In this document: positions 1 to 64,000 of the stretch, piece by piece
Layout of the letters: the number at the start of each line of letters is the position of its first letter
How positions within the stretch are numbered: position 1 is the stretch's first letter
Assembly: GCF_044324875.1 (NCBI RefSeq)
Contig: NZ_CP172185.1
Source: Escherichia coli
Lineage (GTDB): Bacteria > Pseudomonadota > Gammaproteobacteria > Enterobacterales > Enterobacteriaceae
Length of the DNA stretch: 64,000 nucleotides
Direction: 5' to 3' (one strand)
Notes under the pieces: generated by a model
The model's input: the letters and a program-made list of their open reading frames with translations, nothing else
The model's database searches: none
What the model was told of the DNA's origin: nothing
Program-made: the position numbers and the translations under genes

Positions 1-411
1 TGCCATTGAAGCGGAGCGTCCCGTGCCGGAACGTTACCTCACAGCTGATACTGAGGGTTTCCGGGTCCTCTGCGAGCGATTCTGGCTGTTCGGCAGCTGC
101 ATCGAGAGTCACAGGAAGTAGCTGGGGGCTCTCTGAAGAAGGTAATAGCAGCTTTCCCTCGCGCCATTGTTGTCGCCATTTGAACAACAGATTGGCGTTA
201 ATGCCATTTTCAAGAGCAAGTTTTGAGATGGATATCCCGGGTTCACAGGAGGCAGCAACGAGCTGCTGTTTAAATTCGGGAGGATAATTAGGGCAGCCTT
301 TTCGCCTGCCGGGAGTCACATTTTTCTGCATATCTGACACTTTGGTTCCCACTACTTATTTGGTGGACACCACTTTGTCTAATTCGTCAGATTCTGACCA
401 GACGGTTCAGG
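1..411 (-). mobile_element. Partial IS3-family element. Its orfA (HTH transposase, start at 331) runs off the left window edge; a putative terminal repeat beginning TGAAC lies near 411.
   Basis: Minus-strand translation from 331 gives MQKNVTPGRRKGCPNYPPEFKQQLVAASCEPGISISKLALENGINANLLFKWRQQWREGKL..., an IS3-type OrfA HTH pattern. Family call is from recalled motifs only. Confidence 0.5.
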
Positions 412-843
412 CTGTACGCTTACTGACCTTATCGGTCACCGCGCGGATGGTGGCTGTGGAAACGCTGAAGGCATATAAATCTTCAATCTCCCGACTGATA
501 TCCTGGTAGCTCATTCCCAGCGCAAACAGGCGAATGATCTTGCGTTCGATCTCATCAGACAACGTGGTCTGGTGCTTCTTCACCAGTTGGGGTTAAAAAG
601 TACCATTACGATCGCGCGGAGTCGCCAGTTCGAAGCTACCGGTCGGGGCTTTAATGGTCTTTTTGCCGGAGCCATTTTTACGATTGGCTTCCACATCCTG
701 AGCCAGATGGGATTCAAGCTCTGCAGACAGGGCAGCCTAAGTTAACTGCTTGATTAATGACGTTAAGATTCCATCTTTGCCCGTTAATGCCTAGCCGGAC
801 TGGAGTGCCTTAAGCGCTTTATCGAAATCGAAGGGTTGGGACA
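412..843 (-). pseudogene. IS256-family (mutator-type) transposase, N-terminal ~144 codons only, with three in-frame stop codons; truncated at ~412 by the IS3-family element.
   Basis: Minus-strand translation from ATG at 843: MSQPFDFDKALKALQSG*ALTGKDGILTSLIKQLT*AALSAELESHLAQDVEANRKNGSGKKTIKAPTGSFELATPRDRNGTF*PQLVKKHQTTLSDEIERKIIRLFALGMSYQDISREIEDLYAFSVSTATIRAVTDKVS; similarity is lost below ~412. Confidence 0.55.
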
Positions 844-919
844 TGTGTCATTCCTTTTTGATTGTATATTACTGGAATGACACAGAATTTCTAACACTCC
901 CTTTTTAGATGAAATATAG

Positions 920-1705
920 TTAATCTTCGGTATGAATGTGTTGCAGCCAGTTTTTTATTACTGTATTTACTTCCTTTGCATGAGTGATATTTAGAGCGTG
1001 ATTTGCGTCGGGAATAACTTCAAGCTTGGAGTGTGCAATCACTTTGTGCATTTTAATTGCTTTCTCTAATGGGATTCCCATATCACTGTCACCATGAATA
1101 ATCAGTGTGGGGGTTGTGATTGTGTTAATTTTTTCTGAAATATCGTCACGTTCCAGCATTGCATTCATGGCATTTCTGATATTTTCTGGCTTATGTCCCA
1201 TCCATACTTTTTTCCATTTTTCTGCTTCAGAGACATTATTTCCGAAAAAAATGGGTAATAATAAGGAGATTATATTTTCCTTTATGATTGGGTCTTGCCA
1301 TCCATTACATAACTCCATGTAACTGGACGCGATTTCTGGTGGATCTTGCTCTGCCTGAGTTGCCATAAGGATTAGCCCTGACAAACGTTCTGAATGTGAC
1401 AGAGCAAATCGTAATGATATATATCCGCCCATCGACATTCCCCCTAAAACGAACTTATCCATTTGTAGTGAGTCTGCAACGCTTAAAATATCATCAACGA
1501 TATCATAGAGTGAGAAAGCTTCTGTTTTTTCAGTGTTTTTATCAAAACCCCGAACATTAATACAAACAAACCTGTGTTTTTCTTTTAGTTCGTCAAGTTG
1601 ATATTTAAACATGTCACTATTCATGAAAAATCCATGAACGAGTATGACTGGGGGATTATTTTTGTTTGTTTCAGTGTATCCAGAGTCAGCAAATGAATAT
1701 TTCAT
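920..1705 (-). CDS. Alpha/beta-fold hydrolase (esterase/lipase-like), 261 aa.
   Basis: Intact ORF with HGFFMNSDMF (oxyanion-hole region), GGMSMGG (GxSxG nucleophile elbow) and a C-terminal HGDSD motif; AT-rich context. Confidence 0.75.
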   Translation of the reverse strand: MKYSFADSGYTETNKNNPPVILVHGFFMNSDMFKYQLDELKEKHRFVCINVRGFDKNTEKTEAFSLYDIVDDILSVADSLQMDKFVLGGMSMGGYISLRFALSHSERLSGLILMATQAEQDPPEIASSYMELCNGWQDPIIKENIISLLLPIFFGNNVSEAEKWKKVWMGHKPENIRNAMNAMLERDDISEKINTITTPTLIIHGDSDMGIPLEKAIKMHKVIAHSKLEVIPDANHALNITHAKEVNTVIKNWLQHIHTED

Positions 1706-2330
1706 GGAGCCTCCTTGATTTAGATGAATATATTGTGTGTTTTGTTAGTAATAGTGAAGCATTTCATTATATTGTCGAACTAGGATATATCTGTTGGATA
1801 AATATCCGTTTTAGAGTTTTTCAAATACTCGCCAGTTAAGACTCTTTTGGTGTGTTTACCAGTCTTGAGATATTGTTGTCAAGTATTTAAAAGGATATAA
1901 ACACACTGATTTAATGCTGATACTTATATATCAATAAATATTACCGGATGCCATGGTTAAAACTGGCTTATTTACTTCAGAAGAACAACGGCTAATGGAG
2001 CGATTGAAGTATTGTGGATATACCTATGCGAAGGTGTTTATGCTCGATTGGTTTTAGCAAACACGATAATATCCGAAAATTGCCTACATGGATAGATTTG
2101 TTAATTGCTATTAGCGGATGGGTAAGATTCATTGATGAGGCGGATTGATGGGCAAAGCCCCAGCCTCACGAACTGGTGGTCTTGAAAGCTTACATATTTC
2201 ATTTATTAAAGACGTAAACGTTTTAACTGTGTGGCATAAAAAGCAGAAGAGTGAAAATCCATAAATTACCGAATTATATCGGTGCCAGTCCGAATTTAGC
2301 CTTTGCACGGTTGCACGACTCATTGACTTC

Positions 2331-2603
2331 TCAGTTCTCACTGGACATGGCGAATTTTCTGTACGTTGATGAGGGATTTTCATATATCGTACAACAGGCA
2401 TTTCTTCCCGGTATTCCCTCAAGCGCAATACATCGGGGATTTTTCTGATTAGTGCCGATCATGCATCGGTGGAAAGGGGAGGTTTGTTCAGTAAGTCAGG
2501 TGGGGATAGTACCGCCAGCATCATCGGCTTCAGACCAGTAAAAAGAGACGCGGAAAAATATACAACAGGCACCACACGTCATGCATGGATTCAGATCGCT
2601 CAT
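2331..2603 (-). pseudogene. CxxCxxCC-domain (YkgJ/UPF0153-like zinc/iron-chelating) protein interrupted by one in-frame TGA after codon 35.
   Basis: Minus-strand translation [83 protein letters not shown]...; the C-x2-C-x2-CC signature is present. Confidence 0.45.
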
Positions 2604-2780
2604 TTTTAGTACCATTTTAAAGTTTGACTTTGTATTTTTGCAACGAATCGCTAAAGAGAGCAGAAAAAACTATTCTCCAAAACTTGGTTATAACTACTTG
2701 ATTTTATAGATAGAGGCATGCTGTTTACACAGCAGTAAAAAGCATGCCAAATTTGCTATTAACCTTTTGAATATAAAATA

Positions 2781-3644
2781 CTAATCGTCTATTTCGGAAA
2801 CCTTCTTATTCAGCAGACGAGAAGCGCGCCAGTAAACCAGCAACATCAGGCCCATTACGATAGTCAGCGTAATGCTGGTGGCTGCACCAAACGGCCAGTC
2901 ACGAATATTGAGGAACTGTACCTTGATGACGTTACCGATCAGCAGGTTTTTCGCACCGCCCATCAGGTCGGACACATAGAACAGGCCCATCGCTGGCAGC
3001 ATCACCAGCAGACATCCGGCAATAATTCCCGGCATCGTCAGTGGGATAATGATGCGGATAAAGGTCTGCAACTTGCTGGCACCGAGATCGCGCGCCGCCT
3101 CAAGCAACGGCTTATCCAGTTTTTCGATACTGGAGTACAGCGGCATCACCATAAACGGTAGCAGAATGTAAACCAGACCGATAATCACCGCACTGGGCGT
3201 GAACATGATGCGAATTGGTGTATCAATAACGCCCAGCCAGAGCAAAAACTCGTTGAGATAGCCTTTGGTGCTGAGGAAAATTTTCAGCCCGTAGATACGA
3301 ATCAATGAGTTGGTCCAGAACGGAACAATCAGCAGAAACAGCAGCAGCGGACGCACCTTGTGTGGCAGCTTCGCCAGAAACCAGGCAAAAGGATAGCCCA
3401 GCACCAGGCAGGCGAGGGTGGCGATCAGCGCCATATTCAGCGAGTGCAATAGCACTTCAAAATAGAGCGGATCGAGCAGACGCGTGTAGTTATCCAGCGT
3501 AAAGACCATTTTGACGAAACTGGCGTCGTCGCGGGTCAAAAAGCTGGTGCCAATGATCATCAGGTTGGGCAGAAAGACAAACAACACAAGCCAACCGACA
3601 ATAGTGACAATCACTACATTCTGGAACTTACTTGTGTTCTTCAT
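2781..3644 (-). CDS. potB: Spermidine/putrescine ABC transporter permease PotB; the extreme C-terminus (VSEIDD) may differ from K-12.
   Basis: 287-aa ORF matching recalled PotB sequence ([29 protein letters not shown]...); overlaps potA start. Confidence 0.9.
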
Positions 3645-4764
3645 CAGCCAGTACGACCTCCCAGCTTTCTACCCAATTAATGGCCATTTTTTGGTCGAGA
3701 GAGTGGTCAAAGTCAGGATCGTCTTCATTGAAGAATTCGCTGACCATCACCATCTTGCCATTTTCCAGTTCAACAACCGACTCCAGCGTCATGCCTTTGT
3801 AGTTACGCTCGCGAACGTAACCAATCAGCCCTTCAGCGTGGTTGTCGTCGTTAATCTCTTCAACACGTAAGTCTTCCGGGCGCAGCAGAACATGCAGTTT
3901 TTGCCCCGGTTCAACGGCGAAGTTAACGTAGATATTACATTCGCGGCCTTCAACGTTGGCGCGTACGCGCTGCTCGTCTAGACGTTCGATGACAGTGGCG
4001 TTAAACATATTGATTTCGCCAATAAACCCAGCAACAAACAGGTTTTTCGGCTCTTCATAGATTTCACGCGGCGTGCCGTCTTGCTCAATGCGACCATCGC
4101 GCATCACCACAATCCTGTCCGACATGGTGAGTGCTTCTTCCTGGTCGTGAGTCACGAAGACGAATGTAATGCCAAGCTTACGCTGTAACGCTTTCAGCTC
4201 GTTCTGCATTTGCTTGCGCAGTTTGTAATCCAGCGCTGAGAGCGACTCATCCAGCAACAACAGACGAGGCTTGTTAACCACTGCGCGGGCAATGGCGACG
4301 CGTTGCTGTTGACCACCAGAGAGCTGATGCGGTTTGCGTTGAGCGAAGGTTTCCAGCTGCACCATCCGCAGGGCTTCCATCACGCGGGGCGTAATTTCAG
4401 CAGCGGGGGTTTTTTGCATGCGTAACCCAAAGGCCACATTTTCGAACACGGTCATGTGGGGGAAAAGTGCGTAGCTTTGGAAAACAGTGTTCACATAGCG
4501 GTTTTCCGCCGGAACGTGGGTGATGTCCTCGTTATCCAGCATGATGCGTCCGGAATCAACAGTTTCCAGACCTGCAATCAGGCGAAGAACGGTTGTTTTA
4601 CCGCAGCCAGAAGGGCCAAGCAGCGTGAGGAACTCGCCATTGTTGATAGTCAGATCCAGCTGGGGAATGACCTCTTTACCATCAAAGCATTTGCGAATTC
4701 CCGCCAATTGCACCAGCGGTGAAAGCGAACTCGGTTGTTTATTCAATTTTTTACTCTGTCCCAT
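3628..4764 (-). CDS. potA: Spermidine/putrescine ABC transporter ATPase PotA.
   Basis: 378-aa ORF with Walker [13 protein letters not shown] signature LSGGQQQR and Walker B LLLLDE. Confidence 0.95.
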
Positions 4765-5013
4765 GTAAACGCAACGGATGGCTTACCGATGCGGGGTTTG
4801 TGGTTAACCACCTTGGTGACTCTTAATGAGGGCGGTAATTCTACGGCAAACCGCTTGAATCGCCAATCTTTGTTGTGAATTACTGGCTTAGCTTTATATT
4901 CATTAAGGTAATGCTGATAAATATTCCCGCTTGCAGGGGTAAAAGTGACCTGACGCAATATTTGTCTTTTCTTGCTTCTTAATAATGTTGTCACAAAAAG
5001 TGAGGGTGACTAC

Positions 5014-6240
5014 ATGGATAAACTACTTGAGCGATTTTTGAACTACGTGTCTCTGGATACCCAATCAAAGGCAGGGGTGAGACAGGTTCCCAGCACGGAA
5101 GGCCAATGGAAGTTATTGCATCTGCTGAAAGAGCAGCTCGAAGAGATGGGGCTTATCAATGTGACCTTAAGTGAGAAGGGCACTTTGATGGCGACGTTAC
5201 CGGCTAACGTCCCTGGCGATATCCCGGCGATTGGCTTTATTTCTCATGTGGATACCTCACCGGATTGCAGCGGCAAAAATGTGAATCCGCAAATTGTTGA
5301 AAACTATCGCGGTGGCGATATTGCGCTGGGTATCGGCGATGAAGTTTTATCACCGGTTATGTTCCCGGTGCTGCATCAGCTACTGAGTCAGACGCTGATT
5401 ACCACCGATGGTAAAACCTTGTTAGGAGCCGATGACAAAGCAGGTATTGCAGAAATCATGACCGCGCTGGCGGTATTGCAACAGAAAAACATTCCGCATG
5501 GTGATATTCGCGTCGCCTTTACCCCGGATGAAGAAGTGGGCAAAGGGGCGAAACATTTTGATGTTGACGCCTTCGATGCCCGCTGGGCTTACACCGTTGA
5601 TGGTGGTGGCGTAGGCGAACTGGAGTTTGAAAACTTCAACGCTGCGTCGGTCAATATCAAAATTGTAGGCAATAACGTTCACCCAGGCACAGCGAAAGGT
5701 GTAATGGTGAATGCGCTGTCGCTGGCGGCACGTATTCATGCGGAAGTTCCGGCGGATGAAAGCCCGGAAATGACAGAAGGCTATGAAGGTTTCTATCACC
5801 TGGCGAGCATGAAAGGCACCGTTGAACGGGCCGATATGCACTACATCATCCGTGATTTCGACCGTAAACAGTTTGAAGCGCGTAAACGTAAAATGATGGA
5901 GATCGCCAAAAAAGTGGGCAAAGGGTTACATCCTGATTGCTACATTGAATTGGTGATTGAAGACAGTTACTACAATATGCGCGAGAAAGTGGTTGAGCAT
6001 CCGCATATTCTCGATATCGCCCAGCAGGCGATGCGTGACTGCGATATTGAACCGGAACTGAAACCGATCCGCGGCGGTACCGACGGCGCGCAGTTGTCGT
6101 TTATGGGATTACCGTGCCCGAACCTGTTCACTGGCGGTTACAACTATCATGGTAAGCATGAGTTTGTGACTCTGGAAGGTATGGAAAAAGCGGTGCAGGT
6201 GATCGTCCGTATTGCCGAGTTAACGGCGCAACGGAAGTAA
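5014..6240 (+). CDS. pepT: Peptidase T (tripeptide aminopeptidase).
   Basis: Six-frame ORF 4972..6240; start moved to [17 protein letters not shown] to give the 408-aa K-12 length. Confidence 0.93.
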
Positions 6241-6249
6241 GCGAAAAGG

Positions 6250-6273
6250 GATGCGGCATGTGATGCCGCATCC
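6250..6273. terminator. Bidirectional hairpin terminator between convergent pepT and roxA.
   Basis: Near-perfect inverted repeat GGATGCGGCAT-gtg-ATGCCGCATCC. Confidence 0.6.
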
Positions 6274-6288
6274 GGCTTAAATCCAAAC

Positions 6289-7410
6289 TTACCCTTCGAA
6301 GAACCAATACCCGCTATTGACCAGCGCCGCGAGCATCGCGAGGAATGACGGATCTTCCAGCGCATCGCCAAAATTCTCCGCAGTCAGCGCAATGTTGCTG
6401 GCGAGTGCATCCAGTGCCGGACGGTGCGGGGAATCGATCTTCTCACCATTGGCATACACGTCGTCGCCAATGCGCAATACGCGCAGACCACCCAGACGCA
6501 CCAGCACTTCACCTTGTTTCAGCGCATCGTAGATTTCATCCGGCTGATAAGGCGGCTCTGGCGGCGCGATATCCAGTTCATGGCGTGACTGGGATATAAA
6601 CTCCCCAAACCATTGCTTAAAGTGTTCCGGCTGGTTGATCAATTCGAGCATCATCTCACGCAGTTTATCCATCTCTTGCGGCAGAACATCCGCAGGATGA
6701 GCGCGAGGTGAAACATCAGGATCGCTGTAGTAGTTGCCGCCCAGTTCACGTTGCAGCACATAATCGGCAAATCCGCTAATCAGTTCCCGCGTATTTGGTG
6801 CGCGAAAACCGACGGAATAGTTCATCGCATTTTCCAGCGCGTAGCCTTCATGGGGGAATCCTGGCGGAATATAAAGAATATCGCCTGGCTCCAGTTCTTC
6901 ATCAATGATGGCTTCGAACGGATCAACCTGTAACAGATCCGGGTGCGGGCAGTGCTGTTTCATTTGCAGCTTTTCGCCCACTCGCCAGCGACGACGTCCG
7001 GTACCCTGAATGATAAACACGTCGTACTGATCGAGATGCGGGCCGACGCCGCCGCCAGGTACAGAAAAAGAGATCATCAGATCATCAATACGCCAGTCCG
7101 GTAGTTCACGGAACGGTCGCATCAGCGCGGCGGTCGGCTCATGCCAGTGGTTCACTGCCTGCACTAACAATGACCAGTTAGTTTCACCGAGATGATCGTA
7201 GCTTTCGAACGGGCCGTGGCTGACCTGCCATTTGCCATCCTGGTGGCTGACCAGTCGACTGTCGACTTCGCTTTCCATCGCCAGACCCGCCAACTCGTCT
7301 GGAGAGATCGGGTCAATAAAATTATTAAAGCCGCGTTTTAACACCACCGGACGTTTCTGCCAGTGACGTTCAAGAAAATCGGGCCAGTTAAGAGTGAGTT
7401 GGTATTCCAT
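6289..7410 (-). CDS. roxA: Ribosomal protein L16 arginine hydroxylase (JmjC/cupin 2-oxoglutarate oxygenase) RoxA/YcfD.
   Basis: ORF 6289..7419; start taken at MEYQLTLNWPDFLERHW (373 aa). Confidence 0.9.
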   Translation of the reverse strand: MEYQLTLNWPDFLERHWQKRPVVLKRGFNNFIDPISPDELAGLAMESEVDSRLVSHQDGKWQVSHGPFESYDHLGETNWSLLVQAVNHWHEPTAALMRPFRELPDWRIDDLMISFSVPGGGVGPHLDQYDVFIIQGTGRRRWRVGEKLQMKQHCPHPDLLQVDPFEAIIDEELEPGDILYIPPGFPHEGYALENAMNYSVGFRAPNTRELISGFADYVLQRELGGNYYSDPDVSPRAHPADVLPQEMDKLREMMLELINQPEHFKQWFGEFISQSRHELDIAPPEPPYQPDEIYDALKQGEVLVRLGGLRVLRIGDDVYANGEKIDSPHRPALDALASNIALTAENFGDALEDPSFLAMLAALVNSGYWFFEG

Positions 7411-7611
7411 GTTAAGCATCCACAGGCTGGTATCTGCAACCGATTATAACGGATGCTTAACGTAATGCGTGAAGTATGGGCATACTTTATCAATTAGTGT
7501 TTTTTGCCGTTTCATAATGTTTCAGGTTGTGCATTATGTTTTTGATTATAAACAAATTTGTGATTTTTCTTGTTCCAGCTTGTTTCACGTTGTAGCCCTT
7601 TGTGCAACGAT

Positions 7612-7637
7612 CGGTGTAGTTAATGGTGTAGTTAATT
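7612..7637. repeat. attL core of the integrated element: CGGTGTAGTTAATGGTGTAGTTAATT, itself a tandem GGTGTAGTTAAT duplication.
   Basis: Identical 26-mer at 18721–18746; a further ~45 bp upstream of each copy is imperfectly similar. Confidence 0.65.
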
Positions 7638-8888
7638 GTGATGACCGGATTCAAAATTATGAGCAGAGCACTTAACAAGCTGAGCGATACACAGCTAAGG
7701 AAAATCAACGGCACACCCGCCCAAAAAACAGCCTTTCTTAATGACGGTGGAAACTTGAGCGTCAGGCATTCAACCAGCGGCCTTTTAACCTGGTATTTCA
7801 CTTACAGGGCCGGAACGGGAAGGGGGGCATCACCGGAACGCATTAAGCTGGGAAATTATCCTGATCTGAGCCTGAAATCAGCCAGGGAAAAAGCCGCCCA
7901 GTGTCGCGCATGGCTGGCTGAGGGGAAAAATCCACGTCATGAGATGAATTACACCGTACAGGAAGCGTTAAAGCCTGTAACGGTTGGCGATGCGCTCACC
8001 TACTGGCTTGAGTCGTACGCAAAGGAAAACCGTGTGGATTATGACCCACTGAAAAAGCGGCTAAATAATCACGTAATACAGCACATTGGCCCTATGCCGC
8101 TGGATAAATGCGAGCTACGGCACTGGCTGGCCTGTTTTGATCGGGTGGCAAAGCAAGCCCCTGTTTCCGCCGGGTTCCTGCTACAGACATGCAAACAGGC
8201 GCTTAAGTTCTGCCGGAAGCGGCGCTATGCAATCAGCAACGTTCTTGATGATATGAGTGTGGCTGACGTTGGGAAAAAACCGGATATAGGCGAACGTGTC
8301 TTAAGTACCAAAGAACTGGGCGAATTATTGCAGGCACTGGACAAAAAAATATTTTCCCCTTACTACGTCGCACTAATCCGCCTCCTGATTGTTTTCGGAT
8401 GCCGGACAGTAGAACTGAGGTTATCGGAGATCGGCGAGTGGGATTTTACCGAAATGCTCTGGACCGTTCCGAAGGAGCACAGCAAAACGAAGGTAGCCAT
8501 ATTCCGGCCCATACCGGAAGCGATACTGCCGTTCGTCACGCAGCTGATGGAGCAGAACAGGCACACGGGCTTATTGCTGGGGGAAGTGAAACAGGAAACC
8601 AGCGTGTCGCAGTACGGCAGATTAGTGCACAGGAGGCTTAAACACCCTCACTGGTCACTGCATGACATCCGGCGCACCTTTACAACGATGCTGAACGATT
8701 TAGGCGTGGATCCTCACGTCGTGGAGCAGCTTACAGGCCACCAGATGCCAGGAATGCAGCGAGTTTATAATCATTCCCGTTATCTGGATGCGAAACGCAA
8801 TGCGCTGGATATGTGGACGGAGCGGTTAGGGATACTGGCGGGAGCACATGAAAACGTAACCACGCTACCAGTAACCAGAAGAAAATAA
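7638..8888 (+). CDS. int: Tyrosine-type site-specific integrase (P4-like family).
   Basis: Starts immediately after attL; C-terminal catalytic region ...LHDIRRTFTTMLNDLGVDPHVVEQLTGHQMPGMQRVYNHSRYLDA... (R, H-x-x-R, Y). Start ambiguous: GTG 7638, ATG 7641 or ATG 7659. Confidence 0.85.
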   Translation: MMTGFKIMSRALNKLSDTQLRKINGTPAQKTAFLNDGGNLSVRHSTSGLLTWYFTYRAGTGRGASPERIKLGNYPDLSLKSAREKAAQCRAWLAEGKNPRHEMNYTVQEALKPVTVGDALTYWLESYAKENRVDYDPLKKRLNNHVIQHIGPMPLDKCELRHWLACFDRVAKQAPVSAGFLLQTCKQALKFCRKRRYAISNVLDDMSVADVGKKPDIGERVLSTKELGELLQALDKKIFSPYYVALIRLLIVFGCRTVELRLSEIGEWDFTEMLWTVPKEHSKTKVAIFRPIPEAILPFVTQLMEQNRHTGLLLGEVKQETSVSQYGRLVHRRLKHPHWSLHDIRRTFTTMLNDLGVDPHVVEQLTGHQMPGMQRVYNHSRYLDAKRNALDMWTERLGILAGAHENVTTLPVTRRK

Positions 8889-8936
8889 TTTTTTTCGTGT
8901 TTTTTCAGTATGCGCATACTGGATAAGTGCACAGAT

Positions 8937-8970
8937 ACAACGTGAAACAATAAGCAACAACGTGAAACAA
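8937..8970 (+). promoter_or_regulatory. Two direct CAACGTGAAACAA repeats, candidate integrase arm-type binding sites.
   Basis: The same motif occurs inverted beside attL (7583–7598, CTTGTTTCACGTTG) and beside attR (18681–18700, TGTTCCACGTTGTTTCAT). Confidence 0.4.
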
Positions 8971-9262
8971 CCACGAACAAGAGGTCAAAAAGTATACAGA
9001 TTTATAAGTTGCTGATTTTTAATGCTCAACTGGTTTTTTATACATTAGCGAATAACGCTTTAAATAGTGAGAAAAAAGTCATAAAACGAGATTTTATGCC
9101 TTTGCATAATACTGAATTAAAATGATTTTTATTAAAATCACCCCGTTTCTGTAAAATACCCGCCACCAACATTTGCCAACTCTGAATCACCCTGACACAA
9201 TCAGACACATCCCAACGCAATAGAACACGAAATAACTCTTTAAGAAACGAAAGGGGGCAATA

Positions 9263-9451
9263 GTGTTAAGCACTGATCGGTTTATACGTGAAAAAGAATG
9301 CGAAAAGCTAACAGGCCTTAGCCGCTCATGCCGCTACCGCCTGGAAAAGGCCGGACAATTCCCATCACGGCGTAAGCTGGGCGGTCGTTCCGTTGGCTGG
9401 TCTTTATCCGAAGTTCTGGCATGGAAGGAAAGCTGCGAGGCAGTTCACTAA
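9263..9451 (+). CDS. alpA: AlpA-family phage transcriptional regulator / excisionase-like HTH protein (62 aa, GTG start).
   Basis: MLSTDRFIREKECEKLTGLSRSCRYRLEKAGQFPSRRKLGGRSVGWSLSEVLAWKE matches the AlpA/CP4-57 regulator pattern; sits just downstream of int. Confidence 0.75.
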   Translation: MLSTDRFIREKECEKLTGLSRSCRYRLEKAGQFPSRRKLGGRSVGWSLSEVLAWKESCEAVH

Positions 9452-9777
9452 AAAGACTGGCGGCACACAGCCGCCACCCATCCACTAATACAGAGATTTA
9501 ACCATGAAGACTGGATATACGCCCGAACAGGGGCGGGGCTTCGTTCGGCCTGGTGAAACTGAAAAACAACAAAATCGCGGTTTTTCAGGCATAAAAAAAG
9601 CGGCCCCGATAAGGAGCCGCCTTTCTGAACAATTAACCTACAGCGCAAAAAATGAATCTGAGCAGTGGGATTATATCAACCGTGCAACGAAGCGCCACAA
9701 TTGCCGGATAACGGGCAAAGAAAAGGCCACCTGTCACGGTGGCCAATGTGATCAGTGTGGTGGCTTGCTGGTGGCTA

Positions 9778-9969
9778 TCAACCTTTGGGTTCTATACCGC
9801 GCCGCTTTAGTTCAGCGCGCCCCAACTCTTTAAGCCAGTTGGCTAGGCTTATGCCGTCGCTCTGCGCTTCTTTGTCGAATTGCTCTTTTAGCTCTGGAGA
9901 AATTCGCATTCTGAATTGTGGGGATTGCCCATCACCCTTAGGGCTTTTATCACGTTTGATTGTTGACAA
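9778..9969 (-). CDS. Small ribbon-helix-helix (Arc/CopG-like) DNA-binding protein, candidate repressor, divergent from the replication operon.
   Basis: 63 aa, ...RMRISPELKEQFDKEAQSDGISLANWLKEL...; followed on the minus strand by a stem plus T-run terminator (~9590–9628). Confidence 0.5.
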   Translation of the reverse strand: MSTIKRDKSPKGDGQSPQFRMRISPELKEQFDKEAQSDGISLANWLKELGRAELKRRGIEPKG

Positions 9970-10016
9970 GTGGTCACCTATTAAATTAGCCTTTCTATTG
10001 TTAGGTGGTCACCTTA
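9969..10016. promoter_or_regulatory. Divergent promoter/operator region with two direct GTGGTCACCT repeats.
   Basis: AGTGGTCACCT at 9970 and GGTGGTCACCT at 10005, between the RHH gene start and the first gene of the rightward operon. Confidence 0.35.
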
Positions 10017-10088
10017 ACACGGGGACACTTAAAAAAGCAAAGCCCGAAGGCGCTAGGAACACCAACGGGCTTCTAACCACAAACCGTT

Positions 10089-10301
10089 ATGAGAGGTAGT
10101 TTTATGGCTGTAAGACAGCATACCCCACGACTAGCGCACACACAAACCGCCTTTGTGTGGCGTTTTCTGGCACTGAGTGCCGGAGAATCTCAAATCATCC
10201 ACGTAACCGCCTGGACGGAACGCGAAGCGCGTAGCCGTTGCCCGTCCGGTTGTGTTGCTGTATTCGCCGCCCGTATTCGTCAGGGGGTGTACCATGATTA
10301 A
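10089..10301 (+). CDS. Small protein resembling host cell-division inhibitor Icd-like proteins of P4-type satellites (weak call).
   Basis: MAVRQHTPRLAHTQTAFVWRFLALSAGESQIIHVTAWTEREARSRCPSGCVAVFAARI...; first gene of a translationally coupled operon; alternative start at 10104. Confidence 0.4.
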   Translation: MRGSFMAVRQHTPRLAHTQTAFVWRFLALSAGESQIIHVTAWTEREARSRCPSGCVAVFAARIRQGVYHD

Positions 10302-10662
10302 CCTGTCACTTACCGATCTTAACCGCGTTCAGTTTCGTGAGAAATTTACCGGACAGCTACTCGTCAATGTGGAGAACGGGCGCATAGTGCGTAATTATCA
10401 CCTGCCGGATGGTGCAATTGCCGGAAGCGTTGAAGCATTGCTGGAACTGGCGGAACGTGCGCGACTGATTAAGCCGTCAACGAGCCATCACGATGATGAT
10501 CTGCATTTTACCGGATGTATGGTGAGTCACTACGAAAACGGCGTCGAGGTATCCTGCGAACGGCTGCGTGATGATTGCTGTTTCGGCACACTGCCGGAAT
10601 TTATCGAATTGCTGACCAGTTGCGGATATCAGGTTATTCAGGGGGTGCGCCATGTGCAATAA
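10294..10662 (+). CDS. Hypothetical protein (~122 aa), satellite early operon.
   Basis: ORF with start/stop overlap to both neighbours; no recognisable motif. Confidence 0.55.
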   Translation: MINLSLTDLNRVQFREKFTGQLLVNVENGRIVRNYHLPDGAIAGSVEALLELAERARLIKPSTSHHDDDLHFTGCMVSHYENGVEVSCERLRDDCCFGTLPEFIELLTSCGYQVIQGVRHVQ

Positions 10663-11107
10663 CATCCGTCCGGACGCAGCAGGCGAAGCCATCATAACGC
10701 TAATGCACGCGCTGATTGATATTTCATGCACGGCAGCAACCGCAGAAAAACACATTACCAGAGAGCCGGAATATACAGGGGCAATAATCCCGCATTCGCT
10801 GGCCTACGCACAGCTAACCGCTGATATGGCGCTGAATGAGGCTAAAGCCATCCTGATTGCTGATTGTGAAAATGGGGGGGGGGTTATGCGTGATGATCGT
10901 TTTAATTCCCTGAAACAGGAATTTTCCGGCGTTCCTGATAATGCGGCTGATGCGCTTTCGTCAATATCTGAAATTATGCGGGTGGCTTTTTTCTTTCTTT
11001 GCACTGATGAGCACAGGGATACAGGGCTAAATATTCTTGATATCGCCGCTAATTATGCTGATTTCGTAACGGAAACTGTTTTAAGAAAAACGACGGACGG
11101 GGATTAA
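10652..11107 (+). CDS. Hypothetical protein (151 aa), satellite early operon.
   Basis: Intact ORF overlapping the upstream stop; no recognisable motif. Confidence 0.55.
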   Translation: MCNNIRPDAAGEAIITLMHALIDISCTAATAEKHITREPEYTGAIIPHSLAYAQLTADMALNEAKAILIADCENGGGVMRDDRFNSLKQEFSGVPDNAADALSSISEIMRVAFFFLCTDEHRDTGLNILDIAANYADFVTETVLRKTTDGD

Positions 11108-11108
11108 T

Positions 11109-11342
11109 ATGCGTGATATTTACCACGAAACAATAGACCGCGCATTTCTTGCACTTTCTCACAGTGAAAATATGTTGGAAATATTGCGCATATGTCTTGA
11201 AACGCTTGGAGATAATGAACGTGATAAACAGAAATCAATGATTGTCACGGCATTAATAACGCTTCTTGAGCCTGTAATAAATGAGTTGCAGGAAATAGAG
11301 ACATTACACGACCAGTATAAAGCGCCCCACACCGGAGAATAA
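11109..11342 (+). CDS. Hypothetical protein (77 aa), satellite early operon.
   Basis: Starts 2 bp after the upstream stop. Confidence 0.5.
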   Translation: MRDIYHETIDRAFLALSHSENMLEILRICLETLGDNERDKQKSMIVTALITLLEPVINELQEIETLHDQYKAPHTGE

Positions 11343-11347
11343 AAAAC

Positions 11348-11635
11348 ATGAAAAATAAAAATTCTGGCGTTAATGCCAGCGGCCCCGCTCGTCCTGAAAT
11401 CCGTCCCGGCGATATTTTCCGTGATAACTACGGCGGCACGGTAATGATTAAGGGCGTGGAAGAACGGCGCGTAACCTACCGCCGTGATGGCTACGAATAT
11501 GACTGCGTTATGCCTGTTTATCAGTTCCGGCGTGATTTCACGCTGGTGGGCCATCGTAAAGCCGTTAATCAGAAACGTGCTGCAAGTTATATCCGCAAAA
11601 TCCGTGAAATGCTGGTCGCAGGGGGTAAGAAATGA
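11348..11635 (+). CDS. Hypothetical protein (95 aa), overlaps the replication gene start.
   Basis: Intact ORF; stop overlaps the start of the next gene (ATGA-type coupling). Confidence 0.55.
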   Translation: MKNKNSGVNASGPARPEIRPGDIFRDNYGGTVMIKGVEERRVTYRRDGYEYDCVMPVYQFRRDFTLVGHRKAVNQKRAASYIRKIREMLVAGGKK

Positions 11636-13038
11636 AACTTGCACCGAACGTAAAACTGTTACCGAAAGATAAACACACTGAGGCGGTTATTTTTGCGGGT
11701 GATAATGCTCACTCCTTTGCAGAACATTACATGATTGCACAGGCCAAAAAAGCAGGCGATCCCATCCCTCCGGTTTACCTGGGCCGTTATCAGTTAAGCG
11801 AACTGGACAACTTACAGATTGTTGATGAAGGACGATACAGGGCAAAGGTCATACGCGCCGGAAACCTGGACGATATGCAGATGCTGACCATTGCCACAAA
11901 ACTGGCGATCGCCGGAGTCCAGGAGGCGCGCCTACTTTCTGAAAATTTCGAACTGCTGGAGGACTGGAGCGACCAGCTACCACGACTACGGGAAACATGG
12001 GAGAGAGGGGAAAGCCTGGTCATGAATGGCGGAAAGCGAAAAATCACACTTCCCATCTCATGGGGTTCTGAGGGATTCGATGCGCAGCAAAGCTACGTCA
12101 TTAAGGGGCTTATTCCGGCTGAGTCATTATGCAGCACCTACGGGGCCAGCGGTTCTTATAAATCGTTCCTCGCCATTTCCTGGTCGTGCCATGTTGCCAC
12201 AGGTATGGCATGGGGAGGCCGCAGGGTAAGTAAGGGTGCGGTTATCTATATCGCTGGCGAAGGCAGCATGGGCGTAAAACGCCGCGTTAAGGCGTGGGAG
12301 ATAACCCACGACAAGGTGGTTACAGATTTGTGCATCATTAACGCGCCTGTTTTCCCTGCATCGCCTGACTATGTGGAGCAGGTTATCAGGACTGCCGGAC
12401 TTGTTAAGAGCAGAACGGGCGAAAATGTGCGGCTGATTGTGATCGACACGCTGGCCCGTTGCTTTGGTGGGAATGATGAAAATGATTCCCGTGATATGGG
12501 CGCATTTATCCAGGGGTGTGACGCGATAAAGCAGGCCACAGGGGCCACGGTGCTGGTGGTTCACCATTCCGGCAAGGATGAAACAAAGGGGGCGCGTGGT
12601 TCCAGTGCATTCCGTGCCGCGCTTGATGCAGAGTACCGAATCAGCCGCGAAAATTCAGACGTTACAGCACTGGTCGCAGCATGTACGAAGATGAAGGACG
12701 CAGAGGAGCCAAAAGAGAGCGCATACGACCTTAAAAGCGTGGAGGTGTTCACCGATACAGATGGCGAAGAAATTGTGTCCATGGTGGTGATTGACGTTCC
12801 CCGCGCCCCTGCTGAACTGGAGCGCATCGAGGAGGCAGGCAACAAGACGGAAAACCATACCGCGCTATGGGGGTGCATCCGTTCACGCACACAGAACGGC
12901 GACAAGTGCACGATCCCGCTGTTACGTGATGACATGAAACGGCTTGGGTATGACGTGAAAAATATGCGGCGATGGTTAGCCAAACTGGAAAAAGACGCCG
13001 TGATTTACATTGATGGTGATGATGTAGGACCACTGTAA
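11632..13038 (+). CDS. Replication initiator / RecA-fold P-loop ATPase (RepA/AAA_25-like primase-helicase family).
   Basis: 468 aa; P-loop-like YGASGSYKSF, Walker-B-like LIVIDTLARCFGG, VLVVHHSGKDETKG; followed directly by iterons. Confidence 0.75.
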   Translation: MKLAPNVKLLPKDKHTEAVIFAGDNAHSFAEHYMIAQAKKAGDPIPPVYLGRYQLSELDNLQIVDEGRYRAKVIRAGNLDDMQMLTIATKLAIAGVQEARLLSENFELLEDWSDQLPRLRETWERGESLVMNGGKRKITLPISWGSEGFDAQQSYVIKGLIPAESLCSTYGASGSYKSFLAISWSCHVATGMAWGGRRVSKGAVIYIAGEGSMGVKRRVKAWEITHDKVVTDLCIINAPVFPASPDYVEQVIRTAGLVKSRTGENVRLIVIDTLARCFGGNDENDSRDMGAFIQGCDAIKQATGATVLVVHHSGKDETKGARGSSAFRAALDAEYRISRENSDVTALVAACTKMKDAEEPKESAYDLKSVEVFTDTDGEEIVSMVVIDVPRAPAELERIEEAGNKTENHTALWGCIRSRTQNGDKCTIPLLRDDMKRLGYDVKNMRRWLAKLEKDAVIYIDGDDVGPL

Positions 13039-13240
13039 AAAGTGAGTAGTAAAAGTGAGTAATGGTGAGGTTTTTACAAAATATTAACACAATTACTCAC
13101 TTTCTCACCTGTATACATGCTCAAAAGTGAGCAGTGAAAAAACACTTATGAAACATGCACATATAAAACACAAAAATCTCAAGTGAGACGAAGTGAGACG
13201 CTTTAAAAAGTGAGTAGTAAAAGTGAGAGATGGTGAGCAA
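13039..13240. repeat. Iteron cluster, putative satellite replication origin.
   Basis: A ~30-bp unit AAAAGTGAGTAGTAAAAGTGAG(T/A)(A/G)ATGGTGAG occurs twice (13037–13070 and 13203–13237), with about ten AAGTGAG-type motifs including tandem AAGTGAGACGAAGTGAGACG and an inverted copy. Confidence 0.55.
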
Positions 13241-13608
13241 TGAATAAAAACCGAACAGCAGGACAAAATACCGAAGGTAAATTTATGAACACTGAAATTG
13301 AAACACTGAGCATATCAACTGCCCTTCCTGGCTGGTGGGCTAAGTTCAAAGACGACGACGGCACGGAATGGTATAGCCCAATTGCTGCATGGGCGCTTTG
13401 TGATATCCACCATTTCGGCACCGGAGATACTTACCGCGAAATCTTACCCGTGCTGACCAGTGAGCTGGGCATGAGTCCGCATAGTCCTGATGAGGGAATG
13501 TGCGAGTGCCTTTATCTGCCGGATAAGAAGTTTGTTCACTGTGGTGAATCGATGGTATTTGCCTGGTATCCGGTTAACGACAGCAGCAATAGCGGTACTC
13601 TGGAGTAA
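13240..13608 (+). CDS. Hypothetical protein (122 aa; alternative start MNTEIETL at 13285).
   Basis: ORF immediately downstream of the iterons. Confidence 0.45.
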   Translation: MNKNRTAGQNTEGKFMNTEIETLSISTALPGWWAKFKDDDGTEWYSPIAAWALCDIHHFGTGDTYREILPVLTSELGMSPHSPDEGMCECLYLPDKKFVHCGESMVFAWYPVNDSSNSGTLE

Positions 13609-13611
13609 ATC

Positions 13612-13854
13612 ATGAAGGTAAACCACAAAAAGACAGATCACCGCGCCATTGACCTTACAGAGCACTGGCTGAGGGTGGCGATAAAAATCATCGACCGCAA
13701 CACGGGGGAAGGATACGCGAAAGCACATCCCGAACTGATAAGTGCATTCATGACCACAGCGGCGGCAAACTTTGCCACGCTGACAGAGCGGGATATTGCC
13801 GAAGCAGAACAGGTAACAACCATCAACGTTAAAACCAGTGAGGTGGAATCATGA
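13612..13854 (+). CDS. Hypothetical protein (80 aa).
   Basis: ORF whose stop overlaps the ssb-like start. Confidence 0.45.
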   Translation: MKVNHKKTDHRAIDLTEHWLRVAIKIIDRNTGEGYAKAHPELISAFMTTAAANFATLTERDIAEAEQVTTINVKTSEVES

Positions 13855-14261
13855 CAGCACAGATAGCGGCTTACGGGCGGCTGGTGGACGACCCGCAGGT
13901 AAAACAGACCAGTAAGGGTACACCGATGACGCTGGCGCGTATGGCGGTATCTTTACCATGCGGCCAGGCACAGGACGGACAGGCGACGTTATGGTTATCG
14001 GTCATCGCATTTGGCAAACAGGCCGACTTTCTGGCTAAACATCAAAAAGGCGACGTTGCCAGCGTATCCGGCACGATGCAGGTCAGCCAGTGGACCGGAC
14101 AGAACGGGGAAACGCGGCAGGGTTATCAGGTTATTGCAGACAGCGTAATCAGTGCCCGTGCGGCACGTCCTGGCGGGAACAGACGCAAAACCACAGGCAC
14201 ACAGGGTAATCAGCCACCAGCGGGAGGCGATGACCCTTACGGTGATGATATTCCGTTCTGA
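13851..14261 (+). CDS. ssb: Single-stranded DNA-binding protein homologue (short OB-fold) with a conserved SSB C-terminal tip.
   Basis: WLSVIAFGKQADFLAKHQKGDVASVSGTMQVSQWTGQNGETRQGYQV parallels E. coli SSB [48 protein letters not shown]; Gly/Pro-rich linker; ends ...DPYGDDIPF (E. coli SSB ends DFDDDIPF). Confidence 0.8.
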   Translation: MTAQIAAYGRLVDDPQVKQTSKGTPMTLARMAVSLPCGQAQDGQATLWLSVIAFGKQADFLAKHQKGDVASVSGTMQVSQWTGQNGETRQGYQVIADSVISARAARPGGNRRKTTGTQGNQPPAGGDDPYGDDIPF

Positions 14262-14271
14262 GGGGGTGACG

Positions 14272-14544
14272 ATGGTACATGACCGCATAGCGGAGGAACT
14301 CGAGGCAAAAGGATTTTACCGGAGGGCGGCGGCGCGATGGGGTGAAGTTATGAGGCTGGTGAGCACTGACAAGGAGCGCGAACAGGTGGCAATGCGACGG
14401 CTGGAATGTTCCCTGAAGGCACAGAGGCCACCGGAGCCGCCGGATGATTTAGGCGCTCTGAAAAGGTCAGTTAATCGCACTGAAAAACAAATGGGGATAG
14501 CTGGTATTGGCAAAGCAATATGGCGCAACTACCCGCAGAAGTGA
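14272..14544 (+). CDS. PerC-family transcriptional regulator-like protein (~90 aa).
   Basis: MVHDRIAEELEAKGFYRRAAARWGEVMRL... resembles the PerC N-terminal pattern; six-frame ORF 14152..14544 trimmed to the ATG after the ssb stop. Confidence 0.5.
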   Translation: MVHDRIAEELEAKGFYRRAAARWGEVMRLVSTDKEREQVAMRRLECSLKAQRPPEPPDDLGALKRSVNRTEKQMGIAGIGKAIWRNYPQK

Positions 14545-14550
14545 GCACAC

Positions 14551-14620
14551 AGCCGGAGCAATCCGGCTTTTTTACGCCTAAAAAAAGCCCGATAAGGTCA
14601 AAGGGGGCTTATCGGGCTTT
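14551..14620 (+). terminator. Two tandem rho-independent terminators ending the satellite replication/regulation operon.
   Basis: AGCCGGAGCAATCCGGCTTTTTT, then AAAGCCCGATAAGG-tcaaagggg-CTTATCGGGCTTTT. Confidence 0.6.
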
Positions 14621-14784
14621 TGTAGAGGAGGTTTTTTATGGTGCACTGGCACACATGATCGGGATAATCATTTCATAATTTGCAACATAACTCAATATTG
14701 TTGCGCAAAATGCAATCATGATTATAATCAGGACTGGATGAACATCCAGTTATGATTTTTTAAGTCAAAGAGGAATTTCTGACT

Positions 14785-14991
14785 ATGGCAGAAGAGAAAA
14801 AAGGCGGGGTGACGGTCTACATAAGCCCCGACATCGTGGAGGCGCTCAAGGAACGCCACCAGCAGAATGTAAAAGCAGGCATTGCGGCAGGACTTGATCC
14901 GCTGGCGATGGTTGAGCCGTCAACAGGCTGGCAGGTGCGTACCTATTTACGTGCGGCGCTGGGTATCAATCAGGTTCACGGAGGTGAATAA
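14785..14991 (+). CDS. Hypothetical small protein (68 aa), first gene of the head module (possible scaffold or assembly factor).
   Basis: ORF translationally coupled to the capsid gene; preceded by an AT-rich promoter region with palindromes TGATTATAATCA and TTGCGCAA. Confidence 0.45.
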   Translation: MAEEKKGGVTVYISPDIVEALKERHQQNVKAGIAAGLDPLAMVEPSTGWQVRTYLRAALGINQVHGGE

Positions 14992-16046
14992 TGACAGGCA
15001 AAGCAAAGGCACTTACAACTAACCAGCTTTTCGCGTACCTGAATCGCGGGGATATTTCGGAATATAAATTTAGTCCGCTGTTTACCACGCTGTTTTTCCC
15101 GAACGTGGCGACCTTCAACACCCAAAACATCATGCTGGACACCCTGGACATTGAAGAGGTTACGATGTCAGCGTTCTGTTCTCCTATGGTGGGTAGTCAG
15201 GTCCAGCGCGATAAAGGGTACGAAACCAGCACGATTAAACCAGGCTACATGAAGCCAAAGCACGAAATCGATCCAACAAAGACCATCATGCGCATGGATG
15301 GAGAAGATCCGGCACAGCTTAACGATCCAACTTACCGCCGTATGCGCCTGATTACTGGCAACATGCGCCGCCAGATAAACGCCATTAAGGCGCGCGTGGA
15401 ATGGCTGGCGGTGAATGCGGTAACGACCGGAAAAAACATCATTGAGGGCGAAGGCATAGAACGCTATGAAATCGACTGGAAAATACCGGAAAACTGCATC
15501 ATACAGCAGGCCAGTGGTAAAAAATGGTCCCAGCAGGATAAAGACATGCACGACCCAATCTATGACATCGAGCTTTATGCTGATCAGGCAGGTTGCCCCG
15601 CCAACGTCATGATTATGGGCGGTGAGGTATGGCGCACATTACGCAGCTTTAAAAAATTCCGTGAACTGTACGATCTTTCCCGTGGATCAGAATCCGCCGC
15701 CGAGCTGGCCTGTAAAAACCTGGGCGAAGTGGTGAGCTTTAAAGGCTATCTTGGTGATCTGGCCCTTATCGTCTATTCCGGCAAATACACTGACAGCGAC
15801 GGGACCGAAAAATATTTCCTTGAGCCTGATTTGCTGGTCCTGGGTAACACCAACAATAAAGGGCTGGTGGCATATGGTGCGATTATGGATCAGGAAGCGG
15901 TAAGAACGGGCGCAACGCAAAACATGTACTACCCGAAAAACTGGATTGAGGACGGCGATCCGGCGATTGAGTACGTGCAGACGCACAGCGCACCGCAGCC
16001 TGTACCGGCAGATATTCGCAAATTTGTTACCGTCAAAATTGCTTAA
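14991..16046 (+). CDS. Phage lambda gpE-family major capsid protein homologue.
   Basis: 351 aa; collinear matches to recalled lambda gpE: FSPLFTTLFFP vs FDPLFLRLFF, PGYMKPKHEIDP vs PGYVKPKHEVNP, DPTYRRMR vs DPAYRRRR, VSFKGYLGDLALIVYSG vs VSYKGMYGDVAIVVYSG, YYPKNW vs RYPKNW. Confidence 0.85.
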   Translation: MTGKAKALTTNQLFAYLNRGDISEYKFSPLFTTLFFPNVATFNTQNIMLDTLDIEEVTMSAFCSPMVGSQVQRDKGYETSTIKPGYMKPKHEIDPTKTIMRMDGEDPAQLNDPTYRRMRLITGNMRRQINAIKARVEWLAVNAVTTGKNIIEGEGIERYEIDWKIPENCIIQQASGKKWSQQDKDMHDPIYDIELYADQAGCPANVMIMGGEVWRTLRSFKKFRELYDLSRGSESAAELACKNLGEVVSFKGYLGDLALIVYSGKYTDSDGTEKYFLEPDLLVLGNTNNKGLVAYGAIMDQEAVRTGATQNMYYPKNWIEDGDPAIEYVQTHSAPQPVPADIRKFVTVKIA

Positions 16047-16057
16047 CGGGGGATTCT

Positions 16058-16393
16058 ATGGACGCTCCATACATTGAGTTATTTTCAGGCAGCCAACAGG
16101 TATCCACGACGCTGGTACATTTTGCCGCTGATGCTGGCGTTATTCAGGAATTTACCCCGCTGATGCTGGCAGACAATGGCGAGTTTAAGCCGTGGGATGG
16201 TAAGGAATCTGGCAAGGCTGTTTATCTGACCTCGTACCCTGTGGACACGTCAAAGCAGAAATCAGCACAGTGTTACAAGACGGGGATATTCAATATTGCC
16301 GCCGTTAACTGGCCTGACAGCGTCGACACCGATGCGAAAAAATGCGCCGCCTTTGCGGGTTCCGGCGTATCCGTTCAGCCGCTGGCCCGATAA
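16058..16393 (+). CDS. Phage lambda gpD-like head decoration protein homologue.
   Basis: 111 aa; FTPLMLADNGEFKPWDG / KTGIFNIAAVNWPDSVDTDAKKCAAFAGSGVSV parallels lambda gpD MTPLMLDTSSRKLVAWDG / [34 protein letters not shown]. Confidence 0.7.
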   Translation: MDAPYIELFSGSQQVSTTLVHFAADAGVIQEFTPLMLADNGEFKPWDGKESGKAVYLTSYPVDTSKQKSAQCYKTGIFNIAAVNWPDSVDTDAKKCAAFAGSGVSVQPLAR

Positions 16394-16467
16394 GCAGGGG
16401 GAACGATGGCACAAACCAGGGCGATGACGGCGACATCTATCGCATACTGAAAACCATCTGAGACAAG

Positions 16468-16491
16468 GCCGGAGAAATCCGGCTTTTTTTG
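16468..16491 (+). terminator. Rho-independent terminator after the head genes, just upstream of cos.
   Basis: GGCCGGAGAAATCCGGCTTTTTTT; near-identical to the 14551 terminator. Confidence 0.55.
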
Positions 16492-16499
16492 CGGGTCCT

Positions 16500-16640
16500 T
16501 TCCGGCATGTGGACCCGTTACGGGGCGTCGACCTCGCACGTTTTCGCTATTTATGAAAATTTTCCGGGAAAAAGCATGTCAGTTCTTCTTGTTATTAACA
16601 TATTGTTTTTAAAGAAATAACTATCAAGAAAGAAACGACA
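16500..16640. other. Lambda-type cohesive-end site (cosQ/cosN/cosB-like); predicted 12-nt overhang region GGGCGTCGACCT at 16523–16534.
   Basis: GTTACGGGGCGTCGACCTCGCACGTTTTCGCTATTTATGAAAATTTTCCGG is near-identical to the lambda genome ends (GTTACG|GGGCGGCGACCTCGCGGGTTTTCGCTATTTATGAAAATTTTCCGG); a downstream GAAAGAAACGACA resembles a lambda cosB R site. Confidence 0.8.
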
Positions 16641-16710
16641 TCATAATGATGAAAAATCTGTTTTTTTTGGCATTTCATGTCGTAACTGATTTTTGATAAG
16701 GAATTGCTGA

Positions 16711-17295
16711 ATGAATGTTAATAAAAAGAGGCTTGCCGAAATTTTTAACGTGGACCCGCGGACGATTGAACGCTGGCAGTCACAGGGGCTTCCTTGCGTC
16801 TCCAAAGGCAGTAAGGGCATTGAATCTGTATTTGATACTGCCATGGCAATTCAGTGGTATGCGCGGAGGGAAACTGATATCGAAAACGAAAAGCTCCGCA
16901 AAGAACTGGACGATTTGCGTGCGGCAGCGGAGTCAGATTTACAACCCGGCACCATTGACTATGAACGCTATCGGCTCACAAAAGCGCAGGCAGATGCGCA
17001 GGAACTTAAAAACGAGCGCGATCGCGGTGACGTGATTGATACAGAGTTTTGCATGTACGCGCTTTCAAAACTGGCGAGTCAGATTTCATCAATCATGGAC
17101 AGCCTCCCGCTTACTATGCAAAGGAGCTTCCCACAGATGACCCCCGCCATGCTGGATGGCCTGAAAAAAGAAGTTGTCAGAGCCTGTAACGCATGCACAA
17201 AACTTGATGAAAACATCCCGCGAATGCTGTCCGATTATCTGATGGAAACTACCGGAAATGTGCCTGATAAGTTTCAGCCGGATAAAGACAAGTAA
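16711..17295 (+). CDS. Terminase small subunit, lambda Nu1 family (TerS/Rpp-like).
   Basis: [29 protein letters not shown]...[44 protein letters not shown] tracks lambda Nu1 MEVNKKQLADIFGASIRTIQNWQEQGMPV...[44 protein letters not shown]. Confidence 0.85.
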
Positions 17296-17536
17296 CGTAG
17301 TGCACAATGACCGAAGCCAGTTTACTGACTGGCTTTCAGCGTTGCGCTGGTGGGCGTTATGCGTCAGTGATAAACGTCTCCAATATTACTGATATTCGAC
17401 ATCCCCACCTCTCCACACCAGCTCGAATATCATTTTTCTCATTAAAAACAGGACATTAAAAACTGGTCAGATGTCCCATAAAAAGCCAAATGGGACAGGT
17501 CAAAAGCTTTTTTTGCAGTAATTTTCAATAGGTTAC

Positions 17537-17935
17537 TTGATGTGGTGGTGTCCCATGAAAATTCAAAAATCAGCCGTTTTCCGCGATGCTCCCGCCCCGT
17601 GGCAGGGCACCCCACAAGGAGGACCCGCCATCACTATGGAGGACATGACCATGACCGAGACCGAAGCGCTCGGGATAATCCGCAGTATTACCGGAATCAG
17701 CCAGCAGGCTGGCGAACAGGAGGCCACGCAGCCGGACAGCGTGATCGCCGAAAATTACGTGCGTGTTGTTGCTGATGTAATGCGCCGTGATGGTATTGAG
17801 CTTAACGGCGTGGATATGCGCGACATACGAATCAGAGTACTAGAGTTGCTGGCATACCGTCGACGCGTGGCGATGTATCAGGAGAGCGCGAAAAACACTT
17901 ATCAGTGGAAGAAGCCGGAGCGGTTACGGCGGTAA
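17537..17935 (+). CDS. Hypothetical protein (likely ~100 aa from an internal ATG near 17636, which has an RBS).
   Basis: ORF downstream of terS; no recognisable motif; ends 1 bp before the palindrome array. Confidence 0.45.
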   Translation: MMWWCPMKIQKSAVFRDAPAPWQGTPQGGPAITMEDMTMTETEALGIIRSITGISQQAGEQEATQPDSVIAENYVRVVADVMRRDGIELNGVDMRDIRIRVLELLAYRRRVAMYQESAKNTYQWKKPERLRR

Positions 17936-18560
17936 CTGGTTGATATTTTCGAAATTCGCCAGCGGCGAACATCGGGGAAACCAGCCTAACCAGTTGATTC
18001 TTTCGGAAACAGCCATTGGCGGAATCCGGCGCGGTAACTTGCTGATATTCCCGATAACGCAAAATTGCGCTGGCTACATCCCTCACATCTGAGGACTGAT
18101 AATGCGACATTGCGCTGGCTGGCAAAGTGCAAAATTGCACGATGGCCTAACCCATTGATTATTTCGAAAACCTGCAATGCAGGAAATCGGGGAAGTAAGC
18201 CTAAGCTATTGATTCTTTCGGAAACCTCAATTTGAGGAAGTCGGCGCGGTAACTCGCTGAACTTAAAGCAAACCTCAAAATTGAGCTGGCTGAATAATCA
18301 TTATGATTACGCAGATGATTAAGGAATGACCGAAGGCGGAAATTCGCCTGTGGTTGATGGGGGAGTTGCAGATCTGCAACTCGACCATGAAACTACGGAA
18401 ACTACCCGTAGTTTGGGTAGTAAGAGTAACACCCAGATTTTGGGACTTACTCGTGATACCCAAATTTGGAGTATCGGTGGCAACCATAACGACTTTCGTT
18501 ACGGTTGATGCTTTTACCCCATTGGGGGAAAGGTATTACGATAATCATAACACCTACCGA
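17936..18560. repeat. Array of many distinct short palindromes in a diverged, duplicated scaffold (unknown function).
   Basis: Scaffold TTGAT(A/T)(T/A)TTTCGAAA...ATCGGGGAA..AGCCTAA occurs twice, and TTGATTCTTTCGGAAAC...TCGGCGCGGTAACT..GCTGA twice; different palindromes in each copy (e.g. TTCGCCAGCGGCGAA, CCTGCAATGCAGG, GTTGCAGATCTGCAAC). Full list in findings. Confidence 0.7.
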
Positions 18561-18720
18561 ACAGGTAAAGCCCACCAGCCTGATTGACATTTAACCGGAA
18601 AAAAAGCCAGGTAGCCCCGTTATGTGGATCCCCATATCGACAGCAACGCCCCCTTAAAATTACCCGCCTTTATATTTCTTGTGCCTATTTGTTCCACGTT
18701 GTTTCATACAGTGCGCCGAA

Positions 18721-18746
18721 CGGTGTAGTTAATGGTGTAGTTAATT
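18721..18746. repeat. attR core, direct repeat of attL.
   Basis: Identical 26-mer to 7612–7637. Confidence 0.65.
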
Positions 18747-18826
18747 TGCGATTTTTGGCACTTTTGTTTGTGTATATTTTTAATTAAATCAATACATTAA
18801 CTAATATCGGTGATAAAAGGGCATAT

Positions 18827-20287
18827 TTATTCATCTTTCGGCGCAGAATGCTGGCGACCAAAAATCACCTCCATCCGCGCACCGCCCAGCATGCTCTCTC
18901 CGGCGACGATTTTACCCTCATATTGCTCGGTGATTTCGCGGGCTACCGCCAGCCCTACACCTTGCCCAGGGCGTAAAGTATCAACCCGTTGACCACGGTC
19001 GAAAATGACCTCTCGCTTGCTTAATGGAATACCGGGGCCATCATCCTCGACCACAATATAGAGATGCTCGTCGGTTTGCCTTGCAGATATTTCGACAAAC
19101 TCGAGGCAATATTTACAGGCATTATCCAGCACGTTGCCCATCACCTCGACAAAATCGTTCTGCTCACCGACAAAGCTGATCTCTGGCGAAATATCGAGAG
19201 AGATATTGACCCCTTTGCGTTGATACACTTTGTTCAGCGCCGAGGTGAGATTGTCCAGCAGTGGGGCGACCGGATGTAGCTCGCGGCTAAGCAATGTCCC
19301 GCCGCGCATACTGGCACGATGCAGGTAGTAGCCAATTTGCTGTGAAATGCGACTGATTTGCTCCAGCATTACCGGCTCAGCATCACTGACGCTCATCTTC
19401 TCACTACGCAGAGAACGCAGCGTACTTTGCAGCACCGCCAGTGGCGTTTTCAGACTATGGGTCAGGTCGGTGAGCGTTGTACGATATTTGTCGTAACGTT
19501 CGCGTTCACTTTTTAACAATCGGTTCAGGTTTCGTACCAGACTGGTCAGTTCTCGCGTTGTGGCTGGATTGAGCAATTCGCGGTTATGTTCTTCCAGTTC
19601 GCGGACTTCTTTTGCCAGGGCTTCGATGGGGCGTAAACTCCACCTGGCGGCGACCCACAGCAGCGGGATCACTAACAGCAGATTGGCTGAGAGCACATAG
19701 ATAAACCAGCTCCAGACCATATAGGAACTTTTTAGCTCCACCGGAATGGTATCCACCACCACAATGGTCAACTTTGGCATCCGCGATGTTGCCGGGTAGA
19801 CGTTTACCGCCACCGAGTGGGTCATCTCCGCGTCGTCATCATCTTCCCGCACTTCCTGCAACTGTTGCTGTATCGAATGATCTCCACTCAGCAAGAGGCT
19901 GGTATCGTTAACATCCGCTTCAATTTCATGAAAACCATTCGATTTCAGCCAGTCAGGCTGGATCATCTTCATCAGCCAGGGCACGTCACGTTGCGCCCAT
20001 AAAAGCTGCCCGTTCTCATCATAAATTAGCGTCATAGTGGGGCTTTGCTTGTCGATATTTTCGGGTAACTCGACATGCAACTTATTGTTTTCCCACTTCG
20101 CAAGGGTATAGAACAGATTGCTCTCGCCACGTAACAGCCGAAACGTAGTTTTATCGAAACTGACGCTATAACCGATCAGCGCGACCATTCCGTAGGCAAG
20201 CGAAAGCACCAGTACAACCGCTGCCGTTGCCAATAGAAAACGTACCCGCAGCGAGAGCGGGAAAAAAAGACGCAGTAATTTTTTCAT
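18827..20287 (-). CDS. phoQ: Sensor histidine kinase PhoQ.
   Basis: 486-aa ORF; HAMP/histidine-kinase motifs ([17 protein letters not shown]); overlaps phoP stop. Confidence 0.95.
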
Positions 20288-20958
20288 CAGCGCAATTCGA
20301 ACAGATAGCCCTGGCCGCGAACGGTGGTAATCACTTCTTGCGGATATTGTGCCTGAATTTTTTTGCGCAGACGTCCCATCAGTACATCAATGGTATGGCT
20401 TTCCCGCAGCTCCGCATCCGGATAGAGTTGTAGCATTAACGAATCTTTGCTGACCACTTTGCCATTATTGCGTATCAACGTTTCCATAATGGTGTATTCG
20501 AACGCGGTCAGTTTAATCACTTCGTCATTAATAGATAATTCACGGCGGGAGAGATCAACCTGAAACGGGGGTAGCGAAATGACCTGTGAGGCCAGACCGC
20601 TATTACGCCGCATTAATGCCTGCATTCGCGCCATCACCTCTTCAATATGAAACGGTTTAGTCACGTAATCATCAGCACCGGCACTTAATACTTCGACTTT
20701 GTCCTGCCAGCTTTCACGGGCGGTTAATACCAGAATCGGCAGTGAAACATCATTGCTACGCCAGCGGCGAATCAGTGACAGACCGTCCTCGTCAGGCAAA
20801 CCGAGATCGACAATCGCAATATCCGGTAAATGTTCATTGAGATAATAATCGGCTTCTTTGGCATCTTCTGCGTCATCGACCTGATGACCAGCATCCTGAA
20901 TCTGAACTTTAAGATGGTGACGTAACAACGCATTGTCTTCAACAACCAGTACGCGCAT
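20287..20958 (-). CDS. phoP: Response regulator PhoP.
   Basis: 223 aa, [40 protein letters not shown]... Confidence 0.95.
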
Positions 20959-21016
20959 TTTTTATTTCTCCCTGTCTTAATTATTAAAATAGTGTAACGC
21001 GATTATGTGGTTATGG

Positions 21017-21036
21017 GGGTAAACATTAAATAAACC
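21017..21036 (-). promoter_or_regulatory. PhoP box (direct repeat (T/G)GTTTA-N5-TGTTTA) in the phoPQ promoter.
   Basis: Reverse complement reads GGTTTATTTAATGTTTACC, ~60 bp upstream of the phoP start. Confidence 0.55.
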
Positions 21037-21127
21037 AGCGGGGAGGGGAGGTAAAGTGAAAAAATAAAAAGTGGATAATCTTAATAAGCAGGCCGGACAG
21101 CATCGCCATCCGGCACTGATTTGAGGC

Positions 21128-22501
<1,374 letters not shown>

Positions 22502-23149
22502 TCACAACTCCGGGGTTAAATGAGCAAGAATTTGTTTTGCCTGAGTGGTCAGGCGATTACGAGAAAACATCAGTTGCAGACGTCCGCCGCCGACCTGGTG
22601 CCAGAGCACGGCGGCGCGAATGCCTGCCAGCAGGGTAGCGCGAACTTTCGCCTGCACCTGTGGGCTTTGCAGTACAGCAGGGGAACCGGTGACCTGAATG
22701 CGCGGGCCAAGCGGGCTGATAACATCAACATAGATAGCAGCCATCGCGCTCATCAGCGTTTCGGACTGTAAATCGAAGTGTTCGAGCTGTCGTTGCAGGC
22801 CGTTGATCCGGTTGCCCAGAGTGTCGAGCGCGCCTTTCGCTGAGGAAAGTTTGCGCTCAAGCACCATCAGGCTGAGTGTGTAGCGGGTTAATTCGGCGTT
22901 TAAGCCCTGGCGACTGCTGGCATTGAGCACGCCGAGCAAGGTTTCCAGCCCGACGCGCAGGTTGGCTTCGCTACCGCCAAAAACCGCCAGCGTCGAGCTG
23001 GGGTTCATATCAATAATACTGTTGAGTGAGACGTGTAGCGCATCGGCATCACAATGCCCCTGGTGAGCGAGTTGTTGCACCAGGCGTGCCGACTGACAAA
23101 TACCGGCCAGGGCGAGGGTGATGTCATAGTAATTCTTTGCCACGTTCAC
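22502..23149 (-). CDS. hflD: High-frequency lysogenization protein HflD.
   Basis: ORF matching HflD (..[26 protein letters not shown]..); true start may be the GTG at 23143. Confidence 0.9.
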
Positions 23150-23178
23150 TGCTTCCTTGTTTTAAGTAAAGATAATAA

Positions 23179-24800
<1,622 letters not shown>

Positions 24801-24809
24801 TTTGCATCC

Positions 24810-25463
24810 TTAATCTGTCACTTCTCGCCATTCGCCATTGGCAAGATTATCCAAAGAGTAATCACCCATCGCATAGCGAATCAGTCGCAGCGTGGGGAAA
24901 CCAACATGGGCGGTCATACGACGCACCTGGCGATTACGTCCTTCATATAAGGTGATCTTCAGCCAGCTGGTGGGAATACTTTTGCGTTCACGAATTGGTG
25001 GATTCCGCGGCCATAACCACGCGGGTTCTTCAACCAGCTCCGCGCCTGCGGGCAGGGTAGGGCCATCATTTAAGGTTACGCCATTGCGCAAGGCTTCAAG
25101 TGCGTCTTGTGTGGGAATACCTTCCACCTGCACATAATAGATTTTTCCGGTGCGTTTACCCGGCTGGGTTAAACGCGCCTGCAACGCGCCGTTATTGGTC
25201 AGCACCAGTAACCCTTCGCTATCGCGGTCAAGACGACCTGCTGCATAAACGCCCTGAACCGGGATGAATTCTTTTAATGTTTTGCGTCCGGCTTCATCGG
25301 TGAACTGCGGAAGAACATCGTAGGGTTTATTGAACAGGATCACACGCGTGGGCTGGTTTTCAGGTTTACGCCTGGTAGAACGTTGCGAGCTGAATCGCTT
25401 AACCTGGTGATTTCTAAAAGAAGTTTTTTGCATGGTATTTTCAGAGATTATGAATTGCCGCAT
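24810..25463 (-). CDS. rluE: 23S rRNA pseudouridine(2457) synthase RluE.
   Basis: 217 aa with RsuA-family motifs ([17 protein letters not shown]). Confidence 0.9.
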
Positions 25464-25640
25464 TATAGCCTAATAACGCGCATCTTTCATGACGGCAAAC
25501 AATAGGGTAGTATTGACAAGCCAATTACAAATCATTAACAAAAAATTGCTCTAAAGCATCCGTATCGCAGGACGCAAATGCATATGCATATGCAACGTGG
25601 TGGCAGACGAGCAAACCAGTAGCGCTCGAAGGAGAGGTGA

Positions 25641-26891
25641 ATGGAAAGTAAAGTAGTTGTTCCGGCACAAGGCAAGAAGATCACCCTGCAAAACGGCAAA
25701 CTCAACGTTCCTGAAAATCCGATTATCCCTTACATTGAAGGTGATGGAATCGGTGTAGATGTAACCCCAGCCATGCTGAAAGTGGTCGACGCTGCAGTCG
25801 AGAAAGCCTATAAAGGCGAGCGTAAAATCTCCTGGATGGAAATTTACACCGGTGAAAAATCCACACAGGTTTATGGTCAGGATGTCTGGCTACCTGCTGA
25901 AACCCTTGATCTGATTCGTGAATATCGCGTTGCCATCAAAGGCCCGCTGACCACTCCGGTTGGTGGCGGTATTCGCTCTCTGAACGTTGCCCTGCGCCAG
26001 GAGCTGGATCTCTATATCTGCCTGCGTCCGGTACGTTACTACCAGGGCACCCCAAGCCCGGTTAAACACCCTGAACTGACCGATATGGTTATCTTCCGTG
26101 AAAACTCGGAAGACATTTATGCGGGTATCGAATGGAAAGCAGACTCTGCCGACGCTGAGAAAGTGATTAAATTCCTGCGTGAAGAGATGGGCGTGAAGAA
26201 AATTCGCTTCCCGGAACATTGCGGCATCGGTATTAAGCCGTGTTCTGAAGAAGGCACCAAACGTCTGGTTCGTGCAGCGATCGAATACGCAATTGCTAAC
26301 GATCGTGACTCTGTGACCCTGGTGCACAAAGGCAACATCATGAAATTCACCGAAGGCGCGTTTAAAGACTGGGGCTACCAGCTGGCGCGTGAAGAGTTTG
26401 GCGGTGAACTGATCGACGGCGGCCCGTGGCTGAAAGTTAAAAACCCGAATACCGGCAAAGAGATCGTCATTAAAGACGTGATTGCTGATGCATTCCTGCA
26501 ACAGATCCTGCTGCGTCCGGCTGAATATGACGTTATCGCCTGTATGAACCTGAACGGTGACTACATTTCTGACGCCCTGGCAGCGCAGGTTGGCGGTATC
26601 GGTATCGCCCCTGGCGCAAACATCGGTGATGAATGCGCCCTGTTTGAAGCCACCCACGGTACTGCGCCGAAATATGCCGGTCAGGACAAAGTAAACCCAG
26701 GCTCTATTATTCTCTCCGCTGAGATGATGTTACGCCATATGGGTTGGACTGAAGCCGCAGACCTGATTGTTAAAGGTATGGAAGGCGCGATCAACGCGAA
26801 GACTGTAACCTATGACTTCGAACGTCTGATGGAAGGCGCTAAACTGCTGAAATGTTCAGAGTTTGGTGATGCGATCATCAAGAACATGTAA
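25641..26891 (+). CDS. icd: Isocitrate dehydrogenase (NADP).
   Basis: 416 aa, [41 protein letters not shown]... Confidence 0.97.
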
Positions 26892-26896
26892 TCACT

Positions 26897-26938
26897 ACAT
26901 GTGTTAAATATTGAAACGGGCGTATAACACGCCCGTTG
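26897..26938 (+). terminator. icd terminator hairpin, copy 1 of a duplicated ~42-bp sequence.
   Basis: ACATGTGTTAAATATTGAAACGGGCGTATAACACGCCCGTTG (stem AACGGGCGT / ACGCCCGTT) followed by a T-rich run. Confidence 0.7.
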
Positions 26939-26993
26939 TTTTATTTATGTGGATATTATTAATAGCATGTCGAGCATATTTATATGAAGCCCA

Positions 26994-27317
26994 TTACTTG
27001 AGTCCATATGGGCATATTTTTATAATACAACTATTATGCAAACATTTATTTGGTATTTCGCTTTCTCCTGGAGGACACTCTTGACTGCTTTTGAGTAAAC
27101 TCCATAAATCCTTGTTGAATGGTGTTATGTTATAAATAGTAATAGGGTATTCTTTATCCTTAAAGATAATACCAGACTTAACCGGTGTAAATATACTTCC
27201 AGGAGGGAGAAATATAGTAGATTGATACCAGATGATCATTTTCATATCACCCCATATGGCTGAAAAAGATATGCCGCATGTAGGTTGAATTACCGTGTCA
27301 ATTACTATCCACTTCAT
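26994..27317 (-). CDS. iraM: Anti-adaptor protein IraM (RpoS stabiliser).
   Basis: 107 aa, [43 protein letters not shown]...; AT-rich context. Confidence 0.85.
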
Positions 27318-27761
27318 TTGTTATGTCTTATCCCACGGTATTTAATATGGTTCATTAGGATGTTTATTTCTTGATTTTGCATATGAGTATATTACCCCCT
27401 CAAAAAACAAATTAATTAAAAATTAAAACCATTGTTTAGATAAAACAAAATTTAAAGCAAGAAATCTCAATAGATATTAAACAAAATGAGATTTAGTGAA
27501 AACATTAAATTATTCACTTCGTTTTAGATTTGTTTAGCTAAAATGTTATACATTCAAATGACTGAACATCCTGTAATTAAAACATAGCCTTTATACTACT
27601 TTGTGCCAATTTGCTAAACATTATGGTTGGCCTTTTATTTAACGATAATGACGAATATAAGCATAACATGAGAATAAGATTTCAGTTTTTTAGTTATATA
27701 GGAATGGTTTAACCCATTCCTGGCTAAAATACATATAACTGGATGATGACTAAACCAAAAC

Positions 27762-27804
27762 ACATGTGCGTTAAGTATTGAAACGGGCGTATGGCACGCC
27801 CGTT
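27762..27804 (+). repeat. Second copy of the icd-terminator sequence, interrupted at its 3' end by IS2.
   Basis: ACACATGTGCGTTAAGTATTGAAACGGGCGTATGGCACGCCCGTTG; the continuation TTTTTTATAAAT resumes after IS2 at ~29151. Confidence 0.6.
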
Positions 27805-27896
27805 GTAGACTGGCCCCCTGAATCTCCAGACAACCAGTATCACTTAAATAAGTGATAGTCTTAATACTAGTTTTTAGACTAGTCATTGGAGAACAG

Positions 27897-28262
27897 ATGA
27901 TTGATGTCTTAGGGCCGGAGAAACGCAGACGGCGTACCACACAGGAAAAGATCGCAATTGTTCAGCAGAGCTTTGAACCGGGGATGACGGTCTCCCTCGT
28001 TGCCCGGCAACATGGTGTAGCAGCCAGCCAGTTATTTCTCTGGCGTAAGCAATACCAGGAAGGAAGTCTTACTGCTGTCGCCGCCGGAGAACAGGTTGTT
28101 CCTGCCTCTGAACTTGCTGCCGCCATGAAGCAGATTAAAGAACTCCAGCGCCTGCTCGGCAAGAAAACGATGGAAAATGAACTCCTCAAAGAAGCCGTTG
28201 AATATGGACGGGCAAAAAAGTGGATAGCGCACGCGCCCTTATTGCCCGGGGATGGGGAGTAA
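27897..28262 (+). CDS. insC: IS2 transposase OrfA (InsC).
   Basis: [56 protein letters not shown]... Confidence 0.9.
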
Positions 28263-29125
28263 GCTTAGTCAGCCGTTGTCTCCGGGTGTCGCGTGCGCAG
28301 TTGCACGTCATTCTCAGACGAACCGATGACTGGATGGATGGCCGCCGCAGTCGTCACACTGATGATACGGATGTGCTTCTCCGTATACACCATGTTATCG
28401 GAGAGCTGCCAACGTATGGTTATCGTCGGGTATGGGCGCTGCTTCGCAGACAGGCAGAACTTGATGGTATGCCTGCGATCAATGCCAAACGTGTTTACCG
28501 GATCATGCGCCAGAATGCGCTGTTGCTTGAGCGAAAACCTGCTGTACCGCCATCGAAACGGGCACATACAGGCAGAGTGGCTGTGAAAGAAAGTAATCAG
28601 CGATGGTGCTCTGACGGGTTCGAGTTCCGCTGTGATAACGGAGAAAAACTGCGAGTCACGTTCGCGCTGGACTGCTGTGACCGTGAGGCACTGCACTGGG
28701 CGGTCACTACGGGCGGCTTCAACAGTGAAACAGTACAGGACGTCATGCTGGGAGCGGTGGAACGCCGCTTCGGCAACGAGCTTCCGGCGTCTCCAGTAGA
28801 GTGGCTGACGGATAATGGTTCATGCTACCGGGCTAATGAAACACGGCAGTTTGCCCGGATGTTGGGGCTTGAACCGAAGAGCACGGCGGTGCGGAGTCCG
28901 GAGAGTAACGGCATAGCAGAGAGCTTCGTGAAAACGATAAAGCGTGACTACATCAGTGTCATGCCCAAACCAGACGGGTTAACGGCAGCAAAGAACCTTG
29001 CAGAGGCGTTCGAGCATTATAACGAATGGCATCCGCATAGTGCACTGGGTTATCGCTCGCCACGGGAATATCTACGGCAGCAAGCCAGTAATGGGTTAAG
29101 TGATAACAGGTGTCTGGAAATATAG
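28220..29125 (+). CDS. insD: IS2 transposase OrfB (InsD, DDE domain); expressed as an OrfAB fusion by -1 frameshifting.
   Basis: 301-aa ORF overlapping orfA in the -1 frame. Confidence 0.9.
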
Positions 29126-29356
29126 GGGCAAATCCACGTTGTTTTTTATAAATATGTTAACCGCTATAAAATAACGTATAGAAAGTCAAGTGATCACATT
29201 TCAAATATCAAGTTGATAGTATTGATCTGGTGATTATTTATGGGTGGCAATAAAAAGATAGTATTACTCATCCATATGAATAGTCTCTGCACTTTTATTT
29301 CCATTATGCTAATGCCTTACTGAATTATGAAGCATTTTTTAAGCGTCCAACTTTAG

Positions 29357-29761
29357 CTAGATTAATGGTTTATTATTTTCTACATCTTCAATATATAAAA
29401 GCGTATTATCAATGGTGTAGTAACTGCGTTTGTTATGATTAACATCAGTAACCCACCGGAAAACGCCCGCGTCTGCCAGTGTTGAACAGTATTCCCGAAA
29501 TGTTGATTTTCCGCAAATATGAAGCAATGCGGCCTCTTTTATTTTAGCAGGGTTCTTGGTCGTACTAACTTTTAACAGGTTCCTGGTTCCTCTTAATAAC
29601 AAAACCGTGTCATCGTGAGTAATAATTCTGATGTTATCCGTAGCCAGATAATAAATGTAATGTGCAATACGGTGATGTTTTAATTCTGAATAAAACCAGG
29701 AGAAGTTTTGCTCTTTTCTCACTTGCTCAAACATCTTTTGAAAAACAACAACCTGATCCAT
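29357..29761 (-). CDS. ycgX: DUF1398-family protein YcgX.
   Basis: 134-aa ORF in the K-12-syntenic position between iraM and bluR. Confidence 0.8.
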   Translation of the reverse strand: MDQVVVFQKMFEQVRKEQNFSWFYSELKHHRIAHYIYYLATDNIRIITHDDTVLLLRGTRNLLKVSTTKNPAKIKEAALLHICGKSTFREYCSTLADAGVFRWVTDVNHNKRSYYTIDNTLLYIEDVENNKPLI

Positions 29762-29981
29762 CAGGATAATAACCTCTTGTTAGTTGTGAGACTGCGTAGT
29801 GTGCACGATCGGTTTTACCACTTCAATCTGGTCTGTCCTTTGGCTGTGATATGTACAAAGTGTGAAAGGGGAATTACCTGAATTCTCCCGGTGAGCATTT
29901 TGCAACGGACCAGCTCCGGTACAAACGCTGTTGTGGGTTCAGATTATAACATTCTGTCTAAGGGGCGGGATAAAGGTGAAA

Positions 29982-30713
29982 TTAGGGGGTATGAAAGATG
30001 ACTTTATAACCTTGCTCACCCCAATGTTGTAAAAGTTCGTTTTGCCTTCTCGTTGGTGCCATGCCTGTCCAGACAATCAATGTTTGCGTCGGGAACAGTT
30101 CCGGGCGCGGCGATTCAATGGGATCAGCAAGAACAGAAATGTGCCATCCTGATAATGATAAACGCCATGCTTCCAGCCACAATCGGGCTCTCTCTTCAAC
30201 ATTCCACGCCATCAGAATGGCTTCTTTACCGGGCTTACGACGCATTTCGAAAAGCGAGGCTGCTGCGTATTCAATTAATGCGCCGTCAAACATACTGCTC
30301 ATAATGCGGGAGGTGTTGTGATCAAGCACGAGACGCTGACGAACAGGAAGGTAAACATGATTAATCAATTGATCTACCGGGTACTCTCGACCCAGTGAAA
30401 TAATTCTCGCGCGTAGTTTGGCAGGATTAGCCATACGAAGAATTGACATCATCTCTTCTTGCAGGCGGCTCCAGTCATCTTCCGTATCCTGGCTGGTGGT
30501 TTCCAGTAATGCTTTAACTTTGCCTACAGGGACGCCATTACTTATCCAACGCTTGATCTCTTCGATGCGTTGTATGTCTTCTTCATCAAAGAGTCGGTGT
30601 CCGCCTTCACTGCGCTGTGGTTTTAACAAACCGTAGCGGCGTTGCCAGGCCCGGAGAGTGACAGGATTAATCCCGCAACGTTCAGCAACATCACCAATGC
30701 TGTAATAAGCCAC
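29982..30713 (-). CDS. bluR: MerR-family repressor BluR (YcgE).
   Basis: 243 aa, N-terminal Mer[36 protein letters not shown]. Confidence 0.9.
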
Positions 30714-30917
30714 AATTCCTCCTTGCGGTCATAAATCTCCGTCGCCTGTACACGACCCAATAATACTTTGTACAATATACGCTAAAATTGTACAAAGTAT
30801 AAATAAGATTTCAGCTAAATTGGATGAAACATTATTTTTAATGTGGATTAAATTAAAACATAACGTATTCATTTTCACGATGATTTCCAGAAATCATGCG
30901 AAATAATGTGCTGAAAA

Positions 30918-32129
30918 TTATTTTTTCTCCGGCCACGCAACTGAAGGGATACCATTCAATTTAGCTTTGGCAAACAGATCTCCCTGAAACATCTCAATTC
31001 CTGCAGATTCAAGCCACATCCACTCTTCTGGTGTTGTCACACCCATAGCAGAGACTTGAATTTCAAGTGATGTACAGCATTTTATGATCGCCTGAATAAT
31101 TGCCTGCCGTGGCCCGCTTTTATGAACGTTGGTAATCAATTCCTGACTGATTTTAATTCTGTCAGGCTGGAAGCGTGACAGGAGTAACAAACCGGCAAAA
31201 CCTGCGCCAAAATGATCAATTGCTACACTGATACCGGCAGCCTTTAGCGATTTAACCGCTTCGGCAAACTCATCAAACCGAGATATGACTTCACTTTCAG
31301 TAAATTCAACGATGATTTGTTCCGGCACCAGACCATTGGCCTTTATTTCATCAAGTAAAAAAGAGACTGCGTCAGGCTCGTTAACCAGGGTCATAGGTAA
31401 TAGATTGATTGAAATCATTTTATCACCGAGGTCAAGTGCGTGTGCCATCGCGAATGCAAGCGCCTTACTTTTGAGATCCGCTGTGTAGATTTCCCCTTCT
31501 TTACGCTGCCCAACCGCTATAGCTGACGGGCTGTCTTCATTTTTTTGCACAATGGCTTCAAAAGCGATTATCCGCCGCGATAAGGGATCGACAATAGGAT
31601 GAAAGGCAAAGTGGTCGTTTATATTTGGTGAAAGGGTGCAGGAATCAAGTTCTTTATCAGATCCGTCAGCGATAAAAAGCCAGGAGTCTTCAGCAGGGAT
31701 CTCGAAATAGGTTGATTGTTCGGTTGCAAGGACAAAAGTACGAAAAAATTGTAGCGCTCTGTCATCATAGGTTAGCTGAAATTTTGATGTACCCTTGTCG
31801 AATACGGCCTGTAAAACGTCATCTCGCTCGTGCAGGCGTAAATCAAATAATTCCATTCCTGCTTTGCCAAAACGGCGAGCAGGCGCGTAATCGCACAACA
31901 GTTCAACAATATTATAGTGCCGTGGATCCTGACATATAGCCCGATATATCAGTTGAACCTGTTCTTCCGGACCTTCCAAAAGCTGGAAAAAATGGGAACC
32001 ATTAAACAGTAAGATCCCTGTTACGTCAGACTGCATGTTTCTGCGATTTGCTATCGAAACCATTTCTTCGATTTTTTTGACAGGTTCGTCGTCACGTATA
32101 TGGCTACGATAAATAAGGGTGGTAAGCAT
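30918..32129 (-). CDS. bluF: Blue-light sensor BluF (BLUF plus degenerate EAL domain; YcgF).
   Basis: ORF 30918..32207; start taken at MLTTLIYRSHIRDDEP (403 aa). Confidence 0.9.
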   Translation of the reverse strand: MLTTLIYRSHIRDDEPVKKIEEMVSIANRRNMQSDVTGILLFNGSHFFQLLEGPEEQVQLIYRAICQDPRHYNIVELLCDYAPARRFGKAGMELFDLRLHERDDVLQAVFDKGTSKFQLTYDDRALQFFRTFVLATEQSTYFEIPAEDSWLFIADGSDKELDSCTLSPNINDHFAFHPIVDPLSRRIIAFEAIVQKNEDSPSAIAVGQRKEGEIYTADLKSKALAFAMAHALDLGDKMISINLLPMTLVNEPDAVSFLLDEIKANGLVPEQIIVEFTESEVISRFDEFAEAVKSLKAAGISVAIDHFGAGFAGLLLLSRFQPDRIKISQELITNVHKSGPRQAIIQAIIKCCTSLEIQVSAMGVTTPEEWMWLESAGIEMFQGDLFAKAKLNGIPSVAWPEKK

Positions 32130-43859: not shown

Positions 43860-44672
43860 TTATCCTCCGAACAAGCGTTTGAGGAAGCCTTTCTTCTCTT
43901 CTTCAATGAAGCGGAAAGGACGTTCTTCTCCCAACAGACGTTCTACGGTATCTGCGTAGGCTTTACCCGCATCGGCGTTAATGTCGAGAATGACCGGTTC
44001 ACCCTGGTTAGAGGCGCGCAATACTGATTGATCCTCAGGGATCACGCCGACGAGTTTGATGCGCAGGATCTCCAGCACATCTTCCATGCTCAGCATGTCA
44101 CCTCTGCTTACGCGGCCTGGGTTATAGCGCGTTAACAGCAGGTGCTCTTTAATAGGCTCTTCGCCATTTTCTGCGCGGCGTGATTTCGACGCCAGAATGC
44201 CTAAAATACGGTCAGAGTCGCGTACTGAGGAGACTTCCGGGTTGGTGGTAATAATGGCTTCGTCTGCAAAATAGAGTGCCATTAACGCACCGGTTTCAAT
44301 CCCTGCCGGGGAGTCGCAAACAATAAATTCAAAGTCCATCGCTTTCAGATCATCAAGAACTTTGGCGACCCCTTCACGGGTGAGGGCATCTTTATCGCGA
44401 GTTTGCGATGCCGGAAGAATATAGAGATTTTCAGTACGCTTATCTTTAATTAACGCCTGATTTAGCGTTGCATCGCCCTGAATGACGTTGACGAAATCGT
44501 AAACGACCCGGCGTTCGCAACCCATAATCAGGTCGAGATTACGCAGGCCGATATCAAAATCTATCACGACAGTTTTCTTTCCCTTCTGGGCCAAACCAGT
44601 GGCGATGGCCGCGCTGGAGGTTGTCTTACCAACACCCCCTTTGCCCGAAGTAACAACAATAATGCGTGCCAT
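43860..44672 (-). CDS. minD: Septum site-determining ATPase MinD.
   Basis: 270 aa with deviant Walker A GKGGVGKTT. Confidence 0.95.
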   Translation of the reverse strand: MARIIVVTSGKGGVGKTTSSAAIATGLAQKGKKTVVIDFDIGLRNLDLIMGCERRVVYDFVNVIQGDATLNQALIKDKRTENLYILPASQTRDKDALTREGVAKVLDDLKAMDFEFIVCDSPAGIETGALMALYFADEAIITTNPEVSSVRDSDRILGILASKSRRAENGEEPIKEHLLLTRYNPGRVSRGDMLSMEDVLEILRIKLVGVIPEDQSVLRASNQGEPVILDINADAGKAYADTVERLLGEERPFRFIEEEKKGFLKRLFGG

Positions 44673-44695
44673 AGAAATTCCTTGTTAAAAAGGGA

Positions 44696-45391
44696 TCAAT
44701 TTAACGGTTGAACGGTCAAAGCGTTTTCGACTAACTGCAGTCGCGCCGCTTTGCCATAAAATTCTGCTGGGATTTGATCACTCAGCCAGTATTCACCTGC
44801 GATGGACACCAGTTCCGCCATCAGGTTCGTACAAAATATTTGCGTTTCCCGGTCACCACTTGCCCCTGCCAGCGCACGACCGCGCATCATGCCATAGACA
44901 TGAATGTTACCATCGGCAATCAATTCGGCCCCAGCGCTAACGTGGCTTGTAACAATCAGATCACATTGTGGAGCATAAATACGCTGACCGGAACGCACCG
45001 GGGTATCTATTAAACGCGTTTTTGTGACCGGCGTTGTATTTTGCGCTGGAGCCTGCGGTGCGGGAGCTGGACGCGGCGCTTTTTCCTTTCCTTCCGTCAG
45101 GATAGGCAGCCCCATTTTTTCAATTTCGGCTTTAAGTTGCGCATCTTTGCAGCCACTTACGCCAATAACCCGCAAACCGGTTGCCGAAACCGCCTTATGC
45201 ATCGCTGACCAGTTTACCGGGTCTTCCAGTGCACTGACGTTGAGTACAACGGGGGCATGTTTTAAAAATGCGGGGGCCTGAGCGATTTTGTCTTCCAGCG
45301 CCTGATGGATAACCTTAGGTTCTGCCTCATGCAGATGAACCACAGATAAAGTGAAGCTACTGCCTTTAAGCTCGATTGGCGTGTTTGACAT
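44696..45391 (-). CDS. minC: Septum formation inhibitor MinC.
   Basis: ORF 44696..45406; start taken at [13 protein letters not shown]. Confidence 0.93.
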
Positions 45392-45909
45392 CCTGGCCTT
45401 ACTCAATTAGCTATTAATCATCGCCAGCGCGCGATGATGTTCCGAAGACTATAAGGCATGTTATAGTCTGGATTATATTGAGGCAAGTCACCCTCCCATT
45501 TATTCAGAGTAAAAGTCTATTCTGTGATAAATGGCGCTGATTCATAGCTTAAAAAATACCCTTGTCAATCAACCCATTGCCGTCGTACTTTTGATTCTTC
45601 TTATTTACGCTTCCTTTTTCCGCACCCTAATCGTGACAGCATCTTCAGGCCTGTTTAAATATCCAGTATTGAGGCAAGTGTATTTTTTCACCACGCCAGG
45701 CTTTCTTAACTTTCCATTTTTGCGGCATCATTAAAGAACAGATACCCGTTATCTTAATATCCGCCACAGAATTGCTCTATCATAGAAACCGCAGAAGACG
45801 TCTGATACTTCTGTCAGGTCATCGTAACTCGTCCAGGTCAGCGGTTTTGATTACGGATTGATGATGAAATGAGCATAAGTGTTGTACGGTTGGATTATCA
45901 GGATGTGCT

Positions 45910-46278
45910 ATGAATATGATGCGTATTTTTTATATCGGATTGTCAGGTGTGGGGATGATGTTCTCATCAATGGCGTCTGGAAATGACGCTGGCGGACTTC
46001 AATCTCCGGCGTGCGGCGTTGTTTGCGACCCGTATATTTGTGTGAACTCAGATGGCATTTCCCCAGAGTTAACAAGGAAATATCTCGGCGAAAAAGCCGC
46101 TGAAAACTTACAATCATTACAAGGCTACGATCCCAGCGAATTTACATTCGCTAACGGTGTATTTTGCGATGTTAAAGAAAAATTATGTCGTGATGATCGT
46201 TATTTTGGTGTGGATGGTAAGCGGAGTGGAAAAATCAATCAAACCACCACAAAGATGTTATTTATGTGTCGTGAGTGA
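45910..46278 (+). CDS. ycgJ: YcgJ.
   Basis: 122-aa ORF with signal peptide; K-12 synteny. Confidence 0.8.
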   Translation: MNMMRIFYIGLSGVGMMFSSMASGNDAGGLQSPACGVVCDPYICVNSDGISPELTRKYLGEKAAENLQSLQGYDPSEFTFANGVFCDVKEKLCRDDRYFGVDGKRSGKINQTTTKMLFMCRE

Positions 46279-46397
46279 TGCCTTGTTTACATTATGTTCT
46301 ATTCGGCATTGTCTGCTATTCGTCATTAACCTCTTGAGCGACAGAGAGGAGTGGGGCGTTAACGTTTATGACGGGGAGAGTCCCCGTCGGTTGACAT

Positions 46398-46799
46398 TTA
46401 CTTAATTTGAATATCGACGTTATATTTTTTAGTTTTGTTTTTACTGGCGTCGTTTCGAGTTTGCAGCACTCGCAGCTCATATTTGCCAGAAGCAGGGAGT
46501 GAGTATTGTCCGTGACTATCGAGTTCTGGGGAATATCTGGATAAATCAACAGAATCATCGATTCCTGGCCCGAAGAGGTAAGTATCAGCGCCTTCATTAG
46601 AGATACTCACATGCACTTTCTGACCTTTTTTGGCATAGAAGGTATATGTATCGTAATCGTATCCCTTTATTTCGCCGGAGTACTGAGCGCTGCTATGGCC
46701 TTTTCTGAACTCAACATTGACATTCTTACCCGCAGCAAAGCTCGTGGAGGTTAGCAGTGCAAGCAATAATACAGCCTTACTGATGCCCTTGATTTTCAT
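46398..46799 (-). CDS. pliG: Periplasmic inhibitor of g-type lysozyme PliG (YcgK).
   Basis: 133-aa ORF with signal peptide; K-12 synteny. Confidence 0.8.
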
Positions 46800-47006
46800 A
46801 GGTAGTCTCCTGTTCAGAATGAGGACGATGAACTGTTATAATATAACAATTCATCACAGGAGAATTCCAGTGGCTTTCCTGCGTTCGGTTAAATCCCGGC
46901 GCGGCATTTTTGCCGGGGGATCACTTATTAAGGGCGCATGGACTGAACAAACCGCAGAAATCTACAGCTGGCTGGCTTGTGGCGCGGGTTTCATTGATGT
47001 TAGCTT

Positions 47007-47333
47007 ATGCCAAAACCTGGCATCTCAAAGAGTAAAAGTATGTTTTGTGTGATTTATCGAAGCAGCAAGCGTGACCAGACCTATTTATATGTCGAAAAAA
47101 AAGACGATTTTTCGCGTGTACCTGAGGAACTGATGAAAGGTTTTGGTCAGCCTCAGTTAGCGATGATTCTGCCGCTGGATGGGCGGAAGAAACTGGTCAA
47201 TGCCGATATTGAAAAGGTTAAACAGGCATTAACCGAGCAAGGTTACTATTTGCAGTTACCGCCACCACCCGAAGATTTGCTGAAGCAACATCTTTCCGTC
47301 ATGGGGCAGAAAACAGACGACACGAACAAATAA
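47007..47333 (+). CDS. ycgL: YcgL (DUF709).
   Basis: 108-aa ORF; K-12 synteny. Confidence 0.8.
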
Positions 47334-47404
47334 CCGATATCCGGCGGTGGCATTATCTTTGTCGGCGCGGGTTTTCATATCCACGATAAGGTGAGGGGAA
47401 CGTT

Positions 47405-48064
47405 ATGTATCAACATCACAACTGGCAAGGTGCGCTGCTGGATTATCCGGTGAGTAAAGTAGTCTGTGTTGGTAGTAACTATGCCAAACATATTAAAGAG
47501 ATGGGTAGCGCAGTGCCCGAAGAGCCAGTGCTGTTTATTAAACCAGAAACGGCACTGTGCGATCTGCGGCAGCCATTGGCGATCCCATCCGATTTCGGTT
47601 CAGTTCATCATGAAGTCGAACTGGCGGTATTGATTGGCGCGACGCTGCGTCAGGCTACGGAAGAGCATGTCCGTAAAGCCATTGCCGGTTACGGCGTGGC
47701 GCTCGATCTGACATTGCGTGATGTTCAGGGAAAAATGAAGAAAGCCGGGCAGCCGTGGGAAAAGGCCAAAGCGTTTGATAACTCTTGTCCGCTTTCCGGG
47801 TTTATTCCCGCGGCGGAATTCACCGGCGATCCGCAAAATACAACGCTGGGCCTGAGCGTAAACGGCGAACAACGCCAGCAAGGTACGACTGCGGACATGA
47901 TCCATAAAATCGTTCCGCTGATCGCTTATATGAGCAAGTTCTTTACCCTCAAGGCCGGTGACGTTGTGCTGACAGGCACGCCTGATGGCGTCGGCCCGTT
48001 GCAAAGTGGTGATGAGCTGACAGTCACTTTCGATGGGCATTCTTTGACAACTCGCGTTTTGTAA
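47405..48064 (+). CDS. ycgM: Fumarylacetoacetate-hydrolase-family protein YcgM.
   Basis: 219-aa ORF. Confidence 0.85.
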
Positions 48065-48140
48065 TACTTTTTGTCGCCTGAAAGCGGCGGCAAAACTTGC
48101 ATCGCTGTGCCAGACTGGTTATAAGGTGCGTTTTAACGTA

Positions 48141-48602
48141 ATGGCGGAACACCTGATGAGCGATGTACCTTTCTGGCAAAGTAAAACCCTGGACGAAATG
48201 AGCGATGCGGAATGGGAGTCGTTGTGTGATGGTTGCGGTCAGTGTTGCCTGCATAAACTGATGGATGAAGACACCGACGAAATCTACTTCACTAACGTCG
48301 CCTGTCGCCAGCTCAATATTAAAACCTGTCAATGTCGGAACTACGAACGTCGTTTCGAGTTTGAACCTGACTGCATTAAATTAACCCGTGAAAATCTGCC
48401 AACATTCGAATGGCTGCCAATGACCTGCGCTTATCGCTTGCTGGCGGAAGGTAAAGATTTACCTGCGTGGCATCCGCTGCTTACTGGTTCGAAAGCGGCA
48501 ATGCATGGCGAACGTATCTCTGTGCGTCATATCGCAGTGAAAGAATCAGAAGTGATTGACTGGCAGGATCATATCTTAAATAAACCTGACTGGGCGCAGT
48601 GA
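48141..48602 (+). CDS. ycgN: UPF0260 protein YcgN (CxxCxxCC-type).
   Basis: ORF 48126..48602; ...[12 protein letters not shown]... motif. Confidence 0.8.
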
Positions 48603-48808
48603 TAAATTTAATAGATGTTGATGGGGGCTTTCTTAATATACGTCTGGATACTCGCCATTTCGTAGCCCTGTTTTTGAAAGCGCTCTGTCATAATGAGAGT
48701 TACCCGATACCTTATTATCAACAGGTAACTCTCAATCTTTAAAAAACGGCTGTGTTTTTAAATGTGATAAACTTTATACCTTGAGTACATGGAGAGAATA
48801 ATCGCTTA

Positions 48809-49720
48809 TCAGACTTCAGGTACCTCAAAGAGTGTCTTTTTACCGTGTCTTTTCTGATACTCATTACAGGTGTTAATCATTTTTTTGGCCGCTTCTTTTA
48901 GCAAAGAAAGCATTAAATCATCATAATCAACGTAGAATCTGGTTGTTTCAGTTTCCGTTTTTATCTCCCCGATGGCGGCTATTTCGGTGGTTAATTTCAA
49001 TTTGGCGGCATCGATATCTTTATTCGCTTGTTTAACCGTGTTAGACAGGGTGGTAAAGAAACTCTGCACAGATTTTAACTTGTTCTTCAATTCTGGAATC
49101 AGTTTCCCTTCAACTACGCCCGCAGCAATAGAATAGGAAATGATTAATCCAAATGGACCGGCGACGACACCGGCTGCGGCACCGGCATACGCTTCCTTCC
49201 TGATTTTATCTACCTGTGACTGGAAATAGCTGCTTTTTTCTGAAAAATCATTGGTTAACTGGCTATCTAACGCCAGCAGTTTTCCGGAAGCGTTGTTGAA
49301 ACTTTGTGAGCTTACCAGCAGGGATTTTTGCGCTTCATTCAGCTTCGTGATGCCGTCATCCAGTACCTTAATGAGAATGTCTTTCTGGGCGGATGCTTTC
49401 TTCTCATTGTACTCATCAAATAGCAAAATATATGCTGCGAGCAATTGCGTCGCAACACCACACCATTCATACACCGTTTGGGTTGCTTCAAAATACTTAT
49501 CCTGGCTATCCATAAGTAAGGTTTTAATATCGCCAACTAAAACGGAGGCTGCCTGTGAATACTCCTGTTTAAAGCGACTTAACTCTTTTATGGTTTCATC
49601 GAAGGTCTGCCAGGGGATGACCTGATCGAGATATTTATTATAAAGGTCTAATGCTCCATCTGCGGTTCCGATTGCGTTTTTAACTACCTCTACCGTTTTA
49701 TCTGCAACGATTTCAGTCAT
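48809..49720 (-). CDS. hlyE: Pore-forming haemolysin E (HlyE/ClyA).
   Basis: ORF 48809..49864; start taken at MTEIVADKTVEVVKNAI (303 aa). Confidence 0.9.
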   Translation of the reverse strand: MTEIVADKTVEVVKNAIGTADGALDLYNKYLDQVIPWQTFDETIKELSRFKQEYSQAASVLVGDIKTLLMDSQDKYFEATQTVYEWCGVATQLLAAYILLFDEYNEKKASAQKDILIKVLDDGITKLNEAQKSLLVSSQSFNNASGKLLALDSQLTNDFSEKSSYFQSQVDKIRKEAYAGAAAGVVAGPFGLIISYSIAAGVVEGKLIPELKNKLKSVQSFFTTLSNTVKQANKDIDAAKLKLTTEIAAIGEIKTETETTRFYVDYDDLMLSLLKEAAKKMINTCNEYQKRHGKKTLFEVPEV

Positions 49721-50052
49721 AATCATTTGCCTCTTTAAATATATAAATTGTAATGAAACTCCTGTTTTACAACTATTAATGAATTTTACTTCATCTAATT
49801 CATAGTTAGCCGGGCGAGATGCGTCAATGTCTTTATTTCTATTAATATGATAAATATCAAACAATGTTTAATGTCATTATGGCGAATGCTTCTATTCTAT
49901 TTTTTAGCCGGGTGATATTTTTCATTTCTGCTGGATGAGCGTCGTCGCCAGAAGGCGCGTGAGCACAGGATAAGAGAACGAAAAATCAGCAGTCTATGCA
50001 GCGACAAATATTGATAGCCTGAATCAGTATTGATCTGCTGGCAAGAACAGAC

Positions 50053-50072
50053 TACTGTATATAAAAACAGTA
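50053..50072 (+). promoter_or_regulatory. LexA (SOS) box upstream of umuDC.
   Basis: TACTGTATATAAAAACAGTA fits CTGT-N8-ACAG, ~20 bp upstream of umuD. Confidence 0.8.
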
Positions 50073-50091
50073 TAACTTCAGGCAGATTATT

Positions 50092-50511
50092 ATGTTGTTT
50101 ATCAAGCCTGCGGATCTCCGCGAAATTGTGACTTTTCCGCTATTTAGCGATCTTGTTCAGTGTGGCTTTCCTTCACCGGCCGCAGATTACGTTGAACAGC
50201 GCATCGATCTGAATCAACTGTTGATCCAGCATCCCAGCGCGACTTACTTCGTCAAAGCAAGTGGTGATTCTATGATTGACGGTGGGATTAGTGACGGTGA
50301 TTTACTGATTGTCGATAGCGCTATTACCGCCAGCCATGGTGATATTGTCATCGCTGCTGTTGACGGCGAGTTTACGGTGAAAAAATTGCAACTACGCCCG
50401 ACTGTACAGCTTATTCCCATGAACAGTGCATATTCACCCATTACCATCAGTAGCGAAGATACGCTGGATGTCTTTGGTGTGGTGATCCACGTCGTTAAGG
50501 CGATGCGCTGA
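50092..50511 (+). CDS. umuD: Translesion polymerase V subunit UmuD.
   Basis: 139 aa, LexA-like self-cleaving fold; stop overlaps umuC start. Confidence 0.95.
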
Positions 50512-51779
50512 TGTTTGCCCTCTGTGATGTAAACGCGTTTTATGCCAGCTGTGAGACGGTGTTTCGCCCTGATTTATGGGGTAAACCAGTGGTTGTGCTA
50601 TCGAATAATGACGGTTGCGTTATCGCCCGAAACGCTGAGGCAAAGGCGCTGGGTGTTAAAATGGGCGATCCCTGGTTCAAACAAAAAGATCTGTTTCGTC
50701 GCTGTGGCGTGGTTTGCTTTAGCAGCAATTATGAGCTTTACGCAGACATGAGCAATCGGGTGATGTCGACGCTGGAAGAGCTATCGCCCCGCGTCGAGAT
50801 TTACAGTATTGATGAGGCATTCTGCGATCTGACCGGTGTGCGTAATTGTCGCGATCTGACTGATTTTGGCAGAGAAATTCGCGTAACGGTACTACAACGT
50901 ACCCATCTTACTGTTGGTGTGGGGATCGCCCAGACCAAAACGCTGGCTAAGCTTGCCAATCATGCGGCAAAAAAATGGCAGCGGCAGACGGGTGGGGTGG
51001 TGGATTTATCAAATCTGGAACGCCAGCGTAAATTAATGTCTGCTCTCCCCGTGGATGAAGTCTGGGGGATTGGACGGCGGATCAGCAAAAAACTGGATGC
51101 GATGGGGATCAAAACCGTTCTCGATTTGGCGGATACAGATATCCGGTTTATCCGTAAACATTTTAATGTCGTGCTCGAAAGAACGGTGCGTGAACTGCGC
51201 GGCGAACCCTGTTTGCAACTGGAAGAGTTTGCACCGACGAAGCAGGAAATTATCTGTTCCCGCTCGTTTGGTGAACGCATCACGGATTATACGTCGATGC
51301 GGCAGGCCATTTGTAGTTACGCTGCCCGGGCGGCGGAAAAACTTCGCAGTGAGCATCAATATTGTCGGTTTATTTCCACGTTTATTAAGACGTCACCATT
51401 TGCGCTCAATGAACCTTATTACGGCAATAGCGCGTCGGTAAAACTGCTGACGCCCACTCAGGACAGCAGGGATATCATTAACGCCGCTACGCGATCTCTG
51501 GATGCCATCTGGCAAGCGGGCCATCGTTACCAAAAAGCGGGCGTGATGCTGGGGGATTTCTTCAGTCAGGGAGTCGCGCAGCTCAATTTATTCGATGACA
51601 ACGCACCGCGCCCCGGGAGTGAGCAATTGATGGCGGTAATGGATACGCTAAATGCTAAAGAGGGCAGAGGAACACTCTATTTTGCCGGGCAGGGGATCCA
51701 GCAACAATGGCAGATGAAGCGTGCCATGCTTTCACCACGTTATACAACGCGAAGTTCTGATTTACTGCGGGTCAAATAA
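50511..51779 (+). CDS. umuC: Translesion polymerase V catalytic subunit UmuC.
   Basis: 422 aa, [40 protein letters not shown] (Y-family polymerase). Confidence 0.95.
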   Translation: MFALCDVNAFYASCETVFRPDLWGKPVVVLSNNDGCVIARNAEAKALGVKMGDPWFKQKDLFRRCGVVCFSSNYELYADMSNRVMSTLEELSPRVEIYSIDEAFCDLTGVRNCRDLTDFGREIRVTVLQRTHLTVGVGIAQTKTLAKLANHAAKKWQRQTGGVVDLSNLERQRKLMSALPVDEVWGIGRRISKKLDAMGIKTVLDLADTDIRFIRKHFNVVLERTVRELRGEPCLQLEEFAPTKQEIICSRSFGERITDYTSMRQAICSYAARAAEKLRSEHQYCRFISTFIKTSPFALNEPYYGNSASVKLLTPTQDSRDIINAATRSLDAIWQAGHRYQKAGVMLGDFFSQGVAQLNLFDDNAPRPGSEQLMAVMDTLNAKEGRGTLYFAGQGIQQQWQMKRAMLSPRYTTRSSDLLRVK

Positions 51780-51794
51780 ACATAGCGGCAGGAA

Positions 51795-51817
51795 AAAAGC
51801 GCTCCCGCAGGAGCGCT
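51795..51817. terminator. Bidirectional terminator between umuC and dsbB.
   Basis: AGCGCTCC-cgcag-GAGCGCT hairpin flanked by A/T runs. Confidence 0.5.
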
Positions 51818-51824
51818 GAATGGA

Positions 51825-52355
51825 TTAGCGACCGAACAGGTCACGTTTTTTCGCTTTAAACGGCTGGGAAATCACCACCAGCACCGCGACAATCAGGTAA
51901 GCGATAAAAATACCGAGCAACCACTGCGGCATTTCCAGACCTAAAAAATCCCACTGACGCTCGGCGCAATCGCCAGAGGCGACAAACACTTGCGGCACCC
52001 ATTTATCCAGCGGCAGCCATTCCGGGAAACGAACCATAAAATCACAGGTCGCAAACGGCGAAGGATAGAGCTGAAGCATGGTGTGCTCGTAAGTTAACTG
52101 CACACCGCGGAACGCACTATACAACCAGATAACCATCGCTACATAACGCAGCGGAGTTTTCGGGGCGATCGCGCCAATCAGCGCAGCACCCAGAACGCCG
52201 AATAACGCGCAGCGTTCATAAATACAGAGCACGCAAGGTTTCAGTAACATCACATGCTGGAACCACAGTGCCGTCAGTTCCAGTGCCAGAGCGGTAAACG
52301 CCATCAACAGCCACGCGCCCCGGCCTTGTGAACATTGGTTCAAAAATCGCAACAT
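51825..52355 (-). CDS. dsbB: Disulfide bond formation protein DsbB.
   Basis: ORF 51825..52361; start taken at [17 protein letters not shown] (176 aa). Confidence 0.9.
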
Positions 52356-52500
52356 AATCATTTCCCTGCAATATGCATAGAGTGCGCAGTTTAAACCAAT
52401 TCATTCGCTGCGCCACCAGGAGGCAGCAAAAATAGGACGCAATTGGACAATTATCGGGCGAAAAGGCAAACCGGGCATTTATATGCCCGGTAAGTTGTTA

Positions 52501-54042
52501 TCAAAGCGTTGCTATCCAGCCCATTTGCATAAACCATTCGGTTACAGGGGCAAGCGTAAACTCGACGCAAAGTAGTCCGACGAGTGTCAGGACGAGGGTG
52601 TAAGGCAGGGCCATCCACACCATGCGGCCATAAGAGAGGCGAATCAATGGCGCGAGTGCAGAGGTCAGCAGGAACAGGAACGCAGCCTGACCGTTCGGCG
52701 TAGCGACGGAGGGCAGATTGGTACCGGTATTAATGGCGACCGCCAGCAGCTCGTATTGCTTCAACGTGATAGCGCCGCTTTCCATTGCCGCTTTCGCTTC
52801 GTTGATATAAATCGTCCCCACGAAGACGTTATCCGAAATGGATGACAGCAGACCGTTGAAAATATAGAACAGCGACAGCTGAGCATGTTCCGATGCCTGC
52901 AACACAAACTGAATAATCGGCGAAAACAGTTGTTGGTCGATAATCACCGCGACTACCGAGAAAAACACCGTCAACAGTGCGGTGAATGGCAGAGATTCGG
53001 TGAAGGCTTTACCGATAGCATGTTCATCGGTGACACCGGTCAATGATGTCGCCAGAATAATGACCGACAAACCAATCAAGCCAACTTCCGCCAGATGCAA
53101 CGCCAGCGCAGTCACCAGCCAGACGCCAATAATCGCCTGGACAATCAGACGGATTTTATCCTGACGGGTACGCTGGTGGCGGCTTTGATCGTCAAACTGT
53201 TGCAACACTTCGCGGACTTTCTCCGGCAGCGTTTCACCGTAGCCAAACCAACGCAGCTTCTCTACCAGCAGGCAGGTTAACAGGCCACAAATCAGAACCG
53301 GAACGGTCACTGGCGACATGCGCAGGAAGAAATCGCCAAAATGCCAGCCAGCAGCTTTAGCGATGATCAGGTTCTGTGGTTCGCCCACCATGGTCATCAC
53401 GCCGCCTAATGCAGTGCCGACACCGGCATGCATCATCAGGCTACGCAGAAAGCCACGGAACTGTTCCAGAACCACTTTGTAATGCTTGTCGATATGACTA
53501 TCGTCTTGCAGGTCGGTATCTTCGGTACGGGAAGAGGCTACGCGGTGATAAATACCATAAAAACCGACAGCAACGCTGATCACCACCGCCACGACGGTTA
53601 AGGCATCGAGGAACGCGGAGAGGAACGCCGCCGCCACGCAAAAAGAGAGCGACAGCAGCATTTTGGAGCGAATGCTTAACAGCAAACGGGTAAATATGAA
53701 CAGCAACAGCTGTTTCATAAAATAGATACCCGCCACCATAAACATCAGTAACAGCAAGACTTCAAGATTTGCCGCCACCTCTTCACGGACGTGTTCCGCG
53801 CTGGTCATGCCGATGAATACCGCTTCGATAGCCAACAGACCACCGGGGAGCAGCGGGTAGCATTTCAGGGCCATCGCCAGAGTGAAAATAAATTCCGCTA
53901 CCAGCAACCAGCCCGCGACGAAAGGGCTGATGAGGAAAATTAACGGATTTACGATTAAGAAAATGATGAGGGCGAGTTTGTACCAGTCGGGGGACTGGCC
54001 CAAAAAATTGCGCCATAGCGCGCGGCCCCAGGAGATCTCCAT
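52501..54042 (-). CDS. nhaB: Na+/H+ antiporter NhaB.
   Basis: ORF 52501..54096; start taken at [16 protein letters not shown] (513 aa), polytopic membrane protein. Confidence 0.9.
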
Positions 54043-54263
54043 GATGGTTTCCCTTACCTTACAAATAATCAATGATGTTTTTATGTTTAAACGCAAAGCT
54101 TAACGGTCAGGCAGGAGTGAGGCAAGTCTTGATAGTCAAGGGGAAAGAGATGCGGAAAATGAAGCCTTGATCCCTTTTTTCTTCTTTTTGTCTGCTATCA
54201 GCGTAGTTAGCCCTCTGGTATGATGAGTCCAACTTTGTTTTGCTGTGTTATGGAAATCTCACT

Positions 54264-54983
54264 ATGGTCATTAAGGCGCAAAGCCCGGCGGGTTTCGCGG
54301 AAGAGTACATTATTGAAAGTATCTGGAATAACCGCTTCCCTCCCGGGACTATTTTGCCCGCAGAACGTGAACTTTCAGAATTAATTGGCGTAACGCGTAC
54401 TACGTTACGTGAAGTGTTACAGCGTCTGGCACGAGATGGCTGGTTGACCATTCAACATGGCAAGCCGACGAAGGTGAATAATTTCTGGGAAACTTCCGGT
54501 TTAAATATCCTTGAAACACTGGCGCGACTGGATCACGAAAGTGTGCCGCAGCTTATTGATAATTTGCTGTCGGTGCGTACCAATATTTCCACTATTTTTA
54601 TTCGCACCGCGTTTCGTCAGCATCCCGATAAAGCGCAGGAGGTGCTGGCTACCGCTAATGAAGTGGCCGATCACGCCGATGCCTTTGCCGAGCTGGATTA
54701 CAACATATTCCGCGGTCTGGCGTTTGCTTCCGGCAACCCGATTTACGGTCTGATCCTTAACGGGATGAAAGGACTGTATACGCGCATTGGTCGTCACTAT
54801 TTCGCCAATCCGGAAGCGCGCAGTCTGGCGCTGGGCTTCTACCAGAAACTGTCGGCGTTGTGCAGTGAAGGCGCGCACGATCAGGTGTACGAAACAGTGC
54901 GTCGCTATGGGCATGAGAGTGGCGAGATTTGGCACCGGATGCAGAAAAATCTGCCGGGTGATTTAGCCATTCAGGGGCGATAA
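54264..54983 (+). CDS. fadR: Fatty-acid metabolism regulator FadR (GntR family).
   Basis: ORF 54240..54983; start taken at [21 protein letters not shown] (239 aa). Confidence 0.93.
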
Positions 54984-55002
54984 TCCCTTCCGTTTAAAAA
55001 GC

Positions 55003-55032
55003 AAACCCCTCAAACGAGGGGTTTTTGTTGTT
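55003..55032. terminator. Bidirectional terminator between fadR and ycgB.
   Basis: AAACCCCTC-aaacg-AGGGGTTT followed by a T-run. Confidence 0.6.
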
Positions 55033-55033
55033 T

Positions 55034-64000: not shown

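Follow-up and report, generated by a model that had tools for sequence, protein, structure and literature searches.

Phage 21 and e14 integrate in the 3' end of the host gene icd, where the substitute 3' end provided by the phage keeps the gene open with a slightly altered C-terminus. In E. coli, the potB/potC junction is a listed insertion site for prophages and Stx phages, whose described occupants include PP_potB in O157:H7 clade 8 and O145:H28 strains, prophage 5 (potC) in O157:H7 strains from UK outbreaks, and the Stx phages found at potC in LEE-negative STEC (PMC8065619, PMC10925052, PMC9997748, PMC7067040). Occupation of potB/potC by a prophage is an ordinary situation. In this study, we analyzed a stretch of 64,000 nucleotides of an E. 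coli genome (contig NZ_CP172185.1; hereafter, the window) in which potB is followed by AT-rich DNA carrying traces of insertion sequences. An earlier, sequence-only reading of the window had proposed that this foreign DNA replaced potC and potD and that the spermidine-preferential uptake system had thereby been lost. Our data indicate instead that positions 425–2812 are very likely the attR end, comprising tail and cargo, of a lambdoid prophage residing in the 3' end of potB. The window covers no more than the final ~2.4 kb of the element, a part that lacks phage structural genes and an integrase.

The locus resembles the known lambdoid prophages at potB/potC in several respects. These include the same insertion site and core, a terminal YkgJ-family gene of the same kind, and the published tendency of these elements to vary by replacement, by deletion, and by the insertion of IS elements. 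The orientation, with int beside potC and the tail-and-cargo end facing potB, would also be the same. It differs from them in its cargo, which here consists of an alpha/beta hydrolase and an IS256 remnant, whereas that of the known prophages consists of T3SS effectors such as EspK, NleG, or EspW, and in having an extra copy of ISEc8. Unlike the Stx phages at this site, no stx gene is visible in the prophage end that the window covers. The host lineage also differs, as it was absent from the set of complete E. coli genomes that we searched, the nearest of which were 98.5–98.9% identical in the flanking core genes. The principle known from phage 21 and e14, with an att site within the 3'-terminal part of a host gene, appears to apply here too, although the host gene and the integrase specificity differ. 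A further difference from icd is that the potB site is internal to an operon, and integration there would cut off potCD, which lie downstream, from the promoter of that operon.

Coordinates of the features at the potB locus in the window.
Feature	Position	Strand	Remarks
ISEc8 (IS66-family), outer end	1..424	-	100% identical to ISEc8; continues beyond the left window edge
tnpA of ISEc8, first 110 codons	2-331	-	Within 1..424
IS256-family transposase remnant	425..901	-	Interrupted by ISEc8; profile match and megablast
Alpha/beta-fold hydrolase, intact	920..1705	-	ORF of 261 aa; prophage cargo ("moron") gene
AT-rich non-coding spacer in prophage end	1706..2276	.	G+C 0.349; no ORF with a family match
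YkgJ-family (CxxCxxCC) cysteine-cluster pseudogene	2277..2603	-	Usual last gene of these prophages
Phage arm of attR	2604..2799	-	From alignment of window, K-12 attB, and ECA64 attR/attL; close relatives likewise
Phage-supplied substitute potB 3' end	2781-2798	-	Codons SEIDD and stop; part of the attR phage arm
att core, 13 bp	2800-2812	-	TGAATAAGAAGGT in the potB reading direction
potB, intact, with phage-derived C-terminal tail	2781-3644	-	287 aa
potA, intact	3628-4764	-	First operon gene; its overlap with potB is also present in other E. coli
pepT	4972-6240	+	
roxA	6289-7419	-	

Alignment of the window with K-12 revealed where the host DNA ends. Nucleotide identity stops at 2799/2800, within a Val codon, and the sequence-only reading, which had suspected a junction in the last six codons of potB, was right to within one base. 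The alignment of the 2600–2800 region with the K-12 potB-potC region that it had suggested placed the break in the 3' end of potB and showed that the two potB ends differ. The protein ends in NKKVSEIDD-stop in the window and in NKKVELE-stop (RLLNKKVELE-stop) in K-12, that is, with the tail VSEIDD versus VELE. The break coincides with the att core, and the nearest IS sequence ends at ~901. The core, TGAATAAGAAGGT, is the sole stretch common to attB of K-12, attR of the window, relative L009, and E. coli ECA64, and attL of relative L061 and ECA64. When K-12, the window, ECA64, and L009 were aligned, the attB, attR, and attL sequences parted ways on the expected sides of this core, attL reading ...CACCTTATGAATAAGAAGGTGGAACTCGAATG. 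The last 196 bp before the junction had a G+C content of 0.30, and window positions 2538–2795 gave an 82% match to the last ~250 bp in records of Stx1a-converting prophages.

On the host side of the junction, the G+C content was 0.51 from potB to roxA. PotB of the window scored 552 bits against the NCBIfam PotB equivalog (cut-off 348), and the exact protein occurred in 1,895 collection blocks, with lambdoid tail genes next to it in all 10 places listed. The cargo ORFs of the roxA island had no PADLOC or NCBIfam match.

That the DNA beyond potB is foreign, AT-rich, and IS-scarred, as had been described, was borne out by its G+C content (0.37 over 902–2799) and by the presence of ISEc8 and the IS256 remnant. 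The hydrolase gene is indeed intact, and the matches of its product to alpha/beta-hydrolase families all fall short of the curated cut-offs. The identical protein was found in 284 collection blocks and adjoined potB in all 10 places listed, while prophages at prfC and zinT have homologues (87–92%) flanked by tail-fibre genes on one side and by the junction with the chromosome on the other. The neighboring YkgJ pseudogene is colinear with, and 70% identical over 109 codons to, an intact YkgJ-family gene beside potB in ECA64. An in-frame TGA is present in this CxxCxxCC gene as had been noted; however, there are two (2496–2498 and 2331–2333) rather than one, both of which recur in four relatives. 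Selenocysteine at these codons was considered and rejected, as the intact homologue has Ser and Gly there; the change of a conserved Cys to Tyr also counts against it.

The product at the left edge of the window had been taken for an IS3-family orfA, but is an IS66-family TnpA. Positions 1–424 match the ISEc8 of E. coli UTAK-1 without a difference, the RefSeq annotation is IS66-like TnpA, and the product scores 87.2 bits against NCBIfam NF047595 IS66 TnpA (cut-off 74). The relatives L008–L017 all cease aligning at 424 and go on with IS256-remnant sequence; by this comparison, the ISEc8 insertion is specific to this genome and not in those relatives. The call of an IS256-family transposase remnant held. 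A 58-aa ORF at 407–583 on the minus strand, which crosses the ISEc8/IS256 junction, matched NF033543 IS256 (profile positions 54–108 of 338, E 1.7e-9), the megablast match to IS256-family elements extended to query position 901, and the continuation of the remnant in relatives was called Pfam Transposase_mut. An exact look-up of the 58-aa ORF returned no record, and scans of the species-representative genome collection for the exact ISEc8/IS256 junction and for the exact attR junction gave no match either. The many other genomes returned by an exact look-up of the PotB variant did not include one bearing ISEc8.

Searches with K-12 PotC and PotD (tblastn and blastn) found neither potC nor potD anywhere in the 64-kb window, the only match being a weak paralogous one of PotC to potB itself, so that their reported absence downstream of potB extends to the entire window. 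Two further assemblies, which have the same hydrolase, YkgJ pseudogene, and attR junction and are 99.1–99.6% identical to the window, showed where these genes lie. In each, the contigs were followed across a lambda-like prophage of 52–53 kb, linked by lineage-specific truncated proteins. In JBNPQR010000002.1, which is 99.6% identical to window positions 424–7490, the order from potB is the YkgJ pseudogene, hydrolase, IS256 remnant, DinI, a YadA-like gene, and tail fibre genes. These are followed by J-I-K-L-M-H-T-G-V, head genes, terminase, lysis genes, Q, and replication and immunity genes, and the far end consists of exoVIII, xis, int, and potC-potD-ymfA-ycfZ-cobB. The distance from the potB stop to the potC start is 53,015 bp in this assembly and 52,023 bp in the second. 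In these relatives, PotC is identical to that of K-12 at 264/264 residues and PotD at 346–348/348. In relatives L061 and L056, a 372-aa protein with Arm-DNA-bind_1 and Phage_integrase domains is followed by intact potC and potD, and in ECA64 a 57-kb arrangement runs potC-int-xis ... tail fibre-YkgJ-potB, with the integrase likewise beside potC. Replacement of potCD by the foreign DNA is, thus, not supported, as both genes are intact beyond the prophage in two near-identical assemblies. We infer that the far end seen in the relatives is also that of the source genome. Based on that comparison, potC and potD of the source genome have very probably not been lost, but lie ~50 kb away.

This arrangement is very likely explained by site-specific recombination of a tyrosine integrase at the 13-bp core, four codons before the potB stop. 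The phage brings a short substitute 3' end, which leaves potB open but with VSEIDD in place of VELE as its tail, and potC and potD would remain joined to the other prophage end (attL, beside int-xis), ~50 kb to the left of the window. The visible end, whose alpha/beta hydrolase and decayed YkgJ gene are cargo typical of a right arm, bears the scars of an IS256-family element and, in this genome alone, of an ISEc8 insertion.

To place the junction in context, we note that the contiguous potB-potC junction, or empty site, was found in 3,800 of 5,426 complete E. coli genomes, as well as in K-12, and that the junction was split in ~1,625 of them (~30%). The 7,055 matching places in total fit with essentially all split genomes having kept both halves. 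By arithmetic, only one half is present in ~8 of the ~1,625, for example in strain 94_0962. The phage-side junction type of the window is shared by 653 complete E. coli genomes. Since genomes with a split junction nearly all keep both halves, the proposed loss of the spermidine uptake system did not find support either.

A true loss of potCD through an IS-mediated deletion, leaving a strain without its spermidine-preferential transporter, would nevertheless be in keeping with the IS debris, the ISEc8 unique to this genome at the left edge, the lack of both genes in 64 kb, and the few split genomes that show one half only. We consider it improbable, as potB breaks exactly at the phage att core and not at an IS end, and the IS elements are 1.9–2.4 kb off the junction. 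In addition, potCD were intact past the prophage in all near-identical relatives that could be followed, and the potC half is kept in nearly all genomes with a split junction. The window does start inside an ISEc8 that is absent from the closest relatives, and an ISEc8-mediated deletion or inversion further to the left is possible for that reason.

The part of the element within the window has no phage structural gene, and the hydrolase, cysteine-cluster pseudogene, and IS remnants are not phage-specific by themselves, as might be expected if a non-phage genomic island or an IS-composite element had inserted after potB. This origin is very improbable, however, because in the relatives the block is contiguous with a full lambda-like set of tail, head, lysis, Q, replication, immunity, and int-xis genes, and because lambdoid prophages at other att sites have homologues of the YkgJ-family and hydrolase genes as their terminal genes. 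A chimeric join at ~2781–2800 of potB to unrelated AT-rich DNA would produce the abrupt change in composition, but nothing else speaks for such an assembly artefact. The same junction, base for base, is present in independent assemblies from several sources (L008–L017 all agree, and L014 shares 99.97% identity with L016 across 11.3 kb) as well as in the 653 complete genomes, making an artefact scarcely credible. The end of a lambdoid prophage in potB is, thus, the reading that we favor.

With such a prophage in place, the question arises of how potCD are expressed in lysogens. Simple scans of the interval between int and potC in a relative found neither a sigma-70-type consensus promoter nor, on the coding strand, a terminator-like site. 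At attL, an ATG that derives from the phage opens a mini-ORF, MNKKVELE-stop, which terminates at the native ATGA overlapping the start of potC, and the phage might conceivably preserve the translational coupling of potC in this way. In the source genome, potCD are presumably still expressed. It is conceivable, though we think it unlikely, that potCD have been uncoupled from the potA promoter and that spermidine uptake depends on transcription from the int-xis end or, in a narrower variant, that ISEc8 deleted potCD along with the remainder of the prophage in this genome only. If true, the uncoupling would link the uptake of polyamines to the state of the prophage in ~30% of E. coli genomes. The apparent loss of half of a transporter operon, as seen here, is what is normally found when a prophage att site inside that operon is occupied, and calls of missing potCD near the edges of contigs or windows, whether automated or made by eye, need to be checked against the potB site.

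The order of potB, potA, pepT and roxA in the window was as in annotated E. coli comparators. The sequence-only reading had observed that neither potC nor potD (potCD) lies downstream of potB, and this holds: K-12 PotC and PotD used as queries located neither gene in the 64 kb (PotC gave, as expected, a weak paralogous match to potB alone), and G+C content leftwards (downstream) of potB was 0.30–0.37 vs 0.51 across potB-roxA. That reading took the AT-rich DNA to have replaced potCD, a loss that would disable spermidine-preferential uptake. Instead, this DNA is very probably the attR end of a lambdoid prophage, the end adjoining potB, whose attachment site is in the potB 3' end.

To map the junction, the window was aligned with the uninterrupted K-12 potB-potC site (attB) and with both insertion ends in ECA64, an E. 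coli with a prophage at the same site. K-12 identity ended at window 2799/2800, within the last potB codons, where a junction had been correctly suspected. The only stretch common to all four aligned sequences was the 13-bp TGAATAAGAAGGT (potB direction), at window 2800–2812. Across the breakpoint, attB reads CTGAATAAGAAGGT then GGAACTCGAATGATCGG, the ATG therein being the potC start; the window attR reads CTGAATAAGAAGGT then TTCCGAAATAGACGATTAG; and attL in relatives, the opposite end beside int and potC, reads CACCTTATGAATAAGAAGGT then GGAACTCGAATGATCGG. Thus, potB acquires five codons and a stop from foreign DNA, and the potC start and the ATGA overlap stay with the other end of the insertion. 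The breakpoint lies at a core common to attB, attL and attR, and the flank is of phage origin. By alignment, the window PotB C-terminus, VSEIDD, differs from that of K-12 (RLLNKKVELE, then stop). The 287-aa PotB with this tail had an exact match in 1,895 blocks of the collection, and lambdoid tail genes followed it in 10 of 10 places among the matches listed.

This prophage end has decayed and carries IS scars. Its contents had been described almost correctly, except that the CxxCxxCC gene, a YkgJ-family pseudogene, has two in-frame TGA codons rather than one, and that the supposed IS3 orfA at the left edge is an IS66-family TnpA. The pseudogene was colinear with an ECA64 gene (70% identity), and window 2538–2795 gave an 82% match to the final ~250 bp of database sequences of Stx1a-converting prophages. 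The alpha/beta hydrolase is a typical right-arm cargo gene; homologues (87–92%) sit in prophages at prfC and zinT, with tail fibre genes on one side and the junction with the chromosome on the other, and the exact protein occurred in 284 collection blocks, with potB adjoining in 10 of 10 places among the matches listed. The window starts within ISEc8, and prophage DNA is visible there only on the potB side of this copy. At 424 the ISEc8 terminal inverted repeat stands where every relative, no longer aligning with the window, continues with the remainder of the IS256-family remnant and dinI. As the relatives have no ISEc8 at 424, the copy is a later insertion in this genome.

Coordinates of features in the window
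Feature	Position	Strand	Remarks
ISEc8 (IS66-family) TnpA end	1-424		100% identity to ISEc8; 87 bits vs NF047595 (cut-off 74 bits)
YkgJ-family (CxxCxxCC) pseudogene	2277-2603	minus	in-frame TGA codons at 2496-2498 and 2331-2333
potB	2781-3644	minus	ORF; 552 bits vs NCBIfam PotB equivalog (cut-off 348 bits)
potA	3628-4764	minus
pepT	4972-6240	plus
roxA	6289-7419	minus
Tyrosine integrase	7638-8888	plus	roxA-phoQ element
RepA/AAA_25-like helicase	11632-13038	plus	roxA-phoQ element
SSB-like protein	13851-14261	plus	roxA-phoQ element
Four terminal ORFs	14991-16046, 16058-16393, 16711-17295, 17537-17935		end of roxA-phoQ element

An occupied attachment site at potB is the ordinary picture and has been described already. 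Stx-phage insertion sites include potC (PMC8065619), O157:H7 outbreak strains carry “Prophage 5 (potC)” (PMC10925052) and O157:H7 clade 8 strains “PP_potB” (PMC9997748), and in O145:H28 prophages at potB show frequent replacements and deletions (PMC7067040). In ECA64 the potC-to-potB stretch is a 57-kb lambdoid prophage. Going from potC, int and xis come first, then the exonuclease, immunity and replication genes; Q, the lysis genes and terminase are next, and the head and tail genes, J and the tail fibre genes precede a 109-aa cysteine-cluster protein of the YkgJ family, beside potB. The same arrangement was found in other genomes with different cargo adjoining potB, for example EspK and ISEc8 in UTAK-1, and NleG and EspW in 94_0962. 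When a 301-bp query spanning the intact K-12 junction was searched against 5,426 complete E. coli genomes, 3,800 had it uninterrupted and the other ~1,625 had it split. The 7,055 matching places in total, vs 3,800 + 2 × 1,625 = 7,050, fit nearly all split genomes keeping both halves; by arithmetic from the match counts, only ~8 had a single half. Strain 94_0962 (NZ_CP074791.1), with its NleG/EspW effectors on the prophage end, was among the few in which the potB half alone was found. The window's phage-side junction sequence was shared by 653 complete genomes.

The absence of potCD from the window might still reflect their true loss from this genome, but that is very improbable, as potCD are displaced and intact in near-identical relatives. 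Two draft assemblies were 99.97% identical to window 424–11705, and others 98.6–99.6%. One contig at 99.6% (JBNPQR010000002.1, GCA_053151275.1) was traced along its length by exact look-ups of lineage-specific proteins. Read from potB, it carries the YkgJ pseudogene, again with both TGA codons, then the hydrolase, the IS256 remnant and DinI. Next come genes resembling sigma-70 region 4 and YadA, the tail fibre genes, and lambda-like J, I, K, L, M, H, T, G and V, with the head genes and terminase after them. An IS3-family element has inserted in the lysis genes that follow, and an IS21 element near Q; after Q are the genes for replication and immunity, then exonuclease VIII, xis and an integrase of 372 aa. 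Beyond the integrase lie potC, potD, ymfA, ycfZ, cobB, nagK and lolE. The potB stop and the potC start were 53,015 bp apart in this contig and 52,023 bp apart in a second assembly, GCA_027274645.1. In the relatives, PotC was identical to K-12 at 264/264 residues and PotD at 346/348 or 348/348, without stops.

A second integrative element (window 7638–18800) was observed between roxA and phoQ. Its relatives also have AlpA-like and DUF4222 genes, and its four terminal ORFs had no NCBIfam or PADLOC match. In O157:H7, roxA is a prophage or integrative-element site (PMC10925052). The core genes potAB, pepT, roxA, phoPQ, purB and icd (window 2700–7400 and 18827–26891) reached at best 98.5–98.9% identity among the 5,426 complete RefSeq genomes, whereas drafts at 99.97% are on record; the window is therefore from an Escherichia lineage absent among the complete genomes searched. 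Across the whole window, Rfam gave a single match above its gathering score, to the sRNA C0299 (49954–50032, 107.7 bits).

Integration of the lambda type is recombination between attP and attB at the core by a tyrosine integrase, and phages using an intragenic site often bring a replacement for the end of the gene; phage 21 and e14, which use icd, are examples. The altered six-residue tail would leave potB functional, and potCD would still be expressed. At attL (15150–15280 of L061, the locus from a near-identical relative; 780–950 of the equivalent ECA64 locus, L004), a phage-side ATG in the potB frame creates a short reading frame, the mini-ORF MNKKVELE, whose end lies in the native ATGA overlap with potC and which could maintain potC translational coupling after integration. 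The upstream phage arm is, in addition, similar to the 3' end of potB. Simple scans between int and potC, which lie 166 bp apart in the same direction, gave no sigma-70-like promoter and, on that strand, no terminator-like site. Together with the mini-ORF, these features make it plausible that potCD are transcribed by read-through from the int region with translational coupling preserved.

Follow-up and report, generated by a model that had tools for sequence, protein, structure and literature searches.

The window analysed here, a 64,000-nucleotide stretch of Escherichia coli DNA numbered from its first letter, begins with two insertion sequences, one nested in the other, followed by a hydrolase gene, all of them on the minus strand. 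Positions 424–901 are what remains of an IS256-family insertion sequence, its first 478 bp; BLAST matches to loci annotated as 'IS256 family transposase' span 424–901/904. Inside this remnant lie a transposase pseudogene (424–844, codons 1 to 140 plus one base, in a single frame), a conserved stem-loop (844–884) and the 24-bp left terminal inverted repeat GGGAGTGTTAGAAATTCTGTGTCA (878–901). One copy of an 8-bp target-site duplication, TCTAAAAA, occupies 902–909, and the neighbouring gene (920–1705), found in the ORF list and annotated in homologous loci as an alpha/beta-fold hydrolase, has its stop codon 18 nt upstream of the end of the element at 901. On the other side, positions 1–423 are the left end of an ISEc8-type element of the IS66 family, which runs off the start of the window. 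The locus matters little beyond correct annotation, which is an IS256-family pseudogene (internal stops, incomplete) for 424–901 and an ISEc8-type IS66-family element for 1–423.

The minus-strand ATG at 844–842 (one base upstream of the start proposed by an earlier sequence-only reading, 843) opens a single frame that is translated as MSQPFDFDKALKALQSG, stop, ALTGKDGILTSLIKQLT, stop, AALSAELESHLAQDVEANRKNGSGKKTIKAPTGSFELATPRDRNGTF, stop, and then PQLVKK...TIRAVTDKV; after the second stop the translation reads AALSAELES...NGTF, stop, PQLVKKHQTT...STATIRAVTDKV. With the stops masked, the 140-residue fragment matched the Pfam Transposase_mut profile (PF00872) with E=2.3e-21 and 76.5 bits (cutoff 21), covering profile positions 9–144 of 379. 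It also matched the NCBIfam IS256 model (NF033543) with E=1.2e-21 and 77.1 bits, a score that stays under the cutoff of 150 set for whole proteins because the fragment covers only the N-terminal third; on the same model, full-length relatives (90–94% DNA identity, 400 aa) reached 408.8 bits. The match of the fragment to the family is far beyond chance, and the proposed identity as the N-terminus of an IS256-family transposase was thus borne out. The same reading had counted 144 codons in one frame. The single frame was correct, but only 140 codons plus one base are IS256-derived, since the last four codons (SKRTA) and the TGA at 409–407 of the apparent frame come from the inserted ISEc8 element.

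The limits of the remnant were set by comparison with other copies. Four copies in unrelated flanks (one in the chromosome of E. coli 2009C-3133, two in E. coli plasmids and one in a Salmonella plasmid) align with the window from the same base, 901, and share the left end GGGAGTG...; therefore, the element ends at 901. At the other side IS256-family similarity stops at 424, not at about 412 as previously proposed, and the junction with the inserted element is 423/424, confirming that the transposase gene was truncated by another IS. Imperfect terminal inverted repeats are present, the left one at 901–878 and the right one in uninterrupted copies (loci L005, L002 and L003), where the right end reads GAGAGCGTTCAGAATTCTGTGTCA in reverse complement. 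Intact relatives are 1,295–1,296 bp long and encode a 400-aa transposase. This enterobacterial member of the family, of about 1,295 bp, occurs on plasmids of Salmonella, E. coli, E. albertii and Yersinia; the closest copy to the remnant, on a plasmid of S. enterica serovar London (NZ_CP082930), is 98.5% identical and free of stops. The window copy shares with its relatives the left inverted repeat, the hairpin of the 5' leader, the start codon and the first 140 codons. Unlike the intact copies, it carries three premature stops and nothing past codon 140; it ends before the catalytic core and has no DDE catalytic region. It is a remnant of a family member and not a functional member. A literature search gave no ISfinder name for this member. 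An identity with IS1414 and EAST1 was rejected, an astA sequence having matched only a neighbouring, unrelated IS fragment in locus L003.

The sequence-only reading had assigned the truncating element to the IS3 family, with an end TGAACCGTCTGG at about 412. This assignment is extremely unlikely. The first ORF, whose ATG is at 331–329 and whose C-terminus is cut by the window edge (1–331), does contain an HTH_Tnp_1 domain (Pfam), which is also found in IS3 OrfA proteins and probably explains the earlier guess; weak similarity to IS3/IS2 TnpA (20.6–29.6 bits) and an apparent end TGAACC..., beginning with TG as IS3 ends do, point the same way. However, the ORF scored only 20.6 bits on the IS3 model NF033516 (cutoff 160), whereas on the 110 aa that lie within the window it passed the IS66 TnpA model NF047595 with 87.2 bits (cutoff 74). 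Window positions 1 to about 437 are approximately 99% identical by BLAST to thousands of E. coli loci annotated as 'IS66-like element accessory protein TnpA', and near-identical (99%) E. coli copies are named ISEc8 by PGAP annotation. One complete 99%-identical copy, in E. coli OkiPb01680 (locus L015), carries tnpA, tnpB and an 'IS66-like element ISEc8 family transposase', with an 8-bp duplication TTACGTCA. The same end, GTAAGCGTACAGCC..., was found at three independent junctions, namely in the window, in plasmid pWS0115A_186 (locus L001) and in L015, and therefore the end of the element is window position 423; the previously proposed end TGAACCGTCTGG (409 to 398) is internal, 14 nt inside it. 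The terminal repeat GTAAGCGTACAGCCTGAACCGTCTGG... accordingly begins with GTAAGCG (423 to 417), as it does in L001 and L015, a start typical of IS66-family ends. The likeness to ISEc8 thus includes this terminal repeat, the TnpA accessory gene placed first and in the same orientation, and 99% identity. In comparison with a full ISEc8, the window holds the first 423 bp only, and tnpB, the transposase gene, the other end and the 8-bp duplication lie outside it.

Two further observations were made on these comparison loci. In plasmid pWS0115A_186 (L001, 3380–4230) a second, independent ISEc8-type insertion interrupts an IS256-family copy in the same orientation, 267 bp further into the gene. In L015 (854–3623) the expected 2,442-bp ISEc8 unit (1182–3623) is accompanied by an extra 328 bp that starts at 854 with a second copy of the GTAAGCGTACAGCC end, and the duplication TTACGTCA flanks the larger, 2,770-bp unit.

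The three premature stops of the pseudogene are at codon 18 (791–793, CAG to TAG, Gln), codon 36 (737–739, GAG to TAG, Glu) and codon 84 (593–595, GAA to TAA, Glu). Four relatives carry CAG or CAA, GAG or GAA, and GAA or GAG, respectively, at these codons, and therefore each stop arose by substitution of one base (C>T, G>T and G>T). No indel was found in the retained part of the remnant. The earlier statement that the stops occupy the Gln/Glu codons of homologues therefore holds in the four relatives, and the claim of three nonsense substitutions without frameshifts holds as well, but for the retained part alone.

Public assemblies contain this exact hydrolase protein in 284 blocks; ten sister loci were read, nine of them in NCBI assemblies and the tenth in an ENA metagenome. 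Over window positions 424–2000, eight of these loci are 100% identical to the window and two are 99.87% identical, and all ten contain the three stops. It had been suggested that read data might expose the stops as sequencing errors. That they are sequencing or assembly errors in an otherwise intact fragment is most improbable, given that ten independent assemblies share them and that a 221-bp deletion and a fourth stop occur in the same lineage. The sister loci part from the window exactly at 424 and read on from there into the rest of the IS256-family element; the ISEc8 insertion is absent from all ten. Two of them, L011 and L013, match the window at all 7,282 compared bases (424–7705) and yet are free of ISEc8, indicating that the insertion is very recent and strain-specific. 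At codon 134 two others (L008 and L010) still carry AGC, the ancestral state, in place of the CGC of the window, yet they contain all three stops, so that the stops predate the substitution at codon 134. The stops are also older than the insertion of ISEc8. Since even assemblies that otherwise match the window in full lack the nested insertion, it could serve as a strain-specific marker for typing.

The element in the sister loci measures 1,074 bp, as against the 1,295–1,296 bp of full-length copies. An internal deletion of 221 bp, a length not divisible by three, has taken out much of the catalytic region; the element also has a fourth stop (TTG to TAG in L005) and an intact right repeat. The absence of frameshifts is, thus, true only of the part retained in the window. 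In L005 the sequence TCTAAAAA is present on both flanks of the element as an 8-bp target duplication, in line with the 8–9 bp of the IS256 family, and after removal of the element and of one copy of TCTAAAAA the locus aligned without gaps (84% identity) across the insertion point with the IS-free hydrolase locus of E. coli Sx181-0-1. The target duplication and the empty-site alignment indicate that the element arrived by transposition and decayed in place. The remnant was not found in the 5,426 complete E. coli genomes of RefSeq, where the best matches were 93.7% (5' part) and 95.2% (3' part) identical.

From position 2800 onward the window is E. coli backbone (potB, potA, pepT, roxA), 99.4–100% identical to complete genomes, while positions 1–2799 belong to an island that abuts the 3' end of potB. 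In the sister loci the island end is followed by DinI, tail-fibre-like and YadA-like genes, and window positions 2538–2795 (258 bp, near the island end) match the ends of Stx1a-converting phages with 82% identity, this being the only match in the phage collection. The island is a prophage-like element integrated in the 3' end of potB. Its end (424 to about 2800) shows 0–2 differences from the window in assemblies whose adjacent backbone differs from it at 95–258 sites; near identity of the island in differing backbones indicates that the dead IS travelled with it, and the shared stops place the spread of the potB island between E. coli backgrounds after the death of the IS. As regards the genes at this junction, the last ~19 nt of potB (2781–3644) come from the island, and potC and potD do not follow. 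Between the hydrolase gene and potB there is a small Cys-rich ORF on the minus strand (2496–2615, 39 aa); at the corresponding position of the Sx181-0-1 locus a small ORF is annotated as 'ferredoxin'. The surrounding stretch, 1750–2780, contains no long ORF.

Taken together, the locus very probably has the following history. The prophage-like island integrated at the 3' end of potB received an IS256-family element by transposition, at a site 18 nt past the hydrolase gene, and the 8-bp target duplication TCTAAAAA was generated. The copy then decayed in place under relaxed constraint: its first 140 codons acquired three nonsense, two missense and one silent substitution, and further in a fourth stop arose and the frameshifting 221-bp deletion took away a large part of the catalytic core. 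The island with its dead element spread among E. coli backgrounds. In the window strain the ISEc8-type IS66-family element was inserted later, after codon 140 (junction 423/424), separating the 5' 478 bp from the rest of the remnant, which is expected beyond the ISEc8 copy, outside the window. The data show the family assignments, the boundaries, that the lesions are real and in what order they arose relative to one another, the target duplication and the lack of a terminator. A simple insertion predicts the target-site duplication and TTCCTGAGTTAAAACAG... beyond the ISEc8 copy: a further 2.0 kb or so of ISEc8 (2,442 bp in total, ending ...CTGTACGCTTAC) would be followed by an 8-bp duplicate TAAGGTCA, then by TTCCTGAGTTAAAACAGTGG... 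and the remaining 596 bp of the remnant, with TCTAAAAA at its end. No public contig with this exact ISEc8/IS256 junction was found by pattern scans or by look-up of the hybrid ORF: the junction pattern had no match in species-representative genomes (the E. coli representative evidently does not have this island), the predicted second ISEc8 junction had none in viral contigs, and an exact look-up of the 58-aa hybrid ORF (407–583) returned nothing on record. Because the other junction and the 3' part of the remnant also lie outside the window, a simple insertion is inferred here, and the alternative would be a deletion or rearrangement mediated by the IS. On this history the locus is an ordinary nested-IS pseudogene of a kind already known, genomic debris within a prophage-like island of E. 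coli.

The only mildly odd feature of the locus is its excess of nonsense changes. When changes were polarised with the closest relative (the Salmonella London plasmid copy, 98.5%, no stops) and three further copies, six substitutions in the 140 codons proved private to the window lineage: three nonsense, two missense (P29S and S134R) and one silent. Random single-base changes on the inferred ancestor yield a stop in 3.2–3.7% of cases under three mutation spectra, so that three or more nonsense changes out of six have a binomial probability of about 6e-4 to 9e-4, a post hoc value for a locus chosen for its stops. Over the whole remnant, with a poorer outgroup, 4 of 18 substitutions are nonsense (P about 3e-3). 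The relatives differ from one another mainly synonymously (for example, 44 synonymous versus 4 missense changes), in contrast to the one synonymous, two missense and three nonsense changes of the window branch, which indicates that the family is constrained and the window branch is not. The stops are presumably neutral. Although nominally significant, the excess was treated as chance, because the locus was picked for its stops and IS pseudogenes are very numerous; pure drift is not a perfect fit to it, even if the test is post hoc.

The alternative to chance is selection, in which a harmful transposase, or its truncated N-terminal DNA-binding fragment, favoured successively earlier stops (codon 84, then 36, then 18). 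The excess itself speaks for this, with three of the six lineage-specific substitutions being nonsense against about 3.5% expected (P about 7e-4) and 4 of 18 across the remnant, but the statistic is post hoc, the locus having been flagged for its stops, and the samples are tiny. Moreover, no intermediate with fewer stops, from which their order could be read, appeared in any collection searched; the exact stop-bearing stretch was absent from species-representative genomes, and a degenerate pattern in which stop codons 18 and 36, as well as the two lineage-specific sites that separate them, could take either state (codon 84 being outside it) matched nothing in viral contigs or JGI metagenomes. 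Further stops would also have had no obvious selective value after the first one or after the 221-bp deletion. Such a stepwise course is unlikely, and that the nonsense run records selection silencing this IS copy, for instance against a harmful N-terminal DNA-binding fragment through successively earlier stops, we regard as improbable to a slightly greater degree; if true, IS256-family elements would bear a recognisable mark of 'domestication by nonsense' by host or prophage. Read-through of the stops by a suppressor tRNA or recoding, with the transposase still being made, has a practically negligible probability. All four premature stops are UAG or UAA and none is UGA, but of the 46 nonsense changes possible in one step only 6 produce TGA, and its absence is uninformative. 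No tRNA gene was found in the window, the ancestral copy has the frameshifting deletion in its catalytic region, and the window copy is cut by ISEc8. Decay of a dead copy in place, with the excess of stops attributed to chance, is thus the reading retained here.

One further question is whether the hairpin at the left end of the remnant belongs to the hydrolase gene or to the IS. On the IS strand UGUGUCAUUCC (884–874) pairs with GGAAUGACACA (854–844) around a 19-nt loop, giving an 11-bp stem with a predicted folding energy of -20.3 kcal/mol (z=-2.76). The coordinates given earlier, 844–882, were off by one: the 10-bp arms are 845–854 and 874–883, and one more pair extends the stem to 844–884. 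The inner part of the left terminal repeat forms the 5' arm; the 3' arm spans the Shine-Dalgarno sequence AAGGA and has the A of the ATG as its last base. This structure had also been proposed as the IS end, which it is not as such, the end being at 901 and only the 5' arm overlapping the inner terminal repeat. The other proposal, an intrinsic terminator of the upstream hydrolase gene, drew on a stable stem located 36–76 nt downstream of the hydrolase stop codon and on the same strand, and is very unlikely. The hairpin lies inside the IS and overlaps the ribosome-binding site and start codon of the transposase gene, and it is conserved in copies beside unrelated genes and in distant relatives. 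No terminator-like site was called on either strand in 380–1000, the stem being followed by UGUCCCAACCC and not by a U tract; in IS-free homologous loci the hairpin is absent and the 3' flank of the hydrolase gene runs directly into the sequence found beyond the IS. The lack of a U tract and of a terminator call, together with the absence of the hairpin from IS-free loci, indicates that it is not the hydrolase terminator. In L005 a GC-rich palindrome, ACGCCCGC-N9-GCGGGCGT (7886–7930), lies just past the IS insertion site, off the window in this strain; it is conserved in the IS-free Sx181-0-1 locus, received no terminator call in the scan, and is not claimed here as the hydrolase terminator.

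The hairpin is the same, bar one loop base, in the copies from four other contexts, and its arms are kept in relatives from Yersinia, Providencia, Photobacterium and Shewanella, while the loop diverges. Across 11 sequences 94% of cells were paired, with two G-U-compatible changes and no compensatory double changes, and an RNA structure is plausible but unproven; the conservation could equally reflect protein binding. The promoter scan passed no site on the IS strand, and the candidates picked by hand (TTAGAA-N17-TAATAT, or TACAAT in the loop) are weak. IS10 and IS50 are subject to fold-back inhibition, and the present hairpin resembles those elements and IS200 in that the inverted repeat of the left end pairs sequence upstream with the Shine-Dalgarno sequence and start codon of the transposase gene. 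In IS200, a left-end stem-loop sequesters the Shine-Dalgarno sequence of the transposase gene (PMC4513863). The hairpin described here shows no covariation, and its arms could instead be conserved as protein-binding DNA, the 5' arm being part of the terminal repeat. By analogy, its likeliest role in live copies would be to block the translation of transcripts entering from outside; alternatively, or in addition, it would most likely form a second transposase-binding site. The conserved left-end hairpin of this IS256 subgroup is a small candidate for translational control of transposase, with no remaining function in the window copy because the gene is dead.

Elsewhere in the window, an island of about 11 kb lies between roxA and phoQ (7,600–18,500). 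It contains genes for an integrase (7638–8888), an AAA_25 replicase-like protein (11632–13038), an SSB (13851–14261), a lambda-type major capsid protein E (14991–16046), a head-decoration protein D (16058–16393) and an Nu1 small terminase (16711–17295), and it resembles a capsid-forming phage satellite (PICI-like). At the same position L011 and L013 also have an integrase gene, which is not seen in the eight other assemblies with the potB island. The only Rfam match in the window at gathering threshold was the C0299 sRNA (49954–50032, plus strand), with 107.7 bits.

Follow-up and report, generated by a model that had tools for sequence, protein, structure and literature searches.

A ykgJ-like pseudogene with two in-frame TGA codons in foreign DNA beside potB in Escherichia coli

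The window analysed here, a 64,000-nucleotide stretch of an E. coli genome (contig NZ_CP172185.1), contains near its start a ykgJ-like pseudogene on the minus strand (2274..2603), whose full extent of 109 codons and a TAA stop (2274-2276) was set by start-to-stop homology with chromosomal ykgJ. Translation of window 2290-2630 places the start codon at an ATG at 2603 on the minus strand, in agreement with the starts of its homologues. A sequence-only reading had ended the gene at 2331, after ~90 codons, and had described a single in-frame TGA. The TGA at codon 36 (2496..2498) is indeed present but is not the only one: 2331-2333 is itself a second in-frame TGA (codon 91), past which the frame continues for 18 more homologous codons, ending in GLAPI*, so that the true 3' end lies at 2274. 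The N-terminal CxxCxxCC motif (C7, C10, C13 and C14; 2562..2585) is intact, and its four cysteines are invariant in 42 homologues.

The proposal that this is a CxxCxxCC-domain gene is borne out by these four cysteines and by the Pfam family PF03692, against which the conceptual translation scores 30.1 bits once both stops are replaced (gathering threshold 23); an intact relative scores 46.6 bits with the same family. Chromosomal YkgJ aligns to the window with 82% identity over 109 residues (tblastn, E = 7e-60), far above chance, and the closest intact protein among 5.8 billion protein clusters is likewise 82% identical. No YkgJ model was found in NCBIfam or PHROGs and no close full-length copy in phage records, and the matches in a plasmid collection are ordinary ykgJ copies on large records. 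Several relatives in the databases are themselves frameshifted or truncated. The window copy belongs to PF03692 by descent only, that is, as a pseudogene.

Chromosomal ykgJ (b0288; YkgJ family cysteine cluster protein, PF03692 CxxCxxCC/UPF0153) likewise has 109 codons, with the same start and stop positions and the same intact N-terminal motif, and resembles the window copy at ~82% in protein and 86.4% in DNA, the latter across exactly 330 nt from ATG to stop codon with flanks that have no homology. It sits between yagU and ecpE, whereas the window copy lies beside potB in foreign DNA with unrelated flanks, has two in-frame TGAs and lacks C81, R77 and R101. The window gene is therefore a paralogous, prophage-borne pseudogene and not an orthologue of chromosomal ykgJ. 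The only phenotype reported for YkgJ is one of filamentation and biofilm formation (PMC8743551). A distant point of comparison is the flagellin lysine methyltransferase FliB, which has an N-terminal Cys-rich motif of the same general type that coordinates a [4Fe-4S] cluster (PMC8598068), but which is much larger, has the motif CX4CX3CC and has a known enzymatic role. An intact YkgJ-type protein is a small Cys-cluster protein and, by this analogy, probably coordinates a metal ion such as Zn or an Fe-S cluster.

The host chromosome is that of E. coli, as the segment potB-potA-pepT-roxA (2781-6300) matches 5,422 of 5,426 complete genomes with up to 99.5% identity. In alignment with K-12, potB (2781..3644, minus strand) is collinear up to ...AAGAAGGT (2800) and takes its last codons from foreign DNA: the last four potB codons are swapped for six others, giving a C-terminus of VSEIDD* in the window versus VELE* in K-12. 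The alignment breaks at 2799/2800, and the window from its start to 2799 is therefore foreign DNA, inside which the pseudogene starts (2603) 196 bp from the junction. This DNA separates potB from potC, which follows potB in K-12.

In other E. coli, strains KFu019 and GE3 among them, this side of potB is taken up by the end of a lambdoid prophage, in the order tail-tip and tail-fibre genes, YkgJ-family gene and potB. Their copies (KFu019 L6L55_RS10200; GE3 WP_001367470.1) have the position and orientation of the window copy, phage DNA again supplies the potB 3' end, and the spacer between potB and ykgJ is conserved together with its hairpin. The pseudogene open reading frame is 86.7% identical in DNA to the KFu019 copy, rising to 89% for a longer blastn match that includes the intergenic spacer. 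Of the 5,426 complete genomes, ~85 contain a locus that covers 80% or more of window 2274-2780, and in the rows that were checked it adjoins potB. The KFu019 and GE3 copies differ from the window copy in that their frames are open through both TGA positions, whereas that of the window copy is disrupted, with DNA identity to them of at most 89%; the GE3 copy is full length, and the KFu019 copy is annotated as partial, its C-terminus being cut by a junction. The neighbouring phage tail genes of these strains are replaced in the window by a hydrolase gene and IS debris, and no phage structural genes are kept near the pseudogene. Apart from the ykgJ-like sequence, there remain 568 bp of DNA without a match, an alpha/beta-hydrolase gene that is intact and debris of IS66 and IS256. 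The gene thus has the placement of prophage-end cargo (a moron), in foreign DNA at a junction and at the tail-fibre end of related prophages, and is present here as a remnant.

Between the stop of potB and the start of the pseudogene lies a spacer (2604..2780, minus strand) with a weak promoter-like site (2643..2614) and the hairpin (2715-2748). Its sequence is conserved at the prophage ends that adjoin potB in KFu019 and GE3; it has no homology to the chromosomal ykgJ-ecpE spacer. The hairpin has a 14-bp stem with one mismatch and lies 33 nt past the potB stop. Across three divergent prophage ends both arms are conserved and the loop is variable, and the hairpin was not flagged by a simple terminator scan. 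It may be a terminator of potB supplied by the phage, or else an att-proximal element.

Downstream of the pseudogene lies the intact alpha/beta-hydrolase (esterase/lipase-like) gene (920..1705, minus strand; Pfam Abhydrolase_1, E = 2.9e-29; PHROG esterase/lipase), which in other E. coli is found at prophage ends after tail-fibre genes. Fragments of an IS66 tnpA and of an IS256-family (Transposase_mut) element lie in window 1-900. The 568 bp between hydrolase and pseudogene (1706-2273) have no blastn match in the 5,426 complete E. coli genomes. A mobile element was considered for this interval and rejected, as there are no convincing terminal repeats and no match in these genomes.

At prophage ends integrated at prfC, strains 377323_2f and Sx181-0-1 have ykgJ-like remnants annotated as 'ferredoxin', upstream of the hydrolase gene (88-92% identical) and in the same orientation. 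The layout in Sx181-0-1 was taken from its annotation, in which the remnant is a 123-nt 'ferredoxin' ORF; for 377323_2f the sequence of the copy was read. This copy is non-functional. Six of its derived changes, C81Y and R101K among them, are found in the window copy too, but its lesions otherwise differ (a frameshift, C10R, C97Y and others), and it is the more decayed of the two. Where the window copy has its two TGAs it reads AGG and AGA, both sense codons, and its DNA identity to the window copy is only 73.6%. Decay is common among ykgJ-like sequences that lie beside the same hydrolase at other prophage ends. In FHI_NMBU_03 the hydrolase gene is present without an annotated ykgJ-like remnant. 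Many Stx1 and Stx2 phages contain a short ykgJ-like fragment alone (residues 5-38, ~70% identity), unannotated in most records, an example being AP000400.1 (VT1-Sakai) 8692-8793. These fragments are consistent with the published attB-in-prophage sequence derived from ykgJ/ecpE (PMC8112680).

The lesions of the window copy were identified in a codon-by-codon comparison with three DNA relatives, with residue conservation taken from 42 homologous proteins. At codon 36 the relatives have AGA (KFu019), AGG (chromosomal ykgJ and the 377323_2f copy) or AGT (GE3), and the TGA is one A>T step away from AGA (Arg). As had been expected from the sequence alone, homologues have a sense codon here; among the 42 proteins the residues include Ala, Arg, Gln, His, Glu, Ser and Asp. 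The sequence 3' of this TGA is still homologous to the family, so it is not a natural stop followed by an unrelated downstream part. At codon 91 the relatives have GGA or GGC, the TGA is one G>T step away from GGA, and Gly is found in 37 of the 42 homologues. Three missense changes accompany the stops, each at a position invariant in 42 of 42 homologues: codon 81 (2361..2363) is TAC (Tyr) in place of Cys (TGC>TAC), codon 77 (2373..2375) is CCC (Pro) in place of Arg and codon 101 (2301..2303) is AAG (Lys) in place of Arg, the changes at codons 81 and 101 being found also in the 377323_2f copy. The window copy therefore has neither the uninterrupted frame of ~109 codons expected of a functional gene, with TGA at codons 36 and 91, nor the full set of conserved downstream residues (C58, C71, C81, C97, R77 and R101), from which C81, R77 and R101 have been changed; the other conserved cysteines of the family, C58, C71 and C97, are retained.

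Selection has also been relaxed in the window lineage. Changes were assigned to lineages by three-taxon parsimony (window, KFu019 and chromosomal ykgJ), giving 20 nonsynonymous and 10 synonymous changes in the window lineage and 2 and 21, respectively, in the KFu019 and chromosomal lineages together (Fisher p = 1.9e-5). Between KFu019 and chromosomal ykgJ omega is 0.025, and a value this low between two intact copies indicates that the ykgJ family is normally under tight constraint. The intact potB-adjacent copies are under strong purifying selection (omega 0.025-0.06), a pattern that the window copy does not follow. An omega of ~0.03 in phage-borne ykgJ copies suggests that YkgJ is useful to phage or host. 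The lineage-wide N:S ratio of 2.0 in the window copy is below a neutral expectation of ~3.5, and part of the divergence therefore arose under constraint. A somewhat unexpected feature for a long-dead gene is that there are no indels and that all 109 codons are otherwise open. Together with the second TGA and the loss of three invariant residues, the 20:10 nonsynonymous:synonymous excess supports and extends the initial interpretation of the locus as a nonsense pseudogene.

Two explanations of the stop codons would leave a protein intact. One, raised in the sequence-only reading, is that the gene is really intact and the TGA an error of sequencing or assembly, and it is true that a single base change at codon 36 (T for A) would give Arg back. 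Such a repair would nonetheless leave the codon 91 TGA in place together with C81Y, R77P and R101K at invariant positions, and one miscalled base cannot yield the 20:10 excess. The exact 35-residue N-terminal product of the pseudogene is moreover on record in a collection of 15 billion proteins, which has no record of its 39- and 43-residue ORF products; the 35-residue product is encoded on an ENA metagenome contig (ERZ27280448:k141_258560) that matches window 424-3060 at 99.66%, including the 1706-2273 interval, and contains both TGAs. The occurrence of the same TGAs on an independently assembled contig makes a private sequencing error very unlikely, and we regard this explanation as highly improbable overall. 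Within the gene the contig is otherwise identical, with one C fewer (~581) in the CCCC run at window 2476-2479, just after the first TGA; this 1-nt deletion adds a frameshift and reflects either continued decay or an error in assembling the homopolymer. The contig diverges from the window at 424, and its positions 2636-4641 hold more of an IS256-family transposase gene and then a DinI-like gene.

The other explanation is recoding of the TGA, whether as selenocysteine or through readthrough that is programmed or leaky, to give a full-length protein. The selenocysteine machinery is present in E. coli, and the C that follows the first TGA makes for a comparatively leaky stop context. However, a selenoprotein would have UGA opposite Cys or Sec and a SECIS hairpin directly 3' of the UGA, and the locus has neither. 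The codon 36 column is variable among the 42 homologues (Ala 10, Arg 7, Gln 6, His 4, others) and is Cys in none of them, and the codon 91 column is Gly. Folding of the 70 nt after either TGA is no better than that of shuffled sequence (z = -0.69 and -1.18), the GGTC motif found in the loop of the fdhF-type SECIS of E. coli is missing from both stretches, and an Rfam search at a permissive E-value returned nothing relevant; a match to STnc560 at 2001-2141 (17 bits versus a gathering score of 55) was treated as chance. We agree, after these folding, motif, Rfam and column checks, with the earlier statement that there is no SECIS-like evidence, and nothing else supports recoding. Readthrough would in any case have two stops to bypass, for a product still without the invariant C81, R77 and R101, and we consider a recoded protein scarcely credible.

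A different proposal accepts that the coding function is dead and holds that the DNA is kept because it serves the hydrolase gene as promoter or 5' leader, or serves other phages as a secondary attachment site. Its appeal lies in the recurrence of a ykgJ-like remnant and the hydrolase gene, in the same orientation, at prophage ends at different chromosomal sites, a pairing that a role as hydrolase leader would, if true, explain; linkage of this kind can also be accounted for by common descent alone. A promoter-like site does lie just upstream of the pseudogene, but the promoter scan found 1 site versus a mean of 3.0 in shuffled controls, that is, fewer, and ~430 bp of unrelated DNA, part of the 1706-2273 interval and missing from the otherwise homologous arrangement in 377323_2f, separate the pseudogene from the hydrolase gene. 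With regard to attachment, attB sequences derived from ykgJ/ecpE have been reported inside prophages, with attB function mapping to the ykgJ-ecpE spacer (Nakamura et al., 2021, PMC8112680). In the window, homology to the chromosome ends exactly at the ykgJ start codon, and an origin from the chromosomal ykgJ-ecpE region, as in attB-in-prophage_2, was rejected, since homology detected by sensitive blastn is confined to the open reading frame and the spacer 2604-2780 is unmatched. Retention as leader or attachment site is in our view very unlikely. It is also very unlikely that the dead DNA is kept as hydrolase promoter or 5' leader or, as an alternative to this, that a 35-residue CxxCxxCC peptide is still made and active.

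The locus is almost certainly a non-functional relic of a phage-borne ykgJ paralogue in a degraded lambdoid prophage end at the 3' end of potB. A lambdoid prophage end carrying the paralogue would have integrated into the potB 3' end and subsequently degraded to the present remnant. The codon 36 TGA is a genuine point mutation from AGA (Arg), one among several lesions, alongside a change from GGA (Gly) to TGA at codon 91 and the substitutions C81Y, R77P and R101K at invariant residues. Translation that begins at the ATG at 2603 would end with residue 35, so that no full-length YkgJ-like protein would be produced. C81Y and R101K are common to the separately decaying copy of 377323_2f, and inactivation therefore probably preceded both nonsense mutations; we infer that constraint was lost, and that probably C81Y also arose, earlier than either TGA. 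The pseudogene presumably has no residual role.

This is an ordinary nonsense-plus-missense pseudogene of an already known family, and its importance beyond annotation is small. The proper annotation is a single pseudogene with two internal stops (minus strand, 2274-2603), in place of two or three separate small ORFs or a fragment labelled 'ferredoxin'. The copy marks where a degraded prophage ends on the potB side and represents a natural loss-of-function allele of phage-borne ykgJ.

Elsewhere in the window, an island of ~11 kb (7420-18826) lies between roxA and phoQ, genes that adjoin each other in K-12. Among its products are an integrase (7638-8888), an AAA_25 protein (11632-13038), the phage major capsid protein E (14991-16046) and a small terminase, Nu1 (16711-17295). 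The island resembles a phage satellite or a PICI-like element.

What the first reader, a model, noticed from the sequence alone, without database searches (positions are those of the whole stretch)
7612..18746. An ~11.1 kb integrated cos-type phage satellite (PICI-like) between roxA and phoQ
The segment is bounded by a perfect 26-bp direct repeat (CGGTGTAGTTAATGGTGTAGTTAATT at 7612 and 18721), itself a tandem 12-mer duplication. It starts with a tyrosine integrase and alpA, then a divergent RHH repressor, a translationally coupled early operon, a RepA-like ATPase with iterons, an SSB-like gene and a PerC-like regulator, then a head/packaging module (gpE-like, gpD-like, cos, Nu1-like terS). There are no terL, portal, protease, tail or lysis genes, so it cannot be a complete phage. 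In K-12 roxA and phoQ are adjacent, so this is an insertion in an intergenic site rather than a tRNA gene.
Basis: partly seen in the sequence, partly recalled or inferred. Interest (0 to 1): 0.75.

Follow-up and report, generated by a model that had tools for sequence, protein, structure and literature searches.

The report
EcCICFT073-type phage satellite beside phoQ
This is an ordinary member of a well-studied family of E. coli phage satellites (PICIs) at their known roxA–phoQ insertion site; the 26-bp repeat is most likely an integrase arm-binding site inside the element, not its boundary.

Summary
The 26-bp direct repeat and the gene content are real. The segment is a phage-inducible chromosomal island (PICI) of the EcCICFT073 family. 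It sits at the published ycfD(roxA)–phoQ attachment site, which is occupied by related islands in roughly 15% of complete E. coli genomes.

The boundaries given are wrong. Comparison with K-12 puts the junctions at a 7-bp core, GGGCATA (7479–7485 and 18819–18825), directly after the phoQ stop codon. This matches the published core GGACATATTT. The inserted DNA is 7486–18818, or 11,340 bp with one core copy.

The 26-mers lie 126 bp and 72 bp inside the element. They recur at the same distances in related PICIs at four other loci that have different junction sequences. No genome holds an empty site containing a lone 26-mer. The integrase has an arm-DNA-binding domain, so the 26-mers are best read as arm-type integrase sites.

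Unlike EcCICFT073, the island has no rpp gene. It carries a λ/21-type cos site and a full-length small terminase (TerS) that is a chimera. Residues 1–100 are 97% identical to phage 21 gp1, next to 21-like cosB boxes. The last 95 residues are identical to a satellite-specific TerS tail.

This is a new member of a known kind, of low to moderate interest.

The parts
7479..7485 (.). attL crossover core GGGCATA (last bases shared with the K-12 empty site)
   Evidence: K-12 homology ends here. CFT073 has GGACATATTT at the same place; this is the published att core.
7486..7611 (+). P' arm of the element. It starts with CTTTATCAATTAGTG and contains TTGT motifs in 10-bp phase at 7570, 7580, 7590 and 7600.
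   Evidence: an identical left end follows a different core (ATAACAGCA) in the tqsA PICI; elements at other loci begin their homology exactly at 7486; the TTGT phasing is conserved.
7612..7637 (+). Left 26-mer (two tandem GGTGTAGTTAAT); proposed arm-type integrase-binding sites
   Evidence: the integrase has an Arm-DNA-bind_3 domain.
7659..8888 (+). Tyrosine integrase, 409 aa from the ATG (the ORF opens at GTG 7638)
   Evidence: phrog_1 3e-73; Pfam Arm-DNA-bind_3 3e-17 plus Phage_integrase 4e-17; 95–99% identical by domain to the GF4 and CFT073 integrases.
9263..9451 (+). alpA (AlpA-family regulator/excisionase-like protein)
   Evidence: phrog_2790 1e-17; Pfam Phage_AlpA on the identical gene in L015. 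Its role as activator is taken from PMC6092414.
9778..9969 (-). Small divergent ORF with a possible ribbon-helix-helix fold; function unknown
   Evidence: phrog_228 Arc-like 5e-7; Pfam HicB 7e-4 and Arc 0.2.
10089..11342 (+). Early operon of overlapping or abutting small ORFs: Icd-like 10089–10301, then 10294–10662, 10652–11107 and 11109–11342
   Evidence: NCBIfam phage_ICD_like 5e-18; PHROGs families of unknown function; gaps of −8, −11 and +1 nt between ORFs. This block is absent from GF4 and mostly absent from CFT073.
11348..11635 (+). DUF4222 / RgdR-family protein
   Evidence: phrog_285; Pfam DUF4222; 63% identical to CFT073 C1493, with PGD where RgdR has RGD (PMC3378721).
11632..13038 (+). 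RepA-family replicative helicase/initiator (AAA_25)
   Evidence: phrog_2850 2e-187 and helicase/primase PHROGs; Pfam AAA_25; RefSeq names it 'helicase RepA family protein'.
13033..13245 (.). Replication origin candidate: AT-rich spacer with 8 AGTGAG iterons and a 37-bp direct repeat (13033–13069 and 13201–13237)
   Evidence: 8 copies against 0.11 expected; GC 0.42.
13285..13854 (+). Two small ORFs of unknown function (13285–13608 and 13612–13854)
   Evidence: phrog_27268 and phrog_1231; called as genes in L015 and L016.
13851..14261 (+). Single-stranded DNA-binding protein
   Evidence: phrog_44 2e-40; TIGR00621 above its cut-off.
14272..14544 (+). PerC-family regulator, followed by a terminator-like hairpin at 14551–14568
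   Evidence: phrog_994 and transcriptional-activator PHROGs; Pfam PerC; terminator scan.
14785..16046 (+). 68-aa ORF (14785–14991) that overlaps the next gene by 1 nt, then the λ gpE-family major capsid homologue (14991–16046)
   Evidence: phrog_3255; phrog_29 2e-108; Pfam Phage_cap_E; 46% identical to the phage 21 capsid protein.
16058..16393 (+). λ gpD-family head decoration homologue
   Evidence: phrog_49 1e-26; Pfam HDPD; 41% identical to phage 21 D.
16467..16688 (+). Terminator hairpin 16467–16490, then the cos site: cosQ/R4-like box 16492–16503, cosN 16523–16534 (GGGCGTCGACCT), I2-like 16552–16566, and 21-like cosB with R3 16572–16587, I1 16593–16608, R2 16630–16645 and R1 16673–16688
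   Evidence: 85% nt identity to phage 21 cos/gene 1; site names transferred from the M81255 annotation.
16711..17295 (+). Chimeric small terminase (194 aa): phage-21-type DNA-binding half joined to a satellite-specific C-terminal half
   Evidence: phrog_57 4e-68; residues 1–100 are 97/100 identical to 21 gp1, residues 100–176 are 28/76, and the last 95 are 95/95 identical to the TUM1886 PICI TerS; PDB 7lwr 51/54; the C-terminal half is at most 56.5% identical to any phage record.
17651..17935 (+). Conserved 94-aa ORF of unknown function near the right end
   Evidence: phrog_1561 4e-49; homologues at the same position in CFT073, GF4, L005, L006 and L020.
18721..18746 (+). Right 26-mer (two tandem GGTGTAGTTAAT), preceded by phased TTGT motifs at 18679, 18689 and 18699; proposed P-arm integrase sites
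18747..18818 (+). Remainder of the P arm (72 bp) up to the core
   Evidence: 71–72 bp in the PICIs at roxA–phoQ and tqsA.
18819..18825 (.). attR crossover core GGGCATA, one base before the phoQ stop codon (18827–18829)

Best explanation
The insertion is an EcCICFT073-family PICI, a helper-dependent phage satellite. It occupies 7486–18818 plus one copy of a 7-bp core.

Integration. A P4-type tyrosine integrase placed it at the known ycfD(roxA)–phoQ attachment site, with crossover in GGGCATA directly after the phoQ stop codon. The two 26-mers are not the crossover site. Each is a pair of 12-bp sites, 126 bp into the P' arm and 72 bp into the P arm. They are most likely bound by the integrase's N-terminal arm-binding domain to assemble the recombination complex. 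The adjacent TTGT motifs in 10-bp phase are candidate sites for an accessory protein.

Life cycle, inferred by analogy with EcCICFT073 and not shown here. A lambdoid helper phage switches on alpA. AlpA activates the rightward operon. The island excises, and the RepA-family helicase replicates it from the iteron origin at 13033–13245.

Packaging. This differs from the prototype. There is no Rpp. The island encodes its own full-length TerS, whose phage-21-type DNA-binding half matches 21-like R boxes in the island's cosB. Its satellite-specific C-terminal half presumably docks the helper's large terminase. The helper enzyme would then cut cosN at 16523–16534 and package island concatemers into helper-built virions.

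The gpE-like and gpD-like genes are family hallmarks. In the prototype they were dispensable for transfer and for interference.
For: Family and site:
- CFT073 and GF4 carry colinear islands at the same locus, at 66–80% coverage and 92–97% identity.
- Fillol-Salom 2018 Table S1 places EcCICFT073 at ycfD–phoQ with core GGACATATTT.
- 816 of 5,426 genomes cover at least 80% of a 700-bp query spanning the roxA–integrase junction. This count includes some related integrases at other loci.

Boundaries:
- K-12 homology breaks at 7485 and 18819.
- The element's left end, CTTTATCAATTAGTG…, is identical after a different core in the tqsA PICI.
- Homologous elements at other loci begin at 7486.

26-mers as arm sites:
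- They are present at both ends of the PICIs at roxA–phoQ, tqsA, cspD–clpS and IS110, and of the allE PICI whose ends were read from two loci. The spacing of 124–127 bp and 71–72 bp was measured for the roxA–phoQ and tqsA elements; in the IS110 PICI the 26-mers lie about 115 and 60 bp inside the split gene.
- A lone-26-mer empty site is absent from 5,426 E. coli genomes. The 24-mer is absent from 100,044 species-representative genomes except one unrelated cyanobacterial site.
- The integrase has an Arm-DNA-bind_3 domain.
- Integrases that target different sites keep the arm domain (100% identical in the TUM1886 tqsA element) but diverge most in the core-binding region (78–88%).
- The RM10042 element has variant 12-mers, GGTGTAGTCACT, in both left copies and one right copy (the other right copy is GGTGTAGTCATT), and an arm domain only 80% identical.

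Modules: PHROGs, Pfam and NCBIfam hits; iterons.

Packaging: cos aligns with phage 21 cos including R3, I1, R2 and R1. The TerS is a chimera. The only Rpp-related ORF is the TerS itself, 21% identical to CFT073 RppA, and one search finds no DNA match to CFT073 rppA.

Life cycle: experiments on EcCICFT073 in PMC6092414 and PMC6739421.
Against: - Nothing here shows activity. No excised or circular junction was found in viral or metagenome collections for either att model.
- Arm-site binding is inferred from position, conservation and domain content, not from footprinting.
- Covariation between the 12-mer and the arm domain is imperfect. The cspD element keeps the 12-mer with an arm domain only 81% identical.
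- No helper prophage lies in the window. The icd site is empty.
- How a TerS whose DNA-binding half is 97% identical to the helper-type gp1 would discriminate satellite cos from helper cos is unexplained.
- The 137-aa c1501-like gene present in relatives is missing here, with unknown consequence.
Confidence: 0.85

Rival explanations
1. One reading: the 26-bp direct repeats are the attL and attR cores, and the mobile unit is exactly 7612–18746.
For: It is the longest perfect direct repeat flanking the island. It directly abuts the integrase gene. The same 26-mer is listed as the 'att' of EcCIDI14 in Table S1 of Fillol-Salom 2018.
Against: - The K-12-type empty site lacks the 26-mer and lacks the 126 bp and 72 bp outside it.
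- No genome has an empty site with a lone 26-mer (0 of 5,426).
- The outer 126-bp and 72-bp segments travel with the element to tqsA, allE, IS110 and cspD–clpS.
- Those loci have their own different junction repeats: ATAACAGCA at tqsA and GGACATATTT at roxA–phoQ.
Confidence: 0.04
2. A decayed lambdoid prophage remnant: the E-like, D-like and Nu1-like genes are leftovers of a larger phage rather than parts of a satellite.
For: The capsid, decoration and TerS proteins belong to λ/21 families. cos is 85% identical to phage 21 cos. Related islands were historically annotated as cryptic prophages (CP-933C/OI-51, PMC3378721).
Against: - The flanks are colinear with K-12 up to a precise 7-bp junction on both sides.
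- The same compact architecture recurs intact in many genomes and at several loci.
- The capsid gene precedes the decoration gene, the reverse of phage 21. The proteins are only 46% and 41% identical to the phage proteins.
- The replication and regulation modules (AlpA, DUF4222, RepA helicase, iterons) are those of the PICI family, not of lambdoid phages.
- The prototype was shown to be a mobilisable satellite (PMC6092414).
Confidence: 0.03
3. The island is a PICI, but the 26-mers and phased TTGT blocks are binding sites for a regulator such as AlpA or the RHH-like protein, or are replication or partition elements, rather than integrase arm sites.
For: AlpA-family proteins act as recombination directionality factors in P4-like elements (established knowledge). 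The left 26-mer lies just upstream of int, where it could serve as a promoter operator. No binding data exist.
Against: - Symmetric placement on both sides of the core at conserved distances is the classic arm-site layout.
- The integrase carries a dedicated arm-binding domain.
- The right copy is far from any promoter of a known gene.
- In EcCICFT073, AlpA did not control int expression (PMC6092414).
Confidence: 0.08

Closest known systems
EcCICFT073 (prototype Gram-negative cos PICI, E. coli CFT073; Fillol-Salom 2018 and 2019)
   Same: Same attachment site (ycfD/roxA–phoQ) and core. Same integrase type with the same 26-mer arm repeats. Same gene order: int–alpA–early operon–DUF4222/RgdR–replication–SSB–PerC–capsid E-like–decoration D-like–cos–right-end ORF. 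90–93% nt identity over int–alpA and over the SSB–capsid block.
   Different: EcCICFT073 has a P4-type primase where this island has a RepA-family helicase. It has rppA, a PICI-specific cosB and two cos sites, and no terS (PMC6092414, PMC6739421). This island has one cos site with 21-like cosB, a full-length chimeric terS and no rpp. It also lacks the c1501-like 137-aa gene and has a different early operon.
TerS-bearing PICIs of the same family (e.g. EcCIDI14 in an IS110 gene; islands at tqsA in TUM1886 and at cspD–clpS in C 237-04 and ECCNB12-2)
   Same: Same architecture and arm repeats. The TerS C-terminal half is 99–100% identical.
   Different: They integrate elsewhere. Their TerS DNA-binding halves and cosB regions are of two other types. 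Only the window's type matches phage 21.
Phage 21 cos / gp1 (λ-family small terminase, Nu1 homologue)
   Same: cosQ, cosN, I2, R3, I1, R2 and R1 have the same layout upstream of terS. TerS residues 1–100 are 97% identical. The DNA-binding domain is 51/54 identical to PDB 7lwr.
   Different: The C-terminal half is 37% identical and carries a 13-residue extension. No terL follows. One base differs in the cosN overhang (GGGCGTCGACCT against GGGCGGCGACCT). R-box cores read CATGTCAG or ATGTCGT where phage 21 has GTGTCGG or ATGTCGG.
Capsid-forming PICIs (cf-PICI; e.g. CP-933C/OI-51 of O157:H7 at the same site)
   Same: Related integrase, alpA and replication genes. Some occupy the same roxA–phoQ site (hit H4).
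   Different: cf-PICIs carry an HK97-type capsid, protease, portal, connectors, HNH, a P27-type terS and terL. None of these is present here.
Satellite phage P4
   Same: Integrase with an arm-binding domain, an AlpA/Vis-like protein, a cos site, helper dependence, and an Icd-like ORF.
   Different: No Sid, Psu, Delta, epsilon or alpha primase homologues were detected. The organisation and helper type (lambdoid rather than P2) differ (PMC6092414).

Membership tests
Gram-negative PICI (EcCICFT073 type) | Conserved unidirectional organisation: int, alpA regulator, replication module, then packaging/interference genes | tested here: met
   colinear with CFT073 and GF4.
Gram-negative PICI (EcCICFT073 type) | Integration at a PICI-specific attachment site (ycfD–phoQ, core GGACATATTT) | tested here: met
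   Junctions lie at GGGCATA(Y)TT; published site and core.
Gram-negative PICI (EcCICFT073 type) | Size of about 10–15 kb and absence of phage terL, portal, tail and lysis genes | tested here: met
   11.34 kb; no such PHROG hits among all ORFs of 60 aa or more.
Gram-negative PICI (EcCICFT073 type) | Replication origin with iterons immediately downstream of the replication gene | tested here: met
   8 AGTGAG copies in 213 bp against 0.11 expected; 37-bp direct repeat.
Gram-negative PICI (EcCICFT073 type) | Helper-phage-dependent induction, excision, replication and high-frequency transfer | not testable with these tools
   Shown only for the prototype (PMC6092414). No excised junction was found in public contigs.
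Rpp-type cos PICI (Fillol-Salom 2019) | Encodes Rpp (about 144–153 aa), which forms a complex with helper TerS and recognises a PICI-specific cosB | tested here: not met
   The rppA position is occupied by a 194-aa Nu1-family TerS that is 21% identical to CFT073 RppA. cosB is 21-like. There is no DNA match to CFT073 rppA.
Capsid-forming PICI (cf-PICI) | HK97-type capsid, prohead protease, portal, head-tail connectors and terL | tested here: not met
   None detected. Compare the true cf-PICIs in L007 and L008.
P4-like satellite | psu-delta-sid operon, epsilon and alpha primase | tested here: not met
   No PHROG match to these functions. The replication protein is a RepA-family helicase.
λ-type integrase attP architecture (arm-type sites) | Integrase with an N-terminal arm-binding domain, plus repeated sites in both arms distant from the core | tested here: met
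   Arm-DNA-bind_3 3e-17. Two 12-mers sit at +126 bp and two at −72 bp from the core, conserved across attB types.
λ-type integrase attP architecture (arm-type sites) | Physical binding of the arm domain to those sites | not testable with these tools
   Needs EMSA or footprinting.
PICI as called by SatelliteFinder (de Sousa 2023) | Five core-component profile model with forbidden phage genes | not tested
   The program is not available here. Only the description of the model was read.

The most novel reading that the evidence does not exclude
EcCICFT073-family PICIs may use a third, uncharacterised packaging strategy alongside Rpp. In this reading the satellite TerS has a private, satellite-specific C-terminal half, at most 56.5% identical to any of 50,697 phage records, which captures the helper's large terminase. 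Its DNA-binding half and the adjacent cosB would be exchanged as one specificity cassette. Three cassette types were seen here. The window's cassette would have been captured from a phage-21-like helper, so that the satellite mimics its helper's cos recognition.
Probability: 0.35. Interest if true: 0.45.

Novelty: new member of a known kind. Interest (0 to 1): 0.25.

Why it matters
The practical value is in three corrections and additions.

- Delimiting the island. The longest direct repeat at the ends of these islands is not the attachment core. The same 26-mer is listed as an att site in a published PICI table, so tools or readers that delimit islands by the longest repeat will place the ends of this family 126 bp and 72 bp too far in on the two sides.
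- A testable attP. The map gives a 7-bp core, two pairs of 12-bp arm sites at fixed distances, and phased TTGT motifs.
- Packaging diversity. Within one PICI family, the slot holding Rpp in the prototype can instead hold a TerS with swappable DNA-binding/cosB cassettes. This bears on which helper phages can mobilise which islands.

These islands also carry RgdR- and PerC-family regulators that are linked to virulence gene control in pathogenic E. coli.

Tried and rejected
- Excised junctions. I searched IMG/VR and JGI metagenome contigs for the predicted circular junction under both att models, the 7-bp core and the 26-mer core. All four scans returned 0 hits, so there is no direct evidence of excision either way.
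- 24-mer in species representatives. A scan of 100,044 species-representative genomes gave one hit, in the cyanobacterium Oculatella between guaB3-like and sucC genes with no integrase nearby. I judged it probably coincidental, because the 24-mer is a duplicated 12-mer and carries about 12 nt of information.
- RNA families. Rfam at E ≤ 1 over 7300–19000 found nothing.
- Defence systems. PADLOC on ten unassigned ORFs found nothing, so no recognisable anti-phage cargo is present.
- NCBIfam added little beyond SSB and Icd-like.
- The promoter-consensus scan found fewer sites than shuffles and was not used.
- A helper prophage in the window was considered and rejected. Apart from the island, IS2, an IS21-family element and the left 2.8 kb, the window is colinear with K-12, and icd carries no prophage.
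- A nested-insertion model, with the PICI inside an older 224-bp element, was considered and rejected. The outer segments accompany the element to other loci.

Full report
**Observation**

The 26-mer CGGTGTAGTTAATGGTGTAGTTAATT occurs exactly twice in the window, at 7612–7637 and 18721–18746. None was expected in 100 shuffles. It is a tandem duplication of GGTGTAGTTAAT.

PHROGs, Pfam and NCBIfam support it:
- tyrosine integrase with an Arm-DNA-bind_3 domain, 7659–8888
- AlpA, 9263–9451
- small divergent ORF with a weak RHH/HicB signal, 9778–9969(−)
- run of overlapping small ORFs starting with an Icd-like protein, 10089–11342
- DUF4222 protein, 11348–11635
- RepA-family helicase, 11632–13038
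- AT-rich spacer with eight AGTGAG iterons, 13033–13245, against 0.11 expected
- SSB, 13851–14261
- PerC, 14272–14544
- λ gpE-family capsid homologue, 14991–16046
- gpD-family decoration homologue, 16058–16393
- cos site, 16492–16688
- Nu1-family small terminase, 16711–17295

No ORF of 60 aa or more matches a large terminase, portal, protease, tail or lysis family.

**What it is**

Megablast against 5,426 complete E. coli genomes shows that the flanks are ordinary roxA and phoQ, adjacent in K-12. Strains CFT073 and GF4 carry colinear islands at the same locus.

The CFT073 island is EcCICFT073, the experimentally characterised prototype of Gram-negative phage-inducible chromosomal islands. Table S1 of Fillol-Salom et al. 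2018 places it at ycfD(=roxA)–phoQ, with a size of 11.4 kb and att core GGACATATTT.

A 700-bp query spanning the roxA–integrase junction is covered at 80% or more in 816 of 5,426 genomes. That count includes some related integrases at other loci.

The exact TerS of this window is on record in 107 public E. coli contigs. In the places returned it is always in this same island at roxA–phoQ. So the element is a member of a known family at a known site, and the same island has already been sequenced many times.

**Boundaries and the 26-mer**

- Aligned to the K-12 empty site, the window is identical up to 7485 and again from 18819. The two junctions share only GGGCATA (7479–7485 and 18819–18825). 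The right copy ends one base before the phoQ stop codon. In CFT073 the shared block is GGACATATTT, as published.
- The 26-mers therefore lie 126 bp and 72 bp inside the inserted DNA.
- A reconstructed empty site holding one 26-mer is found in none of 5,426 genomes.
- The same pair of 12-mers sits at both ends of related PICIs integrated at tqsA, at cspD–clpS and inside an IS110 transposase gene, and at both ends of the allE PICI, whose two ends were read from separate loci.
- In the tqsA island the element's left end, CTTTATCAATTAGTG…, is identical to the window's but follows a different core, ATAACAGCA.
- Homology of elements at other loci starts exactly at window position 7486.
- The distances are conserved in the roxA–phoQ and tqsA elements: core to 26-mer is 124–127 bp on the integrase side and 71–72 bp on the other side.

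The integrase carries an arm-DNA-binding domain. Among integrases that target different sites, the arm domain stays conserved (100% identical between the window and the TUM1886 tqsA element). The central, core-binding region diverges most, at 78–88%. One more distant element (RM10042) has the variant 12-mer GGTGTAGTCACT in both left copies and one right copy, with GGTGTAGTCATT as the other right copy, together with an arm domain only 80% identical.

By the λ Int paradigm (established knowledge), this is the signature of arm-type integrase sites in attP, not of the crossover core.

Next to each 26-mer are TTGT motifs in exact 10-bp phase, conserved across all these elements. They are candidate sites for a directionality factor.

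The same 26-mer is listed as the 'att' of EcCIDI14 in the 2018 supplementary table. In that genome it also lies about 115 and 60 bp inside the split IS110 gene.

**Packaging module**

EcCICFT073 has no terS. It uses Rpp, which complexes with helper TerS and redirects it to a PICI-specific cosB (PMC6739421).

The window's island has no rpp. After a terminator hairpin (16467–16490) it has a λ/21-type cos site:
- cosQ/R4-like box, 16492–16503
- cosN GGGCGTCGACCT, 16523–16534, one base different from λ and phage 21
- I2-like site, 16552–16566
- cosB whose R3, I1, R2 and R1 boxes align with those annotated for phage 21

The TerS that follows is a clean chimera:
- Residues 1–100 are 97/100 identical to phage 21 gp1, and 51/54 to the solved DNA-binding domain 7lwr.
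- Residues 100–176 are only 28/76 identical to gp1.
- The last 95 residues are 95/95 identical to the TerS of PICIs at other loci.

That C-terminal half has no close phage counterpart, at most 56.5% identity in 50,697 phage records.

Other PICIs carry the same C-terminal half with two other DNA-binding halves, each next to a different cosB. The DNA-binding half and cosB therefore appear to be exchanged as a unit.

**Likely mechanism**

Every step below is inferred from homology and from the prototype. None is shown here.
1. A lambdoid helper induces alpA. AlpA activates the island's rightward genes.
2. The integrase excises the island at the GGGCATA core.
3. The RepA-family helicase replicates it from the iteron origin.
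4. The island's TerS binds its own R boxes and recruits the helper's large terminase, which cuts cosN and fills helper-made virions.
5. Four island copies would give 45.4 kb, close to a λ-sized genome. The 2018 paper already proposed multimer packaging for the prototype.

The capsid and decoration homologues are 46% and 41% identical to those of phage 21 and are in the reverse gene order. Their homologues were dispensable for transfer and interference in EcCICFT073.

No helper prophage lies in the window, and the icd site is empty. Two other assemblies with the same island do have a lambdoid integrase next to icd.

**Rivals**
- The 26-mer-as-core model is contradicted as described above.
- A decayed prophage is contradicted by the precise junctions, the recurrent compact architecture at several loci, and the PICI-type regulation and replication modules.
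- A non-integrase role for the 26-mers cannot be excluded without binding data, but it fits the symmetric placement less well.

**Verdict**

This is a correct and careful spot of a satellite, but the satellite is a known kind at its known site. The modest new points are the corrected boundaries, the attP anatomy, and a TerS/cosB cassette of phage 21 type in place of Rpp.

Noticed in passing
window 7558–7603 and 18679–18702: TTGT motifs in exact 10-bp phase (−42, −32, −22, −12 relative to each 26-mer) on both att arms. They are conserved in PICIs at five different loci. They are candidate binding sites for AlpA, another directionality factor, or a DNA-bending protein.
   Followed up: partly
window 1–2800: This stretch is not colinear with K-12. 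Downstream of potB, potC and potD are replaced by IS256/IS66-like fragments (about 1–900) and an alpha/beta-hydrolase ORF (920–1705, minus strand) that is 88–92% identical to a gene elsewhere in other E. coli genomes. The pot operon appears truncated by an IS-mediated rearrangement.
   Followed up: partly
window 27806–29137 and 38455–41095: Two insertions relative to K-12: an IS2 copy (TnpB 301 aa, NCBIfam 3e-215) and an IS21-family element (istA/istB) inside the ycgH autotransporter pseudogene. The e14 prophage is absent from icd (window 26942 joins K-12 downstream of e14).
   Followed up: partly
window 11348–11635: The DUF4222 protein is 63% identical to CFT073 C1493, an RgdR orthologue that regulates type III secretion and motility. 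It has PGD where RgdR has its RGD motif. Residue 20 was shown to matter for RgdR activity (PMC3378721).
   Followed up: partly
L014 (E. coli clone D i14) 2548–2573 and 13164–13189: Fillol-Salom 2018 Table S1 gives this same 26-mer as the att site of EcCIDI14. In the genome it lies about 115 and 60 bp inside the split IS110 transposase gene, so there too it is probably an arm repeat rather than the core.
   Followed up: partly
L021 (Oculatella sp. LEGE 06141) 12267–12290: The only exact match to the 24-mer among 100,044 species-representative genomes is in a cyanobacterium, between a guaB3-like gene and sucC, with no integrase nearby. It is probably coincidence, because the sequence is a duplicated 12-mer.
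   Followed up: partly
window 16411/16403 junction; L001 10740–11153; L002 11113–11526: The 137-aa gene found between the decoration gene and cos in CFT073 (the c1501 position), GF4, TUM1886 and Di14 is cleanly absent from this island. One public variant (L018) has both that gene and the chimeric TerS. RefSeq annotates one homologue as a head-tail connector protein.
   Followed up: no
window 10652–11107: This 151-aa ORF matches two separate PHROG families end to end (phrog_5146 on residues 1–73, phrog_24341 on 79–151). In a sister island (L015) the same position holds two genes of 80 and 73 aa, so this looks like a gene fusion or a split.
   Followed up: no
L020 (E. coli ECCNB12-2) 2923–12397: A PICI at cspD–clpS has the satellite-type TerS with a third kind of DNA-binding half and cosB. 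It has no capsid or decoration genes and carries a ProQ/FinO-family gene instead.
   Followed up: no

Follow-up and report, generated by a model that had tools for sequence, protein, structure and literature searches.

A 13-mer, CAACGTGAAACAA, that recurs around the integrase gene of an integrated island in Escherichia coli belongs to 10-bp-phased arrays of TTGTTYC-type heptamers, which we regard, at a probability of roughly two in three, as putative DNA sites of AlpA, the island-encoded homologue of the phage P4 protein Vis. Such arrays are found in both attP arms and just after int. Each arm additionally carries a tandem 12-mer, (GGTGTAGTTAAT)x2, which probably constitutes the arm-type site of the integrase (Int) itself. 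The motif set is a real and conserved set of cis-elements and fits an already known type of system, in which heterobivalent recombination of the P4/KplE1 type is combined with a dual-purpose recombination directionality factor (RDF). The analysis refers to a stretch of 64,000 nucleotides (64 kb) of E. coli DNA, termed the window in the following, and all positions are counted from its first letter (Table 1).

The island and its insertion site

The window carries an EcCICFT073-type phage-inducible chromosomal island (PICI) of ca. 11.3 kb between roxA and phoQ. The int, alpA and replication genes are co-directional, and the size of ca. 11 kb, the location at ycfD/roxA-phoQ and the core GGACATATTT are those of this type; EcCICFT073, the prototype of Gram-negative PICIs, has been assigned to ycfD(roxA)-phoQ with the att core GGACATATTT (Fillol-Salom et al. 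2018, Table S1). The island genes include int and those for a 62-aa AlpA-family protein, an AAA_25 helicase and major capsid protein E; the genes for a decoration protein and the small terminase TerS were identified by way of homologous islands and their RefSeq annotation. Insertion site, core, int/alpA type, the three arrays and the doubled 12-mers are all common to EcCICFT073 and the window island, whereas the replication modules (AAA_25 helicase in the window, primase in EcCICFT073) and some accessory genes differ; cargo differences are also seen between islands with the same int. The core reads GGGCATA in the window island and GGACATA at the same place in the CFT073 and SLK172 islands. ARAGORN detected no tRNA gene in the window, and no Rfam family match was obtained within the island.

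Table 1. Features of the integrated island and its flanks in the window. Signed distances are counted from the attP centre.
Feature	Position	Strand	Details
roxA	6289-7419	-	
attL crossover core GGGCATA (overlap region)	7478..7484	.	K-12 junction; published core GGACATATTT
Integrated PICI	7485..18826	+	K-12 empty site GTGAAGTATGGGCATATTTATTCATC; gene order as EcCICFT073
Putative half site C' CTTTATC	7485..7491	+	inverted relative to GATAAAA 18813-18819
P' arm block A	7507..7536	+	CCGTTTCATA ATGTTTCAGG TTGTGCATTA; +26..+55; holds 2-mismatch copy 7517-7529
P' arm block B	7570..7609	+	TTGTTCCagc TTGTTTCacg TTGTAGCcct TTGTGCAacg; +89..+128; holds inverted copy 7580-7592
P' arm doubled 12-mer (GGTGTAGTTAAT)x2	7613..7636	+	+132..+155; probable Int arm-type sites
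int, tyrosine recombinase with N-terminal Arm-DNA-bind_3	7659..8888	+	Pfam Arm-DNA-bind_3 5.9e-18, Phage_integrase 1.9e-17
Post-int array, 5 units	8934..8980	-	TTGTTCGtgg TTGTTTCacg TTGTTGCtta TTGTTTCacg TTGTATC
Promoter-like site TTGCCA-17-CACAAT with TG	9173..9201	+	upstream of alpA; from consensus scan
alpA, winged-helix excisionase/regulator, Phage_AlpA family	9263..9451	+	Pfam PF05930 4.7e-18
P arm array	18679..18708	+	TTGTGCCtat TTGTTCCacg TTGTTTCata; -144..-115; holds 1-mismatch copy 18689-18701
P arm doubled 12-mer (GGTGTAGTTAAT)x2	18722..18745	+	-101..-78
IHF-like site, match AATCAATACATTA to consensus WATCAANNNNTTR	18787..18799	+	between P-arm 12-mers and core
attR: putative core-type half site C GATAAAA (18813-18819) and core GGGCATA (18820-18826)	18813..18826	.	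K-12 junction
phoQ	18827-20287	-	

The crossover core

Comparison with the uninterrupted site of K-12 delimits the insertion to 7485-18826 and reveals a flanking 7-bp repeat, GGGCATA; the left and right junctions read GTATGGGCATA/CTTTATCAATTAG and GATAAAAGGGCATA/TTTATTCATC, respectively. GGGCATA is the true crossover core, as follows from the empty site of K-12, the related islands located elsewhere in the chromosome and the core GGACATATTT published for this site. In the reconstructed attP it is enclosed by putative inverted half-sites (GATAAAA-GGGCATA-CTTTATC), and comparable inverted flanks (TTATAAA...TTTATAA) are seen in the islands L004 and L005, whose cores are different.

The motif had previously been taken to support an att assignment to an exact 25-bp direct repeat (7613-7637 and 18722-18746), which has an inverted copy of CAACGTGAAACAA 21 bp to the left of each of its copies. 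This assignment is wrong; according to the K-12 junction the core lies outside, 128 bp and 80 bp beyond the repeat. An empty site built around the 25-mer (7400-7637 joined to 18747-18950) was present in none of 5,426 E. coli genomes. Furthermore, the 128 bp left of the 25-mer move together with int to other chromosomal sites: in islands with integrases of ca. 80% identity at abgR-smrA, inside yifB and in tqsA, the same left arm is found, with 25-mer and motif, next to different outer junctions (AATATCGTGA, AATAGCGGAT and ATAACAGCA) that agree with the published cores. Based on this empty-site, junction and flank-mobility evidence and on the published core, we reject the 25-bp repeat as att core and consider it as a tandem 12-mer which lies inside the island, once in each arm. 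Exact-pattern scans of viral and metagenome contigs yielded no attP junction of the roxA-phoQ type, the only junction found being of a sister type. It is located in L094, a 10.8-kb metagenomic viral contig of the cspD-clpS type, in which the joined ends read P-arm 12-mers, 81 bp, ATGATAGTTAT, P' arm and int.

In the table of Fillol-Salom et al. the "att site core" of EcCIDI14 is this very 25-mer, and the yejM PICIs are listed with a similar doubled motif. These core entries of EcCIDI14 and the yejM PICIs are probably the same mis-call.

Phased heptamer arrays

The earlier note had reported two direct copies of the motif just after the integrase gene, and both are indeed present as exact matches on the plus strand (8938-8950 and 8958-8970, 20 bp start to start), beginning ca. 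50 bp downstream of the int stop codon at 8888. The inverted copies proposed to the left of the 25-bp repeats likewise exist, one being exact (7580-7592, minus strand) and the other carrying one mismatch (18689-18701, minus strand, CAACGTGGAACAA), although the coordinates originally suggested (7583-7598 and 18681-18700) were a few bases off. When at most one mismatch is allowed, CAACGTGAAACAA has four matches in the 64-kb window compared to 0.10 expected, and this number was reached in 0 of 100 shuffles; the occurrence of the motif is real and not due to chance. Allowing two mismatches gives five matches versus 2.7 expected and thus no discrimination at that threshold. The additional match with two mismatches (7517-7529) lies inside a further repeat block, block A (7507-7536).

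The 13-mer is not itself the repeat unit. Within a 10-bp-phased array of TTGTTYC-type heptamers it covers a complete 10-bp unit and the first three letters, TTG, of the following one, or ca. one and a third units. With arrays defined as at least three TTGT-type heptamers in exact 10-bp phasing and block shuffles as null model, the window contains only three of them (block-shuffle mean 0.015): 7570-7606 on the plus strand with four units, 8934-8980 on the minus strand with five and 18679-18705 on the plus strand with three. All three fall into the recombination/regulation region of the island, i.e. into the P' arm, the segment just after int and the P arm. The hallmark of RDF arrays, at least three direct repeats one helical turn apart, is thus found three times, with three, four and five units at exactly 10 bp. 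Between islands the TTGT phase and the GTT core are kept, while sequence drift is seen within and between the units, of which an array has 3 to 6; moreover, the arrays are conserved among islands whose cores differ. A reading of the post-int copies as RNA hairpin or terminator was rejected, as the weak 5-bp stem at 8961-8975 (minus strand) merely reflects two adjacent repeat units.

With the attP centre set by the K-12 junction, the repeats are located outside the core on both P and P'. The order of elements is P-arm array, doubled 12-mer, IHF-like site, core, block A, block B, doubled 12-mer and int ATG (+178), such that blocks A and B are placed between the core and the 12-mers on P', and the P-arm array is distal to the 12-mers. 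The two arms share a 75-nt block with 79% identity. In block A the GTT phasing is kept across P' arms with different cores. Block B runs straight into the P' 12-mers and is conserved in CFT073, EDL933, strain 042 and islands at other sites; the P-arm array is conserved in CFT073, strain 042, L004 and L005. The segment 18787-18799 might tentatively be assigned as an IHF site, with consensus matches at the same place in CFT073 and strain 042 and ca. two chance matches expected per window.

The array just after int encloses both direct copies of the 13-mer and is 1.45 kb away from the core. Among 80 loci from IMG/VR, most of which begin at the int ATG and are devoid of the P' arm, it is present in 55 of the 56 islands with AlpA type 1 and in none of the 24 with type 2; its absence from type-2 islands speaks against AlpA as the binding protein. 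In the EDL933 cf-PICI a 3-unit array without adjoining 12-mers is found upstream of the capsid operon.

Doubled 12-mers as probable arm-type sites of the integrase

The 25-mer represents a tandem pair of 12-mers, (GGTGTAGTTAAT)x2, of which each arm contains one. By analogy with characterized elements, these doubled 12-mers are probably the arm-type sites of Int, whose N-terminal region matches the CP4-like integrase N-domain 3jtz. In the GenBank record of P4, 12-bp "attP arm sequence repeats" are listed in tandem pairs to either side of the core, of which the int-proximal one is located just before the int ATG. The mutation-tested arm-type P' sites of KplE1 IntS, GGGTAAAAAGTG and GATAAAATAATT, are characterized by a TAAA motif and also directly precede the intS ATG (Panis et al. 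2007, 2010); attR of KplE1 carries GGGTAAAATAGC and GGGTAAAATATT as a tandem arm-type pair. In the window, (GGTGTAGTTAAT)x2 occupies the place of these tested or annotated sites, and the heptamer motif lies one step nearer to the core, as do the TorI sites of KplE1 and the phased blocks of P4.

A doubled motif, tgTGTATTGCantgTGTATTGCa, was described in helper-embedded PICIs (HE-PICIs) as two co-oriented tandems with a 12-bp period at -81+/-2 and +132+/-2 from the attP centre; the Williams group left its binder open in 2023 and called the motif unique to HE-PICIs (PMC10111431). The doubled 12-mer of the window is a sequence variant in the same place (-101..-78 and +132..+155), and further variants occur in EcCICFT073-type, cspD-clpS, frmR-thiM, yicC-dinD and yejM PICIs. 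The HE-PICI motif parallels the 25-bp repeat, not the 13-mer, and phased heptamers are not described in that paper (PMC10111431). The 12-mer variants appear to track the divergence of the Int N-domain. They read GGTGTAGTYAMT in EcCICFT073-type and sister islands (N-domain identity to the window down to ca. 76%), TGTGTGGTCAGT in L008 (63%), GTGTACATAA in the yicC-dinD island L015 (39%), TTTAGTTATACG in the yejM islands L016 and L017 (37%) and TTGGGGGCATAA in P4 (30%).

Comparison with KplE1, P4 and other RDF systems

In the experimentally tested attL of KplE1 (CPS-53 of E. coli K-12), the core is followed by the TorI sites I1;2 and I3;4;5, the IntS arm sites and the intS ATG (Panis et al. 2007, 2010). 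The TorI sites are 8 nt long and 2 nt apart (GTTCG/GATCG/GTCCG), and the IntS arm sites with their TAAA motif form a 12-bp tandem. Several features are common to KplE1 and the window: IntS possesses an Arm-DNA-bind_3 domain as the window Int does, int abuts attL and reads away from it, and the core is succeeded by two RDF-site blocks (the second with a 10-bp period), a 12-bp Int-site tandem and the int ATG, with a tandem pair on the other arm as well. In addition, the TorI core GTTCG is nearly identical to the TTGTTCG/TTGTTYC unit of the window, and block A corresponds to the TorI sites I1;2 as well as to the core-proximal block of P4 (4047-4070). Differences concern TorI, which is only distantly related to AlpA (26% over 42 aa) and whose gene is situated at the opposite end of the prophage, the location of the core inside a tRNA gene, the arm-type sequence (GGGTAAAA versus GGTGTAGTTAAT) and the arrays, none of which is known outside att in KplE1.

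Vis is the closest characterized homologue of AlpA (47% identity over 53 aa, E 6e-17) and acts both as excisionase and as transcription regulator. Phased [GTA]TCC arrays are encountered just twice in the 11.6 kb of P4, with three and four units, both between core and int and followed by the doubled 12-mer and the int ATG. Vis footprints the attP of P4. The footprint reportedly consists of two boxes between int and core, and Vis is reported to regulate the late promoters of P4 as well; the boxes may coincide with the two phased blocks. What P4 and the window have in common are 12-mer arm repeats, arranged in tandem to the left and to the right of the core, and two 10-bp-phased blocks of three and four units between core and int. 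They differ in the units ([GTA]TCC and TTGGGGGCATAA in P4), in the core, which resides in leuX in P4, and in the int-distal arm, for which the P4 scan revealed no phased array. The restriction of the P4 arrays to the int-proximal arm, instead of both arms, is a point against AlpA as binder of the heptamers.

RDFs typically bind to head-to-tail tandem repeats one helical turn apart, and Apl, Cox and RdfS bind to promoters as well. The arrays resemble the targets of lambda Xis (X1-X1.5-X2), 186 Apl, P2 Cox, RdfS and BldC, for which cooperative head-to-tail binding, direct repeats one turn apart and bending are characteristic. The island encodes its own winged-helix RDF candidate in AlpA, the AlphaFold model of which (pLDDT 88.9) is most similar to the GIsul2 excisionase 8c3t (TM 0.86-0.91), followed by RdfS, Pukovnik Xis, BldC and TorI; it can be superposed on RdfS, Pukovnik Xis and BldC. 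However, Apl and Cox act as repressors of switch promoters, whereas the alpA promoter of PICIs is activated by AlpA itself, and the window deviates from the dual-purpose RDFs in having arrays on both arms and ca. 250 bp upstream of the putative alpA promoter.

AlpA as putative binder of the heptamer arrays

The assignment of the arrays to AlpA is based on the module order shared with KplE1 and P4, on the arrays outside att and on the presence of an array in the PalpA fragment. In EcCICFT073, AlpA activates a PalpA-lacZ fusion, its overexpression causes int-dependent excision, and Pint-lacZ is unchanged by AlpA (Fillol-Salom et al. 2018). Mapping of the published PalpA primers onto the CFT073 locus (L013) revealed that the AlpA-responsive fragment, 2128-2583, encloses a 6-unit array at 2185-2241; for the Pint reporter primers of the same study no placement on L013 was found. 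That Pint-lacZ is unresponsive although block B abuts the int start argues against AlpA; a consensus scan for an int promoter in the P' arm gave no hit. In the window, the post-int array is situated ca. 230-275 bp upstream of the sole promoter-like site before alpA, whose hexamers are conserved in L003 and L004. A possible second site set at the regulated promoter is the array within the PalpA fragment, but it is ca. 250 bp away from the promoter-like site and missing in type-2 islands. Such a distance is far for a simple activator and again speaks against AlpA. In PICMI satellites, excision requires AlpA, which is also sufficient to bring it about and does not alter satellite gene expression; excision of PICMI also needs a gene overlapping int. 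A literature search retrieved neither AlpA binding data or footprints for Gram-negative PICIs nor a description of the DNA targets of AlpA.

Covariation between proteins and repeats points in the same direction, but it is weak and lineage-confounded because the heptamers of AlpA types 1 and 2 barely differ (TTGTTYC versus TTGTTCG, the latter also occurring in type-1 arrays). It rests on ca. 15 loci; a genome-contig scan returned three. In a small and lineage-confounded set of eight E. coli loci, a changed 12-mer goes along with a changed Int N-domain (L008), and the heptamer flavour goes with the AlpA type. L006 and L008, for example, have in common TTGTTCG arrays and AlpA proteins of 96% identity, whereas their Int N-domains are only 59% identical and their 12-mers differ (GGTGTAGTYAAT versus TGTGTGGTCAGT); conversely, the window and L006 have the same 12-mer and similar Int N-domains (76%), whereas the identity of their AlpA proteins is 50% and the heptamer flavour is not the same, both pairs being a small sample. 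In the yejM PICIs the recognition helix of AlpA is divergent, and CACCGGA units in 10-bp phasing are found beside the core and just upstream of alpA.

Alternative readings of the arrays

The earlier note had interpreted the motif as arm-type binding site of the integrase. Its presence in both attP arms, where it is very probably bound by the recombination machinery, supports one part of this claim; the protein concerned, however, is probably not Int. That CAACGTGAAACAA and the TTGTTYC repeats are arm-type sites of the Int N-domain, with the post-int copies as extra arm sites or Int operators, appears improbable to us. Int does possess an Arm-DNA-bind_3 domain, and P4 Int is said to repress its own promoter via its N-terminal part. 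The arm sites P'1-3 of lambda Int are tandemly arranged with a spacing of roughly 10 bp, too, so that the phasing alone is compatible with Int and to this extent weakens the case for AlpA. But the arm position in the KplE1/P4-like layout is already filled by a better candidate, the doubled 12-mer, whose location, period and copy number are those of the IntS sites, the P4 arm repeats and the HE-PICI motif and whose four half-sites fit to an Int tetramer. Where the Int N-domain diverges, as in L008, the 12-mer changes and the heptamer does not. The 10-bp phasing is of the RDF kind, the heptamers resemble the TorI sites (GTTCG, 10-bp period) and not the IntS sites, and the arrays away from att, 1.45 kb from the core and before the EDL933 capsid operon, have no evident role as Int arm sites.

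Binding of another protein, such as a host nucleoid protein, a Bro/Icd-like product or the product of the int-overlapping gene of sister islands, or an intrinsic bend of phased DNA is likewise unlikely. Phased T-rich units are able to bend DNA, and the int-overlapping gene is a candidate in view of its requirement for PICMI excision and its presence in type-2 islands, which lack the post-int array; yet the window island has arrays and no int-overlapping gene. The heptamers are unlike the IHF consensus, for which a separate candidate site exists. Moreover, the unit varies among families within one E. coli host (TTGTTYC, CACCGGA and [GT]TCC of P4), which argues for an element-encoded binder, and AlpA is the DNA-binding protein common to all compared PICI-type islands, with Vis of P4 and TorI of KplE1 as counterparts. 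Finally, the copies could be functionless leftovers of duplication or recombination, e.g. of a tandem integration followed by partial deletion. The 75-nt block shared by the arms and the extensive recombination of PICIs, with cargo differing under the same int, would be compatible with such an origin, which we nevertheless judge as very unlikely indeed: the TTGT phase of the 3 to 6 units has been kept despite sequence drift, the arrays are conserved across islands with different cores, and the layout recurs with unrelated unit sequences in the yejM PICIs, P4 and KplE1.

A scenario for excision and its implications

AlpA thus remains the favoured binder of the heptamers. From the observed anatomy, statistics, conservation and protein homologies we infer the identities of the binders and propose, by homology, the following scenario: An Int tetramer would contact the four 12-mers through its Arm-DNA-bind_3 domains. 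Upon induction of alpA by a helper phage, AlpA monomers would load cooperatively onto the phased heptamers and bend the arms, such that Int could connect the arm sites with the core sites of attL and attR and thereby promote excision. The inverted 5-unit array after int might serve as remote operator of AlpA inside its own AlpA-responsive promoter fragment. One may go further and speculate that the heptamers are the DNA code of AlpA, that AlpA filaments bridge or loop the three arrays, coupling excision with auto-activation of alpA, and that array plus doubled 12-mer form an attP grammar shared by P4, KplE1 and PICIs; we give only little credence to this extended proposal. If it were true, the grammar could help to find true cores and to rectify published ones which are in fact the doubled motif.

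In kind, the anatomy is as expected for a recombination module like those of P4 and KplE1. It is easy to take the 25-bp repeat for the att core, which matters for the automated delineation of islands. AlpA is the switch flipped by helper phages to mobilize Gram-negative PICIs and cf-PICIs, and the two-part map, with phased heptamers putatively assigned to AlpA and doubled 12-mers probably to Int, offers testable targets in the well-studied EcCICFT073.

Attachment sites

Both the att site core listed for EcCIDI14, CGGTGTAGTTAATGGTGTAGTTAATT, and the att core listed for the PICIs of the yejM site, TTTGTAGTTATACGTTTGTAGTTATACGG (Fillol-Salom 2018, Table S1), look like the doubled motif internal to the att arms and not like the crossover. 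In the window this motif is found in each arm; in yejM islands a tRNA-Pro adjoins the element and the doubled motif is located ~130 bp further inward. The metagenomic viral contig L094 (IMGVR_UViG_3300019373_000108), of the sister cspD-clpS type, begins within the doubled 12-mer of the P arm, crosses the true attP junction and reaches int, the layout expected of a circular island whose assembly was split at the repeated 24-mer.

Coordinates of features in the window and in compared islands
Locus	Feature	Coordinates	Position
Window	doubled arm motif	7613-7637; 18722-18746
Window	direct repeats	13033-13237	just 3' of AAA_25 helicase gene
Window	cosN-like site	16520-16537	between decoration gene and terS
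Window	repeat-rich stretch	17930-18600	near right end
Window	113-nt direct repeat (74%)	17933-18045; 18148-18260
L016 (yejM)	doubled motif	750-775
L094	attP junction region	1-290
L006 (type-2 AlpA)	int-overlapping gene	15347-16120
L008 (type-2 AlpA)	int-overlapping gene	15210-16004
L015 (yicC-dinD)	int-overlapping gene	2229-2879
L009-L011	int-overlapping gene		just after int
L006	repeat upstream of alpA	16100-16150
L008	repeat upstream of alpA	15990-16040
L003 (EDL933 cf-PICI)	TTGT array	20728-20754	~215 bp upstream of capsid gene

Putative replication and packaging sites, and right-end repeats

The direct repeats, consisting of three copies of AAAAGTGAGTAGTAAAA spaced ~84 bp apart and additional 37-nt units, are probably replication-origin iterons. 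The cosN-like site deviates by one mismatch from ACGGGGCGTCGACCTCGC, which has been given as the cosN of EcCICFT073 and is of the lambda/phi80 type. The repeat-rich stretch of ~880 bp contains only short, mechanically called ORFs (50-102 aa), three copies of GATAAYGCRAMATTGCGCTGGCT and numerous short hairpins; its segment 17930-18300 has a folding z of -3.2, and no Rfam family matched within 17930-18600. PICIs whose integrases differ share a related block (…GCGCAAAATTGCGCTGGCT…GATCCCCATA…) close to their right ends.

Putative regulatory elements in related islands

The gene overlapping the int stop codon in sister islands resembles the 'iolg' of PICMI satellites, which was shown there to be needed for excision. 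The island of the window lacks this gene, and the sister islands that carry it are devoid of the array following int. Upstream of alpA, the type-2 AlpA islands have a distinct repeat, AGTGATATCACGT...AGTGTGATATCACAC, suggesting a different operator there. In the EDL933 cf-PICI, a three-unit array (TTGTTCGtgg TTGTTCCacg TTGTTCA), with no doubled 12-mer nearby, is preceded by a terminator-like hairpin and followed by an HK97-type capsid gene; it may serve the packaging operon as an AlpA operator.

Follow-up and report, generated by a model that had tools for sequence, protein, structure and literature searches.

A proposed antisense-gated, translationally chained early and replication operon in an AlpA-type phage-inducible chromosomal island of Escherichia coli

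Gene content of the island and its early operon

The window (the whole 64-kb stretch of E. coli DNA analysed in this study) contains an island of approximately 11 kb between roxA and phoQ, which carries int, alpA, replicase, SSB, PerC, capsid, decoration and TerS genes (Table 1). The element is small, sits at a chromosomal site that prophages do not use, and has its int and alpA genes together at one end, co-oriented with the replicase on the plus strand; by this gene content it is a Gram-negative phage-inducible chromosomal island (PICI) of the AlpA type. Gram-negative PICI genes have AlpA as their master activator, which is also needed for induction, and helper-phage- and AlpA-dependent induction, replication and transfer have been demonstrated for EcCICFT073 and EcCIEDL933 (PMC6092414). 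The order of int, alpA, small ORFs, replicase and late genes is the same in these two islands; in the papers on them, the small ORFs appear as hypothetical genes. A search of the Gram-negative PICI literature yielded no description of coupling among the small ORFs, of a link between DUF4222 and the replicase or of an antisense RNA at this position. The complete capsid and packaging gene set of a capsid-forming PICI (cf-PICI), which comprises major capsid, protease, portal, head-tail connector and terminase genes, was not found; only the major capsid, decoration and TerS genes were recognised downstream, and no ORF of at least 80 aa in 16400-18800 is big enough to encode a portal protein or TerL. 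Gram-negative PICIs are common: of 5426 complete E. coli genomes, 1657 (~30%) contain parts of the operon described below, and related operons occur in O157:H7 islands (71% of a 1.7-kb query covered at 83% identity).

Table 1. Features of the island's integration, control and early/replication region (window positions; minus-strand RNA features are given 5' to 3')
Feature	Position	Strand	Evidence or remark
int	7638-8888	+	island integrase end
alpA, regulator/excisionase family	9263-9451	+	phrog_2790 1.3e-17; RefSeq homologue is an AlpA family regulator
Divergent small regulator, weakly RHH/Arc/HicB-like, TTG start	9778-9969	-	phrog_228 Arc-like 4.4e-7; Pfam HicB 6.7e-4, Arc 0.2
Control region, two operator-like palindromes A(A/G)GTG-GT-CACCT	9969-10015	.	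copies at 9969-9980 and 10004-10015, direct repeat D2
Predicted cis-antisense RNA element, two hairpins, ~75-80 nt RNA	10126-10032	-	covariance model R1, fold energies, covariation
Predicted antisense -10 box TATGCT	10122-10117	-	presumed RNA start near 10110
Predicted 5' hairpin with anti-Shine-Dalgarno CCUCUC	10109-10075	-	part of antisense RNA
Predicted terminator hairpin, then U tract	10071-10041; U tract 10040-10032	-	part of antisense RNA
ORF1, Icd-like leader gene, 65 aa	10104-10301	+	NF033153 64.9 bits (cut-off 25); phrog_29966, 1743, 6196
ORF2, 122 aa, two tandem strand-strand-strand-helix modules (FTG..ENG motif)	10294-10662	+	phrog_340
ORF3, 151 aa, two fused helical modules (residues 1-78, 79-151)	10652-11107	+	phrog_2512, 5146, 24341
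G10 homopolymer tract at ORF3 fusion point	10874-10883	+	4 nt before internal ATG at 10888
ORF4, 77 aa, helical	11109-11342	+	phrog_2196 7e-36; directly before DUF4222 gene
ORF5, DUF4222, 95 aa, Tudor/SH3-like five-strand barrel and basic C-terminal helix	11348-11635	+	Pfam PF13973
RepA-family helicase (replicase), last chain gene	11632-13038	+	AAA_25 residues 146-317, 5.8e-42; phrog_2850

Five co-oriented ORFs (10104-11635) lead into the RepA-type helicase gene. The initial annotation had described five packed ORFs with translationally coupled stops and starts upstream of a RepA-like gene in a satellite. The satellite identity, the packing and the stop/start architecture all hold; the first gene, however, begins at 10104 (65 aa) and not at 10089 (70 aa), because no ribosome site precedes the ATG at 10089, GAGAGG precedes that at 10104 and RefSeq homologues use the latter start. 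Successive genes are spaced by -8, -11, +1, +5 and -4 nt, the last being an ATGA overlap between ORF5 and the replicase. A Shine-Dalgarno-like motif lies 4-8 nt 5' of each start, within the preceding gene. Median dN/dS against homologues was 0.43 for ORF1, 0.31 for ORF2, 0.31 for ORF3, 0.21 for ORF4, 0.42 for ORF5 and 0.22 for RepA.

The architecture is conserved in 82 related loci, in which a divergent RHH or YlcI gene is followed by the Icd gene, one to five small genes (drawn from seven families), the DUF4222 gene, a replicase of the RepA, primase or DUF927 type and SSB. The chain is tight in 67 of the 82 loci, each next ATG lying no more than ~14 nt from the previous stop, and junction spacings cluster at -11 (42), -8 (86), -4 (80), +1 (14) and +5 (53). 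A junction cassette, CAGG(G/A)GGTG-N4-ATG-N2/5-TAA, recurs among these loci, where junction classes are kept across unrelated module families. RefSeq also has these genes annotated in related islands, and on these comparisons the five genes are real and the chain is widely conserved. Stops and starts that overlap or abut, ribosome sites within the upstream genes and conservation in relatives are the marks of a coupled operon. Dependence of downstream on upstream translation is predicted from them; since each downstream gene has its own strong Shine-Dalgarno sequence, coupling may be facilitative rather than obligatory. A promoter scan of 9200-13400 found no sigma-70 consensus site that could serve as the plus-strand operon promoter.

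Constant and facultative genes of the chain

The co-occurrence analysis that had been suggested for related satellites gave a divided answer: the Icd-like gene (ORF1), ORF4 and the DUF4222 gene (ORF5) are constant, ORF4 nearly so (57 of the 67 tight-chain loci), whereas ORF2 and ORF3 are facultative, shuffled modules. This division, like the antisense RNA described below, had been missed in the initial annotation. ORF1 is the first gene of the chain in related loci, and its tentative designation as Icd-like was borne out by NCBIfam, where it alone of the five ORFs found a match (NF033153, spanning residues 22-65 of the 70-aa ORF beginning at 10089). Since a tblastn search with ORF1 gave no P1 match, its kinship to P1 Icd comes through the NCBIfam profile alone, and inhibition of host cell division, as for P1 Icd, is a putative function only. 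Two Icd variants occur among the loci, of which the commoner (type-2) starts with MRNH or MLNH; the window carries the other. A terminator-like hairpin inside ORF1 (10139-10159) was set aside as a candidate element, being confined to the window's variant and not conserved in the commoner one.

The supposed control by a divergent RHH protein stands in part, as a small regulator gene with an adjacent repeated palindrome is present but its RHH similarity is weak (Table 1). In many related islands its position is taken by a YlcI/YnfO-family gene, with loci having either RHH or YlcI, and an AGGTG-NN-CACCT motif recurs in other RHH-type islands. The ORF1 start is also complementary to a distant stretch at 9562-9596, a match judged to be due to chance.

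ORF1 is not the only member of the chain that can be assigned, contrary to what had first been stated. ORF5 belongs to Pfam DUF4222 (i-Evalue 7e-26, residues 16-67 against model positions 1-52 of 53), a family whose genes keep close to those of replication initiators. In 79 of 81 islands, with replicases of three types, the DUF4222 stop and the replicase start share an ATGA, and in each of the five lambdoid phage records inspected a DUF4222 ORF lies just 5' of an O-like initiator gene, overlapping or abutting its start. DUF4222 adjoins four kinds of replication initiator; one exception is a Providencia locus in which it is not next to the replicase. In sister islands, the primase and DUF927 replicases share the N-terminal ~125 aa with RepA. 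A fold search with DUF4222 returned only generic Tudor, SH3 and KOW matches, and its homologues are named by domain only. The most likely role of DUF4222 is that of a small protein that partners or delivers the replication initiator.

The facultative ORF2 occurs in 26 of the 67 tight-chain loci. Its N and C halves align with each other (hhalign probability 85%, E 6e-6), and an AlphaFold2 model (pLDDT 62.7) shows secondary structure in tandem. A newer Pfam accession, PF27490, which is absent from the Pfam set searched, is attached to some ORF2 relatives, and in one protein (P0172, a single assembly-derived sequence) an AntA antirepressor domain (PF08346) is fused to the C-terminal ORF2 module. 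The two ORF3 modules are fused in 15 loci and are separate genes in others. At the fusion point, the fused protein is read with a tract of G7 or G10; G8 yields two overlapping ORFs and G9 a tail in the third frame. Relatives of ORF3 are few, with 47 cluster representatives in a set of 1.84 billion proteins, of which many have a single module. The closest relatives of ORF2 and ORF3 are 70-89% identical, indicating rapid diversification within E. coli, and the homologues listed are all unnamed, hypothetical or prophage proteins. No informative Pfam, PDB or fold match was obtained for ORF2, ORF3 or ORF4 (the PDB sequence search returned noise). The idea that ORF4 and the N- and C-terminal modules of ORF3 are paralogues was dropped because hhalign found no relation among them, and in profile comparison a match of ORF2 to phrog_2512 was not explained by similarity between ORF2 and ORF3.

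A predicted antisense RNA over the first start codon

The main new result of this study is a predicted cis-antisense RNA on the strand opposite the ORF1 start. It would be a perfect complement to the ORF1 ribosome site and start codon, with its -10 box inside ORF1 codons 5-7. A covariance model (R1), built without the window sequence, gave one match in the 64-kb window (37.5 bits, E 8e-8); all 84 of its 84 matches are antisense to the operon, and the window copy scores lowest. The arrangement of the RNA over the Icd start is also found in islands of Edwardsiella, Providencia and Photorhabdus and in a Klebsiella element, and the unit is retained whether the divergent gene is RHH or YlcI.

RNAalifold found nothing in an alignment of the plus-strand leader, and a strand test was therefore made. 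In the window, the minus strand folds at -29.7 kcal/mol (z -5.0), compared to -19.2 kcal/mol for the plus strand (z -1.1, 31 of 200 shuffles being as good). Over 20 variants, the minus strand gives the more stable terminator hairpin in 17 (-19.5 vs -15.4 kcal/mol) and the more stable whole RNA in all 20 (-32.8 vs -21.7 kcal/mol), and a T-rich tail follows. The greater stability of the whole RNA on the minus strand is due to G.U pairs, which on the plus strand are C.A and A.C mismatches. A plus-strand 5' UTR element, an rrn-type boxB-boxA antitermination site and a rut site had been considered as candidates and were rejected because of this asymmetry.

The RNAalifold consensus for the antisense RNA consists of two hairpins. 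Its covariation score was 0.183, compared to 0.095 for shuffles (0 of 500), with five compensatory pairs, in an alignment (A8) that was fitted to the model and is made up of related sequences. Among 52 distinct copies there are nine compensatory pairs, with frequent switches from G.U to G-C or A-U; the 5' hairpin shows little covariation. The -10 hexamer reads TATGAT, TATGCT or TATAAT in 52 of 52 distinct copies, a conservation partly confounded with coding constraint because the promoter sits in coding sequence, and the promoter has no good -35. Synonymous sites in ORF1 codons 1-11 are invariant in 30 distinct type-2 sequences; for codons 9-67, the mean entropy is 0.28.

By comparison with Rfam, the candidate RNA belongs to no described family. 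C4/isrK gave no match in the window at E values up to 10, nor at the gathering score in 15 related loci. The best Rfam match was SymR (RF01809, minus strand 10036-10109), which at 28.5 bits is below the gathering threshold of 61, and neither the type-2 copies nor locus L001 gave a SymR match. The general features of a cis-antisense RNA are a promoter of its own, a conserved structure that covaries on the antisense strand, an intrinsic terminator and a span that takes in the ribosome site of the target, and all were found here in predicted form; the RNA, its start and its effect are predictions, in which the RNA probably switches the gene chain off. A 15-mer scan of contigs (298 Gb) returned mostly chance matches, as expected at 15 bases, which served as a negative control, and three true matches.

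Proposed control of the operon

Taken together, these observations suggest an antisense-gated, translationally chained early/replication operon of an AlpA-type PICI, a reading that is considered moderately probable. One transcript would carry the Icd-like leader, the facultative modules (here ORF2 and ORF3), ORF4, DUF4222 and then the replicase, the functions of the encoded proteins being as we infer them. Ribosomes could move along the chain through the junction cassettes, because each ATG overlaps or adjoins the stop of the gene before it, which also holds the Shine-Dalgarno sequence. Entry would be gated at ORF1 by a constitutive cis-antisense RNA of ~75-80 nt, which would pair with the ribosome site and start codon and so keep ORF1 from being translated; the downstream genes, the replicase among them, would in turn be silenced through loss of coupling, through Rho-dependent polarity or through both. 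Silence would last until strong induced transcription outruns the antisense RNA, and this transcription would be brought about by AlpA, by release from the divergent RHH/YlcI-type repressor or by the two together.

There are several other potential explanations for these features. Tight packing may reflect genome economy, with each ORF translated independently and no coupling or chain-wide switch; the good Shine-Dalgarno sequences at normal spacing on all six starts and the two junctions that are small gaps (+1, +5) rather than overlaps would fit such an arrangement. It is nevertheless unlikely, given that junction classes are conserved over 82 loci and unrelated module families, including the recurring cassette, and that the DUF4222 ATGA junction is near-invariant with three different replicases. 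The initial annotation instead favoured helper-sensing, anti-repressor or anti-phage roles, and at least ORF2 and ORF3 might be such factors riding the early transcript with no role in replication. They are facultative, shuffled and fast-diversifying, as accessory or conflict genes often are, and the anti-repressor epsilon of P4 is encoded in an operon equivalent to that of the island; the AntA fusion in P0172 points the same way, but is a single assembly-derived sequence. No signature of these roles was found: PADLOC matched 0 defence families for the five ORFs, RepA, RHH and AlpA, ORF2-4 are without Pfam, PDB or fold matches, and dN/dS values of 0.2-0.3 indicate purifying, not diversifying, selection. 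An interference role would also leave the constant genes ORF1, ORF4 and ORF5 unexplained, and as an account of the chain it is quite unlikely.

The RNA structure itself could be read in other ways. With its hairpin and U tract ~60 nt 5' of the RHH start on the same strand, and no separate sigma-70 consensus promoter found for the RHH gene, it might be a 5' leader or attenuator of the divergent RHH/YlcI mRNA, or a terminator shielding the control region from stray antisense transcription. This appears very unlikely because the conserved -10 box sets the transcript start at the complement of the ORF1 start codon, the conserved 5' hairpin bears an anti-Shine-Dalgarno and the unit persists with either divergent gene; even a leader RNA would stay fully complementary to the ORF1 ribosome site. 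Alternatively, the hairpin may work on the plus strand, within the 5' UTR of the operon mRNA, where it could for instance stabilise the transcript, mark a processing site or provide AlpA with an antitermination signal. In all loci, the stretch from the control region to the ORF1 ribosome site contains the hairpin and the invariant box TCTAACCA, and the AlpA of Pseudomonas is a Q-like antiterminator. However, the plus-strand fold is no better than shuffles in the window, the plus strand has mismatches where the minus strand has G.U pairs and lacks a U tract after the hairpin, and model R1 matches on the minus strand only, which makes a plus-strand function highly improbable.

The proposed antisense-gated chain combines elements of several known systems. 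In the IncFII plasmid R1, copB, the copA antisense RNA, the tap leader peptide and repA follow in this order. The island is similar in having a small repressor protein at the promoter, a two-hairpin cis-antisense RNA (~80-90 nt in this comparison) that targets the replication mRNA leader and a leader ORF whose translation is required for that of the initiator, the latter two being predicted here. Unlike plasmid R1, its leader is a conserved 65-aa Icd-like protein rather than a 24-aa peptide, four further protein genes lie between leader and replicase, the RNA would cover the leader's own ribosome site and start codon, and the element is a phage satellite known from sequence alone. Control of the immI operon of phages P1 and P7 was reportedly described by Riedel in 1993 and Biere in 1992. 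As in immI (c4 RNA, icd, ant1/2), translation of the island's operon would begin with a small gene of the Icd type, and in P1 and P7 a small RNA blocks icd translation and so shuts off the downstream genes (PMC8198154). In contrast, c4 lies on the same strand upstream of icd and acts through short complementary boxes, while a true cis-antisense RNA is predicted here; the downstream genes are a replicase chain here and an antirepressor there, and the island yielded neither a C4 match in Rfam nor a P1 match for ORF1.

The left operon of P4 (CI RNA/seqA, kil-eta, cII, epsilon, orf151, alpha primase-helicase; PMC10111431) is likewise a satellite early operon of small ORFs ending in a replicase, with control by a leader-acting RNA and by translation of the first ORFs, as is predicted for the island. 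The CI RNA, however, is of the C4/isrK type and is processed from the sense transcript, with no such match here, and only AlpA, Pri-Rep and Int are distantly shared between PICIs and P4 (PMC6092414). The candidate RNA also resembles SymR of the SymR/SymE pair of E. coli, a cis-antisense RNA of ~77 nt that begins a few nt inside its target ORF, extends over the start codon and ribosome site of that ORF and folds into two hairpins, of which the second is a terminator. It differs in that its score is far under the gathering threshold and its target is not the SymE toxin.

The founding paper on Gram-negative PICIs stated that the presence of a global repressor in them was unclear (PMC6092414). The predicted antisense RNA, conserved over the gene that opens the replication operon and leads into the translationally chained set, is a cheaply testable candidate for this missing negative control, and the split between constant and swappable genes shows which should bear on replication and which might bear on phage interference. 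It is possible, although this is a tentative and doubtful proposal, that the antisense RNA and the Icd-led coupled chain together are the missing repressor and that DUF4222 is an unrecognised initiator cofactor. If so, the island would have a helper-independent immunity and copy-number switch, its replicase remaining silent until AlpA-driven transcription titrates the RNA, and the DUF4222 cofactor would be common to satellites (with RepA-helicase, primase or DUF927 replicases) and lambdoid phages (with O-like initiators). An annotation gap was also noted, as DUF4222 ORFs beside the initiators of SfII/e14-like phages are unannotated; in lambdoid phages, DUF4222 is often hidden within a ymfM-like reading frame.

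The island and its early gene chain

The island between roxA and phoQ (see table) has a gene order identical to that in the RefSeq annotation of related E. coli islands, and this order is the published layout of AlpA-type Gram-negative phage-inducible chromosomal islands (PICIs) (PMC6092414, PMC10111431). No portal, protease or large terminase gene was found in the island before phoQ; it is therefore not classed as a complete capsid-forming PICI. Genes for major capsid, decoration and small-terminase proteins lie within 14991-17295; the island is a PICI that has captured late genes or else a capsid-forming PICI in decay. The operon itself, which had already been annotated, is ordinary for elements of this known kind; what this analysis adds is a putative antisense gate, a linkage between DUF4222 and replication initiators, and a division of the genes into constant and modular ones.

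Positions of the features discussed (window coordinates unless a related locus or phage record is named)
Feature	Position	Strand	Remark
roxA	6289-7419	minus	one flank of island
Tyrosine integrase	7638-8888		island gene
alpA	9263-9451		after integrase
Bro/AntA-like ORF	9504-9833		after alpA
Divergent small regulator	9778-9969	minus	
Palindromes	9969-9980; 10004-10015		35 nt apart
Antisense element	10126-10032	minus	
ORF1	10104-10301	plus	Icd-like
Terminator-like hairpin and T run	10139-10169	plus	ORF1 codons 12-22
ORF2	10294-10662	plus	
ORF3	10652-11107	plus	
G10 tract	10874-10883		within ORF3
ORF4	11109-11342	plus	
ORF5	11348-11635	plus	DUF4222
RepA-family helicase	11632-13038		after five ORFs
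Shared replicase N-terminus	11632-12010; L004 5405-5800; L005 5239-5630		directly after DUF4222
Two small ORFs, SSB, PerC-like gene			after RepA-family helicase
Major capsid gene	14991-16046		then decoration and small terminase genes
phoQ	18827-20287	minus	other flank of island
Lambdoid-phage DUF4222 ORFs (59-70 aa)	L007 (Shigella phage SfII) 2980-3159; L010 2980-3159; L008 2980-3192		just upstream of O-like gene

All five small ORFs described in the initial annotation exist, and its anatomy of a tightly packed early operon is right; the arrangement is not due to chance. Only the proposed ORF1 start at 10089 gives way, to 10104, which has GAGAGG 7 nt upstream and an equivalent start in RefSeq homologues. 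From ORF1 through the replicase, the junctions in the window are -8, -11, +1, +5 and -4 nt (negative values are overlaps), and a Shine-Dalgarno-like motif for every start sits within the gene that comes before it. The ORF1/2 and ORF2/3 junctions both have the cassette CAGGGGGTG-N4-ATG, and the similar CAGGGGGT lies ahead of the RepA start. Across 80 related IMG/VR loci chosen by DUF4222 similarity, together with loci from E. coli and phages, the spacing of the junctions clusters at -11 (42), -8 (86), -4 (80), +1 (14) and +5 (53). The entire chain can be walked in 67 of 82 loci (next ATG no more than about 14 nt from the previous stop). Compared with homologues, the five ORFs have median dN/dS values of 0.21-0.43, and RepA has 0.22. 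Of 5426 complete E. coli genomes, 1657 contain at least part of the 1.7-kb region.

The order across loci is invariable: a divergent RHH (ribbon-helix-helix)- or YlcI-type gene, an Icd-like gene, one to five small genes, DUF4222, the replicase and SSB. Only seven families account for the small genes of the 67 fully chained loci; the ORF4 family is present in 57, immediately ahead of DUF4222, and the ORF2 (26) and ORF3 (40) families appear in variable order. The replicase is a RepA helicase in 37 loci, a primase in 37 and a DUF927 protein in 7. The constancy of DUF4222 is by construction, because loci were selected on it; the DUF4222-replicase junction and the presence of Icd were not imposed by that selection. 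Natural fusions are seen among database proteins (P0172, P0124, P0131, P0150), joining an AntA antirepressor domain to a C-terminal ORF2 module, ORF2 to a C-terminal ORF3 module, or DUF4222 to ORF2. These fusions show recombination at the junction cassettes, and some may be assembly or gene-calling artefacts.

A structured antisense element over the first ribosome site

The alignment of related loci shows a conserved hairpin upstream of ORF1 and, after it, the invariant box TCTAACCA. RNAalifold found nothing on the plus strand of this region, where the C.A and A.C mismatches are G.U pairs on the opposite strand. The minus strand is the more stable for the terminator hairpin in 17 of 20 variants (mean -19.5 versus -15.4 kcal/mol) and for the whole 71-79-nt unit in all 20 (-32.8 versus -21.7), with a T-rich tail after the hairpin. 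The window copy folds at -29.7 kcal/mol on the minus strand (z -5.0, 0 of 200 shuffles as good) and at -19.2 kcal/mol on the plus strand (z -1.1). RNAalifold returned two hairpins from 14 minus-strand sequences; pair counting gave 96% paired cells and five compensatory pairs, with a covariation score of 0.183 versus 0.095 for shuffles (0 of 500) and at most 0.073 for slid partners. Fifty-two distinct copies, in an alignment fitted to the model, gave nine compensatory pairs, and many switches from G.U to G-C or A-U.

With the window kept out of its training sequences, a covariance model hits a single site in the 64 kb (37.5 bits, E 8e-8) and 84 sites in 92 sources, all 84 antisense to the operon; no match came from 77 unrelated loci with a shared 15-mer. 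The same element lies over the Icd-like start in Edwardsiella, Providencia and Photorhabdus islands and in a Klebsiella element. No Rfam family reached threshold, the best weak match being SymR (28.5 bits versus a gathering score of 61), and C4 and isrK, reported for some PICIs (PMC10111431), were absent. In the papers searched, no description of an RNA at this position was found. TATGAT, TATGCT or TATAAT, often with TG ahead, stands at the same place in all 52 distinct copies; this -10 box falls within ORF1 codons 3-6 or 5-7, according to which Icd variant is present, and the predicted transcript would therefore begin roughly opposite the start codon. The predicted transcript crosses the ORF1 Shine-Dalgarno sequence, and in the window the anti-Shine-Dalgarno segment sits towards the top of the 5' hairpin, where pairing is incomplete. 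Among 30 distinct sequences of the commoner Icd variant (type-2, MRNH or MLNH start), no synonymous site in ORF1 codons 1-11 varies.

The palindrome A(A/G)GTG-GT-CACCT occurs twice in the stretch that separates the divergent regulator from the antisense terminator. AGGTG-NN-CACCT is kept in other RHH-type islands and YlcI-type islands have different repeats; the palindromes probably serve as operators suited to each type of regulator.

At the level of sequence, conservation extends to the chain with its coupling-type junctions and to the structured antisense element with its predicted promoter and terminator signals, with the divergent regulator and its palindromes alongside. The antisense RNA would block ORF1 translation and, as a consequence, silence the replicase, both because the genes form a chain and because Rho would tend to terminate transcription on an untranslated leader; AlpA-dependent induction, published for Gram-negative PICIs (PMC6092414), would override the block. 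The proposed logic resembles that of IncFII CopB/CopA/tap/repA and P1 c4/icd/ant (PMC8198154), as analogies and not as membership. The terminator-like hairpin inside ORF1, present in the window's Icd variant and missing from the commoner one, could be a translation-sensitive attenuator or a chance occurrence.

DUF4222 and replication initiators

The DUF4222 stop and the replicase start form an ATGA overlap in 79 of 81 cases. In sister islands the three types of replicase (RepA helicase, primase and DUF927) begin with a common stretch of ~125 residues (MKLAPNVK...), which has no Pfam match; this segment may serve as the partner region for DUF4222 or mark a recombination boundary. A tblastn search, independent of the island loci, matched DUF4222 in 34 temperate phages. 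In all five that were inspected (SfII, three E. coli-type and Klebsiella phages), it is encoded by a small ORF between the cII-like gene and the O-like replication gene, and it overlaps the O-like gene start in all three whose ORFs were read (SfII, vB_EcoS-733R5 and Klebsiella phage ST147-VIM1phi7.2). The phage ORF often has no annotation and lies out of frame inside a ymfM-like ORF, as in SfII and vB_EcoS-733R5, where it sits inside the 3' end of that gene. The ymfM gene of e14 is a reported cell-division inhibitor; ymfM clones would therefore also carry the DUF4222 ORF. Lying next to island replicases and phage O-like genes, DUF4222 is thus tied by position to four kinds of initiator, and this purely positional tie is the strongest hint at function that any of the proteins offers.

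The other small proteins

ORF1 matches the NCBIfam Icd-like domain at 64.9 bits (cut-off 25). ORF2 consists of a strand-strand-strand-helix module twice in tandem, a duplication supported by an FTG..ENG motif, AlphaFold2 secondary structure and hhalign (85% probability, E 6e-6); copy-to-copy deletion recombinants exist in nature (P0161, P0169), and a fold search returned nothing informative. ORF4 is helical (77 aa), with no match beyond its own PHROG, and PADLOC gave zero matches among all five proteins. The interference and helper-sensing roles first suggested for these genes are unsupported, though conceivable for ORF2 and ORF3. ORF3 comprises two fused helical modules, which are separate genes in many islands; the fusion point is the G10 tract, 4 nt upstream of an internal ATG. 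Among relatives, G7 and G10 give the fused protein, G8 two overlapping ORFs and G9 a third-frame tail (a truncated form), and the tract may be slippage-prone. The ORF after alpA begins like Bro/AntA-type proteins of sister islands (MKTGYTPEQGRGFVRP...) and diverges beyond; it has no family match, its equivalent is labelled a truncated pseudogene in RefSeq, and it is probably left over from the Bro zone.

Follow-up and report, generated by a model that had tools for sequence, protein, structure and literature searches.

The Island and Its Genes

The window, i.e., the whole 64-kb stretch of Escherichia coli DNA that was analysed, holds an island of about 11.4 kb (about 7475-18829) that lies between roxA/ycfD and phoQ, the chromosomal genes on its two sides having the sizes of roxA/ycfD and of phoQ-phoP-purB. 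The island opens with a tyrosine integrase gene, int (7638-8888), followed by genes for AlpA (9263-9451; PF05930, 5e-18), an Icd-like protein (10089-10301) and a DUF4222 protein (11348-11635), and by repA (11632-13038, + strand), which encodes a 468-residue initiator-helicase. Beyond repA comes a gap filled with short repeats, the subject of this report, and past the gap lie genes for a single-strand DNA-binding protein, SSB (13851-14261, + strand; Pfam SSB, E = 8.9e-17), for PerC (to 14544), for a lambda-E-type capsid protein (14991-16046) and a lambda-D-type decoration protein (16058-16393), and for a Nu1-like small terminase, TerS (16711-17295).

On its sequence, the island is a phage-inducible chromosomal island (PICI) of the EcCICFT073 type. 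Its insertion site and size are those of EcCICFT073, the prototype Gram-negative PICI, which was taken for comparison from E. coli CFT073 with the coordinates of Table S1 in Fillol-Salom et al. (2018, ISME J, PMC6092414), and the order int, AlpA, DUF4222, rep, gap, SSB, PerC, capsid E and decoration protein is the EcCICFT073 order. An integrase, AlpA, a one-directional operon, a length of about 11 kb, a dedicated att site and PerC were all found. The island ends carry GGGCATACTTTAT and GGGCATATTTAT, which are att-like (GGGCATA(C)TTTAT), enclose about 11.35 kb and are close to the published att core GGACATATTT, although that core itself is absent from the 64-kb window. The island is syntenic with EcCICFT073 and EcCIO42, at att sites known from PICIs; its SSB gene occupies the position that it has in both, and the SSB is likely an accessory factor in origin melting and replication. 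No ParA or ParB gene was seen among the island ORFs, and no known plasmid initiator or primase family was found among those scanned, several of which are unannotated.

The element is a satellite and not a phage; when its rep-ori region was compared by megablast with 50,697 phage records there was no match, and the same stretch has matches in 1332 of the 5426 complete E. coli genomes. The ori region gave matches in ~660 E. coli genomes. With many other islands the homology breaks off at ~13153 or ~13225, inside or at the right edge of the repeat array, so that the rep gene and the array travel as one recombination module, of which the rightmost repeats form the right edge (~13225 being query position 1926). 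The genes downstream of the array differ among the islands that carry it.

The Repeat Array

The array begins one base beyond the repA stop codon (TAA, 13036-13038), its first iteron at 13040, and the next ORF begins directly 3' of it, at 13240 or 13285. Within 13039-13239 there are 11 copies of RGTGAG (13041-13237; nine on the + strand and two on the - strand, at 13096-13101 and 13104-13109) against 0.15 expected, and the other 63.8 kb of the window hold 50 copies on both strands; with the expectation taken from this background rate, the enrichment in 197 bp has a Poisson P of 2.6e-17. The stricter form AAGTGAG has 8 of its 14 window-wide copies in the array, and the window-wide motif counts were reached by none of 100 shuffles. 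When 200-bp windows were ranked, the array supplied eight overlapping top windows, and no top-ranked window elsewhere held more than a few RGTGAG.

A preliminary description of this DNA had reported a unit of about 30 bp occurring twice about 165 bp apart, and by measurement the unit is 37 nt long (CTGTAAAAAGTGAGTAGTAAAAGTGAGTAATGGTGAG), its copies at 13033-13069 and 13201-13237 being 92% identical and 168 bp apart. The same description had placed about ten AAGTGAG-type motifs between the two units; the total is near enough, at 11, but only five lie between the units and six are inside them. The tandem copy that it noted is present (AAGTGAGACGAAGTGAGACG, 13181-13200), and where it saw one inverted copy there are in fact two. 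The context is AT-rich, as had been claimed, with a GC fraction of 0.31-0.36 across 13000-13300 as against about 50-55% in the flanks and about 0.50-0.63 in the preceding gene. It is not extreme, since in a ranking of 30-mers by stability the region stands at about the 700th least stable of 64,000 in the window.

From left to right the array falls into five parts. The left iteron array (13039-13069, + strand) has three direct iterons, AAGTGAGTA at 13040, AAGTGAGTA at 13053 and TGGTGAGGT at 13063, spaced 13 and 10 bp apart and belonging partly to the left 37-nt copy. A first AT-rich spacer follows (13070-13095; 26 bp, 15% GC), which contains the least stable 30-mers of the 12.5-13.9 kb region; its equivalent is not AT-rich in every homologue, e.g., in EcCIO42, and it is therefore probably not a conserved unwinding element. 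Next is a palindromic core (13096-13131), with inverted CTCACTT and CTCACC, a centre TGTATACA and a direct AAGTGAG, and then a second AT-rich spacer (13137-13180; 44 bp, 25% GC) that lies between the two iteron sets, i.e., left plus central (13040-13131) and right (13181-13237). In this second spacer an A-run and an AAACA motif are kept, and it is AT-rich in 14 of 14 E. coli homologues; it is a candidate DNA-unwinding element and fits the published layout of an AT-rich region between two iteron sets (PMC6092414). The right iteron array (13181-13239, + strand) has five direct iterons, at 13181, 13191, 13208, 13221 and 13231, the last three within the right 37-nt copy.

The core reads CTCACTTTCTCACC-TGTATACA-TGCTCAA-AAGTGAG, with its centre at 13110-13117 and its direct AAGTGAG at 13125-13131. 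Its arms, CTCACTTT and AAAGTGAG, are 100% complementary, and its CTCAC and GTGAG cores stand 26 nt apart. As single-stranded DNA it forms no notable hairpin in comparison with shuffles (z = -1.6), which suggests a palindrome that binds protein; the idea of a cruciform or hairpin origin was dropped on the same result.

Scans of the array for DnaA boxes and IHF sites gave only DnaA-box-like matches with one mismatch, of no weight, and there is no GATC in the array; there is no sign of control by DnaA or Dam. A search of 12800-13500 gave no sigma-70-like promoter or intrinsic terminator, and no Rfam family was found across the island, the array gap included; for want of these a regulatory-RNA or simple-promoter reading of the gap was dropped.

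RepA, a Predicted Helicase with Its Own DNA-Binding Domain

The gene next to the array had been called a replication ATPase, and its product can be described more exactly as a RepA-type hexameric-helicase homologue that has its own predicted DNA-binding domain. Residues 146-317 form a RecA-fold AAA_25 ATPase (Pfam AAA_25, E = 8.5e-43) with a Walker A motif, GASGSYKS, at 171-178. The best structural matches of this ATPase in Foldseek are RSF1010 RepA, RAD51/RecA and KaiC, all of them RecA folds; against the RSF1010 RepA structures 1NLF, 1G8Y and 1OLO the E values are about 1e-10 to 1e-11 (2e-11 for 1NLF/1G8Y) and the target TM scores 0.66-0.70. Homologues carry the RefSeq label 'helicase RepA family protein', and NCBIfam gave no RepA family above its cut-off.

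The C-terminal domain (residues 407-468; 12850-13035) is a predicted DNA-binding winged helix. An AF2 model of residues 130-468 has a pLDDT of 81.9, and residues 397-468 modelled alone reach a pLDDT of 94 with an H-H-H-beta-beta topology, for which Foldseek returned the winged helices of HrcA, LexA, Fur, DtxR, MepR, BlaI, SelB and RPA32 at TM 0.6-0.73. The predicted recognition helix spans residues 442-454 and includes N444 (codon 12961-12963) and the invariant R447 and W448. As modelled, then, RepA is a RecA-fold hexameric-helicase homologue fused to a C-terminal winged helix.

For the N-terminal domain (residues 1-126), which has no assigned function, NCBIfam returned no family, and domain-family scans detected no primase domain in RepA. 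Across the RepA family the N-terminal part varies, being missing, a domain of ~125 residues, or an extension of ~340 residues that may be a primase in the members that have it.

Conservation of the Array and Its Covariation with RepA

For comparison, 13 E. coli homologues at 70-99% identity were retrieved, and a scan of one genome per bacterial species added 73 loci at 50-64% protein identity from Xenorhabdus, Hafnia, Serratia, Kosakonia, Morganella, Pectobacterium, Erwinia and others, and from one Oceanospirillaceae MAG. Loci were counted if the 260 bp past the stop codon contained five or more RGTG-anchored sites, which left 61, among them loci of E. coli, Xenorhabdus, Serratia, Kosakonia, Hafnia, Morganella and Pectobacterium and that of the Oceanospirillaceae MAG.

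A common layout runs across the genera: two or three direct iterons right past the stop codon and a spacer; then one or two inverted iterons, a (T/C)(G/A)TATA(T/C) element and one direct iteron; and then an AT-rich spacer of about 45-60 bp and two to five direct iterons. Of the elements in this layout the palindromic core is the one kept most strictly. In 54 of the 61 loci two copies of the iteron core proper to the locus form an inverted pair, 24 nt apart in 36 loci and 26 nt apart in 14. In 53 of those 54 loci the pair starts 43-61 nt past the stop codon, and in 52 of the 54 it is centred on TATA/ATAT.

The arrays of 14 E. coli homologues can be aligned site by site, AAAAGTG being invariant, as are the AAAAGTGnG positions of the iterons. 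The base past GTG switches in concert at essentially every iteron, the inverted ones included, so that an island has either GTGAG or GTGGG. The C-terminal 143 residues of RepA vary at many places, and a single residue sorts perfectly with iteron type in these homologues, namely Asn (KNMRRW or KNFRRW) with GTGAG and His (KHFRRW or KHLKRW) with GTGGG. The residue stands three positions before the RW pair; in the window's protein it is N444, which goes with iterons of the form GTG-A.

When the comparison was extended to all 61 loci, Asn at this position went with AG after RGTG in 27 of 27 loci, His with GG in 10 of 10, Lys with GG in 17 of 18, and Ser or Gly with CG in 6 of 6. The rule thus fits 60 of 61 loci, the exception being L065, with a mutual information of 1.27 bits that was reached by 0 of 10,000 permutations, in a test that is correlative and confounded by physical linkage and whose locus counts are not independent events. 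A Fitch count on the tree gives at least 10 changes of residue state; since the helicase body has evidently recombined with respect to the C-terminal domain, these are not taken as so many independent events.

Co-inheritance of a linked block could account for part of the covariation, given that only about 80-280 bp separate the winged-helix codon from the iterons. Linkage alone is disfavoured by three observations. Although the spacers of different genera do not align, the repeats are kept across the 61 loci, and the 8-13 dispersed iteron copies of each locus stay uniform. In addition, Asn and His each occur on two E. coli C-terminal backgrounds, YEMKxFRRWLY and YD[VT]Kx[ML][RK]RWLA, and His is found again in a separate Kluyvera/Kosakonia clade. 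Lastly, the C-terminal domain and the helicase body are freely reassorted by recombination. One E. coli array, that of L012, is a hybrid with GTGAG at the left and centre and GTGGG at the right, and looks like the product of a crossover inside the origin.

The covariation suggests which residue of RepA reads which base of the repeat. In the AlphaFold model N444 lies in the first turn of helix 3 of the winged helix, and major-groove contacts of Asn with adenine, and of His or Lys with guanine, are classical. We regard a readout of the iteron base by this single residue as somewhat more probable than its alternatives taken together. Spelled out, the code would assign, at iteron position 4 (GTG-N), A to Asn, G to His or Lys, and C to Ser or Gly.

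Relation to Known Origins

The placement of the array directly after an initiator gene had been described as a classic arrangement of satellite and plasmid origins, and it agrees with published PICI origins. The PICI origin is the region immediately 3' of the replication initiator gene, and all the Gram-negative PICIs examined by Fillol-Salom et al. have two iteron sets around an AT-rich region directly 3' of rep (PMC6092414). In the same study the rep-ori segment of EcCICFT073 maintained a temperature-sensitive plasmid, for which deletion of rep left no colonies and deletion of ori significantly fewer. Island type, gene order, att site, an origin 3' of rep and an AT-rich region between iterons are all shared by the island in the window and the EcCI PICIs, but the initiator and the iteron are not those of EcCICFT073. 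The EcCICFT073 gap has about a dozen TCTACC/GGTAGA iterons in both orientations, whereas the iteron here is AAGTGAG(T/A)A, and the EcCICFT073 initiator is a 584-residue primase-family protein that shares only its first ~125 residues (46% identity) with the RepA helicase described here. From the comparison of the proteins and gaps, the window holds the same kind of module with another initiator and iteron. EcCIO42, also studied by Fillol-Salom et al., has a RepA homologue at 72% identity over residues 130-468 and a homologous origin at 76% DNA identity.

The SaPIs of Staphylococcus aureus, with their Rep/PriRep origins, offer a second precedent. Just after rep their origin has 6-12 iterons, half of them on each side of an AT-rich centre that opposed iterons flank (Qiao et al. 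2022, NAR, PMC9371898), and, as summarised in the same paper, Rep is a helicase that is proposed to load itself and that reads iterons of 5-6 nt with its C-terminal winged helix. A helicase with a C-terminal winged helix (here a predicted one) and iterons just 3' of rep are common to both systems. However, SaPI Rep is an AAA+ superfamily-3 helicase of 3'-5' polarity and the ATPase here is a RecA-fold AAA_25, i.e., the architecture is analogous and the motor not homologous, and because of this difference of motor superfamily the RepA described here stands outside the SaPI Rep protein family.

The helicase core is, on the other hand, homologous to that of IncQ plasmid RSF1010, the origin of which likewise has iterons and an AT-rich region. 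The RSF1010 system consists of the RepA helicase, the RepB' primase, the initiator RepC and oriV; its iterons are about 20 bp and are bound by the separate RepC, which RSF1010 RepA needs as its initiator, having no DNA-binding domain of its own. Here, by contrast, the helicase carries a winged helix of its own and the iteron cores measure 5-9 bp. Scans of the island ORFs with Pfam, PHROGs or NCBIfam turned up nothing like RepC or RepB, and, lacking a separate RepC or RepB, the replicon in the window is not an IncQ one.

With P4, also an E. coli phage satellite, the island shares the use of a single replication protein on short origin repeats, here as deduced from the sequence. The P4 alpha protein combines a primase with an SF3-type helicase and binds TGTTCACC repeats at two separated sites, ori and crr, whereas the origin here is one compact array and RepA has no primase domain. 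The P4 repeat TGTTCACC is not enriched in the window (2 copies in 64 kb against 2.0 expected) and has no copy in the array, which excludes a P4-type origin. Lastly, in the origins of SV40 large T antigen and papillomavirus E1, inverted initiator sites flank a central, easily melted element on which two helicase hexamers assemble. The conserved core described above (inverted iteron, 24 or 26 nt, TATA, direct iteron) resembles these core origins, a resemblance that is one of functional analogy only, T antigen and E1 being eukaryotic viral SF3 helicases.

The literature searched, with Fig. 2a of PMC6092414 lying outside the search, makes no mention of the residue-base rule or of a palindromic core of fixed geometry.

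Function of the Array

In our view, 13039-13239 is very probably the vegetative replication origin of the PICI, served by RepA. The reading as an iteron-type origin, put forward in the preliminary description, is supported in silico by the island context, by conservation in 61 loci and by the covariation with RepA. Such an origin, which would work as those of the SaPIs do and belongs to the rep-ori class of Gram-negative PICIs, is of a known kind and expected for an island of this type; the residue-base rule and the palindromic core are refinements to it.

We give the palindrome about an even chance of being the nucleation site of initiation. It may be that the palindrome alone initiates and that the direct arrays serve copy-number control or incompatibility, through titration or handcuffing, and here the palindrome, kept with its 24 or 26-nt gap in 54 of 61 loci, is indeed the part most strictly conserved, and the number of direct iterons varies. 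There would also be partners for incompatibility: E. coli genomes have up to 8 places that match the rep-ori block and up to 14 that match the whole island, several iteron specificities coexist in E. coli, and in one Xenorhabdus locus (Xenorhabdus beddingii) two complete origins that differ in specificity stand in tandem. Elements that, like PICIs, replicate in a burst after induction have no obvious need of tight copy control, and we hold this division of labour to be rather unlikely; it would in any case refine the main explanation and not replace it.

That the array serves mainly transcriptional control, with RepA or another island protein binding its repeats as operators, to regulate its own gene or the SSB, PerC and capsid genes downstream, and replication starting elsewhere or through the helper phage, is improbable. 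Plasmid initiators that bind iterons often autoregulate, and the array does occupy the space between two genes of a one-directional operon, just before the next ORF. However, it lies 3' of repA and not at the repA promoter, the scan of 12800-13500 for a sigma-70-like promoter or a terminator came back empty, and the genes downstream differ between islands that have the same array. In addition, it was the deletion of the equivalent gap in EcCICFT073 that cut plasmid colony numbers significantly (PMC6092414). Beside its probable part in replication the array may have a regulatory side-role.

Less probable again, and by some way, is that the repeats are a packaging signal, i.e., cosB- or pac-like sites for the small terminase, or a centromere-like partition signal. 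Terminase sites of the cosB kind and plasmid centromeres are also arrays of short repeats, and the island encodes the Nu1-like small terminase already described. Against this, a cosN-like site, GGGCGTCGACCT, lies beside the Nu1-like gene at 16523-16534, at a distance of 3.3 kb from the array; it is with the winged helix of RepA, and not with any packaging gene, that the iteron base covaries; the rep-ori module is found also in islands with other packaging genes; and the ParA and ParB genes that partition might call for were not seen in the island. A reading of the array itself as cos was ruled out, the best lambda cosN match being that at 16523, outside the array.

The AT-richness of the gap might invite the thought that the cluster is a chance or low-complexity feature, but this has a negligible probability and is refuted by the enrichment (both the Poisson value and the shuffles) and by an architecture kept in position across genera.

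A Model for Initiation

If 13039-13239 is the origin, events could run as follows. On induction by a helper phage, AlpA would switch on the rightward operon, RepA would be made and the island would excise. The winged helix of RepA would then bind the 11 RGTGAG iterons with helix 3 in the major groove, R447 and W448 anchoring it on the constant AAGTG and N444 reading the A of GTG-A-G. The two opposed iterons around the TGTATACA centre of the core would position two RepA assemblies, and the direct arrays on either side would recruit further RepA. The duplex would melt at the TATA centre, at the 44-bp AT-rich spacer or at both, RepA would load itself as the replicative helicase, and the island's SSB would coat the single strands while host primase and Pol III carry out synthesis. 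The self-loading step is extrapolated from SaPI Rep, a member of another helicase superfamily.

The most ambitious version of this scheme, which joins a one-residue specificity code, an SF4-type helicase that loads itself, needing no separate initiator or loader, on a palindrome of fixed geometry, and tandem orphan origins that are cross-used, is offered tentatively, and we would put its chance a good deal short of even. If true, iteron position 4 would set replicon identity, and hence compatibility, among the PICIs that share an enterobacterial cell; the palindrome would be a bacterial SF4-type counterpart of the double-hexamer origins of SV40 T antigen and papillomavirus E1; and tandem 'orphan' origins such as those of Xenorhabdus beddingii would let one satellite use the initiator of another. 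A RecA-fold helicase that recognises and melts its own origin would also bear on how ring helicases are loaded without a loader.

PICIs are abundant as parasites of phages and mobilise genes for virulence and defence, and the rep-ori alleles able to coexist or to cross-activate shape the spread of islands. The locus in the window is a clean, compact example of a RepA-type PICI replicon, i.e., a 468-residue protein and a 200-bp origin, with a core defined as 36 bp, and the rule makes the specific prediction that N444H would switch its preference from GTGAG to GTGGG. Replicons of this kind are a possible source of small orthogonal replicons for engineering. The same module is present in a 17-kb PICI-like satellite of K. 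pneumoniae that was deposited as a circular 'plasmid', where KVRKSFPRW goes with GTGCGGC, a pairing that fits the rule.

Extent of the island and its packaging genes

The region from 7475 to 18829 (~11.35 kb) is a phage-inducible chromosomal island (PICI) of the EcCICFT073 type, flanked at one end by roxA/ycfD (6289-7419, minus strand) and at the other by phoQ (18827-20287, minus strand). The published att core, GGACATATTT, occurs nowhere in the window; the att-like sequences at the ends of the island, GGGCATACTTTAT at ~7475 and GGGCATATTTAT at ~18818, depart from it by one base. Just within both ends lie identical copies (7612-7637 and 18721-18746) of a 26-bp direct repeat, CGGTGTAGTTAATGGTGTAGTTAATT, each of them made up of GGTGTAGTTAAT in tandem, and these could be integrase arm-type sites or binding sites for AlpA/excisionase. 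A cosN-like sequence, GGGCGTCGACCT (16523-16534), with one mismatch to lambda cosN, is located shortly upstream of the gene (16711-17295) for a small terminase resembling lambda Nu1 (PF07471, E = 1.4e-71). The island seems to have its own cos site and small terminase, adjoined by genes for an E-like capsid protein and a D-like decoration protein.

Modularity of RepA and its origin

The N-terminal ~125 aa of the RepA-family helicase is a swappable module. This region (aa 1-126; 11632-12009) matched no family in Pfam or NCBIfam and is 46% identical to the N-terminus of EcCICFT073 Pri-Rep (L003, 6242-7996), a protein that beyond that point is unrelated to the RepA of the window, and in homologues elsewhere its place is empty, or is taken by a different ~120-aa domain or by a ~340-aa extension that may be a primase.

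The right edge of the origin, the iteron array directly 3' of repA, appears to be a recombination hotspot. The first ORF beyond it in the window (13240-13608) has 122 aa when counted from the ATG at 13240, although its RefSeq homologues start at the position equivalent to 13285; most other islands have a different ORF, of ~83 aa, after their homologous origin, and at one locus (L009) an IS66 element comes directly after the array.

In Xenorhabdus beddingii (L017, 2221-2650), a single repA is followed by two complete origins in tandem, the first with GTGAGG iterons cognate to the Asn-type winged helix of that locus, and the second (~2448-2650) with the same architecture and GTGGGGA iterons. The latter is thus of a different specificity, an "orphan" origin on which the RepA of another co-resident satellite may act. 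The hybrid origin of E. coli KSC1031 (L012, 440-640) has GTGAG iterons at its left and center, in agreement with the Asn-type RepA of the same locus, and GTGGG iterons on the right, which looks like a recombination breakpoint within the array.

A satellite deposited as a plasmid

The 16,971-bp circular record pKp_Goe_795-4 of K. pneumoniae (CP018459.1) was submitted as a plasmid but is a PICI-like satellite with genes for an integrase, a DNA-binding protein, a RepA homologue, capsid, head-tail adaptor and terminase. It may be an excised or episomally replicating satellite, and its RepA winged-helix/origin module is the same as that of the window, with the protein motif KVRKSFPRW alongside GTGCGGC iterons (4867-5080).

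Follow-up and report, generated by a model that had tools for sequence, protein, structure and literature searches.

A single-stranded DNA-binding protein gene in the replication module of an EcCICFT073-type phage satellite of Escherichia coli

SSB genes of EcCICFT073 and other mobile elements

EcCICFT073, carried by strain CFT073, is the prototype Gram-negative phage-inducible chromosomal island (PICI), and its induction, replication, and packaging have been shown experimentally to depend on the helper phages lambda and phi80 (PMC6092414, PMC6739421). The annotated gene order in EcCICFT073 is DUF4222, DNA primase, an 85-aa ORF, SSB, PerC, a small ORF, capsid (c1499), and decoration (c1500). 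Mageeney et al. (2023) place "Primase, SSB and DUF5906" in the Replication category of Gram-negative PICIs, colocalized with mapped origins (PMC10111431). Because of the EcCICFT073 annotation and the 2023 listing (PMC10111431), the SSB of these satellites is already known by annotation and classification. Our search of the literature on the function of PICI or satellite SSBs yielded only that categorization and no experiment on the SSB itself.

SSBs of the same lineage, 81% to 91% identical to the one described here, are encoded by the capsid-forming PICIs (cf-PICIs) of E. coli, where the gene has the same position, after DUF4222, primase, and origin, and the same coupled small ORF upstream. 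The cf-PICIs differ in having a full HK97-type head and terminase module, and in some of their SSBs the linker is extended by a ...QATDALNRAK... insert and the tip reads DNIPF. EcCIMP1 has been described as an island that has no SSB. F-plasmid Ssf and phage P1 Ssb are also mobile-element SSBs with host-type tips. The satellite SSB resembles such plasmid and phage proteins in being a PF00436 SSB encoded by the mobile element itself, with a host-compatible acidic ...PF tip; its context, however, is a PICI replication module, and neither an Erf/RecT module nor the leading region of a plasmid. Two assignments to these better-known types were considered and rejected. A plasmid leading-region SSB of the F Ssf type, which would be a close relative of chromosomal SSB and have psiB/ardA-type genes as neighbors on a conjugative plasmid, is at odds with the chromosomal PICI context, the 26% to 32% identity to E. 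coli SSB, and the rarity of plasmid matches. A phage recombination-module SSB, paired with Erf, RecT, or Sak4, is at odds with the lack of an annealase in this island or the related ones, an ERF neighbor being found only at a 43%-identity relative.

The stretch of DNA analyzed here (the window) comprises 64,000 nucleotides of E. coli sequence. As originally predicted, the SSB gene in it lies on a satellite; this is a PICI of the EcCICFT073 type, ~11.3 kb long (7485..18800, plus strand) and flanked by roxA and phoQ, a site common to both islands. The SSB of the window (13851..14261) is identical to that of EcCICFT073 (WP_000126698.1) at 134 of 136 residues, and the local order of the small ORF, SSB, PerC, 68-aa ORF, capsid, and decoration genes is the same. 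The initiator and origin, however, have been swapped: EcCICFT073 has a DNA primase and CTGTCTACC iterons, whereas the window island has a RepA helicase and AAGTGAG iterons. Comparison of the two SSB genes (EcCICFT073, locus L011, 11539-11949) gave a dS of 0.32 and two amino acid changes for the OB-coding part, whereas the linker- and tip-coding DNA is identical (dS of 0). An OB part that has diverged at synonymous sites, joined to a tail with identical DNA, points to mosaic recombination inside the SSB gene.

The SSB is an ordinary, already annotated part of a well-studied E. coli phage satellite family. Its interest lies in the abundance of PICI-borne SSBs, with roughly one in four complete E. 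coli genomes containing related DNA, and in their purifying selection and conservation in PICIs and capsid-forming PICIs whatever the initiator. At stake are the satellites' need for an SSB supply of their own during the helper-induced replication burst and the role of the host-type tip; EcCICFT073, with its 99% identical SSB, is genetically tractable.

Sequence, fold, and tip of the satellite SSB

The SSB gene (13851..14261, plus strand) starts with ATG, ends with ...GGDDPYGDDIPF followed by TGA (stop codon, 14259-14261, plus strand), and encodes a protein of 136 aa. That this product is an SSB homologue, as the original prediction had it, was borne out at the level of both sequence and structure. 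The Pfam SSB model PF00436 matched protein residues 5 to 99 (model positions 4 to 101 of 104) at E=1.2e-16, the TIGR00621 score of 56.7 bits is above the curated cut-off of 53.95, and phrog_44, "single strand DNA binding protein," matched at E=1.5e-40. Judged by these sequence matches, the assignment to the SSB family is far beyond chance.

AlphaFold2 modeling, the kind of check named along with the original prediction, was run with an alignment of 81 relatives and gave a confident OB fold over residues 1 to 100 (13851-14150, plus strand; pLDDT of >95), with five main strands, one short strand, and one helix. When the model was compared to the PDB with Foldseek, the 50 matches listed were exclusively bacterial SSBs, with a probability of 1.00 and target-normalized TM-scores of ~0.65 to 0.81. 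Residues 101 to 136 were modeled with a pLDDT of ~60, a low confidence typical of disorder. They comprise a basic, apparently disordered linker (residues 101 to 127; 14151-14231, plus strand) and the acidic tip DPYGDDIPF (residues 128 to 136; 14232-14258, plus strand). A model of four OB domains, concatenated with Gly-Ser linkers and based on a 20-row alignment, was uninformative (pLDDT, 54.5; pTM, 0.29). By analogy with characterized single-OB bacterial SSBs, the protein is presumed to be a homotetramer.

E. coli SSB (P0AGE0; PDB 1EQQ/1EYG; reference sequence checked against 1EQQ) has the same architecture, in which a single OB fold is followed by a disordered linker and an acidic tip with the final residues DDIPF. 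The chromosomal ssb gene is the essential host copy, whereas the satellite gene is on a mobile element, and the proteins, of 178 and 136 aa, are 26% to 32% identical. The OB fold had been described as shortened, which applies mostly to the linker. Compared to E. coli SSB, the satellite OB domain is essentially complete, the missing residues being 4 at the N terminus, 3 in the L23 loop, and 1 other; most of the 42-residue difference in length is in the disordered linker, which has 56 aa rich in Gly, Gln, and Pro in E. coli SSB and ~27 aa in the satellite protein, where it is basic, with 5 K/R within 27 residues. The tail was correctly seen to be intact: although the nine-residue tips differ (DPYGDDIPF in the satellite and MDFDDDIPF in the host), the final five residues, DDIPF, are identical.

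Three of the four aromatic residues that stack on ssDNA in E. coli SSB are retained in the alignment. W48 (W54 in E. coli) is conserved in 74 of 80 relatives and F54 (F60) in 79 of 80, and the position of W81 (W88) is aromatic in 78 of 80. The position of E. coli W40, variable across the family, is occupied by Cys, and that of H55 by Leu. The satellite SSB is accordingly predicted, from its sequence, to bind ssDNA; the W40-to-Cys and H55-to-Leu differences and the short basic linker suggest that its DNA-binding mode and cooperativity may differ from those of the host SSB.

The tip had been taken as a feature specially kept by the satellite. Across the family, however, an acidic tip ending in Phe is the norm. 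Within E. coli, the tip DPYGDDIPF was found in 64 clusters, DPYGDNIPF in 23, and DPFSDDIPF in 5, and in ~102 of the 108 full-length close clusters the tip ends with IPF or VPF. A scan of 1.84 billion representative proteins identified 325 relatives at E<=1e-10, the best 150 of which are mostly short (~115 to 175 aa). Among 119 full-length distant relatives that were inspected, the majority likewise have an acidic C terminus with a final F, similar to FDDxIPF. The linker is less constant: three swapped versions exist in E. coli, in proteins of 136, 141, and 149 aa, all with the tip kept. In the variants of 141 to 149 aa (P0082, P0100, and P0110 [L004 8001-8426, L015 8001-8450] and L007 3140-3574), a segment is inserted in the linker that contains a recurring motif (...QATDALNRAK..., ...KATEALERAK..., or ...AENALQRAR...) and looks like a short helix amid disorder; it is absent from the SSB of the window. 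Some database variants are truncated, frameshifted, or altered at the tip (e.g., DDISF or DDIPS). Four of them (P0038, P0048, P0053, and P0064) end in DDISF instead of DDIPF, the Pro-to-Ser change of the E. coli ssb-113 allele; natural alleles with a defective tip and sequencing errors are both possible explanations.

Of 5426 complete E. coli genomes, 1344 contain DNA related to the SSB gene, frequently in multiple copies, and the records inspected label it as SSB. The dN/dS ratio of the OB domain is 0.03 to 0.22, and by this measure the satellite gene is under purifying selection. Matches in plasmids were confined to 44 of 72,556 records, mostly of non-mobilizable plasmids, and included Klebsiella, Enterobacter, Serratia, and Sodalis. 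In 50,697 deposited phage genomes there was no close homologue of the SSB, the best match being 35% identical and none being enterobacterial. The 80-aa ORF directly upstream of the SSB gene had no match among isolated (deposited) phages either. Recent capture from a sequenced helper phage was considered as an origin of the gene and is unsupported, since close homologues of both proteins are missing in isolated phages.

Replication module and proposed role of the SSB

The window island contains the features of an EcCICFT073-type PICI, i.e., int, an AlpA-type regulator, rightward genes, an initiator with an iteron origin, a specific att site, and a size within the ~10 to 15 kb of such islands. 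Its left part has the order int, AlpA-type regulator, Icd-like genes, DUF4222, RepA, and ori, and its right part the order two small ORFs, SSB, PerC, 68-aa ORF, lambda E-like capsid, D-like decoration, and Nu1-like TerS. The DUF4222 protein (11348..11635, plus strand), an initiator partner conserved in all related islands, overlaps the start of the initiator, a 468-aa RepA-family helicase (11632..13038, plus strand; phrog_2850) whose ATPase part resembles phage primase/helicases. The probable replication origin (13033..13237, no strand assigned) is AT-rich (34% GC) and contains 8 of the window's 14 copies of AAGTGAG; two iteron blocks of 37 nt each (13033-13069 and 13201-13237), which are 92% identical, flank an AT-rich core. 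This layout is like that of the described Gram-negative PICI origins, which lie directly 3' of the initiator gene (PMC6092414).

The first ORF after the origin (13285..13608, plus strand; phrog_27268) is given here with the start that matches its homologue in RefSeq, the longest ORF starting at 13240. It is followed by the 80-aa ORF (13612..13854, plus strand; phrog_1231), and the SSB gene lies ~0.6 kb downstream of the iteron origin in the orientation of the initiator. The TGA stop of the 80-aa ORF overlaps the SSB ATG (ATGA), and the two are therefore probably translationally coupled. Homologues of the 80-aa ORF are found upstream of the SSB with 90% identity in EcCICFT073 and 76% in a capsid-forming PICI (L011 11285-11542 and L004 7690-8004), and the ATGA overlap with the SSB gene is always present, in both kinds of island. 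No Pfam, NCBIfam, or PADLOC family matched the 80-aa protein, and its only PDB match (E=0.73) is not meaningful; it may be a satellite-specific SSB partner.

Directly after the SSB gene is a gene for a PerC-family regulator of 90 aa (14272..14544, plus strand), and all of the related islands examined likewise have a PerC-family gene after the SSB (L007 3571-3846, L011 11960-12208, L012 8421-8693, and L015 8903-9196), including one with a 53%-identical SSB. In the DUF927-type islands, a ProQ-domain (RNA chaperone-like) gene is located between the SSB and PerC genes (L015-L017 8467-8913). Reports on PerC-like PICI genes describe either silencing of LEE1 expression or no effect on it (PMC11773190); in this island the gene is possibly a late-gene activator. 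A terminator-like hairpin, AGCCGGAGCAATCCGGCT followed by TTTTT (14551..14578, plus strand), was identified by a consensus scan only, 7 nt past the PerC stop, and probably ends the transcription unit containing the replication, SSB, and PerC genes.

One SSB lineage, 74% to 98% identical, follows four different, unrelated initiators. These are the RepA helicase in the window and in the related loci L001 and L002; the D5_N/DUF5906 primase in EcCICFT073 as well as in capsid-forming PICIs, which have an entire HK97-type head and terminase module; a DUF927 protein, where ProQ-like and PerC genes lie downstream; and, in the 53%-identical relative, an 842-aa ORF, again with PerC after the SSB. Such an occurrence behind varied initiators in classical and capsid-forming PICIs is as expected for a generic replication accessory. 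Building on this, and on the family, fold, tip, origin-adjacent position, and purifying selection described above, we consider it reasonably probable that the gene encodes a functional SSB of the EcCICFT073-type PICI replication module, which coats ssDNA and recruits host proteins via its tip.

In this proposal, a lambdoid helper would induce the island, which would then excise, and the RepA-family helicase initiator would open the iteron origin (13033-13237). The two small ORFs, SSB, and PerC, which lie downstream of it, would be expressed together, and the SSB, presumably as a homotetramer, would coat the single strands arising from the replication burst. Its DDIPF tip could recruit host replisome and repair proteins, e.g., Pol III chi, DnaG, PriA, RecQ, and ExoI, and the protein would add to the host SSB pool shared by helper and satellite. 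Binding of ssDNA, tetramer formation, partner recruitment, and a benefit to satellite replication are what we infer from the sequence and from its relatives. The pri-ori segment of EcCICFT073 alone maintains a plasmid in DH5alpha (PMC6092414), and the island SSB therefore cannot be essential for origin firing; its contribution would be quantitative at most.

The original prediction had proposed that the intact tip could allow competition for SSB-interacting proteins, as a means of interference or hijack, and the SSB might accordingly be mainly a competitor that titrates SSB-tail-dependent host or helper proteins, to interfere with the helper or to divert these proteins to the satellite. The DDIPF core is identical with that of the host, and competition of this kind is chemically plausible. 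The tail of E. coli SSB is a known binding site, with Kd values of 98 nM for ExoI, on the tail peptide, and of ~10.6 uM for lambda Redbeta, both interactions being dependent on the terminal Phe (PMC6393309); in a 2026 preprint, DRT10 is proposed to be triggered by a phage SSB-like protein that has an FDDDIPF tip and perturbs SbcB/ExoI. The proposed interference is, however, without direct support, and the one relevant experiment argues against a major role of this kind: deletion of rppA (c1503) alone in EcCICFT073 restored lambda plaques, with titers near those of the island-free strain, while the SSB gene was still present (PMC6739421). In the EcCICFT073 interference screen, c1503 (rppA) was the only one of the genes expressed that blocked lambda (PMC6739421), the pBAD18 clones of that screen starting at c1499 and the SSB gene not being among them (supplementary primer list), and the SSB may thus have a small effect. 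Replication is also the better fit for a gene that lies next to the origin and is conserved behind varied initiators. We therefore regard competition as an unlikely main role, although competition for SSB-tip clients is possible as a side effect, and the earlier interpretation is, overall, partly supported.

A role mainly in recombination is likewise improbable. The SSB would here act with an annealase (helper Redbeta or RecT, or host RecA/RecFOR) in forming or protecting the multimeric DNA needed for cos packaging. Distant members of the short-SSB family are indeed found next to recombination genes, one with 43% identity (P0182) adjoining an ERF annealase gene and others, in Staphylococcus phages, beside Erf/Sak genes; in addition, Redbeta binds the SSB tail (PMC6393309), and EcCICFT073 is packaged as multimers in full-size capsids (PMC6092414). 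An annealase or exonuclease gene is nevertheless absent from this island and from the related islands examined.

The SSB and the coupled 80-aa ORF (phrog_1231) could also constitute a dedicated PICI cassette that does more than support replication, a reading to which we assign a low probability. The short basic linker and host-type tip might, for example, preferentially capture ExoI, RecQ, PriA, or helper Redbeta onto satellite DNA. Were this so, replication restart or recombination would be biased toward the satellite, or SSB-sensing immunity would be modulated.

It is very unlikely that the SSB is an anti-defense or protective factor, or a sensed liability, that shields ssDNA from nucleases or modulates SSB-sensing immunity such as that of retrons and DRT10. 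An early protective function has been discussed for the SSBs of plasmid leading regions, and this would favor such a role, but PICI DNA enters the cell from the phage particle as dsDNA, and thus there is no entering single strand that needs protection. PADLOC gave no defense-system match for the SSB or the seven neighboring proteins, and no adjacent defense genes were found, although phage SSB-like proteins with a C-terminal tip have been reported as DRT10 triggers (2026 preprint). Finally, that the gene is a non-functional passenger, the decaying remnant of a phage SSB, is barely credible: the truncated, frameshifted, and tip-altered database variants would fit decay, but the ORF of the window is intact, its dN/dS is low (0.03 to 0.22), the 5426 complete E. 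coli genomes include 1344 with related DNA, often in several copies, and both the position and the start/stop coupling to the upstream ORF are conserved.

Other elements of the island

A 26-bp exact direct repeat, CGGTGTAGTTAATGGTGTAGTTAATT, was identified at 7612-7637, just upstream of the integrase gene, and at 18721-18746, near the right end of the island. Its two copies may be att-associated or integrase arm-type sites. A helper prophage beside the island was considered, since in CFT073 a lambdoid prophage sits at icd, but the window from 26.9 to 51 kb is ordinary chromosome.

Genes for a lambda E-like major capsid protein and a D-like decoration protein are located at 14991-16393, and the island is without portal, protease, and large terminase genes. 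The homologues in EcCICFT073, c1499 and c1500, are dispensable for interference and transfer (PMC6092414). After the decoration gene, a Nu1-type small terminase of 194 aa is encoded at 16711-17295, with a match to the N-terminal domain of lambda TerS (PDB 6HN7) at E=2e-36. EcCICFT073 has hypothetical ORFs in the corresponding region, and its 144-aa ORF is, we assume, the TerS-mimic RppA. The 194-aa protein was considered as a candidate Rpp and rejected, as it is a true lambda Nu1 homologue whose N-terminal similarity to the 144-aa EcCICFT073 ORF is weak (28% over 47 aa). The presence of a Nu1-type TerS suggests that this variant of the island has a packaging-redirection strategy that differs from that of EcCICFT073.
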